Source of the DNA: a virus
Lineage: Duplodnaviria; Heunggongvirae; Uroviricota; Caudoviricetes
DNA length: 64,000 bases
Virus record (IMG/VR): IMGVR_UViG_3300029305_011675
Reading direction: 5' to 3' (one strand)
How positions within the stretch are numbered: position 1 is the first letter of the stretch; every line of letters starts with the position of its first letter. The translations under genes were made by a program, and so were the position numbers. The notes under the pieces are model-generated. The model made no database searches. It saw nothing but the letters and a program-made list of their open reading frames with translations, and was not told the DNA's origin. Below, piece after piece: positions 1-64,000 of the stretch.

Positions 1-179
1 GAATTGTACCAATGTTAGAAGTTGGAGACACCTTGGTCGGATACAACAACAATGTCACAATAATTTCTATTGAAACCAGACCTGCAATAGATAACTATAA
101 CACTTACAATTTAGGTGTTGCAAATTTCCACAATTACATTGTTAATGGTGTAGTTGTCCACAATGCAGGTTGCAAATAA
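1..179 (+). CDS. Partial CDS (3' end only; reading frame begins at nt 3): C-terminal Hint / bacterial intein-like (BIL) domain
   Basis: Frame ending TAA at 177-179 translates ...TYNLGVANFHNYIVNGVVVHNAGCK*. The HNF-x-x-NG-x-VVHN motif matches intein/Hint C-terminal blocks F/G. The 5' part lies outside the window. Confidence 0.45.
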   Translation, partial: IVPMLEVGDTLVGYNNNVTIISIETRPAIDNYNTYNLGVANFHNYIVNGVVVHNAGCK

Positions 180-185
180 TTTTCC

Positions 186-218
186 AAAAAGGACATCGAT
201 ATCGATGTCCTTTTTATG
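186..218 (+). terminator. Rho-independent terminator
   Basis: aaaaaggacatcgatatcgatgtccttttta: 10-bp perfect stem followed by a T-run. Confidence 0.75.
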
Positions 219-468
219 TTTTCTACTACCCAATAGCACTTCCCAAAAATTCAAACATTTTTGCCTTTTATCCCTATAATATTATCTATCTTCCCACTTC
301 AAAACCCCACAAAAATTAAACTTATGCAATAGACACCATTAAATAACAAAAAACAAAGAAGTAGACGACGGTGAATACAAATCTCCACGAAAAGTTCGTA
401 GAGATTTTTCATTGACAAGAAAAAAATCACGTATAGTAAATATACTATATGTGAAAGGATGATTTCTT

Positions 469-1776
469 ATGAAACTAAATATTAAATCCCGTAAGGGTTT
501 TACTTTAATTGAATTACTCGTAGTTATTGGCATTCTCGCAGTTCTTGCCGCTATCGCAATTCCTTCAGTTGCAGGACTTATTGACAGAGCAAATGTATCT
601 GCTGATAAAACTAATAGCAACGAGATGACAAATGCACTCGAAAGATTTGCTTCGGAGTATGAACTCTACTGTCAGGACATTGCCTCTGGTACATTAGACC
701 CAGATAATTTAGACAGTGCACAGGGTAGAGTTAAAAATGTAATTGATGTGACAACTCGTGCTGGTATTGAAGGAATCGAGTTCGCTCAAAATGCAACAGT
801 TGCTGATGATGTGATTGCAATTTATAGAGACACCAAATATCCTATGAATGCTTACACTATGCAAAAAGTTGTAGAAAACTATACAAAAACTTCCAGTTCC
901 ACCTTTGAACCAAAGCAATCAGATGTGCACTATTGGTATTCACCAGATTGTGGTGTTGTTGTAGTTGCAGAACCGACAAAAACTGCTGCTGAATTAGATA
1001 AGTATGCTATCTCTGGTATGGATGCAAAAGGTAATGATATCACATCAGACAGTGTAAATGCACAGTGGATTGACCTTACACTTGGTGCTACGTTAAGTGG
1101 AGACACTTCTCTTGATATGTCCACCGTTGATTCAACTCTTGCCAATAACGACTGGACAACAATTCAAGCAGTAATTCGTGCAGGAAAAGTTACCGATGCA
1201 GGTTGGAAAACAGGGGATTTGACTCCAAGTTTTACAATCAACGGGAATACAAGACAAGCACGGATTGTTGACATTGATAGTGATAAAGTTACATTTATGC
1301 TTACATCAAACATTGGCAACCACAGAATGACTGCACCAAGTACAGATTATCCTTGGGGCGATAATATCAATGGTTATACAGATACAGAAATGAAGACATG
1401 GTTGGATGGAGAAGTATATAATAATCTCGATGCAAATTTAAGAGCAGTAATTAGTCCTACAACCATTACATGTGCCGATGGTGATAATAATTTGAATAGC
1501 TCAAAGTGTGTAACTTGTTATTTATTCTTACCTTCCATCAAAGAGGTTGGTTTTAATGACGACATGTCTGGTTGGTACGAGTATATAACTGAAATTGAAG
1601 CAGAAGGCGAAACATTTGATTGGTTTGCCGACGACGGTTATGTTGACGATTGGTTCTGGCTTCGTTCGCCTTATTCTCGCTGTTATGAGGATTTCTTCTG
1701 TTATGGTCGTGGCGATGAATACCATGTCAATGCATACGATAGTCGTCCTGTTTACCCTGCCTTCGTCATCAGTTAA
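469..1776 (+). CDS. Large type IV pilin / pseudopilin-like protein (prepilin-type N-terminal cleavage/methylation domain)
   Basis: N-terminus MKLNIKSRKG|FTLIELLVVIGILAVLAAIAIP is a class III signal peptide with the G-F-T-L-I-E cleavage motif. RBS aaagga sits 10 nt upstream. Paralog of 4521..5519. Confidence 0.75.
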   Translation: MKLNIKSRKGFTLIELLVVIGILAVLAAIAIPSVAGLIDRANVSADKTNSNEMTNALERFASEYELYCQDIASGTLDPDNLDSAQGRVKNVIDVTTRAGIEGIEFAQNATVADDVIAIYRDTKYPMNAYTMQKVVENYTKTSSSTFEPKQSDVHYWYSPDCGVVVVAEPTKTAAELDKYAISGMDAKGNDITSDSVNAQWIDLTLGATLSGDTSLDMSTVDSTLANNDWTTIQAVIRAGKVTDAGWKTGDLTPSFTINGNTRQARIVDIDSDKVTFMLTSNIGNHRMTAPSTDYPWGDNINGYTDTEMKTWLDGEVYNNLDANLRAVISPTTITCADGDNNLNSSKCVTCYLFLPSIKEVGFNDDMSGWYEYITEIEAEGETFDWFADDGYVDDWFWLRSPYSRCYEDFFCYGRGDEYHVNAYDSRPVYPAFVIS

Positions 1777-1789
1777 TCATATATAATCT

Positions 1790-1818
1790 GGGGAACGAAA
1801 GTTCCCCGATTTTTTTAT
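1790..1818 (+). terminator. Rho-independent terminator of the pilin-like gene
   Basis: ggggaacgaaagttcccc + gattttttta. Confidence 0.8.
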
Positions 1819-1835
1819 GCATGCTCGTGAAAAAT

Positions 1836-1935
1836 ATCACCTACCCACCCACCCCACCATCCAACCCCATTCCCATAACCCACTAAAATAATTCACATCC
1901 CCTCGCCTATTCCCATAACCCACTAAAATAGTTCA
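1836..1935 (-). repeat. G-rich (minus strand) intergenic repeat; member of a 4-locus family
   Basis: The reverse complement contains ttttagtgggttatgggaatggggttggatggtggggtgggtgggtagg. It is homologous to + strand 33190-33235, and the internal 25-bp unit attcccataacccactaaaata(a/g)ttcac is duplicated. Confidence 0.55.
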
Positions 1936-2107
1936 CCCACCAATCCCTTTGTTCACGACTCATAAAAAAGAAAACTATTAACTACATTCCATTAACCAGC
2001 CTTAAATATACTAATAACGACACAATATTAAATACCCAATACTTCCATAACCCCACAGAACACCCTATAACACATCCAATATATAACCAATAACCGAATA
2101 TCCCCAA

Positions 2108-2161
2108 TAAAAGAAAAACGGTCTTACCCGCCCTAAAAGGCAGATAAGACCGCTATTTTTA
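2108..2161 (-). terminator. Bidirectional rho-independent terminator (ends the minus-strand operon 4027->2168)
   Basis: cggtcttacccgccctaaaaggcagataagaccg hairpin, flanked by an A-run on the 5' side and ctattttta on the 3' side. Confidence 0.7.
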
Positions 2162-2167
2162 TATTCC

Positions 2168-2977
2168 TCACGTATCCGCTTCATGTTTTGTATTGTATCG
2201 CTCAAGATAATACATAGAGTCACGATACCCATAGAGAAAGTCTACTCCCAAAACTGTCTGATAAATACCGCAACTAAATAGGGGATGGCATTCCAAAATT
2301 GCAGTGCCCTTATCAGAAACCGCAACGTCCATAGTATAACTTCTTGGATAATCTTTCTGCATAGAATAGATTAAGTTTGCCTTTTGTATCAAATTAACAT
2401 CGGGAAAAACCGTTGCATCACCATCATAATAAGCAATAGCATATAACTCTCCAGCGATAAAGTAAACTCGATATTCAGAACGAATATTCAAAATATCAGA
2501 AACTTGATACAAATCATCATCCTCAATAGGTCTTTTTTGCGACAGTGCATCGGGTTCATTGTAAATAGCATCTATTCGACCAGTATAAGAAAATGTTTTT
2601 AAGGTAGAAACATTTTTTATAAAATATGCTTTGTCCTTTGGAATATCTTTGCCGTACATTATACTATATTTTCTTTTCAAAAACTCATCCGTCCGTAAGC
2701 ATTTGGGAATCTCTATTGGATTCATTTTCTCTATATTTTTGAAAATATTAAGATATGCAGTAACGAAATTGATAGTGCCGAGCGGAATAGCATCTTTATA
2801 TTCATTTGGAAATTCAGTAGATTTTTTCAATTGTTTATCACCGTTATAAAAATCTGCTAAACGCATTTCAGCATAGTCAAAATGAGAATATTCAAGAAGT
2901 TCCTTTAATATAGCATAATCAACCTGCATCAACTTCATATCGTCTTGCGCTTGTAATATAAAAAACATATCATTCAC
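2168..2977 (-). CDS. Hypothetical protein (possible ATP-grasp-like fold, unverified); GTG start
   Basis: 269-aa ORF of normal complexity. Last gene of a 3-gene minus-strand operon. No confident motif. Confidence 0.5.
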   Translation of the reverse strand: MNDMFFILQAQDDMKLMQVDYAILKELLEYSHFDYAEMRLADFYNGDKQLKKSTEFPNEYKDAIPLGTINFVTAYLNIFKNIEKMNPIEIPKCLRTDEFLKRKYSIMYGKDIPKDKAYFIKNVSTLKTFSYTGRIDAIYNEPDALSQKRPIEDDDLYQVSDILNIRSEYRVYFIAGELYAIAYYDGDATVFPDVNLIQKANLIYSMQKDYPRSYTMDVAVSDKGTAILECHPLFSCGIYQTVLGVDFLYGYRDSMYYLERYNTKHEADT

Positions 2978-3043
2978 CCCACTGTCTTATTTTAGCATAT
3001 ATTATTCAGAATTACATTTTAACCCGAAGTAGATAAGAAGATA

Positions 3044-3415
3044 TTACTCATTATTGCTCTGAATACTCGTAATGGTATCTCCATATTTATCCGAGAAAGA
3101 CACCCACTCATCAACGAACTCTTTGTCAACGACCTGTCGCTCATAGATATTAAGTGGATTATATTTATTGGTAACTACAATAAAGTATTCGCCATCATCT
3201 TCATATACCTTTTCACCATCAAAGGTACAAACAATATTAGAGCCCTCTACGAAGTTATCTCTTGCCCCTTCAATATAGAAGCAAAAACCTCCAACGATAG
3301 AAAAAGCGAGTACGAAACAAAGAATGGATACCCATTTCTTCTTCGTAGAAAAAACAATAAATACCCAAATTAAAGGTGCTGCTAAAACGATAGTAATTGC
3401 CGCCAGTACATTCAT
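3044..3415 (-). CDS. Small membrane protein, hypothetical
   Basis: Hydrophobic N-terminal segments. RBS aaggagg 7 nt upstream of the ATG. 15 nt after the upstream gene. Confidence 0.6.
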   Translation of the reverse strand: MNVLAAITIVLAAPLIWVFIVFSTKKKWVSILCFVLAFSIVGGFCFYIEGARDNFVEGSNIVCTFDGEKVYEDDGEYFIVVTNKYNPLNIYERQVVDKEFVDEWVSFSDKYGDTITSIQSNNE

Positions 3416-3430
3416 ATATAATCCTCCTTA

Positions 3431-4027
3431 TTAAGCATCGGTTACGGTAAAGAAAATATTAGGGTGTTCTGCATCAAACAAATGAGACAACCATGTTTTT
3501 CTTTCATATCTTTCAAGTTTATCAATCAAAACATCGGAAAGCACATAGGTATTACCAAGCAGAGGAGTAAAACCTCTTTCCTTCTTAAAGATAGAACAAA
3601 GAAAAGAATACATTTCATAACTTTTCTGTTTTACCTTACAAATCTCCTTCTTTCGGAAAACCAGCATATCCTTGTTTTCCTTTTTGAGGAAATGAACACT
3701 TTCGTGCTTACCCATAGTATAGGAATCTCTTCCGTCGGTAAAGGTAATCTCTTTTCTCGAAGCGGTTTCAATTCGGGGAAGTTTCTTAAATCCACAAACT
3801 CTTTGGATTTTATCATAGTCATAATCTTGGGTAACTACATTGATGGGAATTCCAAAGTAATGTCTTGTTTCATCCTCTATATAAGAATTATTTCCTATGG
3901 GTTTCATCGTTAGTCCCTCTTTGAGTAATTCCCCATCACTATATGTTACATTAGGGTCTATATCAGGATATTCTCCTTTATAGAATGTTATTAGATATTT
4001 TTGAGTTCCATAATAGTCTGTTGTCAT
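3431..4027 (-). CDS. Hypothetical protein
   Basis: 198-aa ORF. First gene of the operon, driven by the promoter at 4112-4140. Confidence 0.55.
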   Translation of the reverse strand: MTTDYYGTQKYLITFYKGEYPDIDPNVTYSDGELLKEGLTMKPIGNNSYIEDETRHYFGIPINVVTQDYDYDKIQRVCGFKKLPRIETASRKEITFTDGRDSYTMGKHESVHFLKKENKDMLVFRKKEICKVKQKSYEMYSFLCSIFKKERGFTPLLGNTYVLSDVLIDKLERYERKTWLSHLFDAEHPNIFFTVTDA

Positions 4028-4111
4028 ATTTAATACTCTCTTCTTTCTTATAGTGTATTATGGTTATGTAGTGAATTCTTTTACAGGATTGTATTGGGGG
4101 AGTGTGAGTAT

Positions 4112-4140
4112 ATTATACCATAAATAGTTGGCAATGTCAA
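4112..4140 (-). promoter_or_regulatory. Sigma-A promoter (minus strand): TTGACA-17-TGGTATAAT
   Basis: The reverse complement reads ttgacattgccaactatttatggtataat, with an ~85-nt leader to the ATG at 4027. Confidence 0.7.
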
Positions 4141-4199
4141 CATAAAAGTTTCGTTTTGGGAAGATAAAAGAAGTTTCTTTTTTAAGTGGTTTAAGTAAA

Positions 4200-4440
4200 A
4201 TAATTTTTCTTTTTCAAAGGATTTTGTGGAGAACAGTGTCTCTCCCCAAAAGGGTTTTATGGAGAACAGTGTTTCTTTTTTGAGGGGGTTTGGGGAAATA
4301 GTTTTTCTTCCCCAAAGGGGTTTATGGAGAACAGTGTTTCTTTTTAAGAAGTTTAAGGAGAATAATTCTTCTTTTTTTAAGGGGGTTGGGAAAGAGTTTT
4401 TTCTTTTTGAGGGGGTTTTGGGGAGAAGGGTGGGCGGAAA
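4200..4440. repeat. Degenerate ~55-60-bp tandem repeat array (about 4 units), G-rich
   Basis: ggagaacagtgt(c/t)tct recurs 3 times (a 4th variant is ggagaataattct). tttttgaggggg(t)ttgggga occurs twice, and ccccaaa(a)gggtttatggagaacagtg occurs twice. The array is intergenic, between the operon start and the pilin-2 promoter. Confidence 0.7.
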
Positions 4441-4520
4441 AATAATTATTTGTAAATATCTTTGACAAGAAAAAAAAATCATCTATGCTATGTTTAACAT
4501 AAATGAAAGGATGATTTTTT

Positions 4521-5519
4521 ATGAAAATTTTAACTTCCCGAAAAGGTTTTACACTTATCGAGTTACTTGTGGTAATCGGAATTCTTGCTGTGTTGGCGGC
4601 AATTGCTATTCCTTCCGTTGCTGGACTTATCGACAGAGCAAATGTATCTGCGGATAACACCAATGCCAGTGAAATGACGAATGCGATGGAAAGGTTTGTA
4701 AGCGAATACGAATTATATAAGCAGGATATCGCATCTGGTGCAATCAAAGATGGAGACGGTGATGGAGTTCCTGATAATATGGATGCCGCACAAGGCAGAG
4801 TATATAATGTTACCAAAGCAGTAACCCGTGCTGATATTGAAAAACTCGAAAGTTTGGCAGGTTTCAACGGCATTCGCATCGATATTGATAATAAGTATGC
4901 ACAAAACCATGAAACCGCAAAAGCAGTTATGCAGAATTATATGAAGACCAGTTCTTCCACTTTCGAACCAAAGCAAAGCGACATGACTTATTGGTACAAT
5001 ACTGTAACGGGTTATACACTTGTTGCAGAAAAGAATATCGACACTTCCACTTTATCTGATTTATTACCTTCCAATATCAATTATTCACATACAAAAACTT
5101 CTCTAAATGAATGGATTGATTTATCTTCGGATACTAAAATACCAAATATTTCAATTATAGAAAATTCCTATATTGGAAAAGAAAATGGACTTTACTATAC
5201 AAAATATGACATGGTGCTTGTAAAAGAGGAAGGCATAAATGTTGATTTTGACAAAATATATATTATATATCATAGCGAAAATCATGGAGCGCTCAATATC
5301 AATACCGCCGCATCAAAAATCTTATTAAAAGACAGAATTGATGCAGGAGATTTTGCTTCGTTACAGAATCCCGACAAAAAAGTTGTTAACTTCAGCATCA
5401 CATATAGCACATCAAATGAAAATATAAATAAATATTTTAGATTAGTTTATGAATATGAAGAAAATGGTCAAACAAGATATGCCTATACATCAACTGTTGT
5501 AACTCCAATCACCCAATAA
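4521..5519 (+). CDS. Type IV pilin / pseudopilin-like protein, paralog of 469..1776
   Basis: N-terminus MKILTSRKG|FTLIELLVVIGILAVLAAIAIPSVAGLIDRANVSAD... is nearly identical to the first pilin over ~60 aa and similar over ~170 aa (it ends KTSSSTFEPKQSD). The C-terminal half is unrelated. Confidence 0.75.
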   Translation: MKILTSRKGFTLIELLVVIGILAVLAAIAIPSVAGLIDRANVSADNTNASEMTNAMERFVSEYELYKQDIASGAIKDGDGDGVPDNMDAAQGRVYNVTKAVTRADIEKLESLAGFNGIRIDIDNKYAQNHETAKAVMQNYMKTSSSTFEPKQSDMTYWYNTVTGYTLVAEKNIDTSTLSDLLPSNINYSHTKTSLNEWIDLSSDTKIPNISIIENSYIGKENGLYYTKYDMVLVKEEGINVDFDKIYIIYHSENHGALNINTAASKILLKDRIDAGDFASLQNPDKKVVNFSITYSTSNENINKYFRLVYEYEENGQTRYAYTSTVVTPITQ

Positions 5520-5596
5520 AAATGCAAAAAACCAGTTGACAAACCAAATTGTTTATGATATAATAAACGAGAAATCTAAACAAGGAGGTTATACCA

Positions 5597-6043
5597 ATGA
5601 GCATTCAAGAAACTGCAAAGCAGAATATGTATGCCGCTATGAAGGCGCACGACAAGCAGAAGAAAGATGCCTATGCAATGCTTTACGACCAACTTAAGAA
5701 GAAAGAAATCGACCTCCGTCACCCACTTACGGACGACGAGGAGATTGCCGTAGTCACAAAGATGGTCAAGCAGTGCAAGGACAGCATTGATTCTGTGCCA
5801 GAAGGCAAAGGTGGAGAATTCATTGAGAAGGTAAAATTCGAAATGGAAATCTATTCACAATTCCTTCCAACTTTGATGACCGAAGATGAAATCGTCGTTG
5901 TCATCAAGGAAACGATGGCAGAGTGTGGCATCGAAACTCTTGATAACAAGTCTCGTGGTTTGCTTATGAAGAACCTTATGCCAAAGGTTAAGGGCAAAGC
6001 AGATGGCAAACTCGTAGCAGACACCGTTAACAAGATGATGTAA
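5597..6043 (+). CDS. yqeY: GatB/YqeY domain-containing protein
   Basis: 148 aa. The pattern MS..E.....AMKA.DK..........LKKKE....H.LTDDE...V..K.VKQ....D......G matches the YqeY family. RBS aaggagg is present. Confidence 0.7.
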   Translation: MSIQETAKQNMYAAMKAHDKQKKDAYAMLYDQLKKKEIDLRHPLTDDEEIAVVTKMVKQCKDSIDSVPEGKGGEFIEKVKFEMEIYSQFLPTLMTEDEIVVVIKETMAECGIETLDNKSRGLLMKNLMPKVKGKADGKLVADTVNKMM

Positions 6044-6044
6044 T

Positions 6045-6135
6045 TGTAAAATAGAAACTTAAACCGAAACATAGAAACTTATTCTGAAACATAGGAAAGT
6101 TCTCTAAAAGTAGGTTTGAAACTTATTCCGAAACA
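6045..6135 (+). repeat. Tn7R-like end: four contiguous ~20-bp putative TnsB-binding repeats (consensus gaaactta-n4-gaaaca)
   Basis: Sites at 6053-6071, 6073-6091, 6093-6110 (degenerate) and 6117-6135, preceded by a terminal 8 bp tgtaaaat. Confidence 0.75.
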
Positions 6136-6164
6136 AATGTAAATAATCATTTAATCTAAAACAA

Positions 6165-6200
6165 AAAATCCCTCTCGTAATGAGAGGGATTTTATTTTTT
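6165..6200 (+). terminator. Rho-independent terminator just inside the transposon end
   Basis: atccctctcgtaatgagagggat + tttatttttt. Confidence 0.75.
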
Positions 6201-6443
6201 AATTATAAAAAACACATTCAATACTTGACTTTTTCAGAAAAAGTTTATATATTCTATATTATTGTTGAAAATTTTACACAAGGTTGGAGAAAGCACTCCG
6301 CACTTTAAAAGCAAATCTGTCATTCTTATTGTATCAAAAAAACATATAAATCAGTCAAAATTTATATTTTCCAGTATGCTTTTCTATAATATAAAACAAA
6401 TATGTGCAATAATTTATACAAAAATTAAGAAGGTGGTGAATCT

Positions 6444-6737
6444 GTGATGCAAATTAAATGTTTTATAAATGACAATTTTCGAACACTCTCTTATCTTTAT
6501 GATATTAAAGGTGAGGATAATCGTGCCCGTATCACACAACAAGAGGTGGCTGACGCTCTTGGAATTAGTCGCTCTACGCTAAACAAAATTATGAATGAAC
6601 TGAAAAAAGAAGGTTATGTCGAACAAGATGGTAACTATATGGGTCGCTATATTGTTACGAATGCAGCCATTTCAGTTATCGAGACATTTAGAAGTATTGA
6701 TAAAAACGATAGAGGAGGCACTTATGACAGAAATTAA
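6444..6737 (+). CDS. Small HTH transcriptional regulator
   Basis: 97 aa. ITQQEVADALGISRSTLNKIMNELKKEGYV is a classic helix-turn-helix. RBS aaggtgg. Overlaps the start of the next gene by 14 nt. Confidence 0.65.
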   Translation: MMQIKCFINDNFRTLSYLYDIKGEDNRARITQQEVADALGISRSTLNKIMNELKKEGYVEQDGNYMGRYIVTNAAISVIETFRSIDKNDRGGTYDRN

Positions 6738-9384
6738 CATAAACAAACTGAAAAATTTCAAGACGATTACTTGTGATGAATACTTGGAAGTATATAAAGA
6801 AGAGATTATACCTGACAGCGAAAAAATATTTGTTAGAGACTTTTTGTTTGCGATTTTAGGTGAAGACAAAATGCCTATGGTAATTCCACAATATCCCTTT
6901 ATTGATAGTGAGGGAAAATCAAGAAGAATAGATTTCGGTATTATCACACCTGAAGGACATAAAATTGCATTCGAAATCAATGGAGAAACCTACCATAAAG
7001 AAGGCATTATACCATCTGCTCAATTTGACGATAATTTGTTTAGGCAAAATGAAATTTTATTTCACGGTTGGATTTTAAGAAGGTATTCCTATGCACAACT
7101 ATTAGACCCATCTTGGAGAAGCCGTGTTGCGAGCGAAATACGACTAACCCTAAAAGTTTATGCACCAGAACTACTTCCACCAACCAAAATTGAACCAAAT
7201 GCAATTCAAGAAGAAGTTCTGGTTGCATTAAAAAATAAACGTGCATTAGGTTGGGGAAAAGGATTAGTTATAATGCCAACAGGTACAGGTAAAACATATT
7301 TATCGGCATTAGACGCTCTTCAATACAATAACAAAAATCCAGATGCAAAAATATTGTTTGTGGTTCATAGATTAGAAATTCTATCTCAATCCAAGGAAGC
7401 ATATAGAGATGTTTGGGGAGATGTAAAAACGGGTTTTTTGGGTGGTGGTACATCCGAGAATTTGCACGATTGCAAAATTCTCTTTGCATCCAAGGACTCC
7501 CTTTGTAAAGACGAAACCTTGCGACAATTTAACCCAAAATCATTCAATTATATAGTTGTTGATGAAGTTCATCATGGTGAAAGTAAAACATATAAAAAAA
7601 TTATAAATTATTTTACACCAGAATTTTTGCTTGGTATAACCGCAACACCTGATAGGAAAGATAAAAAAGATATATTAGAATTGTTTGATTATCATAAGGT
7701 AAGTGAGTATACCCTAAATGATGCCATTGAAAAAGGTTTTTTGGTAAGTTATGAATATCATGGACTAAAAGATAATATTGACTATACAAATATTCGTTGG
7801 AACGGTGTAAAATACGATAGTAAAGATTTGGAGAATCATTTAATCATTAACGAGAGAAATAAAATGATTCTTAATAAATATATTGAACTGTGCAATGGCA
7901 ACAAAACCATTGGTTTTTGCGTATCAATTAAACATGCTCAAAGAATGGCGGACTTTTTCAATTCTCACGGAATTTCTGCTGTTGCTATTGTTTCTTCAGT
8001 AGAAAATAATAAAGAGTTGATTAAGAAATTTAGAAATAATGAGTTCGCTGTTGCTTTTACGGTAGATATGTTTAATGAAGGTGTTGATATTCCGAATGTG
8101 CAGTCGCTATTATTTTTAAGACCCACCGAATCAAAAACTGTATTCCTACAACAAATTGGTCGTGGTCTTCGCCTATCTTCAAATAAAGATAAAATAGTTA
8201 TTCTCGACTTTATTGGTAATTACAAACGTGCTAATTTTGTTCGTCAGTATTTAGCAAAAAATGTCAAAGAAAAAACAAAGCAAGGGTCAAATGCATTTGA
8301 AAAATTCGAATATGAATACAATCCCAAATGTGTTGTCAAATTTGATGACGAGGTTCAGCAAATTCTCGATTATCAGGATGAACAAAATCACAATATTAAC
8401 GAAGATGACTTAATAGATGCATACTTCGACTTAAAAACTAAAATTGGTCGAAAACCAACAATGGAAGATATTAATACCGATGGTAAATATAAAACCAGCA
8501 AATATGCTTCGGTGTTTGGTAGTTGGTTTCAATTCTTAACAAAAATCGGAGAGATAACAGAAAATGGATATCATTATCCACAAGGATTACATATCGGTCA
8601 TATTATGTACATTTTAAAATCTCTGTACGAAAAAGATACTTCTGGATATATGAATGAAAAATTCATTCGTATGAGAGGCGACTTTAGTGATGACAGTAAT
8701 TTAGCCACATTTCAAAGACAAACAAAATATAAATTACAAGGTATGATGGGAATGGGATTAATAACTGATGACAGAAAAAATGGTTTAGATGTTAAGATGC
8801 CAGAATTAACGGAATTAGGCAAACAATTATTTACTATTCTAAAACCCATCATTGATTGTGCTGATTTGTCATTTAAACTCAAATCAAAGGATTACAGTTG
8901 GGAAATGAATGTTGGAGTTTCTATTTTTGTAGAAAACATTAAAACATATCTCAATGATAATGACGAAGCGAGAAAGCAATATCTTAACATTATATTTAAT
9001 TTTGATGCAATCAGACAACTTTTGTGCTTCTTGTATTTTGATAATCGAAAAATGAATATCACAAAATCTGATTGCTATCAATTTTTCATCGAAAGTCTAT
9101 CTGTTAAAAAATATTGTGAAACACAAGGAATTGAGGTTCCGACGTCAGAAGGTGCCAAGCATCGTGTCCCATTTCTTGTTACTTTATTAGAAACGGCTGA
9201 TATCGTCAAAACCGACAGAAGCAACATTTTCATAAACAAAATATTAATCACAGATTTCATGTTTGAAAATCATATTGATGCTTTTACAAAATTATCAGAA
9301 GGAAATCACACTGAAGAGATTAAAGAAACATTTGGCACAGACTTTTTATCTCACATTGAACATATTAAATTGGAGGTACTATAA
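6724..9384 (+). CDS. DUF559-type PD-(D/E)xK nuclease fused to an SF2 DEAD/DEAH helicase; restriction-subunit-like (HsdR-like domain order)
   Basis: The internal ATG has RBS agaggagg. The N-terminal RIDFGIITPEGHKIAFEINGETYH...NEILFHGWILRRY matches DUF559/Vsr-like nucleases. Helicase motif I is MPTGTGKT, motif II VVDEVHH and motif III GITATP. The C-terminal ~400 aa is unassigned. Confidence 0.7.
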   Translation: MTEININKLKNFKTITCDEYLEVYKEEIIPDSEKIFVRDFLFAILGEDKMPMVIPQYPFIDSEGKSRRIDFGIITPEGHKIAFEINGETYHKEGIIPSAQFDDNLFRQNEILFHGWILRRYSYAQLLDPSWRSRVASEIRLTLKVYAPELLPPTKIEPNAIQEEVLVALKNKRALGWGKGLVIMPTGTGKTYLSALDALQYNNKNPDAKILFVVHRLEILSQSKEAYRDVWGDVKTGFLGGGTSENLHDCKILFASKDSLCKDETLRQFNPKSFNYIVVDEVHHGESKTYKKIINYFTPEFLLGITATPDRKDKKDILELFDYHKVSEYTLNDAIEKGFLVSYEYHGLKDNIDYTNIRWNGVKYDSKDLENHLIINERNKMILNKYIELCNGNKTIGFCVSIKHAQRMADFFNSHGISAVAIVSSVENNKELIKKFRNNEFAVAFTVDMFNEGVDIPNVQSLLFLRPTESKTVFLQQIGRGLRLSSNKDKIVILDFIGNYKRANFVRQYLAKNVKEKTKQGSNAFEKFEYEYNPKCVVKFDDEVQQILDYQDEQNHNINEDDLIDAYFDLKTKIGRKPTMEDINTDGKYKTSKYASVFGSWFQFLTKIGEITENGYHYPQGLHIGHIMYILKSLYEKDTSGYMNEKFIRMRGDFSDDSNLATFQRQTKYKLQGMMGMGLITDDRKNGLDVKMPELTELGKQLFTILKPIIDCADLSFKLKSKDYSWEMNVGVSIFVENIKTYLNDNDEARKQYLNIIFNFDAIRQLLCFLYFDNRKMNITKSDCYQFFIESLSVKKYCETQGIEVPTSEGAKHRVPFLVTLLETADIVKTDRSNIFINKILITDFMFENHIDAFTKLSEGNHTEEIKETFGTDFLSHIEHIKLEVL

Positions 9385-9386
9385 AT

Positions 9387-10337
9387 ATGGCTATACATAA
9401 TAAATCTCACAACAATTCTGCACTTATGTCTTTAAATAAAATGAATAAGGACAACATCAAGCATAAGACATCAAAGGACTTTGAGATGCCCGAAAAAAGC
9501 ATTCAACTATTAATGATTCAAGATTGCTTGACTGCATTAAAAGAACTACCAGATAAATCAATCCAATTAATTTGCATTGACCCTCCTTATAATTTGGATT
9601 TGGCAGATTGGGATACATATGATAATTATATGAGTTGGTGTGCTGAATGGTTAAATGAATGTTGGAGAGTTTTGAAAGACGAAGGCAGTTTAGTTGTTTT
9701 TGGTGGCACTCAATTTAGAGATGAAAGAAGCGGCGATTTAACTGAAATTATCTATCATTGTCGCCACAATACTAAATGGAAGTTAGTCAACACAATTGTT
9801 TGGTATTACAAAAATGGAATGTCTGCCCATAGATATTTTGCAAACCGTCATGAGGAAATTATTTGGTTCGTAAAAACCGATAAATATTACTTTGATTTAG
9901 ATTCTGTTAGAGTAAAATATTCAGAAGAAGATTTAAAAAATGCCTTAAAAGATAAGAGACTGAATCCTGAAAATGTTAAAAAAGGCAAAAATCCAACAAA
10001 TGTATGGGAAATAGGTAGATTAAATGGTAATTCGTTAGAAAGAGTTGGACATCCAACCCAAAAACCTTTAGCAGTCATCAGGAGATTAGTTAAAGCATTA
10101 TCATATCCTGGGTCAACCGTCTTGGATTTCTTTGCAGGTAGCGGAACAACAGGTAGAGTGTGTATTGAAGAAGGTAGACACTGTATTCTTATAGATAAAG
10201 GCGAAACAACTACCGATTATTTTAAAAAACATATTGAAAAAATGGAAAAAACAACACTTGCAAAACCCCACCAGTCTGTTGAAACAATTGAAGAATTTTT
10301 CAATTGTGTCGAAGAAGAAACAAATAAAAACAATTAA
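9387..10337 (+). CDS. Beta-class N6-adenine/N4-cytosine DNA methyltransferase
   Basis: Motif IV LICIDPPYN lies upstream of motif I VLDFFAGSGTTG. RBS ggagg. Starts 2 nt after the upstream stop. Confidence 0.8.
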   Translation: MAIHNKSHNNSALMSLNKMNKDNIKHKTSKDFEMPEKSIQLLMIQDCLTALKELPDKSIQLICIDPPYNLDLADWDTYDNYMSWCAEWLNECWRVLKDEGSLVVFGGTQFRDERSGDLTEIIYHCRHNTKWKLVNTIVWYYKNGMSAHRYFANRHEEIIWFVKTDKYYFDLDSVRVKYSEEDLKNALKDKRLNPENVKKGKNPTNVWEIGRLNGNSLERVGHPTQKPLAVIRRLVKALSYPGSTVLDFFAGSGTTGRVCIEEGRHCILIDKGETTTDYFKKHIEKMEKTTLAKPHQSVETIEEFFNCVEEETNKNN

Positions 10338-10661
10338 CACCTTAACTTATTACTGCGAATTTTAAGTTAAATACAAACAAAAATATGGAGTCCGCAATAT
10401 CGGACTCTAAACCAAATATAAAAAAGAAGCCCGCTACTGCGAATAGCGGACTTCCGTATAACAACACTAAAATTAACATTTGTATGACTACCAATCTAAC
10501 AAAAGTGTTTTTTAATGCTGCTTTCTTATTATAGCATTTTCTTATCTAAATGTCAACTCATTTTTGTTAGAAATTCAGTATTCTTATACTTTTGTTAATT
10601 TTGACTAATCTCGTTCCTGCTCGGAACACAAAAATATTAAAATATGATAGGAGTAGATATT

Positions 10662-12812
10662 ATGGATAATATAATGCTAACCGTTGGTAATGTTATTATA
10701 GATGAGCATAGTGGCAAACAATATCGAGTTGTTGCAGTTGTAAACAATGATATTACTTTATGCGAGATGAATACTACGAAGTTTTTACTCTCGTTAATGA
10801 ATAAACAAACCTTGTTCGCACTTGTGGCAACAGGTGAATTAATAATCAAAGTCGAACCACCCATCGTTTTCAACAAGGATGACTTACCAGAGGGTTTTCA
10901 GAAAAAATTCACAATAAGACAACAGATAATGAATGAGGTCCTCAAGGAATATGGACCATCTTATATTGAACTAAACGGTAAAAAACGAGGCAGGACAGTC
11001 AAGGATATAATGAGTAAATATAACTTGGCAAGATGTTCTTTCTGGAGAATATGTACTCAATATTTTCAAAGTGGTCTTCAAGATTATTCGTTAGTTGATT
11101 CGAGATATTTTGGTGCAAATACTGGCAAGACATATAATTATGAGACCAAAACTGGTCGCCCACCAGAATACTCTATGGCATCGGGAATTATTATCACCGA
11201 TGAAATTATCAAGCATTTTGAAGAAGCATTGAAAGATTATAAGTCTGGAAGACACAAATCCATCAAGGATGCTTTTGACAAAATGAATTTGTTGCATTTT
11301 ACAAAAACAGAAATAATTAACGGTCAACCCAGTATTGTTTTATTGCCCATATCAGAAAGACCAACACTCGACCAATTTAGATACTATTGCAACAAACATC
11401 TTACAAACCAAGAAAAAGACTTAATAAAAACATCTGCACTCGAACAAAAGAATAACAAAAGACTTCTTGTAAGCGATTCACTCAATGGTGTAAATGGACC
11501 TGGTGATTTGGTAGAAATCGATGCTTGCGAAGCAGATATATCGTTGGTTTCTGTTATTGACTCATCAAAAACTATCGGCAGACCGATAGTGTACTTTATG
11601 GTTGATGTATACTCTCGCATTATCTTGGCAGTGTCTGTTGCTTTTGATAATAACTCTATGCTTGGTTTATCAAACTTATTTCTAAACCTTGCAGATGATA
11701 AACAGAAGTATTGTGAGAGATACGGAATTAGTTATGAAAACAAAGATATTTGGCCATCAAACATTATTCCCAATCGTGTTCGTGTTGACAAAGGTGCTGA
11801 ATTTAGAAGCAAAGAGTTTGAGAGAATCTGCAATGAACTTGGTATTGAAAGAAATATCGTATTGCCAGGGTGTGGTTCTCTCAAAGGTATTGTAGAGCAG
11901 TCATTTAGACAATTACATCTCAAACAAAATCATCATCTTGAAAATCATGGTCTCATTACCCAAAGACACGATTCCAAACATCATCAAGAGGCGATGTTGA
12001 ATATTGAAGAATATACTAAAATGGTTATTGGTTTTGTTCTAACTCACAACCAACAATGCTTAACAAATTTCCCACTCACAAAAGATATGATTTTGAAGAA
12101 GGTTCAACCCATTCCTGCTTTGTTGTGGAAATATGGCATAAACAACGGTTTCACACCGAGACCAATCCCTTCGCTGCAACAATATCTATTCAATCTTATG
12201 ACACCTATCAATGCCAAAGTAAGCAGAAAAGGTATCAGTCATAAGGAATTATATTATCTAAACACAGAAGATAAAAAACTTGCTCGTGAGATGTTTGATG
12301 CTGGCAACAAAAGAAAAGATTTTGAAGCAAGAATGGATATGAGAGATGTTGGTTCGATTTATTATATCAGAGATAATAAGTTAATGGTCGCCAGACTTAA
12401 CCCGCTAATTCAAGGGAATGCGGAATATGCTGGTATGACGATGAAGGAATACGAAGATTTCCGCAAGGGTAAAAAAGAACTTCTCGCAGCAGGCAAGGTT
12501 AATAACGAAGAATTGTCTGCATTCAATTATGCGATGAACAATGCTATTGTTGAAGAAGCGACAAAACCAATGTTACCTTCTGCAAAAGATATGAGACCTG
12601 CTCGTGAGATTGAAAAGCAGGCAAAATCTAAATCTAATAAAATCAGCAAAAGATTAGAACAACCTAAACTCGAAGCACCAAAAACGGAAGATGTTTTGGT
12701 AGAAGAGTTTATTGAAAAAATAACCGAATGTCCTCCTGCAGAGGAAGTCCCAGTAAAGAAAAATAAGTTAAACACATATAGCAATTGGGACGAAGCATTG
12801 GAAGATTGGTAA
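10662..12812 (+). CDS. tnsB: Tn7 TnsB-like / Mu-type DDE transposase
   Basis: About 717 aa. The core matches TnsB/TniA integrases, e.g. IVYFMVDVYSRIILAVSVAFDNNS and RVRVDKGAEFRS. RBS taggag. Confidence 0.75.
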   Translation: MDNIMLTVGNVIIDEHSGKQYRVVAVVNNDITLCEMNTTKFLLSLMNKQTLFALVATGELIIKVEPPIVFNKDDLPEGFQKKFTIRQQIMNEVLKEYGPSYIELNGKKRGRTVKDIMSKYNLARCSFWRICTQYFQSGLQDYSLVDSRYFGANTGKTYNYETKTGRPPEYSMASGIIITDEIIKHFEEALKDYKSGRHKSIKDAFDKMNLLHFTKTEIINGQPSIVLLPISERPTLDQFRYYCNKHLTNQEKDLIKTSALEQKNNKRLLVSDSLNGVNGPGDLVEIDACEADISLVSVIDSSKTIGRPIVYFMVDVYSRIILAVSVAFDNNSMLGLSNLFLNLADDKQKYCERYGISYENKDIWPSNIIPNRVRVDKGAEFRSKEFERICNELGIERNIVLPGCGSLKGIVEQSFRQLHLKQNHHLENHGLITQRHDSKHHQEAMLNIEEYTKMVIGFVLTHNQQCLTNFPLTKDMILKKVQPIPALLWKYGINNGFTPRPIPSLQQYLFNLMTPINAKVSRKGISHKELYYLNTEDKKLAREMFDAGNKRKDFEARMDMRDVGSIYYIRDNKLMVARLNPLIQGNAEYAGMTMKEYEDFRKGKKELLAAGKVNNEELSAFNYAMNNAIVEEATKPMLPSAKDMRPAREIEKQAKSKSNKISKRLEQPKLEAPKTEDVLVEEFIEKITECPPAEEVPVKKNKLNTYSNWDEALEDW

Positions 12813-12825
12813 GGAGGTATTCGAT

Positions 12826-14433
12826 ATGGATATAAAATATAATTATTACGAATGTGAAAAATTCGAGACACAATATGAAGATTATGATTTTGAAGAAAAC
12901 AAAATCGTAAATGCCAGATATGTTAAGGCACTTGTTGAATGTGATATCGGTAACCCATACATAGAGGCATTGCCACATCCGAGACACGAAGATGATGTAA
13001 GAGATGCATACACAAAACATCTTTTAACATACGACTACGATAAGGTCAAAAATATGACCAAATTAGAAAAGATGTTGCAAGTTAGCACTTTAAGGCAGAT
13101 AAGATTTCCTCTTACATTCCACAAGAATTTGGAATTTTCATTCTATAATGCTTTAATTACATCTTATAGGTCAAGGAAAATCAAACCCATAAACGATAAA
13201 CCAATTGAATATATTTCAAACGATATAGAGACAGAAACCAACTGTGTTTTATATGGTAATTCTGCCGATTCTACAAATGCAGGATTCTCTCTCATAGGTT
13301 ATTCTGGTTGTGGCAAAAGTTCCGCAATCCAAACATTGCTTTCGCATTATCCACAAACCATTATACATCGTGTAGATGAGTTTACACAATATGTCCAGAT
13401 TGTTTATTTGGTTGTAAACTGTGTACCCAATAGTAATTTCTCTGCATTATATGAAGGCATTGGCGATGCTGTTGATAAGGCGCTCGGCAATACTCAACCT
13501 GTTTATGCAAAAGAGATTGCAAAAACAACCACACTTGGCAGAAAAATGGAGAAGGTTCGTGAGTTAATAGAAAGATTTGGTATCGGAATGATTATCTTTG
13601 ATGAGATACAACTCATAGATTTTGATAGAACAAAAGAAAGTTCTTTTGAATCTTTAATGACTTTATCTAACAGAACAAAAGTCGCTATCGCTGTTGTAGG
13701 TACAGAAGATGCCAGAGACAAAATGTTTAAGGAATTAAGAACCACAAGAAGAATTGGAACAGTAATCAACGGTAATATGTATTGTGAGAACAAAATGTTT
13801 TTTACATTCCTTGTCACTCAACTATTTAACTATCAATGGTTTGATGAACCAATTGATGTAACAGAGGAACTTGTAGATGCCCTCTACGATGTCACCAAAG
13901 GCATTGTGGACCAACTTATAGGAATATACTCCTGTATGCATTACGACTATTTAGAGCGAAAGAAACGCCCCGTAATCGATGCGAAATATGTCTATGATAT
14001 AGCACAAAGATATTACCCAGGAATTCAGAATGTTCTTGCGGATTTGGAATCAATTGAAGCGGCAAGAAAACTTATGGGCATCAGACAAGATGCAGAAGTT
14101 AGAGTCGCTTCTATCATTGATAATGCAAAGCAGGAAAAAGAAGCAGAAGACTTGTTACAAAAACAAAATAAAGCAGTCGATAAAATGCTAATGTTGAAAA
14201 ATATTGTAGCAAATATCACTGCCCTATATGATGAATATTCTCTTTCTCAAATTGAAAAGGCATTTAATTTAGTTATAAAACAGACCAAAGACAATCCTAA
14301 ATCCGAAAGAGAAATGAGTCGTTTGGTTCTTGATAAACTTACTCACAGAAGAAATACCAAATCTGCAGATAAAAAGAAAAAGTCGAGTATCCCAGAAATG
14401 GATACAACGACTATGAGAGATTTTATTGGATAA
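12826..14433 (+). CDS. tnsC: TnsC-like AAA+ ATPase (transposition regulator)
   Basis: Walker A is GYSGCGKSS and Walker B is GMIIFDEIQ. It sits immediately downstream of tnsB, with RBS aaggagg. Confidence 0.75.
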   Translation: MDIKYNYYECEKFETQYEDYDFEENKIVNARYVKALVECDIGNPYIEALPHPRHEDDVRDAYTKHLLTYDYDKVKNMTKLEKMLQVSTLRQIRFPLTFHKNLEFSFYNALITSYRSRKIKPINDKPIEYISNDIETETNCVLYGNSADSTNAGFSLIGYSGCGKSSAIQTLLSHYPQTIIHRVDEFTQYVQIVYLVVNCVPNSNFSALYEGIGDAVDKALGNTQPVYAKEIAKTTTLGRKMEKVRELIERFGIGMIIFDEIQLIDFDRTKESSFESLMTLSNRTKVAIAVVGTEDARDKMFKELRTTRRIGTVINGNMYCENKMFFTFLVTQLFNYQWFDEPIDVTEELVDALYDVTKGIVDQLIGIYSCMHYDYLERKKRPVIDAKYVYDIAQRYYPGIQNVLADLESIEAARKLMGIRQDAEVRVASIIDNAKQEKEAEDLLQKQNKAVDKMLMLKNIVANITALYDEYSLSQIEKAFNLVIKQTKDNPKSEREMSRLVLDKLTHRRNTKSADKKKKSSIPEMDTTTMRDFIG

Positions 14434-14448
14434 TAGGAGGAATAAAGT

Positions 14449-16575
14449 ATGAATAAATTCATTCCTATGATTGTTGCCCCTTACCCAGACGAATTCTTAT
14501 ATTCTTGGGTAATGAGATTAGCAAACGCCAATAAACTTTCCGTTCCTCTGTTTTTTGAAACCTATTTCGGTAAAGAATACTTTAGCAAGTTTTTACTTCC
14601 CATAGATATTAGAAAAGGTTTTGGTTCATTCTATAATTTTCTTAATTGTACAACCCCTGTTTCAGAATTATATTTAAGTTTATCTACTCTACAATTTGAA
14701 TTATTGTCTTATCCACCCAAGATGCAGACAAAGTTCATAAATCCTATTTTCAGAAAAGAAAATAACATATATACCATAAAAGAATATTTAATGACAGATT
14801 TCCGTATGTGTAAAGAATGTATGAAGGAAGATAAGGAATTATTCGGAGAAACTTACATTCATCGTTCTCATCAGTTAAATGGTGTTTGTGTTTGTCATAA
14901 ACATCACACCCCATTATTTATTCAAAAAAGGAATTCGAAATACATTTACAAAGATGAAACTTTGGAACAAATGGAGTTAGCAGACACTTTTGAAAAAGAG
15001 TGCGAATATGCTGATTATACCCATTTTCTGTTAGAAAACAATTTTCAATCTAATTCTAATGATTTAATGAAAATCATAATCGATAAATTAGGGATATTAG
15101 AATCAAATAAAAAGGAATTGGTCATAAAAATAAACGAAATACTCAAAAATGGCAAAACTTATTCCAAAGAAAGTTTGTGGTCTAAAAACGATTGTAACTT
15201 TCCAATAAAAGATTTTATTAAAGTATTGATGTATGCATACCCAAATCCAAAAGACATATTAGTAAAAGCGAAGAAATTTTCTCTAATCATTGAACAAAAA
15301 TGTGATAAGTGCGGTAAGACTTTTTACACAACAGAACAAGCACTTAAAGATGGATGGGGTTGTACATTTTGTGATGATAAACTTAAAGAAATAGATTTGA
15401 TAAAGAGATTGATTAAAATTGGTGGAAACGGAGAATATGTTTTCAAAGGTTTCCTACCAACTAAAACTAAAAACAGCATACGTCTATTCCATAAACCTTG
15501 TGGCGAAGAACACCTTACCAGTTTAAATAACTTCGTTTTTAATCACAAAAGATGCAAGTGTGGTATAAAAATGCAAAGAAAAGAAGCAGAAAAAGAGATG
15601 AAAAAACACCCACAATTCAAGTTGGTTGAATTTAACGGTGCTACATTTCCTGCAAAGTTCCGTCACAATGATTGTGGTAGAGAGTTTGAATATAAATCAT
15701 TCAGATGGTTTTTAAAATGGCCTAAATGTCCTCATTGTCAAGGATTTACAAAAGAAAATCTTGAACAAGAAATAAGGGATGTTGTTGGGGATGAATATAC
15801 GGTTTGTGATATTGGTTCTATTCGTAAAGATAAAGTCACCATTAGGCACAACATTTGTGGATGCGCACACGAATATGTGCCATACAATTTTCTTATTGGT
15901 GCCAGATGTCCCAAATGCTACAATCAAGTGTCGTTAAGGGAATTGAAAATAATGTTAAAAGAATATTCTGATGATAGATATGAAATTGTAGGAAAAAGAA
16001 AAGAAAAATGTATTATATATGACAAGGAAACAGACGAAACCATTGAGTTGACAAATAGACATATATTGCAAGAGATTAAAAGACCAACACCATCTTCCTT
16101 ATTACCTGTAAAAAATCGCAAATCCATTCAAAGTCCTTTGTCAACTTGGGATTTTTGGTATCAACTTTGTATTGAATACAAAAACGAGTTTGGACATCTG
16201 TGTCCAGTGATGAATGAAACATACAAAGGATATAATCTATATAGTTGGTTGATTGTAACCAGACAATATTACAGAAAAGGACAACTTTCACAAGAAAAGA
16301 TACAAGCACTTAAAGATATAGATTTTGTATTCGATACTGCATTTTATAAGTGGGAACAAAGGTTTAATGAATATAAAGTATTTGTTAATGAAACAGGAAA
16401 TTATTTTCCTTCAGTCAAAGAAATACACAATGGAAATAAAGTGGGTCAGTGGTTTTTAAGGCAACGAAAAGCGAAAAACAGAGGTAGTTTAAAACCAAAG
16501 TATGAAAAAATATTATTGGAATATTATTCAGATTTTTTTAAAAAACATCCAAGATACAAAAACAATACCATTTAA
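14449..16575 (+). CDS. tniQ: TniQ/TnsD-like target-selector protein
   Basis: The N-terminus MIVAPYPDEFLYSWVMRLANAN is the TniQ signature. Multiple CxxC/CxxH zinc-finger clusters. 708 aa, closer in size to TnsD. Confidence 0.7.
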   Translation: MNKFIPMIVAPYPDEFLYSWVMRLANANKLSVPLFFETYFGKEYFSKFLLPIDIRKGFGSFYNFLNCTTPVSELYLSLSTLQFELLSYPPKMQTKFINPIFRKENNIYTIKEYLMTDFRMCKECMKEDKELFGETYIHRSHQLNGVCVCHKHHTPLFIQKRNSKYIYKDETLEQMELADTFEKECEYADYTHFLLENNFQSNSNDLMKIIIDKLGILESNKKELVIKINEILKNGKTYSKESLWSKNDCNFPIKDFIKVLMYAYPNPKDILVKAKKFSLIIEQKCDKCGKTFYTTEQALKDGWGCTFCDDKLKEIDLIKRLIKIGGNGEYVFKGFLPTKTKNSIRLFHKPCGEEHLTSLNNFVFNHKRCKCGIKMQRKEAEKEMKKHPQFKLVEFNGATFPAKFRHNDCGREFEYKSFRWFLKWPKCPHCQGFTKENLEQEIRDVVGDEYTVCDIGSIRKDKVTIRHNICGCAHEYVPYNFLIGARCPKCYNQVSLRELKIMLKEYSDDRYEIVGKRKEKCIIYDKETDETIELTNRHILQEIKRPTPSSLLPVKNRKSIQSPLSTWDFWYQLCIEYKNEFGHLCPVMNETYKGYNLYSWLIVTRQYYRKGQLSQEKIQALKDIDFVFDTAFYKWEQRFNEYKVFVNETGNYFPSVKEIHNGNKVGQWFLRQRKAKNRGSLKPKYEKILLEYYSDFFKKHPRYKNNTI

Positions 16576-16658
16576 TTAAGAGTTTGGCGATAAAAAGAAA
16601 CTCGTTATTTTGATAAAAAAACAGGGGTGCCTTTTTTAATTGCTTTAATTCAATTCTA

Positions 16659-16687
16659 TTGACAGAATGGCATATTTATGTTATAAT
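16659..16687 (+). promoter_or_regulatory. Sigma-A promoter TTGACA-17-TGTTATAAT for the cargo ORFs
   Basis: ttgacagaatggcatatttatgttataat, followed by a ~120-nt leader that contains a 15-bp long-range helix (16716-16731 pairing with 16778-16792). Confidence 0.6.
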
Positions 16688-16809
16688 AAAATTAGAATTC
16701 CGCAAGTTTTAACTACTTATTCTTTTGAAGATTAACCTGAAGTAGAGGTTATAACTGGATTTCCACACACACGAATCTCTTCAAAAAATAAGAAACGAGG
16801 TTAAAAAAT

Positions 16810-17247
16810 ATGTTATTTGAATATGATTATTGCGGAATTATGTTTAGAAATCCTTTTGCATATGATAATAAACAAAATTATCATTGCGCGACAATGCTGT
16901 TAAATGCATTGTCATCGTATATTACCACATATCGTCCAAAGGAAGAACACACAAGCGAAAGTATTTACAAATTGCTTGTCGCCAATTCAGAACAAAGACA
17001 CATTGGTGATTCTCCTTTTGCTATCAATGGAAAAGGTAGTCTTTTAGATGCAATTTTTGAAGAACTCCGAATGAAAGTTCCCTGTTGTATCGAATTAGAA
17101 TATTATAAAATATTTAAAGCATTTCCATTGAAACAACAACTTTCAGTTATTGCCACCTTGATGGCAGAAAATTTTGGTTTAAGAGAAAAGGCAATCGAGA
17201 ATTTTCTTAAAAAATCAAAAGACCCGTTTGTAACAAACAAAGAATAA
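16810..17247 (+). CDS. Hypothetical protein (transposon cargo)
   Basis: 145 aa. RBS gaaacgagg. No recognisable motif. Confidence 0.5.
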   Translation: MLFEYDYCGIMFRNPFAYDNKQNYHCATMLLNALSSYITTYRPKEEHTSESIYKLLVANSEQRHIGDSPFAINGKGSLLDAIFEELRMKVPCCIELEYYKIFKAFPLKQQLSVIATLMAENFGLREKAIENFLKKSKDPFVTNKE

Positions 17248-17308
17248 AATTAATGGCATACGATTGGTTGTGTGTGCAATCGTATGCTATTTTTTAGGAG
17301 AATTAGTT

Positions 17309-18241
17309 ATGAGAGAAAATTTAAAACAACTTATAGGCGAAGAAATTAGTGGTGTAGCAAAGTGTGTCAGAAATGGACATCGTTGCCTATTGAGAGATAT
17401 CGTAGTAGACGACTCTTGTTCTTTTGACCCAGACTTATATTTAGCAATAGAACAACACTTGTGGACAGATTCTAATGTTATTGAGAAAAACAATATAAAA
17501 CGATATTCTTATTTTCGTTTCGCTGGCTCTGTATATGAGTATAAAAGAGAAAACGACACAACAGATTATTCTATCGAATTAAAAGAAGTTGAACCGATTG
17601 ATACTTTTAAGTATTTAAAAAGCAGAATTCAGCAATGCTATTGTAGACATGTGTGTTTATTTTTTGAACACTGCTATTATAACTGCTGTGCACCACAATC
17701 AGAAAAAGATAATTTTGTTATTCCTGTATTAGAAAAGATGTTTTTAGAAGAAGCAGTCAACGATTTTGCAGAAGAATATGAATTTTCACCAAAGGATTTT
17801 CTAAAAGAAATCAGGAACAAAACTCTATTTAAAATTAGTGATGCACATATTTATCTTGGTATGAATAAGGCAGATTTTATCAAAAGATATAAGTCCAACA
17901 TTATTGAGGGCAATGAGTTTGGATATAAAATGAAACCTATTGAAGTAGATAAAATCTTCTTAACTCCAGTTATTCATTTTATGAAAAACGGGATGTGCGA
18001 TGCAATTGCATTTGAGACTAATCAAGATAATTTAAATACTGCAATTCAATATATAAATAAAAAGTATAACACAAATGTTACACTTTTTAATCACAAAGAA
18101 TTGATTGACTTATTCAAAGCAGAGATGGAATTTGGAGATATTATTTTTGGTTATTCAAAAGCACAAGAAAATCATCCTGCTTCCATTGTTATGAGTTTGT
18201 CAACACCAATATCGACATATTTCTCGGTTGGCTTACAATAA
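17309..18241 (+). CDS. Hypothetical protein (transposon cargo)
   Basis: The internal ATG has RBS taggag. 310 aa, Cys-containing, no recognisable motif. Confidence 0.5.
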   Translation: MRENLKQLIGEEISGVAKCVRNGHRCLLRDIVVDDSCSFDPDLYLAIEQHLWTDSNVIEKNNIKRYSYFRFAGSVYEYKRENDTTDYSIELKEVEPIDTFKYLKSRIQQCYCRHVCLFFEHCYYNCCAPQSEKDNFVIPVLEKMFLEEAVNDFAEEYEFSPKDFLKEIRNKTLFKISDAHIYLGMNKADFIKRYKSNIIEGNEFGYKMKPIEVDKIFLTPVIHFMKNGMCDAIAFETNQDNLNTAIQYINKKYNTNVTLFNHKELIDLFKAEMEFGDIIFGYSKAQENHPASIVMSLSTPISTYFSVGLQ

Positions 18242-18303
18242 AATATTTTTATATAAACGGAAACTTATAAAAATAAAAAACAATTTATAACACTATTAAG
18301 TTT

Positions 18304-18439
18304 TGTTTCAAAACAAGTTTCACAACATTGTAACTATCAAAGACATTATATTGCTTTGTTTTATAATAAGTTTCTAATAAATCACGAAGAAAACTATGAA
18401 AAAGCATAGTTCTGTTTCAAAATAAGTTTATAATCAACA
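18304..18439 (-). repeat. Tn7L-like end: three spaced inverted copies of the ~20-bp repeat plus the terminal 8 bp
   Basis: tgtttcaaaacaagtttcac (18304-18323), tgttttataataagtttct (18358-18376) and tgtttcaaaataagtttat (18413-18431). Each is the reverse complement of gaaactt...gaaaca. The element ends ...atcaaca at 18439. Confidence 0.75.
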
Positions 18440-18480
18440 GTAATTGTTAAATGACAATTTAATTTGAAACTAAAATTAAG

Positions 18481-18513
18481 AAACCCCGCATAACGATGCG
18501 GGGTTTCTTGTCG
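18481..18513 (+). terminator. Rho-independent terminator (native yqeY terminator displaced by the insertion)
   Basis: aaaccccgcataacgatgcggggtttcttg. Confidence 0.75.
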
Positions 18514-18672
18514 TATTGGCAATATTTTTTTGAAATAAAAAAACATATTTTATATAATCAAATTGTCCATTATTAAGAATATATTAAGGAGGGATTATGT
18601 TTTATCTTCTGCATATTGTAATGGACAAAAATAATCATTTAACTATAAAAATTTTAGGAGGAAACTAAAAAA

Positions 18673-19236
18673 ATGAAGAAAGTTGTATCTTGTATCTTGG
18701 TTGTTGTATGTATTATGTTCCTGTTTACTGCTTGTGACGCTCCCAGCGGTAGCACTGTAGACAAGACAAATACCAAGGAAATCGCAAACAAATTGCAGAC
18801 CAATCAACCTACCCCTACCGACATTGACTATTCCCTTGAGCGCTACAACCTCATTCGTCGTGCTTACTGGGTAAACGGTCAGAGAGATAAGGCAGATGCT
18901 GTTCCTTGTGCAGTAGAAAAGCCTTTGGGTTATATTGTGCTTTTCACTGAAAGTGGTGCAGTTGTCGGCAAGTTTGTTGTAGATGGTAAGGTAAGTAGTC
19001 TCAACAGTTATTTGACACCCGATAGTGAATATTTCGAAATTTCTTCTGGCAGTACCTATAAGAACGAATGGCTCACCGATGTCGATGGTTCTTATGGAGA
19101 AAATGACAGTGGTATTTTCTTCTTTGACACTATGGGCAATTACATTGAATGGACTGGCACTTATCTGTATACCGATATTCCTATGACTATCGAGAATCCT
19201 GTAATCAATTTTGATGTAACTTATGAGGAGGACTAA
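18673..19236 (+). CDS. Lipoprotein, hypothetical
   Basis: The signal peptide ends in the lipobox LFTAC. RBS aggagg. Confidence 0.6.
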   Translation: MKKVVSCILVVVCIMFLFTACDAPSGSTVDKTNTKEIANKLQTNQPTPTDIDYSLERYNLIRRAYWVNGQRDKADAVPCAVEKPLGYIVLFTESGAVVGKFVVDGKVSSLNSYLTPDSEYFEISSGSTYKNEWLTDVDGSYGENDSGIFFFDTMGNYIEWTGTYLYTDIPMTIENPVINFDVTYEED

Positions 19237-19239
19237 AAA

Positions 19240-19629
19240 ATGAATAAGACTTTAACTGTGATTATTTCCGTCGTTGTTGCTCTCGTCCTGTTTTGTGCCA
19301 TTTTCTTTGGCGCTACTCCCGCAGGCAGAGAAGTGTGGAATGGTTGGTTCAATAAGGTTCAGAAGGCCGATGATAATACCAACTATGAAACCATCAAGAA
19401 GGTAGAAGATACCTGCCGTGCTATGATTGCAAATTATGAAGCAGACAAACTGACCTACGAACAGTATAAGGACAGTGATGATGAAGAAAAGCAGTCTTGG
19501 GCGGAACAGGCAAAAATGCGTGCAAATAAAACCGCATCTTCTTACAACAATTACATCTTGCAGAACAGTCACGTATGGAAAGACAATGTCCCTGCTGACA
19601 TTTTATCCAAACTTCCGTACATCGAATAA
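19240..19629 (+). CDS. Membrane-anchored hypothetical protein
   Basis: N-terminal TM helix. RBS gaggagg. 3 nt after the previous stop. Confidence 0.55.
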   Translation: MNKTLTVIISVVVALVLFCAIFFGATPAGREVWNGWFNKVQKADDNTNYETIKKVEDTCRAMIANYEADKLTYEQYKDSDDEEKQSWAEQAKMRANKTASSYNNYILQNSHVWKDNVPADILSKLPYIE

Positions 19630-19643
19630 AGTGACAATTTGGT

Positions 19644-19675
19644 GAGGGCATCTTTGATGCCCTCATCTTTTTATG
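19644..19675 (+). terminator. Rho-independent terminator
   Basis: gagggcatctttgatgccctc + atcttttta. Confidence 0.75.
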
Positions 19676-19731
19676 CGACCAAAGCAATAAAAAAGTAAGC
19701 GCATTATGTGCTTACTTTTTTGCTTTGTATG

Positions 19732-19760
19732 TTGACATTGGGTATGTTTTATGGTATAAT
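19732..19760 (+). promoter_or_regulatory. Sigma-A promoter ttgacattgggtatgttttatggtataat
   Basis: Perfect -35, 17-bp spacer and an extended -10. A terminator hairpin sits at 19694-19726. Confidence 0.7.
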
Positions 19761-19791
19761 AAGATAAAGAACTAATAGGAGGCATATATAA

Positions 19792-20478
19792 ATGGATATT
19801 GTTATTTCTATATATAAACAATGGTCTCAAATGATTTTGAGCGGAGAAAAACCCATTGAATTTAGAACAAAATTACCCAATGATTTTAAGAGTGGCGACA
19901 AGATTTATATCTACGAAACCGCAAGATATGGTGGTGCTCGTGCTATTGTAGGCGAATGTGTTGTGGATTACATCATTCCTGTATTAAGTTCTATTAAGAA
20001 TAATAAATGGCCTATTTATGGTGCATATCCTTTCATTGACTATTATTTCGAACACATCAAGGGCGATAAGGATATCGCAGAACATTACCGTAAACTCAAG
20101 AAGGAATTCGACACATACAAAAATTATCGCTATGGTTTTATTCTTAATTATGCTTTCTGCGAAGAAGAACTCGAAAGTCTTCGCACAACTGGAAGTTTAA
20201 TTGATACTTTTAAGATTTTTGATTACGACCTCGTAAAAAAGATTATCGACAAAAACGACATTGGTAATGCAAGAATTGAGGAATGCGATAAGTGGTTGTC
20301 CAAAATCGGTTATTACAACGAATTTGACGAAACTTACTACCAATATGGTATCGTCTTGAAAGATGTTATCAAATATGATACCCCCACTCCAACCTGTGAA
20401 TTTTTAGATAGGAACGGAAATCCAATTCAAAGAGCACCTCAATCTTGGATGTACACAAAAGGAAGAAAGGAGAACTAA
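19792..20478 (+). CDS. ASCH (PUA-like) domain protein with an unknown C-terminal domain
   Basis: The N-terminus MDIVISIYKQWSQMILSGEKPIEFRT resembles the ASCH-domain N-terminal strand region. 228 aa. Confidence 0.5.
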   Translation: MDIVISIYKQWSQMILSGEKPIEFRTKLPNDFKSGDKIYIYETARYGGARAIVGECVVDYIIPVLSSIKNNKWPIYGAYPFIDYYFEHIKGDKDIAEHYRKLKKEFDTYKNYRYGFILNYAFCEEELESLRTTGSLIDTFKIFDYDLVKKIIDKNDIGNARIEECDKWLSKIGYYNEFDETYYQYGIVLKDVIKYDTPTPTCEFLDRNGNPIQRAPQSWMYTKGRKEN

Positions 20479-20479
20479 T

Positions 20480-21370
20480 ATGGGTTGCGATATTCATACA
20501 ATTGTTGAAATAAAGAAAAATGGAAAGTGGGAATATGTCCCTGACTTACCCGTTGTTTTTGACAGCAGAAGTTACGGTGTTTTTTCCATCTTAAACAGAA
20601 ATGTCCGTAACAGTTACGGACGAGATGGTTTTGAGCAAAAAGGTCTACCCCACGATGTTAGTGGTCGCCGTTTTAGATTTACTTCTCACCGAGAAGAACT
20701 CGAAAGAGCATATAACCACAAGGAGACTTTTGTCTGTTATATTGGCGGAGAAGACAAAAAATATGTTCAAGTTTATGACGAAAGTCTGAAAACCGAAATT
20801 GATTTCGAATTTTACGAAGAACTTAAGAGCGGAATGACACACGAACAGTCGCTTCGCTATTATTCTCCCACTCAAACCGCTTACCCTCAAAAGTATTTTG
20901 TACAGGATGCACAAAAAGTTGGTGGGCAATTTATGGAAATTCCCTATCGTTTCCTATATTCTGACATCAAGGAATTCAATAAAGCATATTATAATTATCC
21001 TTGGTATGATGAAGAGCAAGACTTTGGATACTATGATGTCGATTTTGACAGCGACCTCCACAGTCATTCTTATCTTTCTCTGGCAGAACTCAAAACCAAG
21101 GTAATGACTAAATCTTCCGAAAAAGAATTTTTGGTTAATAAAGAGTTTTTGGTATGTCTTAAAGAAGAATTAGGTGGCGATTTTCCCGAAACAATGATTA
21201 TTGGTGACGAAGTGGATGGCAATAACAAAGTTTCCTTTGTAGTTGACCCTTATGAAACCTGTTGCCAAGAAAATTACAATGAAGGTGTTGAAGAACTATG
21301 CAAGATTAAAGAAAAGTACAATATAGTAAACGACGAAGATATTCGTATCGTTTTTGCTTTCGATTCTTAA
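20480..21370 (+). CDS. Hypothetical protein, 'MGCDIH...IRIVFAFD' family (paralog A)
   Basis: Shares with 22736..23683 the N-terminus MGCDIH.I.EI.KNGKW, FDSR.YG.FS.L, KGLP.D.S, SYLSL.EL and the C-terminus DIRIVFAFD. Starts 2 nt after the ASCH gene. Confidence 0.6.
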   Translation: MGCDIHTIVEIKKNGKWEYVPDLPVVFDSRSYGVFSILNRNVRNSYGRDGFEQKGLPHDVSGRRFRFTSHREELERAYNHKETFVCYIGGEDKKYVQVYDESLKTEIDFEFYEELKSGMTHEQSLRYYSPTQTAYPQKYFVQDAQKVGGQFMEIPYRFLYSDIKEFNKAYYNYPWYDEEQDFGYYDVDFDSDLHSHSYLSLAELKTKVMTKSSEKEFLVNKEFLVCLKEELGGDFPETMIIGDEVDGNNKVSFVVDPYETCCQENYNEGVEELCKIKEKYNIVNDEDIRIVFAFDS

Positions 21371-21387
21371 CAAAAAGGAGTGATTTT

Positions 21388-21957
21388 GTGATTTTATGGA
21401 CTGTACAACCAGTTGAAGTTTATGAGAAAATTTTAGAAACAGGTAAATATGTTTGTGATGGTAGGCGAACCGATAAATTTTTTCGAGACAGATATAAATG
21501 GTTGTGCGAAGAAATGAAAATCAAAATCGGCAAACCTCCTAAAAATGTAACATACCCTGTTTGGGCATGGCATACAAGGGACTTCAAAAGAAAGAAACCA
21601 GACCTTCGCTCTTCATCCGAACACGGACGCCGTGGCGACAAAATGGTTTGTATGGAAATTGAAGTACCAGATAAAGATGTTCTCCTGACAGACTTCGATG
21701 CTTGGCACTTTGTTCTCAATAAATGGTATTTAAACACCAATTGTTGGGATGAAGAAACCTTTGACAAAGACCATGAATGGTTAGATAGTCTTTCGAAAGA
21801 AGAAAGAGAACATGTCATTGAAGAATCTTGGCAAGGAATTTATAATATTGAACCCAAAGAAACGGACTGGTGTGCTCGTGGGAAATGGGTACAAGCAACC
21901 TTTTGGGAACTCAAAAAAGAATATATCAAAAAAGTACAGTTTTTTACTGTTAGATAA
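21388..21957 (+). CDS. DUF3841-like protein (tentative); GTG start
   Basis: MILWTVQPVEVYEKILETGKY resembles the DUF3841 N-terminus. RBS aaaggag. Confidence 0.4.
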   Translation: MILWTVQPVEVYEKILETGKYVCDGRRTDKFFRDRYKWLCEEMKIKIGKPPKNVTYPVWAWHTRDFKRKKPDLRSSSEHGRRGDKMVCMEIEVPDKDVLLTDFDAWHFVLNKWYLNTNCWDEETFDKDHEWLDSLSKEEREHVIEESWQGIYNIEPKETDWCARGKWVQATFWELKKEYIKKVQFFTVR

Positions 21958-21960
21958 CAC

Positions 21961-21994
21961 AAAAAGCAACTTCTTTTCGAAGTTGCTTTTTTAG
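21961..21994 (+). terminator. Rho-independent terminator
   Basis: aaaaagcaacttcttttcgaagttgctttttt. Confidence 0.8.
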
Positions 21995-22026
21995 TACCCA
22001 AATCAGATACTTTTCATAAAAACAGG

Positions 22027-22055
22027 TTGACATTGAGAATACTTTGTGGTATAAT
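22027..22055 (+). promoter_or_regulatory. Sigma-A promoter ttgacattgagaatactttgtggtataat
   Basis: Consensus -35 and an extended -10. Confidence 0.7.
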
Positions 22056-22089
22056 AATATTAAAGAAAATACACAAAGGAGAATGAATT

Positions 22090-22722
22090 ATGAAGTTATA
22101 TATCTTTTCTTCTGTAAACGGTAAGATTTCTCGTGAGGAAAAGGAAGTTATTGAAAAGAACAAGATTTTTGTTGAGAAAGTTGGCATTTCTGAACGACAT
22201 TATGCAAAGAGTATGCTTGATGTTCCAGAGACCACTATTTCTTCTGTTTCTATGATTTCTTTAAATGGTCGTATTGACCACTTTGCGCAGGAAGTCTTAA
22301 AGGCGCAAAAGAATGAAATCGACAAACTTGAGAGAAAGCTCGCAGAAAAGAAAAATACACTAATTCGCTTTAAGATGAATTATGCTGGTGTATTGGAGTG
22401 TCGTGTTGAAAACGGCATTTATAATGCAGTTTCTACTCTTGAATTTAAGTACAATGGCGATATGGTCTCTGCCACCAAAGAATCTGTTGAAAATAAAACT
22501 CCCGTTCAGATTCCCCTACATCACATTGTGGACGGTGAGTTATTCTTTGAGATGATGGAAGAACACCCTTTCCTTTCCGTCTATAATATTTTTGTAAACG
22601 GAAATGCTACCAACCTTGCATTAGAAGGTTACGAAAACGGTAAGGAAAACGAATGTGTAATTTCTATGGAAAAGTTAAAGAAAATGCACGAAAAAACCAA
22701 GTTAGAAATTGATTGCGAATAA
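22090..22722 (+). CDS. Hypothetical protein
   Basis: 210 aa. RBS aaaggag. Confidence 0.55.
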   Translation: MKLYIFSSVNGKISREEKEVIEKNKIFVEKVGISERHYAKSMLDVPETTISSVSMISLNGRIDHFAQEVLKAQKNEIDKLERKLAEKKNTLIRFKMNYAGVLECRVENGIYNAVSTLEFKYNGDMVSATKESVENKTPVQIPLHHIVDGELFFEMMEEHPFLSVYNIFVNGNATNLALEGYENGKENECVISMEKLKKMHEKTKLEIDCE

Positions 22723-22735
22723 GGAGGAAATTTAA

Positions 22736-23683
22736 ATGGGTTGCGATATTCATATTATCACAGAAATCAGAAAAAATGGCAAATGGCAATGGGTAAAAGA
22801 AATCCCAGAATCATTTGACAGCAGAAATTATGGTCTTTTTTCAGTTCTTGCAGGTGTAAGAAACTCTTTCAACATCAAGGGCTTTGAAGCGAAGGGTCTC
22901 CCCGAAGACATCAGTGCAATGAAATTTGACTTCGAAACTTACACAAACAGAGCAAAAGAAAGATTTTATGACGACAATGATGGTCAAATCCTCTTTGTTG
23001 ACAAAGACGGTAATTACCACGAACCTTCTGCTGTTGAGAAAACTCATCTCACAAAAGAGGAATATGAGACACTCAATGTAAAACAAAGAACAGAAGTTGA
23101 TACATTTGATAAGCAGTATAATTCTCTCGGTTATACTCAAAGCGGAAATCAGACACCCGATTATTATGTTCGAGATGCTTATGCAAATGGTGGTCGCTTT
23201 GAACGGATTCCTCACTATAAGTATTACCCCAATATTGAAGCATTTCTAAAAGATTACTACGAAGACGACTGGGATGAAGAAATGCAAGATTATGGTCGCT
23301 GGAGAGTAAACTTCGAATACTGCGGTCCTCACGGCGATTACCACACCCCAAGTTTCCTTTCTCTCCACGAACTCATCACTGCTGATTTGAAGGACTATTA
23401 TTCTGACAAATACAAGATGGATGTTGCTTTTTATGAAGCATTCAAGAGAATGGGCGGAACTCTTCCCGAAGGTATGACCGTTCAGGAATTCACTCCTGAA
23501 ACTTTGCAGGATGTTTTTCAGTCTGCACTTTGCCCAGTTATTTTGGTAGTCTGGGAAAAGGACGAAGAGGCAAAGAAAGAAACTGCACTTTACTGTGGTA
23601 TCGAAGAAATGAAAGAAATCGCAAAGAAGTACGGCATCGACGACCCTAACGACATTCGTATTGTATTTGCATTCGATAATTAA
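22736..23683 (+). CDS. Hypothetical protein, 'MGCDIH...IRIVFAFD' family (paralog B)
   Basis: Same terminal and internal motifs as 20480..21370. RBS aaggagg. Confidence 0.6.
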   Translation: MGCDIHIITEIRKNGKWQWVKEIPESFDSRNYGLFSVLAGVRNSFNIKGFEAKGLPEDISAMKFDFETYTNRAKERFYDDNDGQILFVDKDGNYHEPSAVEKTHLTKEEYETLNVKQRTEVDTFDKQYNSLGYTQSGNQTPDYYVRDAYANGGRFERIPHYKYYPNIEAFLKDYYEDDWDEEMQDYGRWRVNFEYCGPHGDYHTPSFLSLHELITADLKDYYSDKYKMDVAFYEAFKRMGGTLPEGMTVQEFTPETLQDVFQSALCPVILVVWEKDEEAKKETALYCGIEEMKEIAKKYGIDDPNDIRIVFAFDN

Positions 23684-23708
23684 ATGTGTTAATACTATGT
23701 CTTATTAC

Positions 23709-23749
23709 AGAACCACTTTCTTTGAAAGTGGTTCTTTTGTATGTTTTTT
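23709..23749 (+). terminator. Rho-independent terminator
   Basis: gaaccactttctttgaaagtggttc + ttttgtatgtttttt. Confidence 0.8.
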
Positions 23750-23760
23750 GTATTTTCTGG

Positions 23761-23789
23761 TTGACATTCGCAGTGTTTTATGGTATAAT
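23761..23789 (+). promoter_or_regulatory. Sigma-A promoter ttgacattcgcagtgttttatggtataat
   Basis: Consensus -35 and an extended -10. Confidence 0.7.
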
Positions 23790-23816
23790 TATATTAAAGA
23801 AAAAGGAGGAATTGAT

Positions 23817-26195
23817 ATGAAAAAAGCACATTTTGAAGCACTTTTGGAGGTAAATAATTTACCCACCAAACTTATCACTAAAATGATTGGAAAGAATATT
23901 TTCTTCCCGATTTTTAAGACTTCGCAAAAAACAATTATTGTCCCTAATGGCAAAAAAGAGAAGAAAACCGATTGCATTTGTTCCAACTGCAGTCATAGGT
24001 TCTCTATCTCTGGCGAAGTATCTACTCTCGTCTGCCCAGAATGTGGAAGCAATGATACCTATTACTCTCCGAGAGCAATTAGCGACCTAAAGGAAGACTT
24101 TACTTTTTCAAAAGATGTAGATATTTATATTTGCACCGAAGAAGATAGCAAGAGTTTCTTCCATGCAGACTTCCAGTATGGAAATTCCGACAGTCGTTAT
24201 CGTAATTCCCATGCTACTTTCGTATTAGACAAAGCAGTTGTCGAAGATGAAACCTATTATATTCTTCACGAATACAAAGGATTTTTCAATTTTGACGAAA
24301 CAACTGGTCAGAGAAATCTTATGTTCCTTGATGAAGGAAATATGATTATCTTTAGCAAGTCGGAAATTGCAAATGTTCGTTCTTACAGACGGTCAACCGC
24401 ATCCTTTTATAATTCCTATACAACAACCTATGACCGTAAGAAAATTATTTTGGCAGAGGATGCTTTATTCAATGAGTTTTTCGCAATGACTACTGGTTAT
24501 AATGCGAACAACATCAAAGAACTGTTAAGCAAAACCAAAACCAATGGTTTTTACAGTATCGACCTTGCAAAATTAGATAATGTTCGTTATATGATTAAAG
24601 AGAATAGACCTGTCAGCAAGTCTGCAAATAAGCGAGAGATGTTAGTAAAGTCCATTTACGAAACTCTCCCGAAACCCACTCCTTTCACTGTCAAAAACGA
24701 CCATATTTATTACACCATTACGGAGATTGATGAAATCGCAAACTCACAGACCATTAAATATATTTGTCCCGACTGTGGCGGTATTAATTCTGTTGTAATT
24801 AACAGATACCAAAGTGCTGCCGAAAGAGAGACTATGGAGTTCTCTTGCGACCATTGCGGTGTAGTCATTCCTTTCAATAGGATGAAGGATTTGACAACCA
24901 CAAACAATATCAAACATTCGGTCAATGTTGTTTGCGACTATAATAACGGTATTATTATTTTTGATGCCCTTTACCGTTGTTTGGCAGAAAACGGAAGAAA
25001 TTTATTTATCCCGATTACCGAAAATCATTATCCCAAAACTATTATTGTAATTGATAAAGAGTTTGACAAGGATAACATTATGGCAAACACCACAATTCTT
25101 CGTGGCAATGGTTATGGTTTATCTTATTCTATGGCAAAAACTTTCAAAATCAACTACAATTCATCTATCCCTTATATTCACAATATGGCAACCAATTTCA
25201 ATATGCAATGGTCTGCCATTGATAGAATTAACGAGCAAAGTAGATATCGTGATTCTGCAAGTACAGACACAGTTGCTGCATTTGCACTGCTTTACAGAAA
25301 ATATCCCGTGCTCGAAAAATTCATAAAAGAAGGACAAACATCTATCCTTTCTAACATTTTGGAAAAATTTGATTGGATTACACTTTCTCCAGAAGTAAAG
25401 TTTGACCTTGAAAAGAATGATGTTGCATCTGCTTTGAGAATTTCTAAAAGTTGTGTAAAAATTCTTAACTCGCTTTCTCCCGATAGACGAGTTGATGCAC
25501 ACAACTCTCTGCAATTACTCTATAACCTTGATAACAACATCACTGCTGAAAATTATCAGTATATTACAAACAACTACATTTCTGTATATAAAGTAGCAGA
25601 TATTTGTAGAAAATTTGGTCTTTCCATTCATCAAATTTGTGAATATATTGAACGAGTTCGTCTTACACAATGTGTAAATCCCCAAACAGCAACTTCTGAA
25701 TGGGCAGACTATTTGGATGCCTGTGAAGTTATTGGTTCTGACCTAAATGACAGACGAGTGAAATACCCCGCTGCTCTTCGTACCGAACACGATAAGGTTG
25801 TTTACAAAAAGAAAATTATTGAAGACGAACAGAGCGAAGAAAAATTCCAAAAAACTACCGAAGAATACGGCAAAAAGTATTCCCACAAAGGTCAGAAGTA
25901 TATGATTACCTATCCGAAAACACTGAAAGATTTGTTTGAGGAAGGTAGATTGCTCAACCACTGTGTTGGTTCTTATGGAGATGCCATCAAGCGAGGGGAT
26001 AGTGTCATTCTCTTTGTAAGAAAAGTTGACGAACCTGACACTCCTTACTTCACTCTTGAAGTAAAACCCGCTTACAATGCAATCACCCAGTTTTATGGAC
26101 ATTCTGACCATCCCCCTCACAGAGTAAGGGATAAAGAACTTATTGAATATATCAGTAAGTGGGCAAAAAATAACGATATTCGTTATTCCAAGTAA
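23817..26195 (+). CDS. PcfJ-like domain protein with zinc-ribbon motifs
   Basis: Internal ATG with RBS aaaggagg. CxxC...CxxC pairs (CSNCSH..CPECGS; CPDCGG..CDHCG). The C-terminus LKDLFEEGRLLNHCVGSYGDAIKRGDSVILFVR resembles the PcfJ domain. Confidence 0.5.
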   Translation: MKKAHFEALLEVNNLPTKLITKMIGKNIFFPIFKTSQKTIIVPNGKKEKKTDCICSNCSHRFSISGEVSTLVCPECGSNDTYYSPRAISDLKEDFTFSKDVDIYICTEEDSKSFFHADFQYGNSDSRYRNSHATFVLDKAVVEDETYYILHEYKGFFNFDETTGQRNLMFLDEGNMIIFSKSEIANVRSYRRSTASFYNSYTTTYDRKKIILAEDALFNEFFAMTTGYNANNIKELLSKTKTNGFYSIDLAKLDNVRYMIKENRPVSKSANKREMLVKSIYETLPKPTPFTVKNDHIYYTITEIDEIANSQTIKYICPDCGGINSVVINRYQSAAERETMEFSCDHCGVVIPFNRMKDLTTTNNIKHSVNVVCDYNNGIIIFDALYRCLAENGRNLFIPITENHYPKTIIVIDKEFDKDNIMANTTILRGNGYGLSYSMAKTFKINYNSSIPYIHNMATNFNMQWSAIDRINEQSRYRDSASTDTVAAFALLYRKYPVLEKFIKEGQTSILSNILEKFDWITLSPEVKFDLEKNDVASALRISKSCVKILNSLSPDRRVDAHNSLQLLYNLDNNITAENYQYITNNYISVYKVADICRKFGLSIHQICEYIERVRLTQCVNPQTATSEWADYLDACEVIGSDLNDRRVKYPAALRTEHDKVVYKKKIIEDEQSEEKFQKTTEEYGKKYSHKGQKYMITYPKTLKDLFEEGRLLNHCVGSYGDAIKRGDSVILFVRKVDEPDTPYFTLEVKPAYNAITQFYGHSDHPPHRVRDKELIEYISKWAKNNDIRYSK

Positions 26196-26252
26196 AATCA
26201 AATAGGGGCGAGAAATCGCCCCTATACAAAATCTTGTAAGAAGGTGAGAAAT

Positions 26253-26954
26253 ATGACAGAGAAAATACTATATATTGTAGAAGTATTAAGAGACTTCAAT
26301 ATTTGGTCTGTAATCGTAAGACTGCTTTTGGCAACAATTTTGAGTGGTATCATTGGTGTTGAACGAGAAAAAGTTGGTCGTGCAGCAGGTTTAAGAACCC
26401 ACATACTTGTTTGTCTTGGTGCAACAATTGCCTCGATGGTTGGTCTACATATCAATGCGACCTATGGAACTGGCGATGTAACGAGAATTGCCGCACAGGT
26501 TGTATCTGGTATCGGTTTCCTTGGGGCAGGAACAATATTGGTTAAAAACAAATCTGTCGTAACAGGCCTCACCACAGCCGCTTGTGTCTGGACAACTGGT
26601 GCTGTTGGTATTGCGGTTGGTTATGGTTTCTATGAAGCAGCAATTGTCGGTGCATTATTAGTATTTTTCATCACTGGAAAACTTGGCAGTGTAGATAAAA
26701 AGTTGTATAGAAACACAACCCGTGTTAGTGTTTTCGTGGAATTCGAAGATGCAAAATTTCTAAATGCGAGTTTGAAGAATATTGAAGCAAAAGATATCAC
26801 CATAAACCAGATTAGTCTTACCAAAGCAAAGACAGAAAATCCCAAAGCAGTTGGTGCAGAAATGTTCCTAAAGTTGGGCAAAAAAGCAGATGTCGATAAA
26901 ATTATGGATGAAATTAATGACTTACCAAATGTTAATTTCGCAATTATCATTTAA
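26253..26954 (+). CDS. mgtC: MgtC/SapB family membrane protein
   Basis: GVEREKVGRAAGLRTHILVCLGA is the MgtC signature. Confidence 0.8.
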   Translation: MTEKILYIVEVLRDFNIWSVIVRLLLATILSGIIGVEREKVGRAAGLRTHILVCLGATIASMVGLHINATYGTGDVTRIAAQVVSGIGFLGAGTILVKNKSVVTGLTTAACVWTTGAVGIAVGYGFYEAAIVGALLVFFITGKLGSVDKKLYRNTTRVSVFVEFEDAKFLNASLKNIEAKDITINQISLTKAKTENPKAVGAEMFLKLGKKADVDKIMDEINDLPNVNFAIII

Positions 26955-26994
26955 AAAACAACAATCCGAGACCAGTGGTCTCGGATTTTTTCAT
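26955..26994 (+). terminator. Rho-independent terminator
   Basis: aatccgagaccagtggtctcggatt + ttttc. Confidence 0.8.
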
Positions 26995-27065
26995 AAGTTT
27001 GTTAATTGATTTTTCTGTAAAAATGCTTTATAATTTCTTCATATATATTTGAAGGAGGCAACCAT

Positions 27066-27731
27066 ATGCAAACATATTATGTTGATGAGCAGAGAAAAGC
27101 AGAATTCATAAAAGAATGCAAAAGAACCTTAATCAGAAAGAAAATAGTTGCATATATATTTGCGCTATTCTTTTTCTCGTTGCCAATCATAATTCCAATT
27201 ATCTTATTTATAATTTTTCCAGTACCAGAACTAATTGTTTTTCTGTTCCTCGAAGCATTTCTAATCGCTATAATGGCCGTTCCGTTTGGTTTAGTGTGCT
27301 ACAACAGTATTTTTAAGAATTATATTTGGGATTTTAGAAAAAGAACAAATGAAAGTATTGCCTTGCAAAAAGATTATTTAGAACATACATATGAATTCAA
27401 AGGCGAAAGATTTACTTTTACTATCGAGTATAATACTATTTTAGATATAGTGAAAGACACCGATTTTCCAATCTTTAAAGTTGATTCTCCATTTTTTATA
27501 AGAAAAACAGAGTATGCTACTAAACACTTCAAGGGCGATGTAAGAAATTCCAGTTATATAAATTGCAAACATGAATTGCCCCTTTATTTCAAGGATATAG
27601 ATACTATCAAAGGTATCGTCGAAAATTGTTGCCAAGAAAACAAAAGAAATAATCGCACGAGAACCGAAATTTTAATTGAAAAAGATGTATTCACAAAAGA
27701 AGAACTCTTGGAAATGGAAAGCGAAATCTGA
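27066..27731 (+). CDS. Membrane protein, hypothetical (YcxB-like?)
   Basis: Two TM helices followed by a soluble domain. RBS gaaggagg. Confidence 0.55.
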   Translation: MQTYYVDEQRKAEFIKECKRTLIRKKIVAYIFALFFFSLPIIIPIILFIIFPVPELIVFLFLEAFLIAIMAVPFGLVCYNSIFKNYIWDFRKRTNESIALQKDYLEHTYEFKGERFTFTIEYNTILDIVKDTDFPIFKVDSPFFIRKTEYATKHFKGDVRNSSYINCKHELPLYFKDIDTIKGIVENCCQENKRNNRTRTEILIEKDVFTKEELLEMESEI

Positions 27732-27744
27732 TTAACACATATAC

Positions 27745-27787
27745 AAAAAAGGACTTGGTTATTGCAACCAAGTCCTTATCTTTTATT
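27745..27787. terminator. Bidirectional terminator
   Basis: aaaaaaggacttggttattgcaaccaagtccttatctttta. Confidence 0.8.
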
Positions 27788-28430
27788 CGCAACAAGTGGG
27801 ACAATGAAAATCAATTTGTTTAATAATTTTTGCTGCATATTCAGTTACTTTGTCGTCGTTGACCGTTGTTTCATTTTTTGTACTCAATGTAGTCAAGAAT
27901 TCAACTCGACAATTTTTACAACCATAATCCACATAAATGAAATACACATCATTTTCGTCAGATGCAGGTTCAGTTCGTCTAATTGCTGTATAAGAAATTT
28001 TCTTTTCTCCATTTATATTTGACCCAGAAGCAATTGTTTCTCCATATTCAGATTGAGTATCTGCTTCGCCTTTATTTGTAATTCCACAGGGTAATCGCTT
28101 CTTTTCGGAAACTTTCAGCGAATATCCGCTTCGACTATCCTTATCTTCCACAAAACAATATTCACTTTTTTCAACTTCTTTTACCAATACCTTACATTCT
28201 GGAGCAACATCGCTTTTCGTACCGCCCAAGTAGATATATTGACTTTCTTCCTTTGGTGCAGTATCGGTTGGTGTTGTCGCATTTTCGGAGTTATCTGCTT
28301 CAACAGACCCCTCGGTTTGAGTAATAGATTCAGTTGGGGTGTCTGTTGGTGCGGAAACATCTTTTGCCCCGCAAGAGATAAGAAGCACACATAAAAGAAC
28401 CGCCATAACAACTGGTAGCATAATGCGCAT
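27783..28430 (-). CDS. Lipoprotein, hypothetical, Cys-rich C-terminus
   Basis: Starts at MRIMLPVV (RBS ggagg 9 nt upstream). Lipobox LLISCG. Confidence 0.6.
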   Translation of the reverse strand: MRIMLPVVMAVLLCVLLISCGAKDVSAPTDTPTESITQTEGSVEADNSENATTPTDTAPKEESQYIYLGGTKSDVAPECKVLVKEVEKSEYCFVEDKDSRSGYSLKVSEKKRLPCGITNKGEADTQSEYGETIASGSNINGEKKISYTAIRRTEPASDENDVYFIYVDYGCKNCRVEFLTTLSTKNETTVNDDKVTEYAAKIIKQIDFHCPTCCE

Positions 28431-28572
28431 AAAGAAAACCTCCATATGATTTTTTATACACCCAATATATCACATTTTTTGGCAATTGTCAACTTATTTT
28501 TAACAATATGCAAAATGATTATTTAAAAATTAAAGGGGTCGATTTCGACCCCTTTGCAAATGTACATAATTT

Positions 28573-28980
28573 TTAATATGTTACAATGCCGTGCTTTTTC
28601 AGTGCATTATACATCTTCTGAAAGCATCGTCTTGCATTTTCATCCTTACTTGTCTTCGCTTTTGCGAGTGCTGCTTCAACAGTCTGCATATCGAAAACAT
28701 AGTTTTTCGGTCTCACACTGTGACCGACAGCCTCTTTACTTGTGTTATTGGAAGAAGTTGCAGGGTTGTACTTGTAAACACCCTTTCTCGGTCTCTCGAC
28801 GAATTCGAGTTCGTAAAGAAGTCTAACGGTTCTACCAGGGTCTCTCAATTCTTCGCCAGTCTCAACCATATATGCTTCTCGAATTTTCTCTTCTGCATAT
28901 GCAATTTCAACTTCTTCGTTAGGGTGTCCCTTGAAAAATTCTGCTGCGATGTCTTCTGCTCTTGTCTTTGTGTAGTCCAT
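28573..28980 (-). CDS. Hypothetical protein
   Basis: 135 aa of normal complexity. Consensus promoter at ~29005-29035 on the minus strand. The + strand ORF 28591..29028 is treated as an antisense artefact. Confidence 0.55.
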   Translation of the reverse strand: MDYTKTRAEDIAAEFFKGHPNEEVEIAYAEEKIREAYMVETGEELRDPGRTVRLLYELEFVERPRKGVYKYNPATSSNNTSKEAVGHSVRPKNYVFDMQTVEAALAKAKTSKDENARRCFQKMYNALKKHGIVTY

Positions 28981-29286
28981 TTTCGGAATACCGCCTTTCT
29001 TTATTTTGTTGAACTTATTATATCATAATCCAATGGCAATGTCAACCTTTTTATGTAAAAACAATTGTGTCTTTTTTATGAACAGTGAATCAATAGTCGC
29101 ACCTTGCGACAAGCAACAGACTGCATAAGAACAACGCCTCTCCCACCGCCCTTCAAAATCCCCTAAAACAGCAAATACTTTCTAACCATACACGAACCCT
29201 ATCCACTCCACAAAACCTCCCAAATCGCCATTAAATCGCCCCAGAAACGACAATAGACGGTCTGTTAACCCAGACCGTCTATTTTA

Positions 29287-29676
29287 TCAAAGAATATCCC
29301 GCAAAAGTTTTTGTTTCTTTATAAGTTCTTCCCTAATATCCTTAATTTCCTCTGCAATTTTCTCCTGCAGTTTACTCCGATACTTTTCTACATCATCGGA
29401 ATAACTCCACATGCCATATTTACCAACTCTGGCAAATGGACTATCTACCCGCACAATTTCGTATTCGCTATTAAGAGTTGGTCGCAACGAAAAAACATCG
29501 TCAATTAACTTCATGATTTCCTGTTTCTCTTTACATTCATATAAACGAGAACTTAACGACAGATAAATAGCATCTTTCCAATCTGGAATCTCGATTTCAA
29601 TTTCTTTTCTCTGAATTTCGTTGTTTTCGACCCAAAAAAGATAAACCTTCTTGTAAGTATAAGTGTATTTTGCCAT
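29287..29676 (-). CDS. Hypothetical protein
   Basis: Start MAKYTYTYKK with RBS agagagga. Terminator hairpin tagacggtctg..cagaccgtcta at ~29255-29285. Confidence 0.55.
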   Translation of the reverse strand: MAKYTYTYKKVYLFWVENNEIQRKEIEIEIPDWKDAIYLSLSSRLYECKEKQEIMKLIDDVFSLRPTLNSEYEIVRVDSPFARVGKYGMWSYSDDVEKYRSKLQEKIAEEIKDIREELIKKQKLLRDIL

Positions 29677-30059
29677 AATGTTTTCCTCTCTTTCTTTTGT
29701 TATCATAATTATATCACATTATGTCTAATGTGTCAACCTTTTCTGTTTTGATACAAACTGATACTACTTTGTATCAGAATGAAAAATAGAATACACCCAA
29801 TGAGTGCATTCCACCCATCCCACCTTCACGACCCATCAAAAAAGAACACTCCGCTAATCCCATTACTCCACAAAAAAGTTAAAACACAAAATTATTTCAT
29901 TAAGACTTCCATTATTTCATCAGTAATGAAACAATGCAAACCCGATGAAACAATAGTAGCATATCGGCAGTAAACACCTTCTATTGCCGAAATGCTACTT
30001 TTATATATCAATTATAAACATATATTTAAAACAAAAAGAGAAGGGAAAACCTTCTCTTT

Positions 30060-30812
30060 TTATGTACGACCCCAATTTGGATGAATCGGTTTGCTATTGT
30101 CAGCATACCTCCATTTATATCCACATGCATTATGACTTTCTACTCTTGCAGAATCGCTAATCTTACTAACAGTCCCTTTAAGTTCTTTTGTATTTGAAAG
30201 TCCTCGTCTCCTCATCTCCCTACCAGCATCGCTTATAGTGCAAAAACGCTCCAGAACTTCGCCAGTTTCAATATCACACATTAGAATCTCGCGCCCACGA
30301 TTTGATGTGCAATTTGCTCGTGTATCATATCCATATTCTTGCAACTTTAATCGTACTGTATCTTTATCGTAATTATACATTGCAGCAATTTCCTTTACTT
30401 CATAACCCTCTTCGTATAATTGAGCAAACAATTTACCATCCACTTTCTCGCCGCCTTCGCCACCACTCGTTGAATTATATCCGTTACGAAAAGTATCATG
30501 ATATTGAATAAGTTCTTTTTCTCTTGCTGGTCCTTGTCCTTTTGGAACAAATTCCAAAATAACAAAATCAAAACTTTCAATCCCGTTTTTTCTTATCTCA
30601 TTATAGAACTTGCTGTTTTGACCAATTCCATTGCGTGCATTTTTGATATGTTGCTTTAATCTCGTCTCGAATTGCTTATTTGACCAACCTATGTAAACCA
30701 TACCAGTAATCTTACTGATGAAAGCATATTCGACATCTTGTTTTCTTGTATCGTGTTTTATAAGTTGATTTTTTCTCGATTCTTGTTCCGCACTTAATGT
30801 AAATTTATGCAT
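30060..30812 (-). CDS. GIY-YIG nuclease family protein with a C-terminal NUMOD-like DNA-binding region (homing-endonuclease-like)
   Basis: GMVYIGWSNKQFETRLKQH...NSKFYNEI...GYN matches the GIY-YIG motifs. The C-terminus contains G.KWRY. Confidence 0.65.
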   Translation of the reverse strand: MHKFTLSAEQESRKNQLIKHDTRKQDVEYAFISKITGMVYIGWSNKQFETRLKQHIKNARNGIGQNSKFYNEIRKNGIESFDFVILEFVPKGQGPAREKELIQYHDTFRNGYNSTSGGEGGEKVDGKLFAQLYEEGYEVKEIAAMYNYDKDTVRLKLQEYGYDTRANCTSNRGREILMCDIETGEVLERFCTISDAGREMRRRGLSNTKELKGTVSKISDSARVESHNACGYKWRYADNSKPIHPNWGRT

Positions 30813-31273
30813 ATTTTATTTATTACTCCTTACTATATATTGTGTTTGGATTTGTGCTGAACACATTATATCATACTTTTTTAACAATGTCAACCCATTT
30901 ATTCTGACATAAAACTTGCATTTATTCATCTTTTTTGCATGTTCTGCATAAAACGGAACTACGTTCCACTAAAATACACATAATACACACAATGCACTCA
31001 AAGTTGAATATCTATTCACAAAAATATTCATAAAATTTTTTTATTTTCACCCTCCACCCAACCTTATTCCTGTATTCGATAAAATAGCAAAATACACATA
31101 GTATATATAAAGATAAACATATATAGACTATTAAAATACACATATAGATTAAAACACCAAAGAAAAAACAATTACATATCCAATATATAAAAAAGAACTA
31201 TCACCACAGTGATAATCAATAATGCAAAAAAAGAGAGAAGACTACAAAAGCAATCTTCTCTCATAAATATCTA

Positions 31274-32143
31274 TTAAGCAACTTGAAAAATAGCAGGTGT
31301 CTTTACTTTATTTCTATCCTTTGCAACTTCCTTATAAAAACTATCATAAGGAACTGGTTGAGGATTAATAAGCAAACTAATGAGATTGTGTCTCACCTCA
31401 TTCTTGTCATAAAGAAACCAACCGAAACAATCGTCTTTCTTTTTATAATAATCAAATGGCATAAGAATATTAAAACCGTTATTCTTTTCAGGGGAAAGAC
31501 GAGGATTACCGTCAAAATCAACAATACGATTACTGGTTCTTTCGATACCAGGTTTCGTTACCTGATAAGACCAAACTCGCACCGTCTGATTATCAAACCT
31601 AAATAGAACATCTGCCTTGCCTTCCACGTCGTCATTAGCGGTACTATCAAGCAAACAGTATTGTACCTTTCTTACACGAGAAATAGTCGTCAGAAACTCG
31701 TGTAGGACTTCCTGCAAGTCAATTTCACGAATAAAACTCGCAAAGGAGCGAAGTCCACGGCAAACAGTCTTTGCATAATAGTCCATATCATATTTACCGT
31801 CTTTATTATAAGCATCCAATGTACGAACTACATGATAAACAAAGTTAGAAGGCATAAGTTCGTTCTTATCTCTTAAATCACGGAAGATTTTTGTGAAGAT
31901 AACAGGATTGCTGTCTTTTTCAGCGCTGGTTTTCTTTGTAACATCATTATAGATGCATTCGGTAATAAAACCATTCTGCTTATACTCTGCAAGAGTTTTC
32001 CCCTTTAATTTGTATTTATTATCCTCTCTAATCATAACGGGATTATAAAGGATTTTATCGGGAATTTGAGGTCCGTAAGCATTATATGTAAAATCATATT
32101 TTGCCCACTCTTCCACAAGAACTCTTATCTTTTCGCTTAACAT
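31274..32143 (-). CDS. Hypothetical protein, paralog family with 55875..56729
   Basis: Internal ATG with RBS aaggagg, 11 nt after the CDF stop. Shared motifs are RGLR.FASFIRE, (V/I)LFR(F/Y)DNQ..R.WSYQ.TK.GI..TS.R, GWFLYD and the C-terminus IPAIF.V. Confidence 0.6.
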   Translation of the reverse strand: MLSEKIRVLVEEWAKYDFTYNAYGPQIPDKILYNPVMIREDNKYKLKGKTLAEYKQNGFITECIYNDVTKKTSAEKDSNPVIFTKIFRDLRDKNELMPSNFVYHVVRTLDAYNKDGKYDMDYYAKTVCRGLRSFASFIREIDLQEVLHEFLTTISRVRKVQYCLLDSTANDDVEGKADVLFRFDNQTVRVWSYQVTKPGIERTSNRIVDFDGNPRLSPEKNNGFNILMPFDYYKKKDDCFGWFLYDKNEVRHNLISLLINPQPVPYDSFYKEVAKDRNKVKTPAIFQVA

Positions 32144-32154
32144 AGTTTTCCTCC

Positions 32155-33042
32155 TTAATGGTGATGATGACCGTGATGATGACTGTGGGTATTTACATGA
32201 CAATGTTTGTCATCACAGTGCTCATCTTTACTTTCAATCTCAATTGTTGCATGAGCAATATTATGCTCGTGCAATTTTTCTTTTACTGCTTTCTTAATAT
32301 CCTTCGAATTATCATCGACTACAACATGCATTGTGGCATAGTTGCTGTTTCCATCCATACTCCAAATGTGAATATGGTGAACATCCAAAACACCTTCAAT
32401 TTCTTTCAGATGATGTTTAATTTCGTCAACATCAATTCTTTTCGGGATTTTAACAAGAAACAAGTCTATGGCTTCTTTAAGGTGTTGAAATGCATGAATG
32501 AAAATATAAACAGCAACACAAATAGACAAAATCGGGTCAATAAGTTTGAAGTTGGTGAATTTTATAACAACAGCACCAATTAAAACGACTATCCACCCAA
32601 GAACATCTTCTATCATATGAAGATTAACTGCTTTTTGATTTAGACTATCTCCGTGCCGTGTAAAAAATGCTGCAAAAAAATTAACAACAACACCAATAAC
32701 GGCAAAAATAATCATTCCATTGATATTGATTTCTTGTGGATTTATGATGCGATTTACAGAATTAATAATCACCAAGATAGAACCGACAAGAAGTATCAAA
32801 ACAGTAATAATACTTCCCATTACGGAATATCGTGAATATCCATAAGTATATATTTCATCTGGTTGCTTTTTGCTTTTCTTTTCCAAAATATACGAAATTC
32901 CAATGCTCATTGCATCGCCTATATCGTGAATAGAATCTGACATAATTGCAATACTGTTCGTAAAGATGCCACCGATGAATTCAAAGATGGAAAAAGCAAG
33001 ATTTAAGATGAATGCAATCAGAATATTTTTTTCACTTTTCAT
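32155..33042 (-). CDS. Cation diffusion facilitator (CDF) family transporter with a His-rich C-terminus
   Basis: Six TM helices, the SDSIHDIGDA motif, a C-terminal cytoplasmic domain and an HHHGHHHH tail. Confidence 0.9.
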   Translation of the reverse strand: MKSEKNILIAFILNLAFSIFEFIGGIFTNSIAIMSDSIHDIGDAMSIGISYILEKKSKKQPDEIYTYGYSRYSVMGSIITVLILLVGSILVIINSVNRIINPQEININGMIIFAVIGVVVNFFAAFFTRHGDSLNQKAVNLHMIEDVLGWIVVLIGAVVIKFTNFKLIDPILSICVAVYIFIHAFQHLKEAIDLFLVKIPKRIDVDEIKHHLKEIEGVLDVHHIHIWSMDGNSNYATMHVVVDDNSKDIKKAVKEKLHEHNIAHATIEIESKDEHCDDKHCHVNTHSHHHGHHHH

Positions 33043-33189
33043 ACGGATTCTCCTTATATTTTTCTATACTTATTATATCATATTTAGAGGGTAGTGTCAA
33101 CTGCTTTTTAGGAAATTAGTCGAAAACATAAAGGAAAGATAAAATGTGAAAGGGTTAAGTATAAAAGGTTTTTTAGAGAAGAGTGTGCT

Positions 33190-33240
33190 TTTTTATTTTT
33201 TATTGGGTTATGGATGGAAGGTGGGTGGGAGTATCTTCAA
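33190..33240 (+). repeat. G-rich intergenic repeat (same family as 1836-1935, 29795-29835 and 31040-31080)
   Basis: tttattgggttatggatggaaggtgggtgggagtatc. Confidence 0.5.
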
Positions 33241-33341
33241 TATTTTTACAAAAAAATAACACTCAAATAACTTTGAGTGTCGTATTTTTCCATTTAAAAG
33301 AAAAGAAAGAGAGCTGGCGGGGCTCTCTTCTTCTTATGTGC

Positions 33342-33641
33342 TTATTTACCAGTAATAGCACCGTAAAGCATCACGAGGGGTCTGAAAAGGCCAACGATGA
33401 ACACGGATGCGAAACCAGCAACAGCACAGATGCCTACAACATTTACCCACATTTCGAGAGGGGTAAACCAGCAAGCACCATAAATACCTCCTGCGAGGAA
33501 GAGGATAACAAGGTCGGAAATCAGTGCTGTCCACAGACAGTAATTACGAATTCCGTCCTGATTTGCCATAAACTTATCGACAAGTCTATGGAGCATTCTA
33601 TCGAATGCATTGAGTTTTTTAGCAGTATTAGTAGTTTTCAT
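33342..33641 (-). CDS. Small membrane protein, hypothetical
   Basis: 99 aa with two TM helices. Terminator at ~33296-33326. Confidence 0.5.
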   Translation of the reverse strand: MKTTNTAKKLNAFDRMLHRLVDKFMANQDGIRNYCLWTALISDLVILFLAGGIYGACWFTPLEMWVNVVGICAVAGFASVFIVGLFRPLVMLYGAITGK

Positions 33642-33869
33642 ATTATGTCCTCCTTAAAGACAAATCTTTATAGTGTAAGTATCGTTCAAAGAAAGTCTTA
33701 AATTCCGCCAATATATAAGAACAATCCTAAACATGGTTATTTTATCTTTTATCTATTTAAAAATCAAAAAAATATTTTGCAAATACTTGACAAATAAAAA
33801 AAAATATTTTATATTTATTACAGTTAACTGTAAACAGTACACCGAACTGTAAAAAAAGGAGCGATTTTT

Positions 33870-34673
33870 ATGAATTATACAGCAGAATCTCTTGTGAATA
33901 AATTAAGAGAAGAAGAAGGTGTATCAATTTCTGTCAGAACATTAAATTATTATGCTTATGACAAAAAAATGTTTCCCGATTTAGGAAAAGGTAAATGCGC
34001 TTTTACTGATAAAGAATATGAAATGCTCAAGAGAATTACTTATCTCAAAGATAAAACTTCTATGTCTTTGGATGAAATCAGAGATTGCATTGCCAATGAC
34101 AAAGAATATGATAAACAAGTAGACAATGTTATCACTGATGCAGTAAGCAGAAGCAAAACATATTCTGTTTCTGCGAGCGAAACCTATTCTGCCGCAACTA
34201 CTGATACACCTATGACAATAAGTATGAGAAGTGCGAAACAATCGAAAACCGCTTTTATCAACTCTGTAACTTCAGAGTTACCAGAAAACAATTTTAACAA
34301 ACCAAGAAATTTCAATGATTTTATGGATAATTGTTTTTCGCAATCGGTTTCTTCTTGCTCGTCAAATACTGAAAGTAATTCCGTAGCATATTCTGATGAT
34401 AGTTGCAATTTCTCAAATAGTCAAACATCTGTTTGCGATGGATTATGTGCATCTACAACTGCATATAACGGATATGATAACTCTTGTACAAGTGCAAAAG
34501 ATATTATCCCACAAACATTTATTGTCCCAACTGCAATGGTTGCGGAAACAACCAAACCATATAGAGAACAAGAAACAACAGTTCGCATTAATAAAGATGT
34601 TACAATTACAGTATCATCCGATGTATCGCGCGAACGCTTAATCGAAATTATTAACTTTATTAATTCAAAATAA
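33870..34673 (+). CDS. MerR-like HTH N-terminus followed by a Ser/Thr/Cys-rich low-complexity region
   Basis: SISVRTLNYYAYDKKMFPD...FTDKEYEMLKRITYLKD is the MerR helix-turn-helix pattern. Confidence 0.5.
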   Translation: MNYTAESLVNKLREEEGVSISVRTLNYYAYDKKMFPDLGKGKCAFTDKEYEMLKRITYLKDKTSMSLDEIRDCIANDKEYDKQVDNVITDAVSRSKTYSVSASETYSAATTDTPMTISMRSAKQSKTAFINSVTSELPENNFNKPRNFNDFMDNCFSQSVSSCSSNTESNSVAYSDDSCNFSNSQTSVCDGLCASTTAYNGYDNSCTSAKDIIPQTFIVPTAMVAETTKPYREQETTVRINKDVTITVSSDVSRERLIEIINFINSK

Positions 34674-34690
34674 GAAAGGGTCGAAAAATT

Positions 34691-36049
34691 ATGAAAGTAA
34701 ATTTAAGTTTTGCATCAGATAATATTTTTAGCGGAAATTTGAAAAATTTCCTCAAACTCACTATTGATGTGAGTGAAGACAAAAAGAAACACATTAAGAA
34801 AAGCACAAAACCTGTTTTTCTAATCCCAGTTATTGACCGCAGTGGTTCTATGAGTTCTCCTGCCTCTCGCCAGAGAATCCAAGACTCACCTGTATTATTT
34901 AATGATTCTGTGGTAACTTGCAATTCAATCAGCTCAGCATCCTCCTTTACTTATACCAATAGTCTCAGTGGCAGTTACCATGTATCGAAGTTGGATTGTG
35001 CTTTAAGTGCAACTTGTGAATTACTCGATTTACTTAATGAAGGCGACAAATTTGCTGTCGTATCGTTTGATGATGGAATTAGAGTAGAACAGCAACCAAT
35101 CACTGTTAGCAATAAAAATCGAAACGAAGTAAAGTCAAATATCAACAGAATTCGAACTGGTGGTTGTACGAATATTTCTGGTGCTCTCGAAACTGCAGCG
35201 GATTTATTCACTTCTGCAGATACGGAAAAATACAATTGCAAAATCGTTCTTTTATCTGACGGTTGTGCAAATGTTGGACTCGACACAGAAAAACAGTTTA
35301 TAGAATTTATGCCAAAAATCTTAAATCGTAGCATTTCTACATCTTCCATTGGTCTTGGTGATGATTATGACCTTGGAATTATGGAAGCAATTTCTGGTAA
35401 CTGTGCTGGTTCTTTCAATCACATCTCCGATGCACTTGCAATTAAAGACATTTTTGCAACAGAGTTGAAGTCGGCACAAGCAATTGTGTGTAAAGATGCT
35501 ATTGTAAACATAAAACTACCAGATATGGTGGCATTCAAACCTAATTACAATAATTACAACGAAGAAATCCAAAAGGATAATATTTGCATCAAACTTGGCA
35601 ATCTTTATTCCAATAAAACAATCTACTATGAATTTTCTGTATTGGTTGAAGAGTTAAAAGAAGTTGAAATTGCAGTTAGTGTAACTTATGAAACACCTGA
35701 CGGTGGCAAAAATACCGCAACAATGTCTCGAAAACTGCCTATTGTCGCAAAAAAAGAAGACCTTGTCGAAAACAAAGATGTTATTGATGAGATTATGGCA
35801 ACAGTAAAAGACAGATATGTTTATAATGCTTCAAAAGCATATTCCACTGCTGATTACGAAGGCGCTTCTTTGTCCTTTGCAGAATCTGCCGCTACAATCA
35901 ATTCCATGACCGCTTGCTATAGTTGTTGTGCCTCAACCGCAATGGACGAAATCACTGCAACACAGGCATCTCTTACTTCATCTTCAACGTCACAAGATTG
36001 TTTGAGAAAAGCATTCGATAATTCTTCTAAAAAACTTCGAAATTCCTAA
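34691..36049 (+). CDS. von Willebrand factor A (vWA) domain protein
   Basis: The MIDAS motif VIDRSGSMSS lies in an alpha/beta domain. Confidence 0.75.
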   Translation: MKVNLSFASDNIFSGNLKNFLKLTIDVSEDKKKHIKKSTKPVFLIPVIDRSGSMSSPASRQRIQDSPVLFNDSVVTCNSISSASSFTYTNSLSGSYHVSKLDCALSATCELLDLLNEGDKFAVVSFDDGIRVEQQPITVSNKNRNEVKSNINRIRTGGCTNISGALETAADLFTSADTEKYNCKIVLLSDGCANVGLDTEKQFIEFMPKILNRSISTSSIGLGDDYDLGIMEAISGNCAGSFNHISDALAIKDIFATELKSAQAIVCKDAIVNIKLPDMVAFKPNYNNYNEEIQKDNICIKLGNLYSNKTIYYEFSVLVEELKEVEIAVSVTYETPDGGKNTATMSRKLPIVAKKEDLVENKDVIDEIMATVKDRYVYNASKAYSTADYEGASLSFAESAATINSMTACYSCCASTAMDEITATQASLTSSSTSQDCLRKAFDNSSKKLRNS

Positions 36050-36167
36050 TACTTTCTACACAACGGTTCTTTAAAAGAACCGTTGTTTTTTTCTATCATA
36101 ATCTTGACATTAGGATGGAAATGTTATACTATATACAAATAAGAGACTTATAGGAGAGGTGAAATAA

Positions 36168-37841
36168 ATGGGATTACTCCTAATAAATAAAGCAATTTCT
36201 AATACTGACGATTATCCGATGTATTTTTCTAATATGCCAGATAAAACTTTATTTAAAAAGGCAAATATTTATAATAAAAAAGCAACCTCCGCTCCTCAAT
36301 ATATAAACATCAGCAACAACCAAGGTGTTTTTATTCTCGAAAACGGAAAGTTTTCAGATTTTTGTTTTTCAGAAGGAGTATATTATATTGAAGAATGCTC
36401 TTCGCCAGCATTCATCTTTGGCAGATGCGACAGACAAACTGTTGATATGGATTTTTTCACTAATTCTGACTTTTCTTTTTTGGGAAAAGATAGACAATGT
36501 GTTTTCGTAAACTTCAAACCAATTAACAATATAAGCATCTTCCCTCCAGCGCCAATAGAATACAGATATAATAATAAAGATTTTTTAATTGATTTTAGCG
36601 GAGTGTTTTCTGTTAAGATTTCAGACCCCTTTACACTATTTCAAAGAATAGTAACAAATGATGACGGTGAATATTGTATTACTGATAGTTTTGTAACAAA
36701 AATTTCACAAGACCTATTATCTTGTGTGTTAGATGAATTAAAACAATACTCAATGCAAAATGTAAATCCAGAAGAATTAGAACATTTAAGAAATGATATC
36801 ATAAACAATGCGGCCAACCGAGTTACATTTGCAAAAGTGTTAGGACTGAATTTAACAGAAGCAAGGATTGACGATATTGGTTTTGTCCCTGCCGAAGAAG
36901 ACATTGTTGAAGAACCAGAACCAGATATGAAACGATTTTCACAATTTTCTGTTCAACCAATAATGCCAATCGAAATGCCACAAGAATATATTGAAGAAAA
37001 TGTAAAAGAACAGAAAATTGAAATACCAGAAGATTTTGATTTTAATGTTGAAACGATGGAAATTGGTACCGTCGAAGAAAATACTGAAAACGCTGGTATG
37101 ACACAAGATGTACAAGAAGTTAGTTTTGACTTCACCGCATACGAAGAAAAATTTGATGATTTGCAAAATAGTCAAACAGATGTATTCGTACAACAACCTC
37201 CAAAACAAGGTTTCCAACAATATGTACAACTTCCAGTTGAAACAGTTGATGATTGTGACACAAAAGAGAATAATGACAATAACTTCTCTATAGAAATGTC
37301 ACAACGCACACAACATACACAACAGACGACACCTTTCTTCCCATTAACTCAAAATGTACCACCAAATACTTTTGAGAACACGGTTCAATCAATGCAAATT
37401 CAACCAAAAAGGGAAGAACCAAAGCATATTGATGTAGGAATCGAAGGTCTTAACCTTTCAATGTCTGATATGTCTGTTCAAAAACCCGTTAACAAACCAC
37501 AAAATGCAACTATTTTTTCACCATTTGGCGAAGACAATGAATGGTTGTGCCCAAATTGCTTAAATGAAGCAATAGGTGATTTTTGCGGTTTTTGTGGTCA
37601 AAGAAGAGCAACACCTTTTAAGGTAATGCTTAGCCCTACTGACAATTCACAATGGATGTGCAGAAATTGCGGTACACAAAACTATCTCAAATTCTGCAGT
37701 AATTGCGGTCAACCCAAACCAGTAGAAAACACACAACAGGTAGTGCAACAACCACCAAGGTTCTGCCCCTCCTGTGGATATAATTTTACCAATTTTCAAA
37801 GCGTGCCCAAATTCTGCCCAGAATGCGGACTAAAATTTTAA
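36168..37841 (+). CDS. SPFH-like (COG4260/YdjI-like) protein with 3-4 C-terminal zinc ribbons
   Basis: The C-terminus has CPNCL..CGFCG, CRNCG..CSNCG and CPSCG..CPECG pairs. The N-terminal assignment is tentative. Confidence 0.45.
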   Translation: MGLLLINKAISNTDDYPMYFSNMPDKTLFKKANIYNKKATSAPQYINISNNQGVFILENGKFSDFCFSEGVYYIEECSSPAFIFGRCDRQTVDMDFFTNSDFSFLGKDRQCVFVNFKPINNISIFPPAPIEYRYNNKDFLIDFSGVFSVKISDPFTLFQRIVTNDDGEYCITDSFVTKISQDLLSCVLDELKQYSMQNVNPEELEHLRNDIINNAANRVTFAKVLGLNLTEARIDDIGFVPAEEDIVEEPEPDMKRFSQFSVQPIMPIEMPQEYIEENVKEQKIEIPEDFDFNVETMEIGTVEENTENAGMTQDVQEVSFDFTAYEEKFDDLQNSQTDVFVQQPPKQGFQQYVQLPVETVDDCDTKENNDNNFSIEMSQRTQHTQQTTPFFPLTQNVPPNTFENTVQSMQIQPKREEPKHIDVGIEGLNLSMSDMSVQKPVNKPQNATIFSPFGEDNEWLCPNCLNEAIGDFCGFCGQRRATPFKVMLSPTDNSQWMCRNCGTQNYLKFCSNCGQPKPVENTQQVVQQPPRFCPSCGYNFTNFQSVPKFCPECGLKF

Positions 37842-37845
37842 AGGA

Positions 37846-38277
37846 GTGAAAATGATGAAAAAAATTATTCTTTTATTACTCGTAGGCATTTTGGCAATTT
37901 CGTGTTTTGCAGGTTGTTCTAAAAATAACGAACCAACAGAGAACACACAGTCCCAAGAAGAAGTTGTAATCAACATTGTTTCTGTCCCCGATGCAAGTGC
38001 ATATATTATGGTGGACGGAACGATGTTAAGAACTGGCGATAAATTTCCAGAAAATCCTACTGAAGGCGACATCTTCCAGTGCGAAAATTACAGATATGGT
38101 TATAAAAAGATTTTCAATGCTGAAAAGAATTCATGGATTCCAATAGAAGAAGATGCTTGGACTGTTCATATTATCGGCGAAGAAACAACTTCTTATGATG
38201 ATTGTTTCAAAAAGATAAACGGCAAAAATGTAATCGTTCCAAGTACAACCATAAGCGAAGAAACAACAAAGGCATAA
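37846..38277 (+). CDS. Lipoprotein, hypothetical
   Basis: The signal peptide ends in the lipobox FAGC. Confidence 0.6.
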   Translation: MKMMKKIILLLLVGILAISCFAGCSKNNEPTENTQSQEEVVINIVSVPDASAYIMVDGTMLRTGDKFPENPTEGDIFQCENYRYGYKKIFNAEKNSWIPIEEDAWTVHIIGEETTSYDDCFKKINGKNVIVPSTTISEETTKA

Positions 38278-38280
38278 TAA

Positions 38281-38318
38281 AAACTTCTGCACAAATTTTG
38301 TGCAGAAGTTTCTTTTTC
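38281..38318. terminator. Bidirectional terminator
   Basis: aaacttctgcacaaattttgtgcagaagtttcttttt. Confidence 0.8.
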
Positions 38319-39081
38319 AATATTCAAATTTAGGGATAGGTCTTTCCTTAAAAAGATTCTTGCGGTGTTTTTCATCGATAAGTTCTTTCACCTTAACATC
38401 TTCGCACTTACCAGTACGAATGTATTTATCCAATACTGCATAAGTGAAACCGAGATTATCTTCGTCGGTCTTACCACACAAGTCATCCGTAGGAACTCTG
38501 TCTACAAGATGCTTTGGAAGCAGATGTGCAAGTTCGTAACCAATCTGTTTTAGTTCCGTAACAGTAAAACTCTTCAAAGGGGCAAAATCACCGACGCTAT
38601 CGCCCCATCTTGTAGAATAACCCACCCAATCTTCAGAAAGATTACAGGTGTTTACTACGCGACCATTACAGGACTGGGATACCGCATAAAGAGTAGACAT
38701 ACGAATTCTCGGAGCGAGATTGATGGCAGTCTGTTCACTCACATCCTTATTCATTGCATTCTCAATGCAGTGAATAAGAGAACAATACGGTGCATTGATA
38801 GGTACGGTATAGCATACAATACCAAGACTCTTAACAACATCGTTTACCGCATTCATAGTCTGATTAAGTGCATCCTCGGTTACTTGAACCGTATTTGGCA
38901 TCGTAACACCAATCACCCTATCTTTACCCAATGCTTCTACACACAAGGCGGCGGCGATGGAACTATCCTTACCACCAGAAATACCAATAATGGCATTACA
39001 ACCCTTTCCGTTCTCTTCGAACCACTGACGAATCCACTCAACAATATCATTTTTAACCTTCAAAGCATTAAATTTTTCCAT
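38317..39081 (-). CDS. nadE: NH3-dependent NAD+ synthetase
   Basis: IIGISGGKDSS is the SGGxDS PP-loop. 254 aa, typical for NadE. Confidence 0.85.
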   Translation of the reverse strand: MEKFNALKVKNDIVEWIRQWFEENGKGCNAIIGISGGKDSSIAAALCVEALGKDRVIGVTMPNTVQVTEDALNQTMNAVNDVVKSLGIVCYTVPINAPYCSLIHCIENAMNKDVSEQTAINLAPRIRMSTLYAVSQSCNGRVVNTCNLSEDWVGYSTRWGDSVGDFAPLKSFTVTELKQIGYELAHLLPKHLVDRVPTDDLCGKTDEDNLGFTYAVLDKYIRTGKCEDVKVKELIDEKHRKNLFKERPIPKFEY

Positions 39082-39140
39082 ATAGTTACCTCTTTCCTTA
39101 TTTTATGTAGGTGCTCCCAGATTAACTGGGAGCATTTTTG

Positions 39141-40937
39141 TTAGAAATTGCCATTATTCAAACGAGCACGAATTTCTGCAAGAGAATATTCCTTAACCAT
39201 CACACCATCTTCGAAAATGGTTTCAAGCATATTATCTGCATATTCTTCGCTTTCCATGTCTTCGAAAGTTAAGCAATCCTTGTAAAGAATATCGCCACTT
39301 TCGTCTTCGTAAACATAGCACATTCCCTTCTGGGACTTTTTGAAGTTATTGCCAGCAGAATGGTCGGTCTTGGGGTCCTTGTAAATCTGGGTTTCCTTGC
39401 CATCGATGATAGCATTGGTTGCCTTCAATGCCTGACCGAGAGAGTCACGAGTTACACACTGATAGGTATAAGAACCAATACCAAGAGTTACACAAGTAAC
39501 TGCATACTGCTTATCCATCAATCTCTGATAGATTTCAACTGCTCGCTCATAGGTGATAGCATCACCATAGATAGCACCGATATGCTCATCAAGAACCTTA
39601 AATCCCTTTGCATTGATATAACCACCGAAAATTTCAAACAGAATTTCAACCGTTCCCTTCATTTCGGGAGTAATATAGGTTTTCTTATAATCAACGAATT
39701 CAACAGTTTCACCGTAGCATCCGCCTTCACCGTCATCGGTTTCGGCAATCCATTCGTGTTCGCAAGTAACCTCATAAAGATAATCGCCAATACGAACACG
39801 ATACCAAGTTTCAGAAGTACCATTCCAAGGATATTCGTCTTCTGCCTTCTTCTTAAAGTATGCCTTAATACCGTCTTCGGTAAGACCATCGACTACCATA
39901 TAGTCTTTTGCCTTCAAAGTACCGCAGATAATATCGACAGGGTCGCCAGAGTCGCCACGAATAATAATCTTGCCGTTACGATTCATAATGCTTGCCTTAA
40001 GACGAGGCAAATAGTTGGTGAGCACATTCCAATAATCATAGGTGTCAGATACCATGCTTAAAGGACCAGCAGGAAATACATCTTCAATCAAGTGACGGTA
40101 ACATTCAAACTCGCCCTCACGACCATAAGAGCTCATAACGCTGTGTTCGGTAGAAGGACAACCACGACCAACGACTTCCTTGGTACAATCACAGTTATAG
40201 TACTCTTCCAACCAAGGAATTGCACTAATGGTTGCGGTGTTCACGAAAGAAAGCAGGTGAGCAGCAGAACTCTTGGCAGCACCTTCGATACTGGTCATGC
40301 CTCTCATGGAGAAATCACCACAAGCAGTATTTTCCTTATCATTAAGGCAATCTGCATTCATTGCAGTTTTCATATCGCCATCGACACGAGCAACAGCAGT
40401 CTTGGAAACACTCTTCTCAAATGCATCATTGACAACCTTACGGTATCTCCAAGCAACAGTAGCAGAGTTGATAGGATGCCAAACATTAACAGAGAGATAG
40501 GTTTCCAGATAATTTACAAGCCAACCATAACCAGCAACGGTGTTCTTGAACTCATAAATAGGAGTACGGATGTTTGCAACAGTGCCTTCGGGAAGTGCCT
40601 TAATACGAATAGGCAGATACCCCAAAGAATGCAATGCTTCGAGAATTGTAGTGTCTGCTGCCTGAACACTCATAGTATTCGCAATATAGCGGATGTACTC
40701 TTCCTTAATCTCTTCGATAGGACGCTTAAAGAAATGCTCATTAAAGTACTCAATGAGATACTTCTTTGCAGTACCCTGCAGACCGAAAACAACTGCCTTA
40801 TTGCAATCTTCATATCTGCTCTTTCGAGGTGTCCAGTAACTTACCAGATATTCCAACTTGGGAACATAGGCAAGGTGATGGATGGTCTTATAAAAATCGG
40901 TTAACAACATGGGAATAAGTCTTTCAAATTTACTCAT
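39141..40937 (-). CDS. Nicotinamide phosphoribosyltransferase (NAMPT/NadV-like) with a ~100-aa insertion
   Basis: LTDFYKTIHH corresponds to TDSYKVTHY, IKALPEG to IKAVPEG, DFSMRGMTS to DFGYRGVSS, MVSDTYDYW to VVSDSYD and IIRGDSGDPVD to IIRPDSGNPLD. RBS aaaggag. Confidence 0.8.
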   Translation of the reverse strand: MSKFERLIPMLLTDFYKTIHHLAYVPKLEYLVSYWTPRKSRYEDCNKAVVFGLQGTAKKYLIEYFNEHFFKRPIEEIKEEYIRYIANTMSVQAADTTILEALHSLGYLPIRIKALPEGTVANIRTPIYEFKNTVAGYGWLVNYLETYLSVNVWHPINSATVAWRYRKVVNDAFEKSVSKTAVARVDGDMKTAMNADCLNDKENTACGDFSMRGMTSIEGAAKSSAAHLLSFVNTATISAIPWLEEYYNCDCTKEVVGRGCPSTEHSVMSSYGREGEFECYRHLIEDVFPAGPLSMVSDTYDYWNVLTNYLPRLKASIMNRNGKIIIRGDSGDPVDIICGTLKAKDYMVVDGLTEDGIKAYFKKKAEDEYPWNGTSETWYRVRIGDYLYEVTCEHEWIAETDDGEGGCYGETVEFVDYKKTYITPEMKGTVEILFEIFGGYINAKGFKVLDEHIGAIYGDAITYERAVEIYQRLMDKQYAVTCVTLGIGSYTYQCVTRDSLGQALKATNAIIDGKETQIYKDPKTDHSAGNNFKKSQKGMCYVYEDESGDILYKDCLTFEDMESEEYADNMLETIFEDGVMVKEYSLAEIRARLNNGNF

Positions 40938-41003
40938 AACAATATCTCCTTTTATTTTGGTTTTGTGATATTTTTTACTTAATATCACTTTGATGTTAAG
41001 TAG

Positions 41004-41032
41004 ATTATAGCACAAGATTTTCGATTTGTCAA
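41004..41032 (-). promoter_or_regulatory. Sigma-A promoter, copy 1 of a duplicated ~50-bp promoter region (40986-41036)
   Basis: The reverse complement reads ttgacaaatcgaaaatcttgtgctataat. The second copy is at 46372-46420, upstream of the NADAR-nicotinamidase operon. Confidence 0.7.
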
Positions 41033-41095
41033 GACCTTTTCGATAAAAAAATAAAAAAAAGATGCGATTCTTTTTTAGAACCGCATCATAGTAGA

Positions 41096-41413
41096 TTATT
41101 TTTTGGGAATATCCGCTTCCGCAACCTCTGTTACACTATAAACATCCCAGAACTTCCAATTGTGTTCGAGAGCAATTTCATAGTATTTATTTTCATCTGT
41201 GTCGCAATAATATTTACTAAATTGCTCACCCCTGCATACAAACTCCTTATCGCCAACAACCGCTTGATGTTGAAAAAATACAGGAACAAACATAATTAAA
41301 ATTCCAATTACAAGTGTTAAAGCAGCGAACTGCAACCAATTTAGTTTGCTAAATAGAACAAACCCCGCAAGAATAAGGGTAATTACAATAAATGCAACTA
41401 TGAGAGAAATCAT
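41096..41413 (-). CDS. Membrane protein, hypothetical
   Basis: 105 aa with two TM helices. Confidence 0.5.
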   Translation of the reverse strand: MISLIVAFIVITLILAGFVLFSKLNWLQFAALTLVIGILIMFVPVFFQHQAVVGDKEFVCRGEQFSKYYCDTDENKYYEIALEHNWKFWDVYSVTEVAEADIPKK

Positions 41414-41558
41414 TTCTTCTAACCTCCATATATTTTATAATATAATTATATCACAAAAACTCGGCAATGTCAACTATGCAAATATTTTTTGATAAAAATT
41501 TTCGTATATATTATAATGAATCTGTTAGAAAATTTATATATTCGAAGGAGGATATGTT

Positions 41559-41723
41559 ATGAACAATTTTGCACAGACTAGAAGAGGAGCAAAATTCTTT
41601 GATTGCGATTTCCCTGCAATGGTAAAGGCTGCAAATCGCCTTGCTGAAGCAATCGAAGAATCCAATCGCCTCAAAAAAGAAGAGTTGGAAATGCAAAAAC
41701 AAAAAGACACAAAGCAAGACTAA
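41559..41723 (+). CDS. Small ORF (54 aa) absent from the ORF track
   Basis: RBS gaaggagg 6 nt upstream of the ATG. Translates MNNFAQTRRGAKFFDCDFPAMVKAANRLAEAIEESNRLKKEELEMQKQKDTKQD. A terminator follows directly. Confidence 0.45.
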   Translation: MNNFAQTRRGAKFFDCDFPAMVKAANRLAEAIEESNRLKKEELEMQKQKDTKQD

Positions 41724-41726
41724 TTA

Positions 41727-41756
41727 GAAAACCCGCTTCGGCGGGTTTTTCTATTT
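41727..41756 (+). terminator. Rho-independent terminator
   Basis: aaaacccgcttcggcgggttttt. Confidence 0.8.
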
Positions 41757-41811
41757 GCTTTTTTCATTTCTTTCATATATAATTAAGAAATAACTCAATA
41801 GGAGGGTGTTT

Positions 41812-42522
41812 ATGGGAAATATTTTAGTTTTAGGTGATTGTTTGGAAAATATGAAAAAGATGCAGTCTAAAACAGTCGATTGTGTCATAACGGATATTCC
41901 ATATTTTCAAGTTGTTGATGACGATTGGGATAATCAATGGAAAAATAGCGAAGAATATTTGGAATTTATACATAATTGCATTAAAGAATTCGATAGAATT
42001 ACGAAAGATGATGCTTCAATTATTATGTTTACAGGAAGACAATACAACCGTCACATTGCATTGCTTTTAGATAAATATTTTGAAGAAAGAAGAATAATTA
42101 TCTGGAGCAGAAAAAGAGCATTTAATAATACTCGTGGCAAAGCACTTGCTTCTGGTTATGAACCAATTTGCTATTACACAAAGGGCAATCCTGTTTTTAA
42201 CAACATAAAAATCCAATCCGAATCCAAAAGAAAAGAGTACACAGAGGGAACACTGAAAGATGGTGTCTCTCTTTCGGATGTGTGGAGCGATATCCCAGCA
42301 TTACCGCATAACTCAAAAGAAAAAGTAAAACACTCGTCCCAAAAACCAATTGCTTTAATGGAAAGATGTGTTTTACTTTGCAGTAAAGAAAATGATACGG
42401 TTTTAGACCCTTTTATGGGTAGTGGTTCTACTGGTGTTGCTTGTAAAAACTTAAATAGAACATTTATTGGCATTGAAGCAAACAAAGAACATTTTGAGTT
42501 AGCAAAACACAGAATCCACTAA
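41812..42522 (+). CDS. Orphan beta-class N6A/N4C DNA methyltransferase
   Basis: Motif IV CVITDIPYF, then motif I LDPFMGSGSTGVAC. RBS aggagggtg. Confidence 0.8.
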   Translation: MGNILVLGDCLENMKKMQSKTVDCVITDIPYFQVVDDDWDNQWKNSEEYLEFIHNCIKEFDRITKDDASIIMFTGRQYNRHIALLLDKYFEERRIIIWSRKRAFNNTRGKALASGYEPICYYTKGNPVFNNIKIQSESKRKEYTEGTLKDGVSLSDVWSDIPALPHNSKEKVKHSSQKPIALMERCVLLCSKENDTVLDPFMGSGSTGVACKNLNRTFIGIEANKEHFELAKHRIH

Positions 42523-42995
42523 AAACTATCTATTATTCGCTTCATGTTAAAACCAATAACAATACCAGAAACAACAAGAAAAACAAAAGTTATAAACAAT
42601 ATAAAAACCGAATTATTGCTATAATCGGCAGCGAGAAGGACATCATATGTTCCTCTTGTTGCCGTATTTTTTTCGAAAAAATTCATTATCAGACCCAACA
42701 ACGAATTCATAAAAGTAGAAATCGTAAATGCACAACAAAAAATTTGAACATATAGTTGTTTTATAAACACCAAAATACAAGATATGGTTAGCGGAACAAA
42801 AATACTACTTAATGCAACGAGAGGAATGTATTTTACATCAACATAACCAGACACAAAACTTTCTGTGCCAAAACCTCCATCAACAAAATTGCCATTGCAA
42901 ATATTCAAAAACAAGAAGTGCGAACCCTCGTGAATAAAAAGATTTAACACTAATCCTGAAACTAAACAAAATATACTAATTAAGACTTTTTTCAC
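42519..42995 (-). CDS. Membrane protein with HExxH (putative zincin-like metalloprotease, DUF3267-like)
   Basis: LFIHEGSHFLF lies within the hydrophobic segments. Confidence 0.4.
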   Translation of the reverse strand: MKKVLISIFCLVSGLVLNLFIHEGSHFLFLNICNGNFVDGGFGTESFVSGYVDVKYIPLVALSSIFVPLTISCILVFIKQLYVQIFCCAFTISTFMNSLLGLIMNFFEKNTATRGTYDVLLAADYSNNSVFILFITFVFLVVSGIVIGFNMKRIIDSF

Positions 42996-43113
42996 ATTTT
43001 ATACCTCCTCTTTTAAAACAATTATATCAAAAAACAAACACTTTGTCAATCTAAAATGTTGACAACGGTCTCTCAATATGTTATAATAAAGAAAAAAACA
43101 GGAGGAAAGCACT

Positions 43114-43548
43114 GTGAAATTTAGAACAGGTTTTGTAACAAATAGTTCCAGTTCGTCTTTTGTAATCGCATACAAAAAAGAAGATTATTCCGAAGAAGAA
43201 CTGAAAAAATATCCAATTCTTAAAATGTATGACCATATTGTAGACCACATTGCAACCATTAAAGGCGAAGACTGGTACGATTCGGAGGGTCGAGTTTTCC
43301 GAACCATTGAAGAACTCAATGAACATTATGCTAATTCTTGGTGGAATGAAGACGATGTTGAAAACTTCAACCCAGAAACTCTTCCACCTTATGAACTCGA
43401 AGAATATCAAATGATTAAGAAAGCACTTGAAGAAGGAAAACATGTTGTTGTGAAAGATGTAAAATATCACGACGAAGTTGCCAATGAATTTATCCAAGAG
43501 ATTCTCAAAGACCATCACTTTGAACTTCTCAAAGAATGCGAAGGATAA
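43114..43548 (+). CDS. Hypothetical protein; GTG start
   Basis: RBS aggagg. 144 aa, acidic. Confidence 0.5.
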   Translation: MKFRTGFVTNSSSSSFVIAYKKEDYSEEELKKYPILKMYDHIVDHIATIKGEDWYDSEGRVFRTIEELNEHYANSWWNEDDVENFNPETLPPYELEEYQMIKKALEEGKHVVVKDVKYHDEVANEFIQEILKDHHFELLKECEG

Positions 43549-43660
43549 TGATATTATTCACAATCTCAAACAATGCCATTGGATTAATACATTGTGTGGG
43601 CAAAAAAATTCATCATTCACTTTGTTATATAATATATTTTAAAATAATGGAGGTGTTATT

Positions 43661-43930
43661 GTGAAAGAAAAAGAGATTTTTATCATAGAGCATTTATTTG
43701 ACTTGCAAGGTTGCGGTCGTGTTGAATTTGGAGTAGAAGAAATCGGTTATTTTGAAAACGAAGACGATGCGAAATCATATGTAGAAAAGTATTCCTGTTG
43801 CAAAGTATATGATAAGACAATGCGATATGGAAAGTTGAGATATAGACGAGAAAGTATCCCCACAAAACTAACTCTCAACACCCCACCTGATTTCAAGGGG
43901 ATGGGTTTTAAAGAACAAAAAGAAGGTTGA
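43661..43930 (+). CDS. Hypothetical protein; GTG start
   Basis: RBS ggagg. A terminator follows at 43921-43952. Confidence 0.45.
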   Translation: MKEKEIFIIEHLFDLQGCGRVEFGVEEIGYFENEDDAKSYVEKYSCCKVYDKTMRYGKLRYRRESIPTKLTLNTPPDFKGMGFKEQKEG

Positions 43931-43961
43931 TTTTCATCAACCTTCTTTTTCTATGCCCAAA

Positions 43962-44801
43962 TTACAAATCGACTTTAGTAATTAACGGATGTTCTTCTGT
44001 AAAAATACTATTAGTTGTATAGATATTTTCGACCAAATCAGACTTAATCAAGTCGCCAGTGAGAATTGTGTTTTCGCAATGAGTGATGTAAAGACCGATA
44101 TTGGTCGCCCCACACTCTCGGAGTGCCTTTGCAGAATAATAGAATGTTCCACCCTTGGAACAGATATCATCGACAATAAGAACTCTCTTGCCATCAAGTA
44201 ACTCTTTTCCGACAACCTCAAGACCAAGGATTTTAGCAGTGCTCCAATCACGGTTTTTATTTGCATAAGCAACAGGATAAGCATGCTTATTTTTCGTACT
44301 TCTGCCGTGCATTGCTTTGCCGTTGATGATATCTGCATATCTCTTACAACTTCCTTCATCGGGGAAGAAAATCACATCAGGATTATACATCTCAATAGCA
44401 TTATTGATATATTTACCAACATCAAGTTGCACAACACGGTCAATAAGTGCCAAAGAAACACTGGAATGTGCATCAAGAACAAAAACTTTTTCAAAGTTCA
44501 TCATGTTGATTAACTGGCAGAAATACTTTAAAGTAAAAACTTCAGATATTTCCTTCGTTCTATCCATTCTTGCATTAGGAATATAATACATATATAGATA
44601 AAACTTTGCATCTCTCGGAGCATGCTCTCTCAAATGCATTACAACATTAAAAAGAAGCATAGTTTCGTCGTTATTTTCATAATACCATTCAAATGCAAAT
44701 TCGTTTTCGTTTACGATTTCAGCAAAAAATTCATTCTTAATTGCCATGGTGCCATCTGGGAATCTACCCATTTCAACAATATTTTCATTAAGTTTAATCA
44801 T
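43962..44801 (-). CDS. Divergent ribose-phosphate pyrophosphokinase (Prs)-like phosphoribosyltransferase-fold protein
   Basis: RFPDGT corresponds to Prs FsDGE, VIFFPDEGSCKRYA is also Prs-like, and VLIVDDICSKGGT is the PRPP-binding loop. The canonical Prs N-terminal motif is absent. RBS aaggagtg. Confidence 0.6.
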   Translation of the reverse strand: MIKLNENIVEMGRFPDGTMAIKNEFFAEIVNENEFAFEWYYENNDETMLLFNVVMHLREHAPRDAKFYLYMYYIPNARMDRTKEISEVFTLKYFCQLINMMNFEKVFVLDAHSSVSLALIDRVVQLDVGKYINNAIEMYNPDVIFFPDEGSCKRYADIINGKAMHGRSTKNKHAYPVAYANKNRDWSTAKILGLEVVGKELLDGKRVLIVDDICSKGGTFYYSAKALRECGATNIGLYITHCENTILTGDLIKSDLVENIYTTNSIFTEEHPLITKVDL

Positions 44802-44802
44802 C

Positions 44803-45027
44803 TTAATCGCACTCCTTATCAAAGTTTTCTTCGAAAAATTGTGTCATCAAATTAGTCTTAAACTCTTCAATAACACAACGAATATGGTCTGTGTCAGCAG
44901 AACAACTAATGTCTCCCTGTTGCTTATATACATATTCCTTTCCCCTAAACACAAGGACAAAAGTATATGTCTCCCAGTCAACAGACTTGCAAAGGACATC
45001 TTTATATTCCAGATTATAACTATCCAT
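44803..45027 (-). CDS. Small hypothetical protein
   Basis: 74 aa. Ends 2 nt before the Prs-like start. Confidence 0.4.
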   Translation of the reverse strand: MDSYNLEYKDVLCKSVDWETYTFVLVFRGKEYVYKQQGDISCSADTDHIRCVIEEFKTNLMTQFFEENFDKECD

Positions 45028-45032
45028 TTTCT

Positions 45033-45362
45033 TTACCTCGCAACAGTTGTATTTTTCAAAAAATCACGAAATACATTTTCGAATTTTTCTGCAGTTTGAA
45101 ACAAAAACTTAATTGCTTCGTCATATCCTTCCTTACAATTTATATATGTTTCGGTAGCGATTGGAAACCCATTATGGGTACACCAAGCAACATATATTTT
45201 AGACTGACCATTTATGAATATTAAATTTTCGTTTCTCATTTCAAACAATAGGTATAGGTTTTCTGTCATGTGAACTTTGAATTCCAACCCCTTATATTCC
45301 CTATTATTATTCATTGAACAAAATTGGTCATAAGAAGGGATTGTGATTTTTAAATTATTCAC
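45033..45362 (-). CDS. Hypothetical protein
   Basis: 109 aa. Tightly packed within the operon. Confidence 0.45.
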   Translation of the reverse strand: MNNLKITIPSYDQFCSMNNNREYKGLEFKVHMTENLYLLFEMRNENLIFINGQSKIYVAWCTHNGFPIATETYINCKEGYDEAIKFLFQTAEKFENVFRDFLKNTTVAR

Positions 45363-46344
45363 AGTTAGCCACCTTAACCTGACAGGATTTCATAGTTTCG
45401 ATTGCTGCATTATGCTTTTCAGGAGTTACACCCGCACAACAGTTTTCATAAACCACAACCTCTACCTCTGGCAGAAATGCTTTAACAAGCATAACATTGG
45501 ATACAACACAGATGTCAGTGCAAACACCGACAAACTTAACAACCAACTTCTTACCAATTGCAGCGAGTTCCTTCTCTTTCGTTACCAAATAGTTTGCGAG
45601 TTCAACACTACCAAAAGTAGGTTTCTTAATGCAAATGGCATTAGCGACATAAGGACGAAGTTCATCTACAATTTCCCATCCCTTTTCACCATCAAAACAG
45701 TGAGGAACAGGAAGATTACGACCTTCCTGACTATCCATATAGGTGTCTGCATAGTGAGTATCGTAAGTGAAGATAACTTTGCCACCATTTGCACGATGCT
45801 CTTTAATGCACTTTGCGACAGTAGGAATAACATTCTTCGTTTCCTCGTTACCAAGGACACCTTTGGTGAAGTCATTTTGCATATCGACAACAACAAGAAT
45901 TTCTTCTGCATTGTCAACGATTTCTTTTCTCACCTTACAAAGCAGATAACCGAGAGTATTCTTGCCCTTAATATTTGCACATTTAAAACAAGAACAATCG
46001 CCCCAATAATTATCGTGCCAAGCGTTGCCTTCAACCAACCACTCATTACCAGTGTGAATAAGGCGCTCCCTCAATTCGGGAATAGCGAACTTTGCACGAA
46101 GACAGGTAAGCATAACCTCATCTTTAACATTCTCCCAGTCAGCACGAAGTTTTACAGAACGACCTGCTCGTTTAGCAAGAGAAGGAGTTGTAAGGTTAGC
46201 AATATTTTGTCTCTCGTTTACATCAAGAGTTTTTGCTGCTTGGAAGGCATGTTCCACAGTAGGATAAACAATGCCCTCAAACTCAATCTTACTCTCATAG
46301 AAATTGCTCAAAAAATCATATAAACCGTCAAACTTTTCAATCAT
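45355..46344 (-). CDS. NADAR (YbiA/DUF1768) domain fused to a nicotinamidase/isochorismatase-family (PncA-like) domain
   Basis: The N-terminus FLSNFYESKIEFEGIVYPTVEHAFQAAK is the NADAR signature. The C-terminus has ILVVVDMQNDF and the catalytic Cys in GVCTDICV. Starts at the second ATG (RBS aaaggag). Confidence 0.75.
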   Translation of the reverse strand: MIEKFDGLYDFLSNFYESKIEFEGIVYPTVEHAFQAAKTLDVNERQNIANLTTPSLAKRAGRSVKLRADWENVKDEVMLTCLRAKFAIPELRERLIHTGNEWLVEGNAWHDNYWGDCSCFKCANIKGKNTLGYLLCKVRKEIVDNAEEILVVVDMQNDFTKGVLGNEETKNVIPTVAKCIKEHRANGGKVIFTYDTHYADTYMDSQEGRNLPVPHCFDGEKGWEIVDELRPYVANAICIKKPTFGSVELANYLVTKEKELAAIGKKLVVKFVGVCTDICVVSNVMLVKAFLPEVEVVVYENCCAGVTPEKHNAAIETMKSCQVKVANCE

Positions 46345-46388
46345 AATGTACATCTCCTTTTACTTATTATCATTTTGATGTTAAGTAG

Positions 46389-46417
46389 ATTATAGCACAA
46401 GTTTTTTGATTTGTCAA
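46389..46417 (-). promoter_or_regulatory. Sigma-A promoter, copy 2 of the duplicated promoter region (46372-46420)
   Basis: The reverse complement reads ttgacaaatcaaaaaacttgtgctataat, near-identical to 40986-41036. Confidence 0.7.
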
Positions 46418-46539
46418 GAGTTTTAAGACAAAAAATAAAAATTATTTTCAATTTGATATTAAGTCCATTTTTGTGTTGACATTAGCACTTGTTTATGATA
46501 TAATATATGTAGAAATATAACCACAAAGGAGAATATATT

Positions 46540-47067
46540 ATGTCAAAGATTGAGATTAACAGAGTTTGGTGTATGCCGAACAAAAATACATTCGATATTA
46601 AACCAGTAAAAGAACTTATTGAAAAATATATTGGGAAACTACCCCCAAACCCAACCATTGTAGACCCTTTTGCCAACAAAAATAAAATTGCAACCATTAC
46701 AAATGATTTAGACCCTCAATACGGAACAGATTATAATATGGATGCAACTGACTTTTTAAAAATTTTGGACGACAATTGTGCAGACATGATACTATACGAC
46801 GCACCGTACAGCCCTCGCCAAGTATCAGAAGTATACAAAAAATTTAATATGAGTGTAAATATGGAAACTACACAAGCTTCTTATTGGTCGAAACAAAAAG
46901 AACAAATTAGTCGCCTTGTAAAAAAAGGAGGGTATGTAATAACTTGTTCTTGGAATAGTGGTGGTATTGGTAAAAAATATGGTTTCGAAATCGTGGAAAT
47001 TTTGATGGTGCCTCACGGCGGTTGGCACAATGACACAATTATTACAGTAGAAAGGAAGATTAAGTAA
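46540..47067 (+). CDS. Small putative adenine-specific methyltransferase-like protein
   Basis: Motif-I-like IVDPFANKNKIA is followed by motif-IV-like ILYDAPYSP. 175 aa. Tentative. Confidence 0.35.
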   Translation: MSKIEINRVWCMPNKNTFDIKPVKELIEKYIGKLPPNPTIVDPFANKNKIATITNDLDPQYGTDYNMDATDFLKILDDNCADMILYDAPYSPRQVSEVYKKFNMSVNMETTQASYWSKQKEQISRLVKKGGYVITCSWNSGGIGKKYGFEIVEILMVPHGGWHNDTIITVERKIK

Positions 47068-47825
47068 TGGATGTTTATGTTGTAAAAAAAGGAAAATATG
47101 AAGGTTTCTTTTTTGATGAAGACAATATGAAACTTGCCATTGCAGACTATCCAACACCAGAATACAAAAAGTGCAATGATGTTGTTGAGGCAATCAACTA
47201 TTATGACAAGATTTTAGGAAAGGTTTATCCTGTTTCCAATGGTAGAATTATTGGTATTTTCACTAATTGGCCAGATTGTCAAGCACAAACAAATGGTTTC
47301 CCTTCTGCAAAGTTTATGAGTACTTATATTTTTGATGATGCAGTTTCCACAATTACATCTTATCAAAATAAAAGTACAAACCCAAAACCGACATTTGATA
47401 CCCCAAAAACAGGATGTGTTGCTTATGTTGATGGCAGTTTCAATCTTGAAAAGTTCACTTATGGATGGGGCGCTGTCATTTTCTTTGACGGAGAACAAGT
47501 AAATCTATCTGGTTGCGGTAACGATTTGGAAGATGCACAATTAAGAAATGTTGCTGGCGAAATCATTGCCTCAAAATGTGCCATAAAAGAGGCAATTGCT
47601 CGTGGTTATGATAAAATCGATATTTATTACGACTATGAAGGTATTGAAAAGTGGGCAACTGGTGAGTGGAAAAGAAAGAAAAAACAGACCATCGCATACT
47701 ATAACTTCATTCAAAATGTTTCCGACAAAATCAAAGTTAACTTTTTTAAAGTAAAATCCCATACTGGTGTTGAATTAAACGAATTAGTTGATAAGCTCGC
47801 CAAAGATGCTTGTGGTATTAAATAA
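47067..47825 (+). CDS. rnhA: RNase HI with an N-terminal Cauli_VI (viroplasmin-like) domain
   Basis: The N-terminus VYVVKKGKYEGFFFD is followed by the RNase H core (CVAYVDGSF, GWGAVI, E...D...H..ELNELVDKLAK). Confidence 0.75.
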   Translation: MDVYVVKKGKYEGFFFDEDNMKLAIADYPTPEYKKCNDVVEAINYYDKILGKVYPVSNGRIIGIFTNWPDCQAQTNGFPSAKFMSTYIFDDAVSTITSYQNKSTNPKPTFDTPKTGCVAYVDGSFNLEKFTYGWGAVIFFDGEQVNLSGCGNDLEDAQLRNVAGEIIASKCAIKEAIARGYDKIDIYYDYEGIEKWATGEWKRKKKQTIAYYNFIQNVSDKIKVNFFKVKSHTGVELNELVDKLAKDACGIK

Positions 47826-47827
47826 TG

Positions 47828-47870
47828 AAAAAAGACACATCGAATTGAATTCGATGTGTCTTATTTTTTC
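47828..47870. terminator. Bidirectional terminator
   Basis: aaaaaagacacatcgaattgaattcgatgtgtcttatttttt. Confidence 0.85.
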
Positions 47871-47872
47871 TA

Positions 47873-48307
47873 TTATTCGAGTGCATCTGGGATTCCATCA
47901 CCATCGGTATCTCCGCAAATATGGTCAACATCGTCAGCACTTACCATGCCAGAACCAACCATTTCACGACCCGCCACTCCACGTTCTCTTCTACGCTTTT
48001 CAACTAATTCGCTAATAAAGTGATGGACATCTTTCGGTTTTTTAATATTTTTAAGTTCCAATACTCTATCTGTTTGGTCTGCAGAATACAATGTAACTGT
48101 TCCTACTCCAAAAATTTTCTGCCAAAAAGTTCTTTTTGTTTTGATATCCAAAATTCTGTATAAAAGAATTTCGTCAGAATTTGTTGTGAAGAAACCCTTA
48201 TCTAAATAAAGTCTCTCTTCGTCAACTGCATACTTTGTAAAAGAAATTGGCATCCCCATGTGTCTCTTTCTGTCTTTCCATAAAATTGATTTTTCACATT
48301 TGCTCAT
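47873..48307 (-). CDS. Bacterial PH (bPH_2/YdbT-like) domain protein
   Basis: DEILLYRILDIKTKRTFWQKIFGVGTV fits the bPH_2 pattern. Overlaps the 3' end of the C5-MTase gene by 14 nt. Confidence 0.45.
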   Translation of the reverse strand: MSKCEKSILWKDRKRHMGMPISFTKYAVDEERLYLDKGFFTTNSDEILLYRILDIKTKRTFWQKIFGVGTVTLYSADQTDRVLELKNIKKPKDVHHFISELVEKRRRERGVAGREMVGSGMVSADDVDHICGDTDGDGIPDALE

Positions 48308-49502
48308 TATTATCTGCTCCTTTTAATTTTATTTTTAGCAATTGTTCTGCTATATAAACAATGACATCAACATTGGCACTGTTACCAAGTTGCTTATATG
48401 CCATGTGTTCATTTTTGTTTAATATGTAATTTTCTGGGAAAGATTGCAATCTTGCCGCTTCTCTTGGAGTAATTCTCCTCAAATATTTTCCGACAATAGA
48501 TGTTTGCACTATGGCAACGAGAGCAGGAAAAGTGCTTGTTCTTTTACACCTTATTCCCGATTGTCTCAATTGTATAAGTGTTTCATAAACACTATCTGCG
48601 GTGTCTCCCGCTTGCCATTCAAGTTTCCTATCTCTCTTTTTGAATTTATTAACTTCAAAAAGTTGCATCCAAGCGTCTAAATATTCTTTGTTGTTTAAAT
48701 AAAATTCTCTATTTTTTTGACAATAGTCCTGTTTCCACTTTGGCAAATTTGTATAATCATAATCTTGACCAAATTCGTCAATCAAAATTGGTGAGATTAC
48801 TTTTTTATTATGCTTCCTAAAGTGTTTAATTAAAGCATCCCATGCTCTTAATACATCTCCTTCATATTCACTTATTGCATATTCGGAATAATTATCTATA
48901 TGTCTGTCCAAAACGGAAAATACACTTGTGCTAGGATAATTTTCTTTATTTGGAACATCGATTTCGATATATTCTCCTTCATAATAATCTCGATGAATAC
49001 CAACAATAAAAATACGTTCTCTATTTTGTGGTACTCCTATATGATGAGGAGAAACGATTAGTGGGTCTTTTGTTAAAACATAACCAAGGTCACTTAAATG
49101 CTCTTTAATTACCCTAAATGTATTTCCATCATCGTGATTTACAAGGTGCTTTACGTTTTCTAAAATAATATACTTTGTTTTGTGATATTTTAAAATTCTT
49201 TCAATCTCAAAAAACAAAGTTCCTCTTGTATCAACAAAACCCTTCTTATGTCCAGCATTTGAAAATGGCTGACAAGGAAAACCTGCACACAAAATATCAT
49301 GTTTGGGAATATCTTCTGCTTTCACATCGAATATGTTGCAGTCAGAACTCATGTTGAAATTTTCTTCATAAGTTTCGATTGCATATTTATCTATTTCTGA
49401 TGCAAAAACACATTTGCCTCCAAGTTTTTCAAGTGCTAAATGAAAAGCGCCAATACCAGCAAACAGGTCGATAAAAGTAAAAGAATTATTCAATTTTATC
49501 AC
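48294..49502 (-). CDS. dcm: DNA (cytosine-5)-methyltransferase
   Basis: Motif I is FIDLFAGIGAF, motif IV CAGFPCQPFS and motif VI ENV. Confidence 0.9.
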   Translation of the reverse strand: MIKLNNSFTFIDLFAGIGAFHLALEKLGGKCVFASEIDKYAIETYEENFNMSSDCNIFDVKAEDIPKHDILCAGFPCQPFSNAGHKKGFVDTRGTLFFEIERILKYHKTKYIILENVKHLVNHDDGNTFRVIKEHLSDLGYVLTKDPLIVSPHHIGVPQNRERIFIVGIHRDYYEGEYIEIDVPNKENYPSTSVFSVLDRHIDNYSEYAISEYEGDVLRAWDALIKHFRKHNKKVISPILIDEFGQDYDYTNLPKWKQDYCQKNREFYLNNKEYLDAWMQLFEVNKFKKRDRKLEWQAGDTADSVYETLIQLRQSGIRCKRTSTFPALVAIVQTSIVGKYLRRITPREAARLQSFPENYILNKNEHMAYKQLGNSANVDVIVYIAEQLLKIKLKGADNNEQM

Positions 49503-49602
49503 CTCTTTACTATATTATGACAGCCCATTTATAAAAAGTCAATAAAGATTACTGCAAATAGAAAGTGCCCAAAAGTCATCGACCTTTGAGCACTGTTATT
49601 AA

Positions 49603-52395
49603 TTATTCAAATGAAAATTCGCTAAAATCCATTCCCATACATTCAGTCCAAAAATCATACGACGTTCCGTGATATGTTTGTACAAGGAAGAATAAATTAA
49701 ACCAACTTCCTGTATCTTCTGATGTTTGCCCAGTTTCAGATGACACAGATTCAATCATGGTAGTTCTTGCTTCTTCTGCGAAGTTTTTAACAATTTTCAT
49801 AATCCATTTTGGCATTCTCGAATATTCAACTTTTATATCAAATTTAATATCGAGATATTCATTGTCTGGTATCTGATTATCTCCAACAATAACATCCATC
49901 ATATATTGTGTTAGTTTTTCAGAAATTTGAGCATCAGTCATTGTTTGTTCAAGACTGTTATCTTCTTCGTAAATAAGAATTGGACTTCCAAATAAACTTC
50001 CAATTGGAGACCATACGATTAAGAAATCTTTTTCTACTGTATCATCCTTAAATGCATGACCCTCAACAGACATATTTTGAATTTGCTTTGTTGGCATTTC
50101 ACCAATACCAAGTTCTCCAAAAATATCGCCAATAACAATCAATTGTTCATCTGTATACCCAAGTTTTCTTGCTGCTTTTTCGACATTACTTCTTACATCG
50201 AGGAAATTAGACCAGTCATCGTATCCGTAAAACATAGACTGATACCAAATCTTTGCTACATCCTCATTTGTAAAACCTCTTTGAGTCATTCTAAATGCGG
50301 CACGACTCAATAATATACCGTTAATGTGGCAATCATCGTTGCTCCAATTTTCTCCGAGATAAGTATCTGGATATTTTGTGCCCCAAAGTTCATTACCAGA
50401 AGCACCAGTTGCATCTCTTAATGGTTCTCCCAACCATTCAGCCATTTGCCAATCATTATCAATTAGGCACCCAAAAATATCGGCATATGCCTCATTGATG
50501 GAAGAAAAATTCATTGAACTACCGTCCGCCGTAATCGCATCGAAAACACCGTGAGTATACTCGTGTCCAATTACATCCACACCTGCACAAAGTGCATACT
50601 TAAATGCTGGTGCATCTCCACAGATGAAAAATCTAAAATCTCCGCCAAGATATGAGGCATTATTTTTAGCAGCAGGAGAATTTACAACACATTTTATTTC
50701 TTTACCTTTTCCATCAAAAGAAGTTCTTCCAAGAGTATCTTTATACCAGTCATATGTCGTGATAAAATTCTTATATGCAGAAACACCCTGACCAGCATCT
50801 TTGAAAGTGTTTTTTGTACTCGAAATTGGTAAACCAAACTGCTTTTTTAAAACGACTATCATCATTGGTGCATCATCACCCCAAAAGATTTCATCACCGA
50901 TATCAGTAATATTGTGTGAACCATCAATGATTTTGATATTTCTTCCCGTATCTTCAAGGAAATACAAAGCCGCTTTATTTGCTTTAAACACTTGGTCTTC
51001 ACCGAACACATCCTCGCCATAAGCGGTTGTCATAGACCCCAAACCAGTCGAAATTTCAACATCTGCTACTACTTTTTTGGAGTCAATGTCTAAATAAACA
51101 GTTTTGATAACAATTTTATCATTTTCTTGTCCTAAAGCAGTACACTTATATACAAGATGTGCTTTTTCTTCTGACACGAAAATACCTTTTGTGTGTTCTG
51201 TGATTTTGATTGTAATGCCATAATGAGAAGACAATACAGAATTAATTTCATCTTCGGTCATTTCACCGTTAGTGCCGACATTGATATTTCTAACAATATT
51301 TAAGTTAATTGAATCCAAATGATTAGAAGCGTTAGTTGTCATTGTAACAGTTCTACCAAAGACAGGCAAATCGTTGTAGTATTGTTCAACCATAAAACAT
51401 TTACCTTCTAGTGCCGTCTGAACATCACAAACTTTAAATTCTACTTCATCACCTATATTCATAAGTTGTCTATACTTATTAAGTACTTTTATAGCATCAT
51501 CAGCAGAAGAAACGATTGTAGAATTGAAATTACCATCAATACTATCGATAATATCATCCTCGTTGTAAGTGATAACCATATTGTTGTTTCCGATGCCTTT
51601 TTCAATATCTTCGGGTGTTAACACAAAGATATCTTCATCATCAATTACGTCTGTCTTTATAACGGTAATATAATAATCTTTTTTACCAGTTCCTAAACCG
51701 TGTTTTACTTCTGCCGTTAATTTAACAACAGCATTTGCATTACTCGGTCTATTTACCTCTCCTATTGTATTAAGCACATTAGGATTATCACTTGACCATT
51801 GGATTTTTTCCACATCGCCCTCGCCGACTTCAATTTCTTGCGGAATTACAATGTTGTCAGTTACATAATCACAATAGTTTGTATCGACATATTCAAAAGG
51901 TTGGTCGCTCAAAATATTTTGTAGATATTCTGTTGCTACATTATTTTGCCACTTAAATAAACCAAAGATACCTGCACCAATTAAGATTAAAGATAAGAAA
52001 ATCCATAAACCAATGTGCTTTTTCTTTTTCTTTCCTTTAACCTTTTTATCCTTCTTTGTCTTTTTAGGTTGTTCAGGCGTCATAGGAGGAGTTTGTGGTG
52101 TTGGCGGTACTGGTGGTACTGGTGGAATAGGAATTTGTGTGGGCGGTTGCAGCGGTGCGATAGGTTGTTGTTGCATATACTGCGGATTATTGTATTGCCC
52201 ATAAACCCCACCATTTTGTGTTGGTTGAGTTGGAGGATTTGGATTTCGATATCCATTATTTTGTCCACCAATTACAAATTGAGGATTTGTGTTTTGTGTA
52301 TTTTGCATAGGGACATTATTCATGTTTTGTGGCATAGGTCTTCCCTGATAATTATTATCAGTCGGAATCCCGTTACCAAATTGATTGTTGTCCAT
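49603..52395 (-). CDS. Membrane-anchored M4 (thermolysin-like) zinc metallopeptidase with a Pro/Gln/Asn-rich N-terminal tail
   Basis: VIGHEYTHGVFD is the HExxH motif, followed by INEAYADIFG (the third zinc-ligand Glu). One TM helix. RBS aaaaggag. Confidence 0.8.
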   Translation of the reverse strand: MDNNQFGNGIPTDNNYQGRPMPQNMNNVPMQNTQNTNPQFVIGGQNNGYRNPNPPTQPTQNGGVYGQYNNPQYMQQQPIAPLQPPTQIPIPPVPPVPPTPQTPPMTPEQPKKTKKDKKVKGKKKKKHIGLWIFLSLILIGAGIFGLFKWQNNVATEYLQNILSDQPFEYVDTNYCDYVTDNIVIPQEIEVGEGDVEKIQWSSDNPNVLNTIGEVNRPSNANAVVKLTAEVKHGLGTGKKDYYITVIKTDVIDDEDIFVLTPEDIEKGIGNNNMVITYNEDDIIDSIDGNFNSTIVSSADDAIKVLNKYRQLMNIGDEVEFKVCDVQTALEGKCFMVEQYYNDLPVFGRTVTMTTNASNHLDSINLNIVRNINVGTNGEMTEDEINSVLSSHYGITIKITEHTKGIFVSEEKAHLVYKCTALGQENDKIVIKTVYLDIDSKKVVADVEISTGLGSMTTAYGEDVFGEDQVFKANKAALYFLEDTGRNIKIIDGSHNITDIGDEIFWGDDAPMMIVVLKKQFGLPISSTKNTFKDAGQGVSAYKNFITTYDWYKDTLGRTSFDGKGKEIKCVVNSPAAKNNASYLGGDFRFFICGDAPAFKYALCAGVDVIGHEYTHGVFDAITADGSSMNFSSINEAYADIFGCLIDNDWQMAEWLGEPLRDATGASGNELWGTKYPDTYLGENWSNDDCHINGILLSRAAFRMTQRGFTNEDVAKIWYQSMFYGYDDWSNFLDVRSNVEKAARKLGYTDEQLIVIGDIFGELGIGEMPTKQIQNMSVEGHAFKDDTVEKDFLIVWSPIGSLFGSPILIYEEDNSLEQTMTDAQISEKLTQYMMDVIVGDNQIPDNEYLDIKFDIKVEYSRMPKWIMKIVKNFAEEARTTMIESVSSETGQTSEDTGSWFNLFFLVQTYHGTSYDFWTECMGMDFSEFSFE

Positions 52396-52560
52396 AACGA
52401 TATCTCCTTTTTTATGTAATTTCATATATTATACAATATTTTTGCAACTTTGTCAACAAAATAGAAACTGAACAAATATTAGAAAAAGTTGCATTATTTT
52501 TTGATTTTTTATGTAAACCGATATATTATATAATAAAATATTCCTTTTGGTGGTGTTTTT

Positions 52561-52884
52561 ATGACGTTTTTAACTAAAAAAATTCTATCTCATAACAAAA
52601 CATTATATGAATGTCCCGATAAAAATCGGGTCATAGATTTCGTGCTCGTACACAACACTGATGTTCTTTCAGATTGCTTTGTGTACGACATTACTGTGTA
52701 TTGGCAAAAACAAAACACAAAAAGATGTTTTAGACAGGCAAGACACAAAGAAAATTTGCTTAATGACCCAACAAAATTAGCAGAATTATTCAATGAAAAC
52801 AAAAAGTGTTTTCCACTTAATGCCGAACTTGGTTGGAAAGATTCGGAACTCGACACAAAAGACATAAAAATTTTAGGAGAGTGA
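52561..52884 (+). CDS. Hypothetical protein
   Basis: 107 aa. Immediately upstream of galE. Confidence 0.4.
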   Translation: MTFLTKKILSHNKTLYECPDKNRVIDFVLVHNTDVLSDCFVYDITVYWQKQNTKRCFRQARHKENLLNDPTKLAELFNENKKCFPLNAELGWKDSELDTKDIKILGE

Positions 52885-52888
52885 TACT

Positions 52889-53875
52889 ATGGTTTTAGTA
52901 ACTGGCGGAACTGGTTATATTGGTTCACATACAGCAGTTGAATTACTTAATGAGGGAAAAGAAGTTTTGATTGTTGACAACCTTTCTAATTCCTCGAAAA
53001 GTGTAATAGACGACATTGAAGCAATTACCAATAAAAGGCCTTATTTTATCGAAATGGATATAAGAAATGAAAAAGAGATGAAGGAACTGTTTAAATTTTT
53101 TAATTTTGAATCAGTTGTACACTTTGCGGGACTAAAAGCAGTAGGAGAATCTGTTGAAAAACCGTTAGATTATTACGATAACAATGTCGGTGGCACAATC
53201 AACCTTCTTAAAACAATGAGTGAAAACAACTGTAATAAAATCGTTTTTTCCTCAAGTGCAACAGTATATGGAAATCCAGACATTGTCCCAATCGACGAAA
53301 ATGCACTTTTAAGAACAACAAATCCATACGGAACAACAAAGTTACATATCGAAACAATGCTAAAAGATATTTGTGCAGCAAATCCGCAATTCTCCGCAAC
53401 ACTATTGAGATATTTCAACCCCGTTGGCGCACATGCAAGCAGATTGCTTGGAGAAAACCCCAATGGCATTCCTAATAACTTAATGCCAAGAATTATCGAT
53501 GTAGCACTTGGAAAAGCTGACAAAATCACAGTTTTTGGCACAGACTATCCAACAATAGACGGAACTGGTGTTAGAGATTATATTCATGTAGTTGATTTAG
53601 CAAAAGGTCATATAAAAGCACTTGATAGAATGGGAAATCTCAAAGTATATAATTTGGGAACAGGAACTGGTTATTCTGTTTTAGATATCATCAACACATT
53701 TAACAGGGTAAATCATCTAAATGTAGAAAAGGTTATCTGTGACCGTCGCCCAGGAGACATTGCACAGTGTTATGCAGACCCAATGAAAGCACAAAAAGAA
53801 CTTGGATGGAAAACAGAATTATCTATTGAAGAAATGTGCAAAAGTGCTTGGGAATATGCAAAAAATAGAAACTAA
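52889..53875 (+). CDS. galE: UDP-glucose 4-epimerase
   Basis: VLVTGGTGYIGSH is the Rossmann motif, with YxxxK in an SDR-family context. 328 aa. Confidence 0.9.
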   Translation: MVLVTGGTGYIGSHTAVELLNEGKEVLIVDNLSNSSKSVIDDIEAITNKRPYFIEMDIRNEKEMKELFKFFNFESVVHFAGLKAVGESVEKPLDYYDNNVGGTINLLKTMSENNCNKIVFSSSATVYGNPDIVPIDENALLRTTNPYGTTKLHIETMLKDICAANPQFSATLLRYFNPVGAHASRLLGENPNGIPNNLMPRIIDVALGKADKITVFGTDYPTIDGTGVRDYIHVVDLAKGHIKALDRMGNLKVYNLGTGTGYSVLDIINTFNRVNHLNVEKVICDRRPGDIAQCYADPMKAQKELGWKTELSIEEMCKSAWEYAKNRN

Positions 53876-53883
53876 AGAAAACA

Positions 53884-53922
53884 AGGAGTTGAACATATTC
53901 GTTCAACTCCTTTTTTATTTTA
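53884..53922. terminator. Bidirectional terminator
   Basis: aaggagttgaacatattcgttcaactcctt + ttttttattt. Confidence 0.8.
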
Positions 53923-54277
53923 ACGAATGGATATCTCGTCTAACAACCTCACCTGTACTATCCATAACCCACGAATACAATTGTGCAGTTACAACATCGC
54001 CCTTTTCGACACCCCAATGTTGCGGAGCGAACATGCCTCCGCCTTCGGAAGTTATCGTTTTTTCTAATCCATACTCTTCGCTTTTAACGGTTATCTCAAT
54101 GATGTAATGATGTGTCGTAGCAAACCAATGTTTCCTGTTGACATTGGTAACAACAACATCAATATCTTTCCAGTACAAATGTGGTTGTTCTGGCCGTTCC
54201 ACGGGTTCTAAATCACACCCAACAAGAGAAAAGACAATCAATACTCCGAGCAGAATGCAAACAAACCGTTTAATCAT
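53915..54277 (-). CDS. Lipoprotein, hypothetical
   Basis: Starts at MIKRFVCILLGVLIVFSLVGC (lipobox). Last gene of the Nudix operon. Confidence 0.55.
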   Translation of the reverse strand: MIKRFVCILLGVLIVFSLVGCDLEPVERPEQPHLYWKDIDVVVTNVNRKHWFATTHHYIIEITVKSEEYGLEKTITSEGGGMFAPQHWGVEKGDVVTAQLYSWVMDSTGEVVRRDIHSLK

Positions 54278-54986
54278 CGAGTTTCTTCTTTCGATAAACT
54301 TTTGCAGGACGATATGCCATACCATAGACAGTCTTATCGGTTTCTTCAATACGACTGTCCATAGTGCGCTTAAAGTTACTGATAGGTTTATTTAAAATGG
54401 TCTCAAAAGTTCCCTGTAAAGAACCAACAGTAAACTCCTCTTCTTCAAACTCGAAACCGATATCAGAATAAAACAACTTACCACGAACTCTTTCAAGCGC
54501 CTTTGTGATAATTTTCCCGTGGTCAAAAGCAAGGTCGTCAAAAGTTAAAGTACGAAGTGTATCAATACCAATCAAGGTGTTATCATCAAGAATCTCAAAC
54601 CACTCACCAGCATGAGTTCCATACTGCTTTGTAAAAGTATGAGGTTTCATAATTCCAACATATGCCGTAGAAATAACACGCCAACGACTATCACGGTCAA
54701 TACCATCGAAGGTGTAAAGTTGCTCAAGGTAATACTGGTCATAGCCAGTCTTTTCAAAAACCTTTCTGCGAGCAACTTCCTCAATAGTTTCGTCAATGCC
54801 GACGAAACCACCAGGAAGAGACCACTTACCCTCATAAGGTTCTGTATCTCTTCGAATCAAGAGAACACGAAGACTTTTCTTGCTCTTCTGTCTTTTGTCA
54901 ATGATTTTATCGTGAACCTTAAACATAACGACGTCTGCCGTTACCGAAGGTCTCTCATAACTCATAAAATTTTTATTATCGCTCAT
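54270..54986 (-). CDS. NUDIX hydrolase (ADP-ribose pyrophosphatase-like) with a C-terminal extension
   Basis: The Nudix box is GKWSLPGGFVGIDETIEEVARRKVFEKTG. Confidence 0.8.
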   Translation of the reverse strand: MSDNKNFMSYERPSVTADVVMFKVHDKIIDKRQKSKKSLRVLLIRRDTEPYEGKWSLPGGFVGIDETIEEVARRKVFEKTGYDQYYLEQLYTFDGIDRDSRWRVISTAYVGIMKPHTFTKQYGTHAGEWFEILDDNTLIGIDTLRTLTFDDLAFDHGKIITKALERVRGKLFYSDIGFEFEEEEFTVGSLQGTFETILNKPISNFKRTMDSRIEETDKTVYGMAYRPAKVYRKKKLDD

Positions 54987-54996
54987 TTTTCTTACC

Positions 54997-55431
54997 TCAC
55001 TTTTGGACTATTTCTGCCAATCTTCCTTCTTTTTCTGGCAGAATTCCTTTTCTCAAATCATCAAGTGTAATTACATGACTGCATCCATTCATCATCATCA
55101 AAGAATAATCGCAATCATCCCCGCAACAAACTTGGTAAACCTTTTTGCCTTTTCCAAAGGCATATCCTGCTTCCCAAGCAGTTCCGCTGTCGGAATACAT
55201 TCCGAAATTAAGCACAAATACATATTCACTTTCGCAAAGTGCTTTTCTATCAAGCGCGAAGACCTTTTCTGCCCAAACATGGTTTTCGATTTCTGTGCCG
55301 TTTTCTATTTCGTGTTCCATTGGAACATATACTTCTGTGTCCTTCAATGCCCGCAAAAGTTCGATTACTTCTTTATAGACAACCAATTCTTTTTCAGAGA
55401 AAAAAGGACTTGCTAAATACACTTTTCTCAT
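54997..55431 (-). CDS. Nucleoside 2-deoxyribosyltransferase-like protein
   Basis: VYLASPFF is followed by SDSGTAWEAGYAFGKGKKV. Confidence 0.7.
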   Translation of the reverse strand: MRKVYLASPFFSEKELVVYKEVIELLRALKDTEVYVPMEHEIENGTEIENHVWAEKVFALDRKALCESEYVFVLNFGMYSDSGTAWEAGYAFGKGKKVYQVCCGDDCDYSLMMMNGCSHVITLDDLRKGILPEKEGRLAEIVQK

Positions 55432-55760
55432 AGTGTTTCACCACTATCTTCGAAAACAACAGAGGATTTCGCCTGTTCTTCGGTTACTGTAATAATTTCT
55501 CCTTTGATGTTATAAATAACATAAGAACCTACAGGCGGATACATACGACAGGCAGAATTCGGTTTTACATAACCAATCTTTTCTTGGTCACCGCAAATAC
55601 CATTGCAAGAGCAATATCCGCTGTTTTGATATTCACAATCGCAATTTCGACCACGCTTGCACATCACATCAAAACCATCGTAATCTTCCTCGCTATTGAT
55701 TCTGAATGCCTTTGCTGGCATAATGACCTTACAGTTTACACTTTTTCTATTTTCAAACAT
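55428..55760 (-). CDS. Cys-rich hypothetical protein
   Basis: 110 aa with 10 Cys. First gene of the operon, driven by the promoter at ~55790-55820. Confidence 0.45.
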   Translation of the reverse strand: MFENRKSVNCKVIMPAKAFRINSEEDYDGFDVMCKRGRNCDCEYQNSGYCSCNGICGDQEKIGYVKPNSACRMYPPVGSYVIYNIKGEIITVTEEQAKSSVVFEDSGETL

Positions 55761-55874
55761 ATTATAACAATCCTTTCCTGTTTTATTGTACTTACATTAT
55801 ATCATATTGATATTAAGTTGTCAACCCCTTTTTGCAAAAATAACACCACTTTTTTCAGAAGTGGTGTTATGTAT

Positions 55875-56729
55875 TCACTCTACTACGAAAATAGCAGGTA
55901 TCTTAATTATGTTGTTGTCTTGCATCACTTTCTCACAATATTCCCAATGCTCCATTGGAATCTCTGCATTATTTGTGATTAGTTTTGTAATTGTGTTTTC
56001 CGTAATCTTTTCATCATACAAGAACCAACCAGCAACATTGTTCTTTTCCCACATGTTAAATGGGAACAGAATATTATAACCGCGCCCATTCGCATTAAGA
56101 ACTCGTCTGCTCGTTTTTGGAATTCCGTTTTTCGTAGTCTGATAAGACCAAGCACGATACAGTTGATTATCGTAACGGAAGAGAATATCGGTCTTATATT
56201 TCATGTCTTGTGTTACGGAGGCACGATACATTTCGAATTGTACACCGTATTGAAGAGCATATTTTAGCAGATAATCTTCTATAATTTCCGCCAAACTATA
56301 TTCACGAATATAACTTGCCAAAGCACGAAGACCACGAGCGATTGTTCCTATATAAAAATCTTCAGTGTGAATTATTTCATTTCGTTCTGCATCTTCATCC
56401 TCATAAGCATCGAGAGCATCTATAATATTCACGATGTAATTTGATGGACACATCTTCTCCTCTTGCATCAAACGATGAAAAATTGGAGAAAACGAAACAA
56501 TTTCCCAAATCTCCCACGGAGCCTCTGTTTCTGCAGGAACAATGTAATCCATGCTCCAACCATCTTGTTTCAGTTCAGACAGATTGGCATAATACACTTT
56601 TCTACCGTCCTTGTCATATTCTCTAATAAGTTTTTCGGAGAATAGATATGTACTTGGAATTGATTTACCGTATGGATTGCGCGAATAGAATAGTGTTGAC
56701 CATTGCTTAATATAATCTCGAATTTTCAT
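55875..56729 (-). CDS. Hypothetical protein, paralog of 31274..32143
   Basis: Shared motifs RGLRALASYIRE, ILFRYDNQLYRAWSYQTTKNGIPKTSRR, GWFLYDE and the C-terminus IPAIFVV. Confidence 0.6.
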   Translation of the reverse strand: MKIRDYIKQWSTLFYSRNPYGKSIPSTYLFSEKLIREYDKDGRKVYYANLSELKQDGWSMDYIVPAETEAPWEIWEIVSFSPIFHRLMQEEKMCPSNYIVNIIDALDAYEDEDAERNEIIHTEDFYIGTIARGLRALASYIREYSLAEIIEDYLLKYALQYGVQFEMYRASVTQDMKYKTDILFRYDNQLYRAWSYQTTKNGIPKTSRRVLNANGRGYNILFPFNMWEKNNVAGWFLYDEKITENTITKLITNNAEIPMEHWEYCEKVMQDNNIIKIPAIFVVE

Positions 56730-56860
56730 GAAAACAACTCCTTTCTGTGTATATTTATTGTATCATATTTCATTAGCAATGTCAACATTTTTTTGTTTTT
56801 AAAAATATAAAATGTTAATATGGCATTGTTATATTTTACATATTGGAAGGAGTCTTTATC

Positions 56861-57406
56861 ATGGTAGAAAAAATCTTTAATCTTTTGAACGAGGAAACAG
56901 TTAATCATTCCCGTAGAACTGCTTTAATTTCCAGTATTCTTGCAGAACAGGCTAATTTGCCAAGCGACATTGCTTACGAATGTGGTTTGTGGCATGATGC
57001 AGGTAAAATTCGCATTTTAGACATCATTTCTAAAAATGGGAAATTGACAGATGAAGAGAGAGCATCTGTTAACATGCATCCTGTTTACGGCATAAACTAC
57101 ATAGAAGAGTTTTATGTTGGCGAACACAAGAAGGAAGTTATGGAAGCAGCGATGTATCACCACAGAAAGTCTGACGGTTCTGGTTATCCGCAAACCACCG
57201 CTAAAACAGATTTGCCTTTGATGGTGCAATTAGTGGGCATTGCCGATTGCTTCGAAGCACTGACCGCAAAACGTGCTTATAAAGACGGAATGCCTTTTGA
57301 TGTTGCCAAAAACAAGATTTTCGATGGCGAATGTGGATATTTCACCACAGAAGTGAAATACACCCTTGAAGTCTGTTTTGACAAAATCTGTTCTTCCCTC
57401 AAGTAA
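56861..57406 (+). CDS. Stand-alone HD-GYP domain phosphohydrolase
   Basis: HD is in WHDAGK and the GYP-type motif is HHRKSDGSGYP. Confidence 0.7.
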   Translation: MVEKIFNLLNEETVNHSRRTALISSILAEQANLPSDIAYECGLWHDAGKIRILDIISKNGKLTDEERASVNMHPVYGINYIEEFYVGEHKKEVMEAAMYHHRKSDGSGYPQTTAKTDLPLMVQLVGIADCFEALTAKRAYKDGMPFDVAKNKIFDGECGYFTTEVKYTLEVCFDKICSSLK

Positions 57407-57408
57407 AG

Positions 57409-57445
57409 CAAACACCCCAAGTCTTTCGACTTGGGGTGTCTTGTT
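57409..57445. terminator. Bidirectional terminator
   Basis: aacaccccaagtctttcgacttggggtgtcttgtt. Confidence 0.8.
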
Positions 57446-57456
57446 ATATATAGCGA

Positions 57457-59109
57457 TTATACTTCGCCGTCAGTTTTCTTTGAACCCTTATGGAACTTCT
57501 TGGAAGTCTTTTCCTCTACCACAGGAGCAGGAAGGGACTTATCTTCACCAGTAGTGTTAACAAGCATACCCTTCATAGGGTTCGCTACACTACCAACAAG
57601 ACCCTCTACTTCCTCGTTAAAGGAACGACCATTGAGTGCCTCGTTCTGGACATTCAAACTCTTCATAAGAGTAGGAATGCCAGCAAGAGTGTCGAGAAGT
57701 ACATTGCCACTACCGCCACCGATAGCACCAGGACCCTGTGCCATACCACCGATATTAACAAACTCGGCATTCTGACCAAGGTTTGCCATAATCTGTGCAG
57801 TCTGGGTTGCAATCTGAATCTGTGCATCGCACTTAATCTTGAGACTTTCAATCTCGAAGTTAACCTTTTCGTTAGATGCACGAGCATCAGCAAGTGCTCT
57901 TTCACCATCTGCCTGTGCCATCAACTTTGCACGCTCTGCCTCTGCTTCGGCAAGACCCTTTTCCTTAACGACCTGTGCTTCTGCAAGACCTCTCTGCTTG
58001 GTAACTTCTGCCTCTGCAATACCCTTCTGACGAGCAACATCAGCGACAGCCTGACCTTCCTTACGGGTCTTCTCTGCAATAGCATCCGCAGAAATCTTGG
58101 TTGCATTTGCATCCTTTTCAGCAACCTGAACACGAGTTTCAGCAGCAATGCGGTTAACATTTGCCTCTGCCTCGGCAGCGATACGCTGACGCTCTTTTTC
58201 TGCTTCTGCCTTGGTAGCGATAACTGCCTTTTCCTTTTCGGCAGCAAGGTTTGCCTGTTCCTGTCTTACGACCTCAACACGACCCTGCTGTTCAGCAACT
58301 TCCTGCTGACGAACGGTTCTCTGAAGTTCACCAGCAATTTCTGCATCGGCATTAGCACGGTCAGTTTCTGCCTTGAATCCTGCCTTCTTAATGTCGTTGT
58401 CTCTCTGCTTTTCAGCAATAGCGAGACGAGCATCAAGTTCGTTCTGGGAAGCATCCTTCTCTGCCTCTGCCTTCTTCTTACGAACATCACGGTCAATATC
58501 TGCTCGCTTGTTCTCTGCTGCAAGACGCTTATCTTCCATATCAAGAGCAGCGATATTGTCGTAGTAATGATTGTTGTCGGAAATGTCCTGAATATTCAAG
58601 GAAACAAGTTCCATACCCATATTGCGCATTTCGTCCTGAACAGTATCACGGACATTTTCAGCAAACTTTGCCTTATCCTTCAAAACTGCTTCAGGTGTCA
58701 TAGATGCCACGATATCACGAACAGCACCAGTAAGTGTCAACTTAACATCCTGAATAATACCATCAGAACCGCGCTCCTTAAAGGACATAATTGCCTTCTT
58801 CAAGTTATCAGGATTATTTACATCGGGACGAATCTGTGCAGTCCAGTCAGTAACAATAGGTACAGATGTAATGGTACGAATTTCGTCTCTATCTGCCTTA
58901 ACAGTAAGCATACACAAGTCGAAATACTGTGCCTTGCGGAAAATCGGAATTACGAAACTACCGCCAGATACCTTGATGATAGGTTCCTTACCACCAGTGA
59001 TGATGAGTGCCTTATCGATGTCTGCGACCTTATAAATAGAGCAAAGGAAAATGATAAGTACCACAAGTGCTCCAACTGCGATACCTACGGGAATAAGAAT
59101 TGATTCCAT
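57457..59109 (-). CDS. Flotillin / SPFH family protein (FloT/YuaG-like)
   Basis: N-terminal TM helix, SPFH domain and a long EA-rich coiled coil. Confidence 0.8.
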   Translation of the reverse strand: MESILIPVGIAVGALVVLIIFLCSIYKVADIDKALIITGGKEPIIKVSGGSFVIPIFRKAQYFDLCMLTVKADRDEIRTITSVPIVTDWTAQIRPDVNNPDNLKKAIMSFKERGSDGIIQDVKLTLTGAVRDIVASMTPEAVLKDKAKFAENVRDTVQDEMRNMGMELVSLNIQDISDNNHYYDNIAALDMEDKRLAAENKRADIDRDVRKKKAEAEKDASQNELDARLAIAEKQRDNDIKKAGFKAETDRANADAEIAGELQRTVRQQEVAEQQGRVEVVRQEQANLAAEKEKAVIATKAEAEKERQRIAAEAEANVNRIAAETRVQVAEKDANATKISADAIAEKTRKEGQAVADVARQKGIAEAEVTKQRGLAEAQVVKEKGLAEAEAERAKLMAQADGERALADARASNEKVNFEIESLKIKCDAQIQIATQTAQIMANLGQNAEFVNIGGMAQGPGAIGGGSGNVLLDTLAGIPTLMKSLNVQNEALNGRSFNEEVEGLVGSVANPMKGMLVNTTGEDKSLPAPVVEEKTSKKFHKGSKKTDGEV

Positions 59110-59177
59110 AGTTCAAAACCTCCTGAATATATTTTATTTTTTATTTTTTTTGGCACGGTTTCCCTAACCGTGTTTTT

Positions 59178-59206
59178 ATTATATCACAAACTTTTCCCAA
59201 TGTCAA
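59178..59206 (-). promoter_or_regulatory. Sigma-A promoter for the flotillin gene
   Basis: The reverse complement reads ttgacattgggaaaagtttgtgatataat. Confidence 0.65.
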
Positions 59207-59394
59207 CCCTTAATTTCAAAAAATTTTTTGATTAATTTTTTAATATATTTTATATTATAGTTGTTCTAATTATTCCATTTTTATTTGGAGAAATTTTAAT
59301 TAGATAAGATAATTGGTTTCACCTAATCCGATTATCTGTTTGCTATCCCCGTGGCAAATTGAAAAACAAATTATTGAGAGAGTAGTTTGTAAAA

Positions 59395-59545
59395 TAGGTG
59401 TTTAATATATCGTGTGTTCCTCCCATTCCTTGGCACACGAATTCGTTCAGATGCAAACAGCAACGAAAAAATTACAAGGATTAAAGGGTCTTCTCTCAAC
59501 CCTATACATAAGAAAACACGACCTTCGGGTCGTGTTTTCGTTCTT
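59395..59545 (+). ncRNA. Candidate small RNA (three hairpins ending in an intrinsic terminator)
   Basis: A possible promoter ttgaga..taatat precedes it. The hairpins are cgtgtg-ttcctcccattccttgg-cacacg, then agggtcttctctcaaccct, then aaaacacgaccttcgggtcgtgtttt + cgttcttt. This is structure-only evidence. Confidence 0.25.
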
Positions 59546-59970
59546 TAGTCTTTGTTTTCGTGCGAATAGAAATCAATCATTTCTTTTAGAATTTTATTAA
59601 CTGCCTCCTCAAAAGTGCAGTTATTTTGCTCTTTATATATATTAATGTAGTTAATGGTTTCTTTTTCGAGTTCAAAAGACATCATTTCATAACCTTTTTC
59701 GATTTTTGCTTTTTCGCAAGCAATTACTTTTTCAACAAAGGTTAATTCTTGTTTAGAATAGAATTCTTTATCTTCATCTGTCAGATAGAAAGCATTTGGT
59801 TCCATAAAAGCATCTTTCAATACATCTTCAAATGTATGTTGATGAAAAGAGGTTTCGCTTTCGGAAAAGAACTTCCGTCCTAAAAGTTTAGAATGGTCGA
59901 TATGAAAAGGAAATACAAGATTATAACGAGTGTTTTCTTCCATCTGTTCCATAAACAATATTTTGTCCAT
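59545..59970 (-). CDS. Hypothetical protein
   Basis: 141 aa. Confidence 0.5.
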   Translation of the reverse strand: MDKILFMEQMEENTRYNLVFPFHIDHSKLLGRKFFSESETSFHQHTFEDVLKDAFMEPNAFYLTDEDKEFYSKQELTFVEKVIACEKAKIEKGYEMMSFELEKETINYINIYKEQNNCTFEEAVNKILKEMIDFYSHENKD

Positions 59971-60119
59971 AATTATACCTCCATATATTTCTTTCCTTTA
60001 TTATATAATAAAATCGAAACACTGTCAATACCCATTTTTTGTCTTTTTAGTGTTGACTTATGCTCTTATCTGTGCTATAATATTTAAAATAACACTTTTT
60101 CAGAAAAGAGGGACTTCAT

Positions 60120-61175
60120 ATGATTTTTACAAGCGAACAGGTTTCCAATGGACACCCAGATAAAATTTGCGACCAAATCAGTGATGCAATCTTAACTTAT
60201 CTTTTACAGAACGACAAACAAAGTCGTGTTGCTGTTGAGACAATGATTAAAGATAATGATATTTATATTGTAGGCGAAGTTACATCAAAAGCAACTTTAG
60301 ACGATGCAACCATTACCAGAATTGTTTGTGGTGTTTTATCTAATATTGACCTTGATGTAAGGAATTTCAAAATTCAAACCAATATTTCAAAACAAAGTGC
60401 CGACATTGCAATGGGTGTTGACAAAGGTGGTGCTGGCGACCAAGGAATGATGTTTGGTTATGCAACCAACGAAACTCCCGAAATGTTACCAATCCCCTTT
60501 GCAGTTGCCACACATGCACTGCAAATTTTAGACAAAGAAAGAAACCCAATGCTTGGCAGAGATGCAAAAAGTCAGGTATCGTTTGATTATGACAATCACA
60601 GAATCACAACTTTTCTGATTTCCACTTCTCACAAAAAAGAATATGAAACAGATGATTTCAAAAGTTATATTGAAGATGTAATGTATAGAAGTGCAAAGCA
60701 TTATGGTCTCAATACAGATTTTGAAATTCTAATCAACCCAACTGGAAGATTTGTTGTTTCTGGTTCTTTCGGCGATAGCGGTTTAACAGGCAGAAAAATC
60801 ATTGCAGATACTTATGGCGGTATGTGTCGCCATGGTGGAGGGTGTTTCAGCGGCAAAGATGCCTCGAAAGTTGACCGTTCTGGTGCTTATATTGCACGTA
60901 AAATTGCAAAAGACCTCGTAAGAAAAGAATTTTGTGACAAGTGTGAAATTCAAATTGCATATGCTATTGGTGTAAAAGACCCCGTTTCTATTTGTGTAAC
61001 TGCAGAAGGCATCGAAGAAGATTACACAATTGAGGATTTGGAAAATTACATCAAAAATAATTATGACTTAACTCCACAAGGAATCATTAAGTCATTAGAC
61101 TTACTCAATGTAGATTATAATAAAGTAAGTTCCTACGGACATTTTGGGAACAAGGATGTATCTTGGGAAAAATAA
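60120..61175 (+). CDS. metK: S-adenosylmethionine synthetase
   Basis: FTSEQVSNGHPDKICDQISDA, GAGDQGMMFGYA, DAKSQV and GGGCFSGKDASKVDRSGAY match MetK motifs. At 351 aa it is shorter than the typical ~390 aa. Confidence 0.8.
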   Translation: MIFTSEQVSNGHPDKICDQISDAILTYLLQNDKQSRVAVETMIKDNDIYIVGEVTSKATLDDATITRIVCGVLSNIDLDVRNFKIQTNISKQSADIAMGVDKGGAGDQGMMFGYATNETPEMLPIPFAVATHALQILDKERNPMLGRDAKSQVSFDYDNHRITTFLISTSHKKEYETDDFKSYIEDVMYRSAKHYGLNTDFEILINPTGRFVVSGSFGDSGLTGRKIIADTYGGMCRHGGGCFSGKDASKVDRSGAYIARKIAKDLVRKEFCDKCEIQIAYAIGVKDPVSICVTAEGIEEDYTIEDLENYIKNNYDLTPQGIIKSLDLLNVDYNKVSSYGHFGNKDVSWEK

Positions 61176-61196
61176 TTTAGAAAGAGAGGTATGCAG

Positions 61197-62042
61197 ATGC
61201 AAAACAAATCAAATAAAGAAAAGCATCTGCATACTTTTTTAAGTAAGATGCTTTCTTTTCTTAAATATATAAAGGGAAAAGTTCTCGCTGGTTTTAGCTT
61301 TATTAAGAAAAAATGCGAAACTTTATATGATTTACTCGCTGGGAGAGTTAATGTTGATATTGTGAGGGATGCTAAAATTCTTGTTTTCACTCTGCTGTTA
61401 ATTGTTGTTGGTGTTTTAATCATTCATATCATAAACATATCGTACAATTCTATCACAAACAAGATGTTTGAAAATAAAAAAGTCGAATTATCTCAAATGG
61501 AAGTGGATAAGACTGTCATTCCAACACTCCCGCTTGAAGATATGGACAAACTATCTCCAGTAAGCGATACATCGTCTATTTATCATAATCAAATTTTCTA
61601 TATGTTTGAATTAAAAAAACCAATTAAAAGTACGGGCGAAAATACAGAAGATTATTCCGTATCTGTTTACATCCATAAACCTAATAATGTATTGGAATTT
61701 TTTATGAAAGATTGGTATGGCAATATCATCACAGATAAATATTTAATCAATGTCTCTTTAAGAGAATCGCAAACAGAACACAATTTAGATGTTTTGCAAC
61801 TTAATAAAAAAGACGAAATTGAAAGATTAGAAAACTATATCATTAGCGATATAGAGTTCGAAAGTTACAAAGTAACTTCCCGTAATGTAACAAAATATTT
61901 TCTTTTATCAGAATTAAGTGAAAATATTTGTTTAGTATATTCGATTTCACAAAATAAGGCAGCAGACATTCCAAATTTCAATTATTTATCCCATATAGTT
62001 CCAGCAGAATACAGAAATCTCATAGAGCAACCTTCGAAATAA
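61197..62042 (+). CDS. Membrane-anchored hypothetical protein
   Basis: A single TM helix after a basic N-terminus. Terminator at ~62030-62070. Confidence 0.5.
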   Translation: MQNKSNKEKHLHTFLSKMLSFLKYIKGKVLAGFSFIKKKCETLYDLLAGRVNVDIVRDAKILVFTLLLIVVGVLIIHIINISYNSITNKMFENKKVELSQMEVDKTVIPTLPLEDMDKLSPVSDTSSIYHNQIFYMFELKKPIKSTGENTEDYSVSVYIHKPNNVLEFFMKDWYGNIITDKYLINVSLRESQTEHNLDVLQLNKKDEIERLENYIISDIEFESYKVTSRNVTKYFLLSELSENICLVYSISQNKAADIPNFNYLSHIVPAEYRNLIEQPSK

Positions 62043-62224
62043 GCGAAGGTTGTTTTTATTTTTTGAAATTTCTTTTTTTCTTTATTATAATATTTATATC
62101 AGATTTTTGTTATATTTGCAGGAGAACATCTAAATAACTTTAATCTTTGACATATACACACTAACTAATATTTTGATTTGACAATTTTCTCCAATTGTCG
62201 CTGTCTTTAAGGAGGACATTACTT

Positions 62225-62941
62225 ATGAAAACTTTTGAAACTTCCCCTCGCATGCATTATGCAACCGCTTGTTCTATGATTCACGAACTTGCAAAGACCT
62301 TGGCTGTTCCCTATATTAAGTTGTCAATGGACAACATCGTTATTCCCAGTATGAAGAGATATGGTTTTGCTTCTGCACAGGTCACTTGTGTAAGAAGTAA
62401 GGAAAATCCTGAAGGTCAGATTTACAAAGATGGCCATATGGTCGTTCGTGCCATTGATGGTCACCTCATTGAAGAGACCTTTGAAGATGCTTCCTCTTCT
62501 GGTGTTATCGATGGCAATAACACTTACGATGCTTATGCTTGGACAGAAAAGAAGGTTTCTCGTGCCATCGAAGCTGGCGATACCAAACCCATTGGTCGCT
62601 TTTCGCCCGAAGGACTGGCAAACTTTGCTCGCATCTATAACTCGCTCAAGACCGAAAGAGACAGAGACCTGTTTTGCGACAGTTTTATGCCTTATGGCAT
62701 CGACCTTCTGCTCATTCATACTGATGCAGAAGATAAGATGTGCATTGAAGTCACACAGGAATTGTGGGATGCTGGTTTGAGATATTGGGCAGACGATTGG
62801 CGCAACAATTCTATGGATGAAAACGGCATGGTCGATACCACTGCTTTGAAGGTTGGCGACTTGCTCGTTATTTCTCCCGAAGGTGCTTATGTTTGTGCAG
62901 CAAGTGTTGCTCGCCAGACATATCGCAAAGTAACTGAATAA
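62225..62941 (+). CDS. Hypothetical protein
   Basis: RBS aaggagg. 238 aa. Confidence 0.5.
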   Translation: MKTFETSPRMHYATACSMIHELAKTLAVPYIKLSMDNIVIPSMKRYGFASAQVTCVRSKENPEGQIYKDGHMVVRAIDGHLIEETFEDASSSGVIDGNNTYDAYAWTEKKVSRAIEAGDTKPIGRFSPEGLANFARIYNSLKTERDRDLFCDSFMPYGIDLLLIHTDAEDKMCIEVTQELWDAGLRYWADDWRNNSMDENGMVDTTALKVGDLLVISPEGAYVCAASVARQTYRKVTE

Positions 62942-62947
62942 GTTAAC

Positions 62948-62985
62948 AGATATTGCTCTCACGAAAGTGAGAGCAATATTTGTTT
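62948..62985 (+). terminator. Rho-independent terminator
   Basis: atattgctctcacgaaagtgagagcaatat + ttgtttttt. Confidence 0.8.
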
Positions 62986-62991
62986 TTTATG

Positions 62992-63020
62992 TTGACATTG
63001 CGAATAATTTGTGGTATAAT
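62992..63020 (+). promoter_or_regulatory. Sigma-A promoter ttgacattgcgaataatttgtggtataat
   Basis: Consensus -35 and an extended -10. Confidence 0.7.
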
Positions 63021-63051
63021 AATAACAAATAAGGATGAAGGAGTTGTAAAT

Positions 63052-63519
63052 ATGTATAAAGTAATTAACTTAAATGACCTTTCTACTGAAAAATTTCAAA
63101 CAGAAAAAGAAGCACTAATTTTCATCAATGGATTAGCAACCGCACTATCTTTCGTTGGTTATAGAATCCCCAGCATGCCTATGTCTTGTGGTATTTCTTA
63201 TGATACCCCGCAATTTTTAAAAGCAATCAAGACTGGCAGCGATGATAATGACTGTGAAGAAATCATTATGTTCGCACTAATGTCTTATGATAGAAACGAA
63301 TGTATTATCGTAACAAAAGAAAGTGTGAGCGATACTTGGGGTGCTAATACAGAAAGCGACTTTAATGTTCGCAGGACATCTGAAAAAATTGAACAAGTTG
63401 AAAAAGGTCTTAAAGACCTTGGTTATACTTCAATGAGAACCCAAAACACGCCTCATTGTTATATTCAGAAAACAGATATGGTTACATCTGAAATTTATAT
63501 TTTGAAGGATGGTGAGTAA
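63052..63519 (+). CDS. Hypothetical protein
   Basis: 155 aa. RBS aaggagt. Confidence 0.5.
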   Translation: MYKVINLNDLSTEKFQTEKEALIFINGLATALSFVGYRIPSMPMSCGISYDTPQFLKAIKTGSDDNDCEEIIMFALMSYDRNECIIVTKESVSDTWGANTESDFNVRRTSEKIEQVEKGLKDLGYTSMRTQNTPHCYIQKTDMVTSEIYILKDGE

Positions 63520-63520
63520 A

Positions 63521-64000
63521 ATGGCAAAAGAAACGAGAGCAATTTATGCAGGAAGTTTTGACCCCTTTACAAACGGTCATTTATCTGTTGTAGAAGAAGC
63601 AAGCAAGTTGTTTGATAAAGTTTTTGTTTGTATAGCAAATAATCCAAGCAAAAATCGAAAGACCGATGTTCGAGAGATGGCACTCGCTATTGGTAGAGTA
63701 CTTGGTCGTAAGGGATTAAATAATGTACAAGTTGTAATCACGAAAGGTCTCGTAGCAGAATTCTGCGAAATCAATGACATCGAATATCTTGTTCGTGGTT
63801 TAAGAAACACCTCCGATTATATGTACGAAGAAAATATTGCAAAAATCAATCACGAAATCAATCCAGAGTTAAAAACAATTTATTTTCGCGCCAAAAACGA
63901 TGTTATTTCTTCTTCAATGGTAAGAGAATTACATTCGTTTGGTAAAGACATTTCTCAATATTTACCTTCAGAGGTGCACGAAATTTTCGTTAAAAACTAA
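63521..64000 (+). CDS. coaD: Phosphopantetheine adenylyltransferase
   Basis: AIYAGSFDPFTNGHL is the HxGH-family nucleotidyltransferase motif and the C-terminus has ISSSMVREL. It ends with TAA at the window edge. Confidence 0.85.
   Translation: MAKETRAIYAGSFDPFTNGHLSVVEEASKLFDKVFVCIANNPSKNRKTDVREMALAIGRVLGRKGLNNVQVVITKGLVAEFCEINDIEYLVRGLRNTSDYMYEENIAKINHEINPELKTIYFRAKNDVISSSMVRELHSFGKDISQYLPSEVHEIFVKN

Follow-up and report, generated by a model that had tools for sequence, protein, structure and literature searches.

The window analysed here, a stretch of 64,000 nucleotides, contains two genes, A and B, that are diverged copies within one protein family, and this family is very large, mainly phage-borne and undescribed, consisting of small acidic cytoplasmic proteins. 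Our preferred explanation, to which we give a probability of roughly 0.4, is that the family core is a stand-alone metal-dependent hydrolase (a phosphoesterase or nuclease) whose fold has no counterpart in the PDB, and that its insert, target and partner have the roles proposed below. The analysis establishes that A and B are paralogs under purifying selection, how large the family is and where it occurs, how strands pair by coevolution, the genomic contexts and the lack of a known relative; metal binding, catalysis, the class of substrate and the roles of insert and partner are what we infer. The sequence-only reading of this DNA, which had suggested an enzymatic or metal-binding core with a variable specificity region, is partly supported.

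Both reading frames of about 300 codons described in that reading were found on the plus strand at exactly the coordinates it gave (Table 1), and the paralogy it claimed is borne out by a full-length BLASTP alignment with 36% identity (E 5e-49), far above chance. Identity is 61% over the N-terminal 61 residues, 29% in the middle and 31% in the C-terminal part. The motifs quoted earlier are present, except that the internal block SYLSLAEL occurs only in A and reads SFLSLHEL in B; the proteins end in NDEDIRIVFAFDS (A) and DPNDIRIVFAFDN (B). Their middle regions are, as had been described, acidic, rich in aromatic residues (F/W/Y 19-23%) and divergent, with net charges of -9 and -12, and the pI of the two proteins is 4.7-4.8. 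A retains D4, H6, E10, R30, Y32, R43, K54, D59, H194, S197, E203, R289 and D295 (A numbering), while L, V and Q stand where D201, D217 and W273 (B numbering) are otherwise conserved, and the strand around B268-274 is missing. Both genes are under strong purifying selection with very little diversification (dN/dS 0.06 for each, measured against locus L109), and the exact protein A is found on at least 24 metagenomic contigs, several of them 0.2-1 Mb long. Both genes are preceded by Shine-Dalgarno-like sequences, and every transcription unit is framed by a consensus promoter and a terminator. We propose that the duplication is ancient and that both copies are functional.

Table 1. Features of the window in and around the island that carries A and B (aa, amino acids; gene coordinates of A and B include the stop codon).
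Feature	Position	Strand	Size	Remarks
Transposon end repeats, left	6054, 6074, 6118	+		putative TnsB-binding
Transposon end repeats, right	18304, 18357, 18413	-		putative TnsB-binding
Promoter 1	19732..19760	+		consensus sigma-70/sigmaA-type, TTGACA-17-TATAAT, TG extension; 12/12 hexamer match; heads ASCH-A-DUF3841 unit
ASCH-like gene	19792..20478	+	228 aa	A starts one base past its stop codon
Paralog A	20480..21370	+	296 aa	
A, N-core	20480-20665	+	residues 1-62	
A, insert	20666-21049	+	residues 63-190	
A, C-core	21050-21367	+	residues 191-296	
DUF3841 gene	21388..21957	+	189 aa	GTG start; Pfam PF12952, E 5e-30, full length; closes first unit
Terminator-like hairpin and T-run	21961..21991	+	13-pair stem	aaaaagcaacttcttttcgaagttgctttttt; ends first unit
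Promoter 2	22027..22055	+		12/12 match, TG extension; heads 210aa-B unit
210-aa protein gene	22090..22722	+	210 aa	upstream of B
Paralog B	22736..23683	+	315 aa	
B, N-core	22736-22918	+	residues 1-61	
B, insert	22919-23332	+	residues 62-199	
B, C-core	23333-23680	+	residues 200-315	
Terminator-like hairpin after B	23709..23735	+	12-pair stem	followed by T-run
Promoter 3	23761..23789	+		12/12 match; heads PcfJ-like gene
PcfJ-like gene	23817..26195	+	792 aa	ATG at 23817; two zinc-ribbon-like segments; adjoins mgtC

The paralogs have different upstream partners, as had been noted: an ASCH-like protein for A and a 210-residue protein for B. The former matches the Pfam ASCH family weakly (E 0.096), phrog_3136 (2e-15) and, over its N-terminal 60 or so residues, the PADLOC candidate PDC-M11B (1.5e-10); orthologs 92-98% identical to it hold the same position in loci L101 and L109. 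A-like genes in L101, L104-106 and L109 have a conserved DUF3841 gene downstream as well. Our scan reported the hairpin that ends this first unit on the minus strand; its palindromic stem reads on the plus strand too, and is there followed by TTTTTT. Promoter 1 belongs to a family of 53-nt direct repeats with further copies at 22011-22063 and 23745-23797; that such a promoter is special to these genes was rejected, the same consensus occurring elsewhere in the window. The last gene of the conserved island encodes the PcfJ-like protein (Pfam PcfJ, E 4e-31; phrog_8470, 6.5e-56), for which gene calls of 792 residues also exist in L104 and L109; a longer form from a TTG at 23661 is excluded because of promoter 3. 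A literature search for an association of DUF3841, PcfJ and ASCH returned no relevant paper.

The protein encoded upstream of B has no family match in Pfam, PHROGs, NCBIfam or PADLOC and forms just six clusters among 5.8 billion proteins. Its homologs lie directly 5' of B-type long forms in L102 (42% identity), L109 (69%) and L111 (40%), and the dS of its gene is 1.84, compared with about 0.2 for the neighbouring genes. It is a lineage-restricted, fast-diverging upstream partner of B-type genes. A 212-residue gene upstream of the family member in L011 was considered as a counterpart and rejected, its product not being homologous to the 210-residue protein.

Members of the superfamily start with M-G-x-D-x-H, end with R-[IV]-V-F-x-F-D-[NS], and have the internal blocks R.Y..F..LA.VRN, (K/R)G.P.D and H-[ST]-x-S..L.EL; all of these are present in A and B, and profile searches reach E values down to 1e-115 for long forms. 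At E <= 1e-3 the family comprises at least 6,468 clusters. A word index gave 3,245 matches, every one labelled "hypothetical", and at least 448 matches are found in IMG/VR. Cultured phages with a member infect Firmicutes, Proteobacteria and Actinobacteria, and they extend in size from temperate phages of 41 kb up to megaphages of 640 kb; gp47 of Paenibacillus phage Vegas and gp28 of Enterobacter phage EcP1 are examples and offer tractable systems. The family is acidic throughout (median pI 4.84; 95% of members below 6), and nearly all members begin and end at the same fixed positions. Conserved polar residues (B numbering) are D4, H6, E10, R30, N31, Y32, R42, N43, K/R53 and D58 in the N-terminal part and D201, H203, S204, S206, E212, R308, D314 and N315 in the C-terminal part. 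The Cys-Asp-Ile-His at residues 3-6 had been called invariant. This holds for H6, near-invariant in one unfiltered alignment (A1) and invariant in another (A2), but not for D4 or C3: D4 is kept in 100% of short forms and in 92% of long forms, about 6% of which have Ser, and C3 is kept in about 94-95%, with T, V or A instead, or K or S in a few aligned members. The short forms are without an insert, which in the long forms separates core residues S60 and D85. Among the blocks of viral "dark matter" that have a clear signature the family is one of the larger, with thousands of clusters and with residues that look catalytic.

That the two proteins could not be assigned to any known family was confirmed by searches of Pfam, PHROGs, NCBIfam and PADLOC, in which only anonymous PHROGs matched: phrog_10141 (A 5.3e-18, B 4.1e-19) and phrog_17909 (B 6.4e-9). 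These are short-form relatives of unknown function that align with A and B over the N-terminal 60 or so residues and a second stretch; in contrast to A and B, their profiles are without the insert of about 130 residues, and the entries have neither a name nor a function, a structure or literature attached to them. A match to DUF7034 (E 0.046) was rejected, since no other member reproduced it. Sixty diverse members gave no assignment in Pfam, PDB sequences searched with one sequence and two profiles gave no match, and a fold search with the AlphaFold models, which are of high confidence, gave no relative among solved structures. A hit to a well-characterised housekeeping enzyme, which would have spoken against a new family, was looked for in both family and PDB searches without one being found, and no papers were found for the motif "MGCDIH" or for phrog_10141. 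The family combines confidently predicted structures with the lack of both a solved relative and a curated family.

Like the family, the calcineurin-like metallophosphoesterases (PF00149, including Pnkp-type end-healing enzymes) have a D-x-H that opens the first strand and an Asp/His-rich putative metal site, and they share phage modules with the family, one being directly adjacent to a member in L003. The PF00149 HMM, however, had no match above the gathering score in A, B or the 60 diverse members, nor did we find the five-motif set (DxH / GD / GNH[DE] / H / GHxH) with its alpha-beta-beta-alpha sandwich. The 2H phosphoesterases (LigT or Acb1-like) have two H-x-[TS]-x motifs in a duplicated fold, whereas the family has a single H-[ST]-x-S, its first His lies in D-x-H-x-x-x-E, and there is no fold match. 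PD-(D/E)xK, HNH/beta-beta-alpha-Me, GIY-YIG and RNase H-like enzymes showed neither a Pfam or PHROG domain match nor structural similarity. Archaeo-eukaryotic primase (AEP) or RRM-like palm enzymes presumably resemble the family superficially in the order of short motifs on their beta-strands: acidic-x-His/acidic first, then S-x-H-like, with hydrophobic-Asp on the last strand.

Coevolution was analysed by mean-field DCA on 384 sequences and 199 columns, with a modest effective depth (Meff 330). It gave an antiparallel ladder between beta1 and the C-terminal strand (L7-I193, I11-I191, R12-D190, I8-A196, C3-N199), another between strand 85-94 and the C-terminal strand (D85-N199, D85-A196, Y86-A196, K95-E189), and loop contacts (L55-A196, I59-A196, E10-S60, P52-S90, R42-H87, C3-V41), all of which agree with the AlphaFold strands. 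Since invariant residues cannot covary, their proximity is deduced from neighbouring residues, and coevolution together with strand logic suggests a pocket that would be built from both ends of the chain.

In the hydrolase that we propose, a core of about 190 residues would place three antiparallel strands side by side, M1-G2-C3-D4-I5-H6, the C-terminal R-I-V-F-x-F-D-N/S-COOH and D-x-H-S/T-x-S, a packing that would gather D4, H6, D201, H203, S206, D314 (B numbering) and the chain termini at one corner, and the VRN and (K/R)GxPxD loops (R42, K53, D58) may supply groups that bind phosphate. As its substrate we envisage the end of a nucleic acid, or else a nucleotide, in the early DNA or RNA metabolism (replication, recombination, RNA repair) of a phage or mobile element. 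In the subgroup of about 300 residues, which includes A and B, an insert of about 130 residues, placed after the GLPxD loop and ahead of the D.HS.S strand, would sit beside the pocket, probably as a lid or specificity module, in which case the paralogs would differ in target; B-type genes may work with, or be modulated by, the fast-evolving 210-residue protein. With its two diverged paralogs, one of which has a fast-evolving partner, the window lends itself to a natural comparison. Several observations weigh against a hydrolase: no enzyme is similar by sequence or fold, non-catalytic ligand binders also have conserved Asp/His/Arg pockets, D4 is partly Ser, C3 varies and A has lost three residues that are conserved elsewhere, the gene neighbourhoods show a tendency at the level of modules rather than a specific functional link, and part of the gene set, including this window, appears to lie in cellular chromosomes.

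Across 81 loci no neighbour cluster or partner family recurs in more than four, which argues for a stand-alone function; a family-wide operon partner was rejected on this count, the window's own partners recurring only in close relatives. One census of neighbours found RecT, PolA, clamp, dUTPase, Metallophos and HNH genes, and a second found metallophosphoesterase, Thg1, RNA ligase, Dda helicase, primase, Sak4, RecE-like exonuclease, RNase H and endonuclease VII. In phage Dragolir the family gene (gp53) lies between Sak4 and a helicase/primase, and in Vegas it comes after the cI/Cro/Rha switch; the copy in L003 overlaps the stop codon of a gene for PNK and metallophosphoesterase, and that in L001 follows Rad52-like and Gp157 genes. 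An association with defence islands, which the sequence-only reading had put forward for checking, did not emerge: homologs are flanked by genes for replication, recombination and RNA repair, and the 280 neighbouring ORFs of the two censuses include no defence-system or anti-defence family. Once defined, the activity would annotate thousands of phage genes together, and it could add a new enzyme fold, or an activity in host takeover or counter-defence, to phage modules for replication, recombination and RNA repair.

The same pocket might be a site for a ligand or partner in a non-catalytic protein that inhibits a nuclease or a defence protein of the host, as Gam, Abc2, gp5.9, Ocr and ArdA do, or serves as a nucleotide "sponge" like Tad1, Tad2 and Acb2. 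We consider this rather unlikely, though to be reckoned with. It would suit the acidity of the entire family, its constant core with variable loops and inserts, the lack of a recognised catalytic fold, the fast evolution of the 210-residue neighbour, and the position of small, stand-alone, early genes beside recombination genes, a frequent location of nuclease inhibitors in phages. Ocr, ArdA, Gam and gp5.9, which are DNA mimics or nuclease inhibitors of phages and plasmids, are likewise small, acidic, early and carried on mobile elements, and phage nucleotide sponges and enzymes that degrade signals (Tad1/Tad2, Acb1/Acb2, Apyc1), as early proteins that stand alone and conserve a pocket for small molecules, would resemble the family at the genome level, but neither group has sequence or fold similarity to it, and the four mimics or inhibitors are not known to have a strongly conserved polar pocket such as the family has. 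Moreover, the Asp/His pairs at both termini are strictly conserved across phyla, a pattern seen more typically in metal or catalytic sites, anti-defence families are missing from both censuses, and neither A nor B has a significant match in PADLOC-DB v2.

A non-enzymatic accessory role in phage replication or recombination, such as adapting, loading or regulating annealing proteins, helicases or primases, would account for genes inside replication and recombination modules (Dragolir gp53, L001, and the RecT, clamp, primase and polymerase neighbours). It appears quite improbable given the absence of a recurrent partner, the many different replication systems alongside, the apparently chromosomal sites that have none, and conserved residues that are of the charged or polar pocket type and do not form an interface patch. 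Slightly less probable again is a toxin or an abortive-infection or defence effector, with the 210-residue protein (for B) or the ASCH-like and DUF3841 proteins (for A) as immunity or sensor components and the island as a pair of defence or addiction modules. The two-gene architecture, a fast-diverging upstream partner retained down to 40% identity, the PDC-M11B match, and an island with promoters and terminators of its own that adjoins a transposon all fit; yet most members are single genes without a partner in early regions of lytic or temperate phages, A and B have no PADLOC match, the censuses show no defence-system family, and both paralogs are under strong purifying selection. Going beyond the hydrolase reading, one may imagine a new-fold metalloenzyme with an active site of N- and C-terminal residues that processes ends or destroys signals on nucleic acids or nucleotides in thousands of phages across bacterial phyla, the long form and its 210-residue partner making up an unrecognised two-gene counter-defence or addiction-like module taken up by cellular genomes; this we regard as unlikely.

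That A and B are cargo of the adjacent Tn7-like transposon, which has TnsB-, TniB- and TniQ-like genes on the same strand 4-10 kb upstream, is extremely improbable and was rejected. Three plus three inverted end repeats (0.08 expected by chance) delimit the element at about 6054-18430, so that both genes start outside it; divergence at the left junction sets in precisely with the first repeat, and the related genome L109 has the empty site, with the ASCH-A-DUF3841-210aa-B-PcfJ-MgtC island next to yqeY and no transposon, which refutes the cargo reading. A scan of the 64 kb for tRNAs and Rfam families gave no match, and none was found in the GTDB species representatives. The exact sequence is present on JGI contigs L105 and L106, yet IMG/VR contains no exact match. 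The view of the window as a jumbo phage rich in counter-defence was downgraded, NAMPT, Prs, NadE, a NADAR-nicotinamidase fusion, MetK, GalE and MgtC being ordinary cellular genes, and relatives adjoin ireB, folD and mgsA.

Both paralogous reading frames that the sequence-only reading had described on the plus strand, A (296 aa) and B (315 aa), are preceded by ribosome-binding sites and can be aligned over their full length with 36% identity (E 5e-49). Identity is highest, at 61%, in the N-terminal ~61 residues and falls to 29% in the middle and 31% in the C-terminal segment. The acidic, aromatic-rich, divergent middles were likewise recovered, as an insert of ~130 aa (B 62-199) that is wholly missing from a class of shorter relatives. 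Since their orthologs in a related genome, L109, are 95% (A) and 97% (B) identical, with a dN/dS of 0.06, A and B are real genes under selection. Their upstream partners differ, as had been noticed, and they lie in two separate transcription units: an ASCH-like gene, A and a DUF3841 gene form the first, a 210-aa ORF and B the second. Near-identical consensus promoters (TTGACATTG..TGGTATAATAA), within a 53-nt repeat family, head three units of the island, the third copy driving a PcfJ-like gene; the 31-nt promoter pattern gave five matches where 0 are expected by chance. A TTG at 23661 would give the PcfJ-like gene a longer frame (844 aa) that overlaps the end of B; the terminator and promoter that intervene, as well as the gene calls in L109 and another compared locus (L104), favour a start at the ATG at 23817 (792 aa). 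In the protein, two zinc-ribbon-like segments precede the PcfJ domain.

Features of the window (strand given where reported)
Feature	Position	Strand	Remark
Pilin-like proteins	469-1776, 4521-5519		N-terminal methylation motif; one fused to DUF6273
Tn7-like transposon	6054-18430		3+3 inverted repeats
End repeats GAAACTTATTCCGAAACA, 18-25 nt	6054, 6074, 6118		direct
End repeats, inverted copies	18304, 18357, 18413		inverted
ResIII helicase with HNH-associated repeat	6616-9384		in transposon
N6/N4 DNA methylase	9387-10337		in transposon
TnsB-like transposase	10644-12812		in transposon
TniB	12826-14433		in transposon
TniQ fused to HA domains	14449-16575		in transposon
Two uncharacterised ORFs	16810-18241		in transposon
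Second variable spot	18673-19629		beside island
53-nt promoter repeats	19716-19768, 22011-22063, 23745-23797		head three island units
Promoter, unit 1	19732-19760
ASCH-like gene	19792-20478		unit 1
A	20480-21370	+	unit 1
Terminator, unit 1	21961-21991
Promoter, unit 2	22027-22055
210-aa ORF	22090-22722		unit 2
B	22736-23683	+	unit 2
Terminator, unit 2	23709-23735
Promoter, PcfJ-like gene	23761-23789
PcfJ-like ORF	23661-26195		read from TTG
Further promoter copies	16659, 62992	+
Further promoter copies	4140, 10556, 59206	-
GIY-YIG homing-endonuclease-like gene	30060-30812
Salvage gene cluster	38317-46353, 54270-57406		NAD/nucleotide
NAD synthetase	38317-39081	-
NAMPT	39141-41015	-
phrog_67-type methyltransferase	41806-42522
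Prs-like ribose-phosphate pyrophosphokinase	43962-44822	-
NADAR-isochorismatase (nicotinamidase-like) fusion	45355-46353	-
phrog_11619-type methyltransferase	46540-47067
C5 methyltransferase	48294-49502
NUDIX	54270-54986	-
Nucleoside 2-deoxyribosyltransferase	54997-55431	-
HD-domain protein	56843-57406

That neither protein can be assigned to a known family held up in searches of Pfam, NCBIfam, PADLOC and PDB sequences, none of which gave a match; the only database matches were the anonymous clusters phrog_10141 and phrog_17909. A word-indexed search with B found 134 relatives in two size classes (~290-320 and ~185-200 aa), and a profile run exhaustively against 1.84 billion cluster representatives matched at least 6,468 clusters at E<=1e-3 (1,557 at E<=1e-10, 70 at E<=1e-30), most of them of 190-250 aa. 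As the short forms lack the insert altogether, A and B belong to a small long-form subgroup. A profile made from diverse short forms, 60 in number, brought up 3,245 proteins, all named "hypothetical protein" at their source and without a Pfam domain; the 60 sequences themselves had no relevant Pfam family, profiles of both forms found nothing among PDB sequences, and no paper in the literature library that was searched mentions 'MGCDIH' or 'phrog_10141'. The family is therefore new in kind, having no curated family, structure, literature or detectable relative, and new to description rather than to databases, which list it solely under anonymous clusters and "hypothetical proteins". Given how common uncharacterised phage families are, this is less of a surprise.

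The family alignments yield a signature (B numbering) that begins at the N-terminal extreme with M-G-(C)-D-(I)-H, continues with W17, R30-N-Y32..F..LA.V-R42-N and (K/R)53-G-x-P-x-D58, resumes after the insert with D201-x-H203-[ST]-x-S206..L.E212-L and W273, and closes the C-terminus with R308-[IV]-V-F-x-F-D314-[NS]. Of the Cys-Asp-Ile-His said to be invariant, H6 stands (near-invariant in one unfiltered superfamily alignment, invariant in the other), C3 does not (~94-95%), and neither does D4, which is Ser in ~6% of long forms. D201, D217 and W273 have been lost from paralog A, and one strand is absent there. In a 314-sequence table M1, G2, H6, F313 and Asp/Glu at 314 served as the filter, so that their 100% conservation there is by construction.

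Mean-field DCA on 384 members (Meff 330; pairs in the numbering of member P0098) gave top pairs in coherent ladders that coincide with AlphaFold strands. The first strand (5-13) runs antiparallel to the C-terminal strand with i+j ~202 (L7-I193, I11-I191, R12-D190, I8-A196, C3-N199), the other side of which is occupied by strand 85-94, also antiparallel (D85-N199, D85-A196, Y86-A196, K95-E189, L94-I191), and conserved loops contact the same corner (L55-A196, I59-A196, E10-S60, P52-S90, G49-S90, R42-H87, C3-V41). By register D4 lies opposite the C-terminal Asp and E10 opposite the invariant Arg, the latter pair probably a structural salt bridge. Because of these registers, and because the D.H.S strand starts beside both pairs, D4, H6, D201, H203, S206, R42, K53-D58 and D314-N315 are expected to come together with both chain termini in a single pocket. 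The long-form insert comes in after the GLPxD loop and ahead of the D.HS.S strand, next to this putative pocket.

Viruses account for the overwhelming part of the family, and at least 448 of its loci were confirmed in IMG/VR. Cultured carriers, in every case with a hypothetical annotation, include 38 Paenibacillus larvae phages, Caulobacter CcrColossus and CcrPW, Pseudomonas 201phi2-1 and Viktualia, Aeromonas and Salmonella phages, Erwinia S6, Enterobacter EcP1 (gp28), Acinetobacter Phab24, Mycobacterium WXIN and a 642-kb megaphage. The gene comes after the cI/Cro/Rha switch in Vegas; in Dragolir it has a Sak4-like annealing protein on one side and helicase and primase genes on the other. Clustering of neighbours within ±6 genes at 81 loci gave no family present in more than four. 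By function, censuses with Pfam (150 neighbours) and PHROG (130) pointed to replication, recombination and RNA repair: RecT, Sak4, RecE-like and other exonucleases, PolA, clamp, primase, Dda helicase, RNase H, endonuclease VII, dUTPase, metallophosphoesterases, Thg1, RNA ligase, HNH homing endonucleases and Ant. Individual long-form loci repeat the theme, with Thg1 and RNA ligase (L011), RtcB (L102), HAD-PNKP (L001) or an NAD-dependent ligase and Lar (L098). In L003 (6709-8945) the stop of a 430-aa PNK-metallophosphoesterase overlaps the start of a 314-aa long-form member; the match of the 430-aa protein is confined to positions 1-392 of the 737-position kinase-phosphatase-ligase phrog_8238, so it has no ligase part.

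The best-supported reading (probability roughly 0.4) makes the family a stand-alone metal-dependent hydrolase whose fold is unseen in solved structures; metal binding, catalysis and substrate are what we infer. An Asp/His/Arg pocket built from both chain termini would act on nucleic-acid ends or nucleotides in the early nucleic-acid metabolism of phages or mobile elements. The long-form insert may work as a lid or as a domain that sets specificity, and A and B would by now differ in their targets. A non-catalytic acidic inhibitor or nucleotide sponge seems rather unlikely. With such neighbours an accessory factor in replication or recombination also has to be weighed, and we consider it improbable. 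The association of homologs with defence islands raised by the sequence-only reading did not emerge, there being no defence system among the 150 and 130 censused neighbours, and a toxin or defence module appears very improbable. Its size, breadth, enzyme-like signature, putative pocket built from the termini and lack of a PDB neighbour make the family a good target.

TnsB-like (rve/HTH_TnsB), TniB and TniQ genes upstream of A and B gave rise to a first reading of both as Tn7-like transposon cargo, which proved wrong. The element is bounded by its end repeats (an arrangement expected 0.08 times by chance), and L109, in the order yqeY - pilin - ASCH - A - DUF3841 - 210aa - B - PcfJ - mgtC, has no transposon and shows the empty site. 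Window and L109 are near-identical through the yqeY stop codon plus TTGTAAAATA, where the window enters the end repeats; the insertion point lies a few bases past that stop. Thus the two-paralog island is native to the replicon and predates the split of the two genomes. An identical A protein is encoded on at least 24 contigs, many of them 50 kb to 1 Mb long, with gene order kept; two family copies were found in no other locus retrieved. The second variable spot separates the right end of the transposon from the ASCH gene. Here the window has two ORFs, one lipoprotein-like (187 aa) and one for a membrane protein (129 aa), and L109 (4030-5268) a 412-aa pilin-like gene.

Only near-identical relatives have A flanked by ASCH and DUF3841. 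In the ASCH-like protein a match to PDC-M11B, a candidate defence component in PADLOC, covers the N-terminal ~60 residues (E 1.5e-10), and the other ~165 residues have no match. The 210-aa family is tiny (6 clusters), is absent beside other long forms, and immediately precedes a B-type long form in each lineage where it was found: L109 (69% identical; B 97%), L102 (42%; 61%) and L111 (40%; 51%, with a 4-nt gap). Between window and L109 its gene has a dS of 1.84 against ~0.2 for neighbours (flanking genes 95-99% identical, dS 0.1-0.6), a divergence that suggests allelic replacement by recombination or rapid divergence.

As to the replicon, ordinary cellular genes (prs, nadE, NAMPT, the NADAR-nicotinamidase fusion, metK, galE, mgtC, a cation-efflux gene) and JGI contigs whose sequence was not found in IMG/VR would favour a cellular chromosome; against it stand the lack of any tRNA or Rfam match across 64 kb, several orphan DNA methyltransferases with a GIY-YIG endonuclease, and the lack of a match among GTDB species representatives. 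Some long-form loci elsewhere, beside ireB, folD, mgsA and tatD, look chromosomal. The salvage cluster may serve either normal salvage, as in a reduced genome, or NAD+ reconstitution of the phage type. None of the four methyltransferases adjoins an obvious restriction enzyme, and their density, with the GIY-YIG gene, is unusual for 64 kb. Pilin-like proteins with the methylation motif also occur on L109 and L098, the latter a phage-like contig that bears a long-form member and DUF6273 proteins.

Follow-up and report, generated by a model that had tools for sequence, protein, structure and literature searches.

Organization of the NAD genes

The DNA analysed here, hereafter the window, is a stretch of 64,000 nucleotides from the Caudoviricetes record IMGVR_UViG_3300029305_011675 of IMG/VR. 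It encodes a Namat/NAMPT-family protein and a set of NAD-related genes, which are arranged with their control elements as follows.

38281–38311, terminator after the NadE gene
38317–39081, minus strand, NadE, 254 aa, an NAD synthetase of the NH3 type (Pfam NAD_synthase, E 5e-47; TIGR00552), co-transcribed with the Namat-like gene and 59 nt downstream of it
39141–40937, minus strand, Namat/NAMPT-family gene, 598 aa, with an "A-type" pocket (Pfam, NCBIfam, PHROG and PDB matches; AlphaFold2 model)
40977–41032, minus strand, promoter TTGACA-17-TATAAT (12/12; 41004–41032) of the Namat-like–NadE operon, with a palindromic operator (40977–41001) immediately after it
41061–41087, minus strand, terminator shielding the Namat-like–NadE operon from the upstream gene
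43917–43950, terminator after the Adps-like gene
43962–44801, minus strand, PRPP-synthetase-like gene, candidate ADPR-PP synthetase (Adps), 33–35% identical to the Adps of FADO and to its homologues in Kirov and Tsamsa
45355–46353, minus strand, fusion of NADAR (YbiA-like) and nicotinamidase (PncA-type isochorismatase) (Pfam; alignment with 1ILW)
46362–46464, minus strand, promoter (46389–46417, 12/12) and operator palindromes (46362–46386 and 46440–46464) for the operon running from NADAR/PncA through small ORFs to the Adps-like gene
54270–54986, minus strand, NrtR-like regulator with Nudix and NrtR winged-helix domains (Pfam)
55794–55823, minus strand, promoter whose spacer contains an operator palindrome, belonging to an operon of a 110-aa ORF, a deoxyribosyltransferase-like gene and NrtR

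The Namat-like open reading frame is real; it runs on the minus strand from an ATG at 40937 to a stop at 39141, with an AAGGAG located 8 nt 5' of the start. The NAD genes form three operons of a single promoter–operator design (Namat-like with NadE; NADAR–PncA with Adps-like; NrtR), and the Adps-like gene, on the same strand and 3 kb from the Namat-like gene, is part of a separate operon that uses this same promoter–operator. Four operator palindromes were counted where chance predicts none, and all of them lie at consensus promoters of NAD gene sets. In 19 Clostridium operons a related box lies upstream of nrtR, and the window NrtR is 43–51% identical to NrtR genes that head bacterial operons. 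NrtR is released from DNA by ADPR (PMC2330246). The 28-mer of promoter and operator is absent from IMG/VR. Among 20 larger ORFs no structural PHROG match was found, and searches with two large ORFs brought up no phage match that was informative.

The nicotinamidase forms the C-terminal half of its fusion protein; aligned with Pyrococcus horikoshii PncA (1ILW), it shows an intact D/K/C triad and an intact metal motif, D-x-H…H. The Adps-like protein scores 117–146 bits against the Adps of FADO and Kirov versus 37 bits against Bacillus subtilis PRPS, and reaches canonical PRPS in the PDB at an E-value of only 1.7e-8. Judged by these alignments, the candidate Adps clusters with phage Adps and not with housekeeping PRPS. 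NARP3 (PnuC and NadR) was dismissed as a description of the window because neither gene is present. FADO is a genetically validated NARP1.

Protein family and fold

The 598-aa protein matches the Pfam families NAPRTase (PF04095; E 5.9e-30, 105 bits, cut-off 20.8) and NAMPT_N (PF18127; 26.8 bits, cut-off 25), the NCBIfam model PRK09198 (461 bits, cut-off 405) and PHROG 448 (E 1.4e-160), and the assignment as a NAMPT/NadV homolog in an earlier note is thereby upheld. The curated PncB model TIGR01513 gave 19.2 bits, below its cut-off of 297.4. In a sequence search of the PDB the top match is the Namat of SPβL1 (9W5X/9W5W; E 1.8e-128), with an alignment that splits into two blocks, residues 10–352 and 426–592. 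Haemophilus ducreyi NadV (9KE8) and human NAMPT align in a similar two-block fashion, the match to human NAMPT being far weaker (about 1e-50). A fold search with the AlphaFold2 model gave a target-normalised TM-score of 0.94 to 9W5X. The protein belongs to the Namat branch of the NAMPT family, as a dimeric phosphoribosyltransferase of type II. The kinship with phage Namat that the earlier note had raised is supported by these best sequence and fold matches, by the SCL arginine and the Namat-like SCH described below, and by the Adps-like gene at 3 kb.

The protein shares with the phage NARP1 Namats (SPβL1 9W5X/9W5W; FADO and Bas63) the fold and dimeric type-II core, the catalytic His, the F/Y stacking pair, the R/D ribose ligands, the SCL Arg, an SCH of Namat length and, apart from the Cys at position 7, of Namat type, and an Adps-like PRPS homologue as partner. 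It differs from them in the replacement of the nicotinamide Asp by Ala and in three further pocket changes, in two insertions that add about 100 aa, and in the placement of the partner gene in a separate operon with the same operator. The NAMPT_N plus NAPRTase architecture and the catalytic machinery are held in common with NAMPT/NadV (human; H. ducreyi 9KE8; the NARP2 enzyme of KVP40).

Pyridine pocket and adenine clamp

With human NAMPT as the reference (catalytic H247, stacking pair F193/Y18', R196, R311 and D313), the catalytic set of the window protein is complete: H265, F209, Y16, R212, R327 and D329 align with the Namat and human residues. A reading as a pseudo-enzyme was dropped because all catalytic residues are intact. 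The statement of the earlier note that the core NAMPT motifs are present thus holds for His265, F209, R212, R327, D329 and D14/Y16; it fails at the nicotinamide Asp, which is Ala235. This is one of four replacements in the pocket, listed here with the clamp motif discussed below.

39444–39476, minus strand, SCH adenine-clamp motif GSYTYQCVTRD (residues 488–498), close to the signature of Namat, GSXΦXΦXΦTRD, with Cys at position 7
39954–39956, minus strand, Gly328 codon, Pro to Gly within the R-P-D-S-G catalytic strand (alignment)
40152–40154, minus strand, Ser262 codon, Ala to Ser (Namat A242, human A244; alignment)
40233–40235, minus strand, Ala235 codon, in place of the Asp that specifies nicotinamide (Namat D215, human D219; PDB alignment and homologues)
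40317–40319, minus strand, Gly207 codon, His to Gly (Namat H187, human H191; alignment)

The Asp of Namat and NAMPT (D215/D219) hydrogen-bonds nicotinamide and defines nicotinamide specificity (PMC12774641; PMC7096376; PMC9322656). NAMPT keeps Asp219, whereas Ala occupies this position in the window protein, in 120/120 close homologues and in 46/46 further loci, here called A-type. The exchange covaries perfectly with the other three, so that H to G207, D to A235, A to S262 and P to G328 are common to the window protein, all 120 homologues and the 46 loci. Such a pocket speaks against a nicotinamide substrate. An altered substrate specificity of the window protein is likely, and the change, carried by the four point substitutions, probably concerns the pyridine, with nicotinate taking the place of nicotinamide. 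A D215A mutant of Namat retains measurable activity, lowered about 8-fold (PMC12774641). Structures of human NAMPT with nicotinic acid (PDB 6TA0 and 6TA2) are among the fold matches listed; since the human enzyme can bind nicotinic acid, an enzyme that has lost the Asp is not necessarily restricted to nicotinate.

The SCL/SCH clamp is the seat of the selectivity for ADPR-PP in Namat, whose SCH follows the signature GSXΦXΦXΦTRD (PMC12774641). The SCH of the window protein has the Namat length and frame, with an aromatic Tyr at position 3 and a Cys at position 7; position 7 is Tyr in 84/120 of its relatives, and Tyr or Phe in 91/120. NadV, by contrast, lacks aromatics at positions 3 and 7 (GAQTYQRNTRD in H. 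ducreyi). In the SCL, PRKSR41 of the window protein aligns with PRTSR40 of SPβL1 Namat, and the Arg is present in all A-type loci. The complete clamp, R41 with GS[YF]TYQ[Y]xTRD, is kept by most A-type members. Three of them (L050, L059 and P0121) have a long NAMPT-like SCH without the Namat clamp and an unchanged gene context; the context alone is, therefore, no proof of the use of ADPR-PP.

Two inserted segments

The alignment gaps correspond to two segments, both of them lineage-specific additions at the protein surface.

39663–39911, minus strand, insertion B (residues 343–425), a helix and a three-stranded antiparallel sheet; the segment singled out in the earlier note
40344–40403, minus strand, insertion A (residues 179–198), a β-hairpin of ~20 aa (gap relative to 9W5X)

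Insertion A occurs in about 20% of close homologues and is modelled by AlphaFold2 as strands 180–186 and 189–196. Insertion B is kept in 118/120 of the closest metagenomic homologues, and in the AlphaFold2 model consists of a helix (354–367) and three strands (376–383, 386–398 and 406–421), with a pLDDT of 89.6 within the whole protein and 90.9 when folded alone. As modelled, it is an autonomous α+3β mini-domain that interrupts the helix next after the catalytic R-G-D-S-G strand; in human NAMPT this helix is continuous, with no insertion. PDB alignments skip residues 353–425 in solved NAMPT and Namat structures, in agreement with the earlier description of a segment that has no counterpart. 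The insertion of ~100 aa given in that description is real, as its conservation and confident fold indicate, but its size comes down to ~73 aa when Namat is the reference (residues 353–425) and to ~85 aa when NadV or human NAMPT is, the rest being insertion A.

Searched alone by word-indexed homology, the 91-aa insertion gave no candidates, and no fold relatives of insertion B were detectable. When a profile of the insertion was compared with 1.84 billion representatives, the sole full-length match was the NAMPT-like P0121. The other 68 profile matches, mostly LysM-repeat proteins, covered only a short strand motif (Y-x-V-x-x-G-D-x-L-Y), repeatedly; kinship with LysM was dropped, and the matches are motif or repeat artefacts, because AlphaFold2 shows a β-hairpin at this place and not the LysM βααβ fold.

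Insertion B begins 14 residues past the catalytic D329; it sits on the barrel's catalytic face, beside the G-D-A loop, which in Namat contacts the AMP part of NAD (PMC12774641). It carries conserved polar residues (D345, Y346, E354, R382 and K427). In a distant clade it is better conserved than the core (63% vs 47%), whereas among close relatives it evolves faster (30–60% vs 68–77%). The full-length insertion is missing from 41/46 of the loci that share the pocket residues and operon context of the window protein, such as A-type proteins of 489 aa in Clostridium (C. carboxidivorans P7, L048, among them), where a 13-residue linker bridges the site, and of ~525 aa in Oscillospiraceae, and the validated Namats of SPβL1 and FADO are without it.

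An insertion of ~90 aa at this site is also found in the Asp-type Namats of the Bacillus phages Kirov and Tsamsa, of a Paenibacillus genome and of a crAss-like phage (Kolpuevirus "frurule"). In the three phages its place is exactly that of insertion B, and the predicted elements come in the same order, a helix and then β-strands. Unlike insertion B, the segment of Kirov, Tsamsa and Kolpuevirus has invariant motifs of its own (TPHGE and RYDKQYY); the pocket is Asp-type in Kirov and Tsamsa and has Glu in Kolpuevirus, in contrast to the A-type pocket of the window, and the gene context is Adps-like only. Homology between these insertions and insertion B is not demonstrated, given an hhalign probability of 3.5%. 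Such insertions occur or are absent in both pocket types without a change of pocket, clamp or operon, and published work puts the choice of ADPR-PP by Namat in the SCL/SCH clamp (PMC12774641); the suggestion of the earlier note that the insertion accompanies an altered specificity is therefore not supported.

Gene context of the A-type subfamily

We compared the gene context of the 46 A-type loci with that of 12 Asp-type Namat loci. PncA is present in 42/46 A-type versus 0/12 Asp-type loci (Fisher p = 2e-9, a value that overstates independence as the loci are phylogenetically related), NadE in 27/46 versus 0/12, and NrtR in 39/46 versus 1/12, whereas a Prs-like gene is found in both groups. 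Some of the 19/46 A-type loci that lack NadE are truncated contigs. The window, with PncA, NadE and NrtR, departs from the Asp-type loci in the same way. A scan of 63 loci found no ORF with NadD motifs, and no PF01467 gene was detected in four fully annotated neighbourhoods or in the window ORFs scanned. The A-type proteins constitute a large, undescribed subfamily that is almost always encoded with a nicotinamidase and an Adps-like PRPS homologue, usually with NadE, and with NrtR, a repressor that responds to ADPR.

Proposed pathway and alternatives

Depletion of NAD is a major means of bacterial defence against viruses; to our knowledge, every NAD-rebuilding pathway on record (NARP1–3) proceeds via amidated intermediates. 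The explanation that we favour for these NAD genes, with a probability of roughly 0.45, is that an A-type enzyme of the Namat branch acts in a deamidated NARP1, with the mini-domain as an accessory element that does not set substrate choice, placed at a hot spot of length variation on the catalytic face. The mini-domain may serve as a lid, for the docking of a partner or for stability. PncA would convert nicotinamide to nicotinate, and the Adps-like enzyme would pyrophosphorylate ADP-ribose to ADPR-PP. The A-type enzyme would then join nicotinate and ADPR-PP directly to NaAD, bypassing NadD, and NadE would amidate NaAD to NAD+. The gene set would be switched on through NrtR when ADPR accumulates, for example after NADase attack. 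The assignment of nicotinate and ADPR-PP as substrates is drawn from residue logic and gene context, and a search of the accessible literature returned no report of a route from nicotinate and ADPR-PP via NaAD to NAD. We propose more tentatively that A-type proteins in general may be nicotinate ADP-ribosyltransferases with an undescribed reaction (nicotinate + ADPR-PP to NaAD + PPi). Together with Adps, PncA, NadE and NrtR they would make up a "deamidated NARP1" induced by ADPR, which would reside in the chromosomes of many Clostridia and Oscillospiraceae and would have been taken up by large mobile elements or phages, with the mini-domain as a mobile accessory module.

A less probable explanation is that the enzyme substitutes for PncB in ordinary Preiss–Handler salvage, converting nicotinate and PRPP to NaMN, with the Prs-like protein as a dedicated PRPP synthetase and host NadD and the operon's NadE completing the synthesis. 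An nrtR-pncA-pncB-nadD-nadE operon is known in Clostridium acetobutylicum (Rodionov et al. 2008; PMC2330246), and the window resembles such operons in NrtR control, palindromic operator, PncA and NadE, and a predicted route via nicotinate. The PRPP activity that Namat retains in vitro (PMC12774641), the Cys at clamp position 7 of the window protein and the same context in the A-type members with a long SCH also fit this salvage. However, the window has a Namat-family protein instead of PncB, lacks NadD and adds an Adps-like gene. NadD never occurs in the operon while NadE often does, the adenine-clamp residues of Namat are conserved across most of the clade, and the Prs-like gene groups with Adps and not with housekeeping PRPS.

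It is unlikely that the protein is an ordinary Namat or NAMPT still using nicotinamide, its pocket changes being neutral or compensated (for instance by a hydrogen bond from Ser262 to the amide) and PncA and NadE serving a co-regulated parallel salvage. The intact catalytic and ribose/phosphate ligands, the best matches to Namat and the residual activity of the D215A mutant are compatible with nicotinamide use, but the four changes are fixed in 46 loci and 120 homologues and covary with PncA and NadE, they include the documented specificity determinant (D215/D219), and a nicotinamidase expressed alongside would break down the very substrate that the enzyme needs. Very improbable is the idea of the earlier note that the inserted domain reshapes the active-site entrance and brings a new donor or acceptor specificity. 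The place of insertion B next to the G-D-A loop, its well-folded unit with conserved polar residues and its conservation in the distant clade speak for such a role; its presence and absence in both pocket types, the validated Namats without it and its faster evolution among close relatives speak against it.

If the deamidated NARP1 is correct, the A-type enzyme would represent a new enzymatic reaction, from nicotinate and ADPR-PP to NaAD, and the pathway a fourth, deamidated route of NAD reconstitution that bypasses NadD. It would explain the extra NadE and nicotinamidase that accompany a "NAMPT" gene, and the module would be an ordinary ADPR-inducible operon of many gut and soil Clostridia that mobile elements have borrowed. 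A large insertion at the site of insertion B is a recurrent decoration and is not to be taken as a sign of changed specificity. The four-residue signature (G/A/S/G versus H/D/A/P) may serve as an aid for re-annotating proteins labelled nicotinamide or nicotinate phosphoribosyltransferase. A separate lineage (L061) has Ser at the position of the nicotinamide Asp, and is also encoded beside PncA and NadE.

Family assignment and predicted fold

The longest open reading frame at the Namat-like gene runs from 41015 to 39141 on the minus strand. Translation starts at the ATG at 40937, on the basis of the homologues and of a Shine–Dalgarno sequence (AAGGAG) 8 nt upstream, and yields a protein of 598 aa. 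The protein matches the Pfam families NAPRTase and NAMPT_N as well as PHROG 448, and scores 461 bits against the NCBIfam model PRK09198 (cut-off 405); comparison of NCBIfam models ruled out an identity as PncB. A search of all PDB sequences returned as top matches 9W5X/9W5W (E 1.8e-128), the structures of phage SPβL1 Namat (PMC12774641), followed by 9KE8/9KEO (E 3.6e-105; 9KE8 is H. ducreyi NadV), Xanthomonas NAMPT (~1e-55) and human NAMPT (~1e-50). Every one of these matches consists of two aligned blocks, residues 10–352 and 426–592. The whole protein was modelled with AlphaFold2 from 51 sequences (pLDDT 89.6, pTM 0.85); compared with Namat, the model has a target-normalised TM-score of 0.94. 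The protein has the features of the NAMPT superfamily and most of those of Namat, and lacks the nicotinamide-binding Asp.

Nicotinamide pocket

The ligand contacts published for Namat were transferred to the protein through the PDB alignment.

Namat ligand contacts and their counterparts in the Namat-like protein
Kept: D13'/Y15' to D14/Y16
Kept: F189/S190/R192 to F209/S210/R212
Kept: R306/D308 to R327/D329
Kept: G360-D361-A362 to G458-D459-A460
Kept: catalytic His to H265
Kept, adenine-clamp element SCL: R40' to R41
Kept, adenine-clamp element SCH: GSFTYQYNTRD to GSYTYQCVTRD
Changed: H187 (human H191) to G207
Changed: D215 to A235
Changed: A242 to S262
Changed: P307 to G328

Namat D215 (human D219) forms a hydrogen bond with the nicotinamide amide and defines the substrate specificity of NAMPT (PMC12774641, PMC7096376, PMC9322656). 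This position is Ala in 120 of 120 close homologues, and none of G207, A235, S262 and G328 varies in the 51-sequence alignment. The remodelled nicotinamide pocket is a stronger signal than the insertion highlighted in the earlier note.

Insertions

The segment quoted in that note indeed has no counterpart in the solved members of the family, as the two-block PDB alignments demonstrate. The insertion is real but shorter than the ~100 aa first estimated: the main one (insertion B, residues ~343–425) adds ~73 aa to the length of Namat and ~85 aa to that of NadV or human NAMPT; the remaining extra length is a second insertion of ~20 aa (insertion A, residues 179–198). In the whole-protein model, insertion A forms a β-hairpin, and insertion B a helix (354–367) and three strands (376–383, 386–398 and 406–421). 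The 91-aa insertion folded in isolation gives the same secondary-structure elements (pLDDT 90.9), so that in the models insertion B acts as a self-contained mini-domain and not as a floppy loop.

Of the 120 metagenomic homologues closest to the protein (58–99% identity, almost all of 572–617 aa), 118 carry insertion B and only ~20% carry insertion A. The two proteins devoid of insertion B, P0118 and P0120 (525 aa), are otherwise ~70% identical across the aligned core. When the insertion profile was searched against 1.84 billion representative proteins, the single other full-length match was P0121, which is NAMPT-like and belongs to a more distantly related clade; its insertion is 63% identical to that of the Namat-like protein, against 47% for the rest of the protein. 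The search also returned P0160, a free-standing 73-aa ORF (L064 138-359, profile E 4.9e-5) that resembles the first two-thirds of the domain and whose neighbouring genes are not NAMPT-like; this single instance, on a 1-kb contig, hints at derivation of the insertion from an independent small gene. The other matches, mostly LysM-repeat proteins, were discounted, as they share only a short strand motif.

Insertion B lies between the motifs DSGDPVxIICG and GTVExLWxxFGG, a site that is a hot spot of length variation across the family.

Extra residues at the site of insertion B
0: some lineages, with a continuous helix as in human NAMPT
12–13: SPβL1/FADO Namat and Clostridium proteins
17: Oscillospiraceae
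57: one MAG
82–95: the Namat-like protein and its relatives
82–95, separately: Bacillus phages Kirov and Tsamsa, a Paenibacillus genome, an IMG/VR contig and crAss-like Kolpuevirus 'frurule'

The insertions of the Kirov/Tsamsa group have invariant motifs of their own (TPHGE, RYDKQYY) and no significant profile similarity to insertion B (hhalign probability 3.5%). This second kind of insertion, of ~90 aa at the same site, was located in the Asp-type Namats of L001 (Kirov, 5968-7704), L003 (Tsamsa, 6001-7719), L002 (Kolpuevirus, 5989-7710), L029 and L060; no characterisation of the TPHGE/RYDKQYY insertion was found in the literature searched.

Insertion B starts 14 residues past the catalytic D329 and, from the α/β-barrel topology, is located at the catalytic-face end of the helix that follows the strand, beside the G-D-A loop, which in Namat touches the AMP half of NAD (PMC12774641). 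The suggestion that it accompanies altered specificity was nevertheless not borne out. Insertion B is found with both pocket types described below, and 41 of the 46 A-type loci lack a full-length copy (the Clostridium proteins have 489 aa); mainly for these reasons we reject it as a specificity determinant.

Gene neighbourhood and pocket type

The genes surrounding the Namat-like gene include the following:

38317–39081, NadE, 59 nt downstream of the Namat-like gene
43962–44801, PRPS-like (Adps-like) gene, same strand as the Namat-like gene, further upstream
45355–46353 (−), NADAR–isochorismatase fusion (NADAR–PncA)
54270–54986, NrtR-like regulator, same strand as the Namat-like gene

The Adps-like protein is 33–35% identical to the ADPR-PP synthetases (Adps) of phages FADO, Kirov and Tsamsa, and matches canonical PRPS with an E-value of only 1.7e-8; NARP1 of FADO has been validated genetically (Osterman et al. 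preprint). The C-terminal half of the fusion protein aligns with P. horikoshii nicotinamidase, with an intact Asp/Lys/Cys triad and D-x-H…H metal site. The NADAR (YbiA-like) domain is also fused to nicotinamidase in the relative L007, and C. carboxidivorans (L048) and L035 encode NADAR separately; the domain might supply the pathway with ADP-ribose taken from ADP-ribosylated substrates. The order nrtR – Prs-like – pncA – (unknown) – NAMPT-like – nadE occurs on long metagenomic contigs that also encode bacterial housekeeping functions, and this gene set is contiguous in a closer relative of the window element. In two bacterial operons, those of L004 (9037-9822) and L006 (9032-9799), the gene between pncA and the Namat-like gene with its insertion encodes an unannotated protein of 255–261 aa with a charged, coiled-coil-like C-terminal part and no homologue in the window.

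A scan of GTDB species genomes and IMG/VR gave 54 loci, and neighbours were scored at these and at previously fetched loci. Pocket residues were scored at the 58 loci with a near-full-length homologue: 46 are A-type (G/A/S/G at the positions of G207, A235, S262 and G328) and 12 Asp-type (H/D/A/P). The A-type comprises many Clostridium species, Oscillospiraceae, Ruminococcus, one archaeal MAG and one viral contig; the Asp-type comprises FADO, Kirov, Tsamsa, Paenibacillus and others, with Glu at the Asp position in Kolpuevirus.

Genes near the NAMPT-like gene, A-type and Asp-type loci
PncA: 42/46 and 0/12
NadE: 27/46 and 0/12
NrtR: 39/46 and 1/12
Prs-like: 43/46 and 10/12

The difference for PncA has a Fisher p of 2e-9, a value that overstates independence since the loci are related. 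Pure phylogenetic hitch-hiking is argued against by L061 (IMG/VR UViG_3300028833_000055, a 363-kb viral contig; match 10001-11488), a separate NAMPT-like lineage whose gene likewise has PncA, NadE and a Prs-like gene as neighbours. Its pocket has Ser at the His, Asp and Ala positions, together with a long NAMPT-type SCH, and may represent a convergent loss of the nicotinamide Asp.

Shared promoters and a putative NrtR operator

A stretch of ~70 bp is nearly identical upstream of the Namat-like and NADAR–PncA genes. Within it, the palindrome ACTTAAnATCAnnnTGATnTTAAGT directly follows a TTGACA-17-TATAAT promoter that matches the consensus perfectly and has an extended −10. The 64-kb window holds four copies of this 25-bp palindrome, where chance alone would give 0:

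40977–41001, before the Namat-like–NadE pair
46362–46386 and 46440–46464, before NADAR/PncA, two small ORFs and the Adps-like gene
55794–55818, in a third consensus promoter, between its −35 and −10 elements, ahead of a 110-aa ORF, a deoxyribosyltransferase-family gene and NrtR

A perfect sigma-70 promoter serving an NAD-related operon adjoins or overlaps every copy, the operon units are bracketed by terminators, and ACTTAAnATCAnnnTGATnTTAAGT is probably the NrtR operator. A related box, ACATAATATCAAnTTGATATTATCT, is positioned ~45 bp upstream of nrtR in 19 Clostridium genomes (L014, L016, L018, L020, L023, L026, L027, L030-L033, L036, L038-L040, L042, L045, L046, L049), at the head of a conserved nrtR–Prs-like–pncA–Namat-like(–nadE) operon; no account of operons of this kind was found in the 2008 NrtR regulon paper. 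NrtR is a repressor that ADP-ribose releases from DNA (PMC2330246), and with a shared predicted operator the whole gene set would therefore be wired to respond to a product of NAD cleavage. The nucleoside 2-deoxyribosyltransferase-family gene (54997-55431, −) and the 110-aa ORF (55428-55760, −), which matches no family, share a transcription unit with NrtR, controlled by the same operator.

Proposed pathway

We propose that PncA would convert nicotinamide to nicotinate, that the Adps-like enzyme would produce ADPR-PP, that the A-type enzyme would combine the two into NaAD, and that NadE would amidate NaAD to NAD. The sequence data show the family membership, the insertions, the four-residue pocket signature, its covariation with PncA, NadE and NrtR, and the shared operator; the reactions themselves are inferred. 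The system would amount to NARP1 (Adps and Namat; Osterman et al. preprint) grafted onto the deamidated branch of NrtR-controlled Preiss–Handler salvage. A smaller possibility, against which the loss of the nicotinamide Asp argues, is that the enzyme still uses nicotinamide, a substrate that the neighbouring PncA would consume.

The main rival is a PncB substitute producing NaMN. We favour ADPR-PP over PRPP as the donor because the Namat clamp is retained, the Adps-like partner is present and NadE occurs without NadD: no NadD-motif ORF was detected at any locus scored, and no CTP_transf_like (PF01467) gene in four fully annotated neighbourhoods or the window ORFs scanned. This part of the proposal is weaker than the use of nicotinate, since clamp position 7 is Cys in the window's protein and the SCH of some A-type lineages is long and NAMPT-like. 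Full-text searches, of incomplete coverage, returned no paper connecting NARP1, ADPR-PP or Namat to nicotinamidase, NadE, nicotinic acid or NaAD; the link is likewise absent from the Osterman preprint and the NARP3, RyDEP and aRES papers, and the Namat structure paper makes none to nicotinic acid or NadE.

Other genes of the window element

The window element gave no structural PHROG hits among 20 larger ORFs; its cargo includes a helicase, Mu-like transposition genes, three DNA methylases, SPFH/VWA genes, an M4 peptidase and MetK. As the element may be a phage, a plasmid or of another kind, an anti-defence role for the gene set is no more than plausible. Clostridia carry the same operon on the chromosome, where it may simply recycle NAD in response to ADPR.

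Two adjacent ORFs (10644-12812 and 12826-14433, +) match the phage 'transposase' and 'DNA transposition protein' PHROGs (Mu A/B-like), and are preceded by a 922-aa helicase and a DNA methyltransferase (6616-10337). The three methyltransferases (9387-10337, 41806-42522 and 48294-49502; one methyltransferase-PHROG-only, one N6/N4 and one C5) and a SAM synthetase (60120-61175) are suggestive of anti-restriction. A 940-aa thermolysin-like M4 metallopeptidase with an Ig-like domain (49603-52425, −) is unusual cargo for a mobile element. Adjoining the NAD operon, the region 33870-37841 encodes a MerR-like protein, a VWA-domain protein and a zinc-ribbon-rich protein that is weakly SPFH-like, an order shared with the relative L007; a second SPFH (Band_7) gene is located at 57457-59109.

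Follow-up and report, generated by a model that had tools for sequence, protein, structure and literature searches.

Duplicated promoter-operator cassettes and a predicted NrtR-type regulon over a split NAD-reconstitution module in a large, probably phage-like element

The window, meaning the whole 64,000-nt stretch analyzed here, belongs to a large element that is probably phage-like and has a genome of at least 215 kb. It contains two groups of NAD genes, both on the minus strand. The first group comprises a 598-aa gene matching Pfam NAPRTase/NAMPT_N (39141..40937), with the ribosome-binding site GGAG at 40949-40946, and a co-transcribed gene for NAD synthase, NadE (38317..39081), followed by a terminator (38281-38311). 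The 598-aa product had originally been labeled NAMPT. It does fall in the NAMPT-fold family but resembles phage Namat more than true NAMPT. Specifically, it matched the Namat of phage SpbetaL1 (9W5X/9W5W) with an E-value of 1.8e-128, whereas true NAMPTs reached about 1e-50; it scored 433 bits to 9W5X, versus about 170-190 bits to true NAMPTs. We refer to it as Namat-like, its activity being predicted from sequence. The protein carries an insertion of ~75 aa. In SpbetaL1 Namat, a clamp of R40, F392, and Y396 confers selectivity for ADPR-PP (PMC12774641). At the corresponding positions, the Namat-like protein keeps R40, whereas F392 is replaced by Y and Y396 by C.

The second group is an operon headed by a fusion of NADAR and a nicotinamidase-like isochorismatase (45355..46344), which is 329 aa long when counted from the second ATG, the same length as the gene call in L027/L028. 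Two small ORFs follow (44803..45362), encoding 109 aa (45362..45033) and 74 aa (45027..44803), the latter of which is kept in the relative L036. Last comes a 279-aa PRPP-synthetase homologue (43962..44801), ahead of a terminator at 43917-43950. This protein matched true Prs/PRPP synthetases only weakly (1e-8), and in Bacillus phages and Phage Phass-1, homologues of it adjoin Namat-like genes; we call it Adps-like. In the window, the Adps-like gene lies 3 kb from the Namat-like gene in a separate transcription unit. Phage Phass-1 has nicotinamidase, Prs, and NAMPT genes together.

Both groups are preceded by copies of the same sequence. The original prediction had proposed two near-identical promoter/leader sequences of ~50 bp, and both were present where it had placed them. 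The similarity runs further than proposed, forming an ungapped 84-nt direct repeat with 87% identity (40973-41056 versus 46358-46441). Both copies read on the minus strand, 5' of the genes starting at 40937 and 46344. Copy 1, upstream of the Namat-like/NadE unit, consists of an A/T-rich stretch, a -35 hexamer TTGACA (41032-41027), a 17-nt spacer containing the extended -10 TG (41012-41011), a -10 hexamer TATAAT (41009-41004), the operator described below, and AAAA. Copy 2, upstream of the operon that runs from the NADAR-nicotinamidase gene to the Adps-like gene, has its -35 at 46417-46412 and its -10 at 46394-46389. Each copy has a perfect TTGACA-17-TGnTATAAT promoter, with 12/12 hexamer matches plus TG, and is followed by a ribosome-binding site and a gene. 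Judged by sequence, these are promoters of the sigma-70/sigma-A type with an extended -10 and a predicted start site.

Identity between the copies extends well beyond the promoter hexamers. Both hexamers and the two nucleotides after the -10 are identical (6/6, 6/6, and 2/2), as are 17/24 positions of the A/T-rich upstream stretch, 15/17 of the spacer, 23/25 of a 25-bp palindrome, and 4/4 of the AAAA tail. A 44-nt degenerate pattern fitted to both copies had only these 2 matches in the 64-kb window, versus 0.00 expected. The pair is an outlier among the window's 26 consensus promoters, with 68% identity outside the hexamers compared to a mean of 36% (sd 6%, z = 5.8). The other promoters had been thought to resemble the pair only in the -35 and -10, which proved too strict: the main promoter family of the window (gTTGACATTG...TGaTATAATaa) shares spacer sequence up to 15/17, and the palindrome recurs at 46440-46464 and 55794-55818. 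An operator does not account for the near-identity of spacer and upstream DNA, which reflects common descent of the cassette. The two repeats are most likely paralogous promoter-operator cassettes.

The palindrome, ACTTAAcATCA-N3-TGATaTTAAGT, follows each promoter, covering roughly -4 to +21 relative to the predicted start, and has an odd-centered 21-bp core, TTAAyATCA-N3-TGATrTTAA. It occurs at four sites in 64 kb, versus 0.04 expected, and its exact left arm (ACTTAAYATCA) occurs five times, versus 0.2 expected, always within those sites. We scored the window with a matrix built from relatives' sites only, for which the null maximum was 13.9 bits. Predicted operator S1 (40977..41001, minus strand; ACTTAACATCAAAGTGATATTAAGT) is an 11-3-11 palindrome with one mismatch that scored 33.0 bits, and its predicted transcription start is the A at 40997. 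Predicted operator S2 (46362..46386, minus strand; ACTTAACATCAAAATGATAATAAGT) scored 27.9 bits. The two further sites have the palindrome without the whole promoter. S3 (46440..46464, minus strand; ACTTAATATCAAATTGAAAATAATT) is operator-like and weaker (18.0 bits); its center is 78 bp upstream of that of S2, between divergent promoters at 46417(-) and 46476(+), and it may be auxiliary or decaying. S3 is kept in the related strain L033, and L036 has an analogous upstream site. Predicted operator S4 (55818-55794, minus strand; ACTTAATATCAATATGATATAATGT) fills the spacer of a third promoter (55794..55824) and overlaps its -10 hexamer. S4 was the top match in the window at 36.5 bits, part of which reflects promoter consensus because in spacer-type sites the right arm falls on the common extended -10 (TGATATAAT). 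No other position of the 64 kb passed. Many copies 5' of unrelated genes were not seen in the window or in the 10-kb left flank, although the ~74 kb scanned is part of a genome of at least 215 kb and the regulon may be larger.

The promoter containing S4 drives a four-gene operon on the minus strand (53915..55760), whose third gene encodes a 238-aa NrtR-family regulator (54986..54270). Before it lie a Cys-rich ORF of 110 aa (55760..55428) and a nucleoside 2-deoxyribosyltransferase-like gene (55431..54997), and after it a lipoprotein-like ORF (about 54274..53915). The regulator combines a degenerate Nudix-like domain (PF00293, 6e-13) with a C-terminal NrtR winged helix (PF21906 NrtR_WHD, 8.6e-10; 39.1 bits, cut-off 27). 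Its solved relatives 5BS6, 2FML, and 3GZ5 matched over both domains (E-values 1e-24 to 5e-21), and the motifs LAFDH and NF(K/R)R are kept in the NrtR alignment. The Nudix signature is GX5EX7REUXEEXGU (PMC12735969). In the element's protein, the box reads G-FVGID-E-TIEEVAR-RKVFEKTGY, where RKVFEK replaces REUXEE and both E positions are K, which fits the trait of a non-catalytic sensor found in most NrtR-family members. The best solved relative, 5BS6, is Bacteroides AraR, which senses arabinose rather than ADP-ribose, so the effector cannot be read from homology.

NrtR proteins are repressors of NAD genes, including prs-nadV operons, that are released by ADP-ribose, and their sites overlap promoters or fall between promoter and start codon (PMC2330246). 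The sites described here fit that account, with odd-centered 21-bp cores inside palindromes that lie at -4..+21 for S1 and S2 and in the spacer for S4. A point against the assignment is that GT-N7-AC, the canonical core of NrtR sites, does not occur in either repeat copy; both keep only AT-N7-AT (T-N7-A; TC-N5-GA). Published NrtR motifs are highly variable, however: divergent groups are noted by Rodionov et al. (2008, PMC2330246), and the motifs of Streptococcus and Mycobacterium are different as well.

Across relatives of the element with 86% to 44% NrtR identity, nrtR was still linked to the same NAD genes, and the palindromes either matched or had co-diverged. In L045 (86%) and L034 (76%), the site at nrtR is of the spacer type and that at NADAR-PncA of the +1 type. 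The nrtR site of L041 (70%) is again of the spacer type, and L036 (66%) carries the operator in three promoters that are nearly identical. The palindromes of L037 (50%) and L043 (44%) have diverged; they lie right after the -10, both at the nrtR operon and at a Namat/NAPRT-type unit. In all, a site at the nrtR operon promoter, as with S4, was seen in L034, L035, L036, L041, and L045, and L036 and L041 have the same gene set as the window's nrtR operon.

Similar sites are present on chromosomes. We scanned 891 kb surrounding Firmicutes chromosomal nrtR genes with the element's matrix, and every match of at least 13 bits lay just upstream of nrtR; related palindromes occurred 5' of these genes in both Clostridia and Bacilli. 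The site in the nrtR promoter of L099 (TTAATAACAAAGTGATATTA) is nearly equal to S1, and the palindromes of Lachnospiraceae nrtR-pncA promoters are placed as in the element, either within the spacer or just past the -10. In Lachnospiraceae and other Clostridia (Jutongia, Lactonifactor, and the MAG loci L070 and L099), clusters of the type nrtR-pncA(-adps/-nadE) encode proteins 45-52% (PncA domain), 48% (Adps-like), and 58% (NadE) identical to the element's. Their NrtR is only 35-42% identical, however, and most of their motifs differ (TAATACTC-N5-GAGTATTA). The NADAR fusion was not detected in these clusters, where matches to the fusion protein extend over just 170 aa or so, and we found no Namat-like gene less than 6 kb away.

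Taken together, we consider it likely that the cassettes are paralogous and that the palindrome is the operator of the element-encoded NrtR, which would control a split NAD-reconstitution module. The original prediction of a common operator co-regulating both NAD units gains support from the palindrome at four sites, S4 at the nrtR operon, and conservation in relatives. Its guess of an NrtR-type operator is favored by the nrtR gene at S4 and by the palindromes 5' of Firmicutes nrtR genes.

It is unlikely that the palindrome instead serves another protein, such as a host NrtR, another host factor, or a different product of the element. Binding by the element's NrtR is deduced from sequence, host Firmicutes NrtR proteins have related AT-rich palindromes, and the window encodes a 96-aa wHTH protein. 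Candidates within the element are a small MarR-like HTH protein at about 6444-6737 and the 110-aa Cys-rich product, whose ORF is kept upstream of nrtR. However, the operator tracks the element's NrtR, being near-unchanged at 66% identity or above and diverged at 50% and 44%. In L034 and L045, the operator directly precedes nrtR without the Cys-rich ORF between them. The Lachnospiraceae motif (TAATACTC-N5-GAGTATTA) differs, and the closest bacterial NrtR among 185,579 species genomes is only 42% identical.

The evidence for cassette descent also bears on a less probable reading, in which a strong promoter was simply duplicated by recombination when the cluster split, leaving the palindrome as a passenger with no dedicated regulator. 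Identity covers spacer and upstream DNA that no operator requires, consensus promoters are abundant in the genome, and whole cassettes have been copied two or three times across the window, L037, and L036. Against this reading, the palindrome recurs without the cassette, in other promoter contexts, at the nrtR operon and at 46440-46464. It is also kept in place across relatives while its flanks change, and similar palindromes lie 5' of bacterial nrtR genes.

There is still less reason to believe that the shared leader acts as RNA, with a 5' stem-loop stabilizing both mRNAs or bound by an RNA-binding regulator. In transcripts starting 1-3 nt after the -10, the palindrome would form a 5' hairpin, with energies of -7.0 kcal/mol (z -4.0) and -5.2 kcal/mol (z -5.5) for the two copies, and a further hairpin at site 1, GUGAUAUU/AAUAUCAC, has -7.6 kcal/mol. 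If transcription begins where expected, at the A 7 nt past the -10, however, structure in the site-2 leader is at chance level (z 0.18), and the differences between copies add mismatches, none of them compensatory. Spacer-type copies lie upstream of any transcript, and a palindrome that is not transcribed argues for recognition at the DNA level. Finally, there is next to no chance of a NiaR (YrxA) or NadR operator: the genes belong to niacin/NAD salvage and Clostridia, the likely host group, often have NiaR, whose operator cores are TGT-N4-ACA (type I) and ACA-N5-TGT (type II) (PMC2330245), yet a regex search of both copies on both strands found neither of these nor TGTTTA-N6-TAAACA, contrary to the original guess of a NiaR-type operator, and none of the annotated ORFs looked NiaR-like.

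If the palindrome is indeed the NrtR operator, the two NAD-gene groups would probably be switched together, most likely during NAD breakdown. A dimer of the repressor would bind the operator in the start-site region and block RNA polymerase at all three promoters. The same operator in the spacer of the nrtR promoter implies autoregulation. ADP-ribose, an NAD-cleavage product, or a close derivative would then release NrtR, by analogy with characterized NrtR proteins (PMC2330246) and given that ADP-ribose is the Adps substrate. Release would turn on the Adps-like and NADAR-nicotinamidase unit together with the Namat-like and NadE unit. Unrelated genes separate the two halves of the module, which would account for the duplicated promoter: copying the whole cassette would hold both halves under one signal.

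More tentatively, and less likely than not when its parts are taken jointly, the element may use its own ADP-ribose sensor to run an inducible counter-defense based on NAD reconstitution, with the Namat-like enzyme possibly working through a deamidated route. At entry, the genes would fire because repressor is absent, and NrtR would then shut off both them and itself. A host NADase (Thoeris, SIR2, DSR, and similar) would cleave NAD to ADP-ribose and bring the genes back on. The constant company of nicotinamidase and NadE could mean that the Namat-like enzyme joins nicotinate and ADPR-PP into NaAD, upon which NadE would act, a variant of NARP1 if true.

Its sequence features place the system among NrtR regulons, with a split NARP1-like module as the predicted target. 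The phage NAD-reconstitution pathways NARP1-3 have been described as enzyme sets, with no dedicated regulator named in the literature we searched. Our results suggest that, in one or more lineages of large elements from hosts of the Clostridia type, an NrtR-type repressor governs a NARP1-like module. ADP-ribose, the canonical NrtR ligand, is both a product of NADase immunity and a substrate of the pathway; if the proposal is true, anti-defense genes are induced by the immune effector's own product. Phage NrtR-like proteins, such as phage G gp273 and PHROG 1198, probably act as regulators, which would make their MutT/NUDIX hydrolase label a mis-annotation. The regulons of these genomes seem to expand via copying of whole promoter-operator cassettes.

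The closest known systems are bacterial NrtR regulons, such as nrtR-prs-nadV in Shewanella oneidensis and Acinetobacter and nrtR-pncA-pncB-nadD-nadE in Clostridium acetobutylicum (PMC2330246). Shared with these are a predicted Nudix-like and winged-helix repressor with a degenerate Nudix box, an odd-length palindrome of ~21 bp over the promoter or start of prs- and nadV-type, pncA, and nadE genes, and an operator at the regulator's own operon. In contrast to them, the regulon described here resides on an element of at least 215 kb rather than a chromosome, its operator lacks the G/C of GT-N7-AC, its targets are split into two units with a duplicated cassette, its nadV-type gene is Namat-like, and its response to ADP-ribose is presumed by analogy. 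The system also resembles NARP1 (Adps plus Namat; phages Bas63 and SpbetaL1; bioRxiv 10.1101/2024.02.11.579819, PMC12774641) in its Namat-like protein, its diverged Prs-like partner, and its probably phage-like setting. Here, however, the two genes are in separate units alongside NADAR-nicotinamidase and NadE, Y396 is replaced by C, and the module is under a predicted NrtR-type operator, whereas no regulator for NARP1 is described in the literature searched. In the jumbo Bacillus phage G (gp273-gp283, NC_023719), an NrtR-like protein 34% identical over its full length, annotated as a MutT/NUDIX hydrolase without a regulatory role, heads an NAD salvage cluster of isochorismatase, nicotinate phosphoribosyltransferase, NadD, and NadE. 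This cluster has a Preiss-Handler set in place of Adps/Namat, and we found no convincing shared operator in it. Promoter-stem-loop (PeSL) cassettes of T4-type phages, reportedly described by Arbiol et al. in 2010, are said to be whole early-promoter cassettes repeated within a phage genome and tied to gene shuffling. Whole cassettes have been copied here too, but the window has only two full copies, which belong to a single functional module and contain a specific predicted operator.

The near-identical promoter pair of the original prediction (40986-41036 and 46372-46420) is present and acts on the minus strand. When aligned as reverse complements, the two copies form an ungapped direct repeat of 84 nt (40973-41056 versus 46358-46441) with 87% identity. 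Agreement is complete across the -35 TTGACA (6/6), the -10 TATAAT with a TG before it (6/6), the 2 nt after the -10 (2/2), and an AAAA tail (4/4), and amounts to 15/17 in the spacer, 23/25 in a 25-nt palindrome, and 17/24 in the upstream A/T-rich stretch. A ribosome-binding site directly follows the AAAA tail at site 2, and site 1 has ~24 additional leader bases. In the window, a 44-nt pattern spanning both copies matched twice versus 0.00 times expected. In pairwise comparisons of the window's full set of 26 consensus promoters, with the hexamers left out, the cassette pair was 68% identical versus a mean of 36% (sd 6%, z 5.8). The statement that other promoters in the window share only the -35 and -10 was too strict, as the main family (gTTGACATTG...TGaTATAATaa) has its spacer in common too, up to 15/17. 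Unique to the cassette pair are its spacer variant and, above all, the sequence 3' of the -10. Exact matches to the shared promoter were absent from viral_contigs (28-mer) and genome_contigs (22-mer), and a 19-mer was found in metagenome_contigs on two contigs of one related strain (L029 and L033) plus three chance matches. Megablast of 39000-47000 against phages gave no match.

The 26 perfect promoters (e.g., 19732, 22027, 23761, 29045, 41473, 46476, and 62992) constitute a very regular family, gTTGACATTG-N-TrTGrTATAATaa, in which leaders are short and GGAGG sites strong. Back-to-back arrangements occur for several, including 43049(-)/43059(+) and 60028(-)/60053(+), and the family gives the window the look of a phage early region.

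The sequence 3' of the -10 in both copies is an 11-3-11 palindrome, ACTTAAcATCA-N3-TGATaTTAAGT, which lies at 40977-41001 (S1) and 46362-46386 (S2) and spans about -4 to +21 if transcription begins, as is usual, 7 nt 3' of the -10 (A 40997 and A 46382). Allowing up to 3 mismatches, the window contains four sites versus 0.04 expected. The third (S3, 46440-46464) lies between divergent promoters, its centre 78 bp upstream of that of S2, and the fourth (S4, 55794-55818) fills the spacer of a perfect promoter at 55824-55796, TTGACA-ACTTAATATCAATATGA-TATAAT. All five occurrences of the exact left arm in the window (0.2 expected) fall inside these four sites. When sites from relatives alone were used to build a weight matrix, those of the window being left out, its best matches in the 64 kb were the same four: S4 at 36.5, S1 at 33.0, S2 at 27.9, and S3 at 18.0 bits, compared with 10.9 for the next real match and 13.9 for the best in simulated sequence. 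The search for further copies that had been proposed as a check thus found the palindrome at S1-S4 only within the window. It is absent from the 10 kb to the left, this flank and the window being the parts scanned of an element of at least 215 kb. The site 1 leader (40961-40984) also contains a second inverted repeat, GTGATATT-N8-AATATCAC, with a folding energy of -7.6 kcal/mol as RNA, whose 5' arm is shared with the right arm of the operator. Site 2 lacks this repeat, which therefore falls outside the shared element.

Transcription units were defined from the minus-strand reading, Pfam, and terminator scans. Unit 1 comprises a promoter (41032-41004), a 598-aa NAMPT-family gene (40937..39141), NadE (39081..38317), and a terminator (38311-38281). 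Unit 2 comprises a promoter (46417-46389), a NADAR-isochorismatase fusion (NADAR-PncA, 46344..45355, whose called start is the second ATG and not that of the 332-aa reading), two small ORFs, a diverged Prs-like gene (44801..43962), and a terminator (43950-43917). Unrelated genes on both strands, including membrane proteins and an N4/N6 methylase, lie between the units. The NAMPT-family protein matched the solved SpbetaL1 phage Namat (9W5X/9W5W, PMC12774641) with an E-value of 1.8e-128, versus about 1e-50 for true NAMPTs. Among the three Namat clamp residues (PMC12774641), R40 is kept, F392 is replaced by Y, and Y396 by C. The Prs-like protein is distant from PRPP synthetases (1e-8), and its phage homologues adjoin Namat-like genes. 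From the SpbetaL1 match and this adjacency, the units therefore look like two halves of a module resembling NARP1, the phage NAD-reconstitution pathway of Adps and Namat, extended by NADAR-nicotinamidase and NadE. Relative to SpbetaL1 Namat, the window protein (39141-40937) carries a ~75-aa insertion at residues of about 353-425.

A search of IMG/VR with the NADAR-PncA protein recovered NADAR-domain relatives only, and look-ups of exact proteins gave no match to its 332-aa reading or to a 283-aa ORF. Genes for Prs-like and Namat/NAMPT-like proteins repeatedly come with a nicotinamidase gene, as in the window (45355-46344), Phage Phass-1 (L128, 7459-10561), and the contigs L042/L043; in the window the nicotinamidase is fused to NADAR, and NadE lies downstream of Namat. 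Nicotinamide, which nicotinamidase destroys, is the substrate of Namat. This co-encoding may point to a deamidated route (nicotinate to NaAD to NAD) or to another role for these enzymes.

The promoter containing S4 drives four genes: a 110-aa Cys-rich ORF, a nucleoside 2-deoxyribosyltransferase-like gene, a 238-aa NrtR-family protein (54986..54270, minus strand), and a lipoprotein-like ORF. The 238-aa protein has a NUDIX domain (6e-13) and an NrtR winged helix (PF21906, 8.6e-10, exceeding the curated cut-off), and both domains matched solved AraR (5BS6), 2FML, and Shewanella NrtR (3GZ5) with E-values of 1e-24 to 5e-21. A match to PHROG 1198, "MutT/NUDIX hydrolase", likewise covers the full length of the 238-aa protein. 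In its Nudix box, RKVFEK replaces the REUXEE of active hydrolases (PMC12735969), a degenerate state typical of NrtR sensors. Judging from these domain matches, the element encodes an NrtR-family regulator, and the predicted operator at its own promoter is that of both NAD units.

We assembled NrtR homologues from metagenomes into a series of graded identity to the window protein and scanned their contigs. The two closest (L045, 86%; L034, 76%) have a spacer-type site directly 5' of nrtR and a +1-type site upstream of NADAR-PncA, within the same promoter as in the window. At 70% identity (L041), a spacer-type site precedes the operon of the Cys-rich, NDT, and nrtR genes. At 66% (L036), three near-identical promoters with the operator stand ahead of three operons, those of nrtR and of Adps-Namat and one with a VWA protein among its products. 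At 50% (L037), nrtR-NADAR/PncA-ORF-Adps and Namat-NadE each have a copy of the promoter TTGACAAATTGCAAAATACATATTATAAT upstream, with a diverged palindrome, AGATATAATCA-N3-yGATAATAA, 3' of it; the duplicated-promoter architecture recurs there, with paralogous promoters more alike than orthologous ones. At 44% (L043), the nrtR operon and a NAPRT-type gene have another palindrome in common, ATTGAyArTATCAA, which begins in the -10. Across this series, the predicted operator stays with nrtR and NAD genes, changes in sequence as NrtR diverges, and is placed in the spacer or at +1.

In L036, the third operator promoter and a weaker site 66 bp upstream (11723-11813) are followed by 121-aa repeat-rich, 209-aa, and VWA genes (11844-13238); in some lineages, the NrtR regulon may accordingly extend past NAD genes. 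The palindrome is missing from the VWA operon of the window (33870-37841). A generic promoter-like site at 5023 in L036, which lacks the operator, counts against Namat there having no promoter of its own.

Two paralogous consensus promoters carry a shared palindrome over their start region that also occurs at the promoter of the element's NrtR-family gene, and these palindromes are conserved and co-diverge in relatives. We infer that NrtR dimers bind them and repress all three promoters, and that ADP-ribose or a close derivative would release NrtR. Copying of the whole cassette would have kept co-regulated the pathway halves, now split by inserted genes, in which Adps would make the ADPR-PP that Namat consumes. 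No repressor would be present when the element enters, so expression is expected to burst early and then be shut off by feedback. Another protein might instead bind the palindrome, such as a host NrtR, the Cys-rich ORF product, or a small MarR-like protein. Duplication of the promoter in the absence of any regulator would leave the recurrence of the palindrome in other promoter contexts unexplained. The weak proposal that the shared leader acts as an RNA hairpin or riboswitch-like element draws on folding energies of -7.0 and -5.2 kcal/mol that arise only if transcription starts right after the -10, but the site 2 leader is unstructured from the expected start (z 0.18), differences between copies are not compensatory, and the linkage, co-divergence, and spacer or +1 placement fit a DNA-binding repressor rather than RNA.

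The element is probably a jumbo phage of a Clostridia-type host, with a megaplasmid as the alternative. The exact Namat protein was found on contigs of up to 0.2-1 Mb, one of which is 214,927 bp, and no structural genes were seen in the window. The window and its left flank encode GIY-YIG and HNH elements and PcfJ-like proteins with PHROG and Bacillus/Enterococcus phage relatives. Hints to what the element is come from homing endonucleases, the PcfJ and PHROG matches, a split gyrB, and an intein. In the left flank (L046/L047, 5123-7579), gyrase B is split into three separate pieces (HATPase/GyrB, Toprim, and GyrB_C) beside an N-methyl pilin-like protein with a Hint/intein domain, an arrangement that points to invasion by introns or inteins, as is typical of large phages. 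A Tn7-like transposition set occupies 10644-16575, comprising a TnsB-like integrase (rve, HTH_TnsB), a TniB-like AAA ATPase, and TniQ fused to helicase-associated domains. Several DNA methylases are encoded, with three methyltransferases (one C5 and two N4/N6) and a SAM synthetase at 48294-49502, 9387-10337, 41806-42522, and 60120-61175. Paralogous proteins at 469-1776 and 4521-5519 have a prokaryotic N-terminal methylation (type IV pilin-like) motif, one with DUF6273, and contain a DNA repeat (487-693/4536-4742, 74%); a third occurs in relatives L034 and L045. The intergenic region from a leftward promoter (4140-4112) to the pilin-like gene at 4521 contains ~7.8 degenerate 33-bp units (4174-4427, consensus TTTCTTTTTTGAAGGGGTTTAGGGAGAATAGTT), also readable as 65-bp units, which could be an iteron/origin-like or protein-binding array. 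A 940-aa thermolysin-like metalloprotease with Ig-like domains is encoded at 49603-52425.

Among 185,579 species genomes, a profile search recovered NrtR relatives with identities no higher than 42%, those of Lachnospiraceae being the closest. In many of their loci nrtR is followed by a nicotinamidase 45-52% identical to the window PncA domain; at one locus each, an Adps-like gene (48%) and a NadE (58%) are present. When the element's matrix was applied to 891 kb of bacterial nrtR loci, all matches of at least 13 bits fell within about 250 bp upstream of nrtR. One nrtR promoter (L099) has TTAATAACAAAGTGATATTA, nearly identical to S1, in its spacer, and Lachnospiraceae nrtR-pncA promoters have two 21-bp palindromes, TAATACTC-N5-GAGTATTA, of which the first is placed in the spacer and the second immediately 3' of the -10. 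These bacterial sites independently point to membership of the palindrome in the NrtR operator family. The original prediction of a common operator, possibly NrtR/NiaR-type, is accordingly supported for NrtR, given the palindrome at nrtR promoters here, in relatives, and in bacteria, and not for NiaR, as a regular-expression search found NiaR and NadR cores absent from the cassette copies.

Full-length NrtR-like proteins are rare in annotated phages (25 records). In Bacillus phage G, the NrtR-like gp273, annotated as a MutT/NUDIX hydrolase, heads a pncA-pncB-nadD-nadE cluster. Downstream of it, a perfect 21-bp palindrome, TAGTATTTATGTTAAATACTA (L039, 10478-10498), lies over the start codon of gp277 (pncB, nicotinate phosphoribosyltransferase) and is a candidate operator for the phage G NrtR; neither a second copy nor a convincing repeated motif was found in phage G by eye and palindrome scan. 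Full-text searches for NARP1 with NrtR and for NrtR with phage returned no paper in which a NAD-reconstitution module of a phage or mobile element is described as having an NrtR-type regulator; NrtR was mentioned there as background only or was predicted to regulate host ARG systems. The published NrtR operator is a ~21-bp palindrome with a GT-N7-AC core that overlaps NAD gene promoters, its regulons include prs-nadV and pncA-pncB-nadD-nadE, and ADP-ribose is the anti-repressor (PMC2330246). The window palindrome has this geometry, but the core is absent from both cassette copies, which keep only T-N7-A; Streptococcus and Mycobacterium NrtR motifs deviate equally from GT-N7-AC (PMC6800001). 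A more novel but doubtful reading by analogy is that ADP-ribose, a product of immunity, would induce anti-defence. The mechanism itself is of the known NrtR kind.
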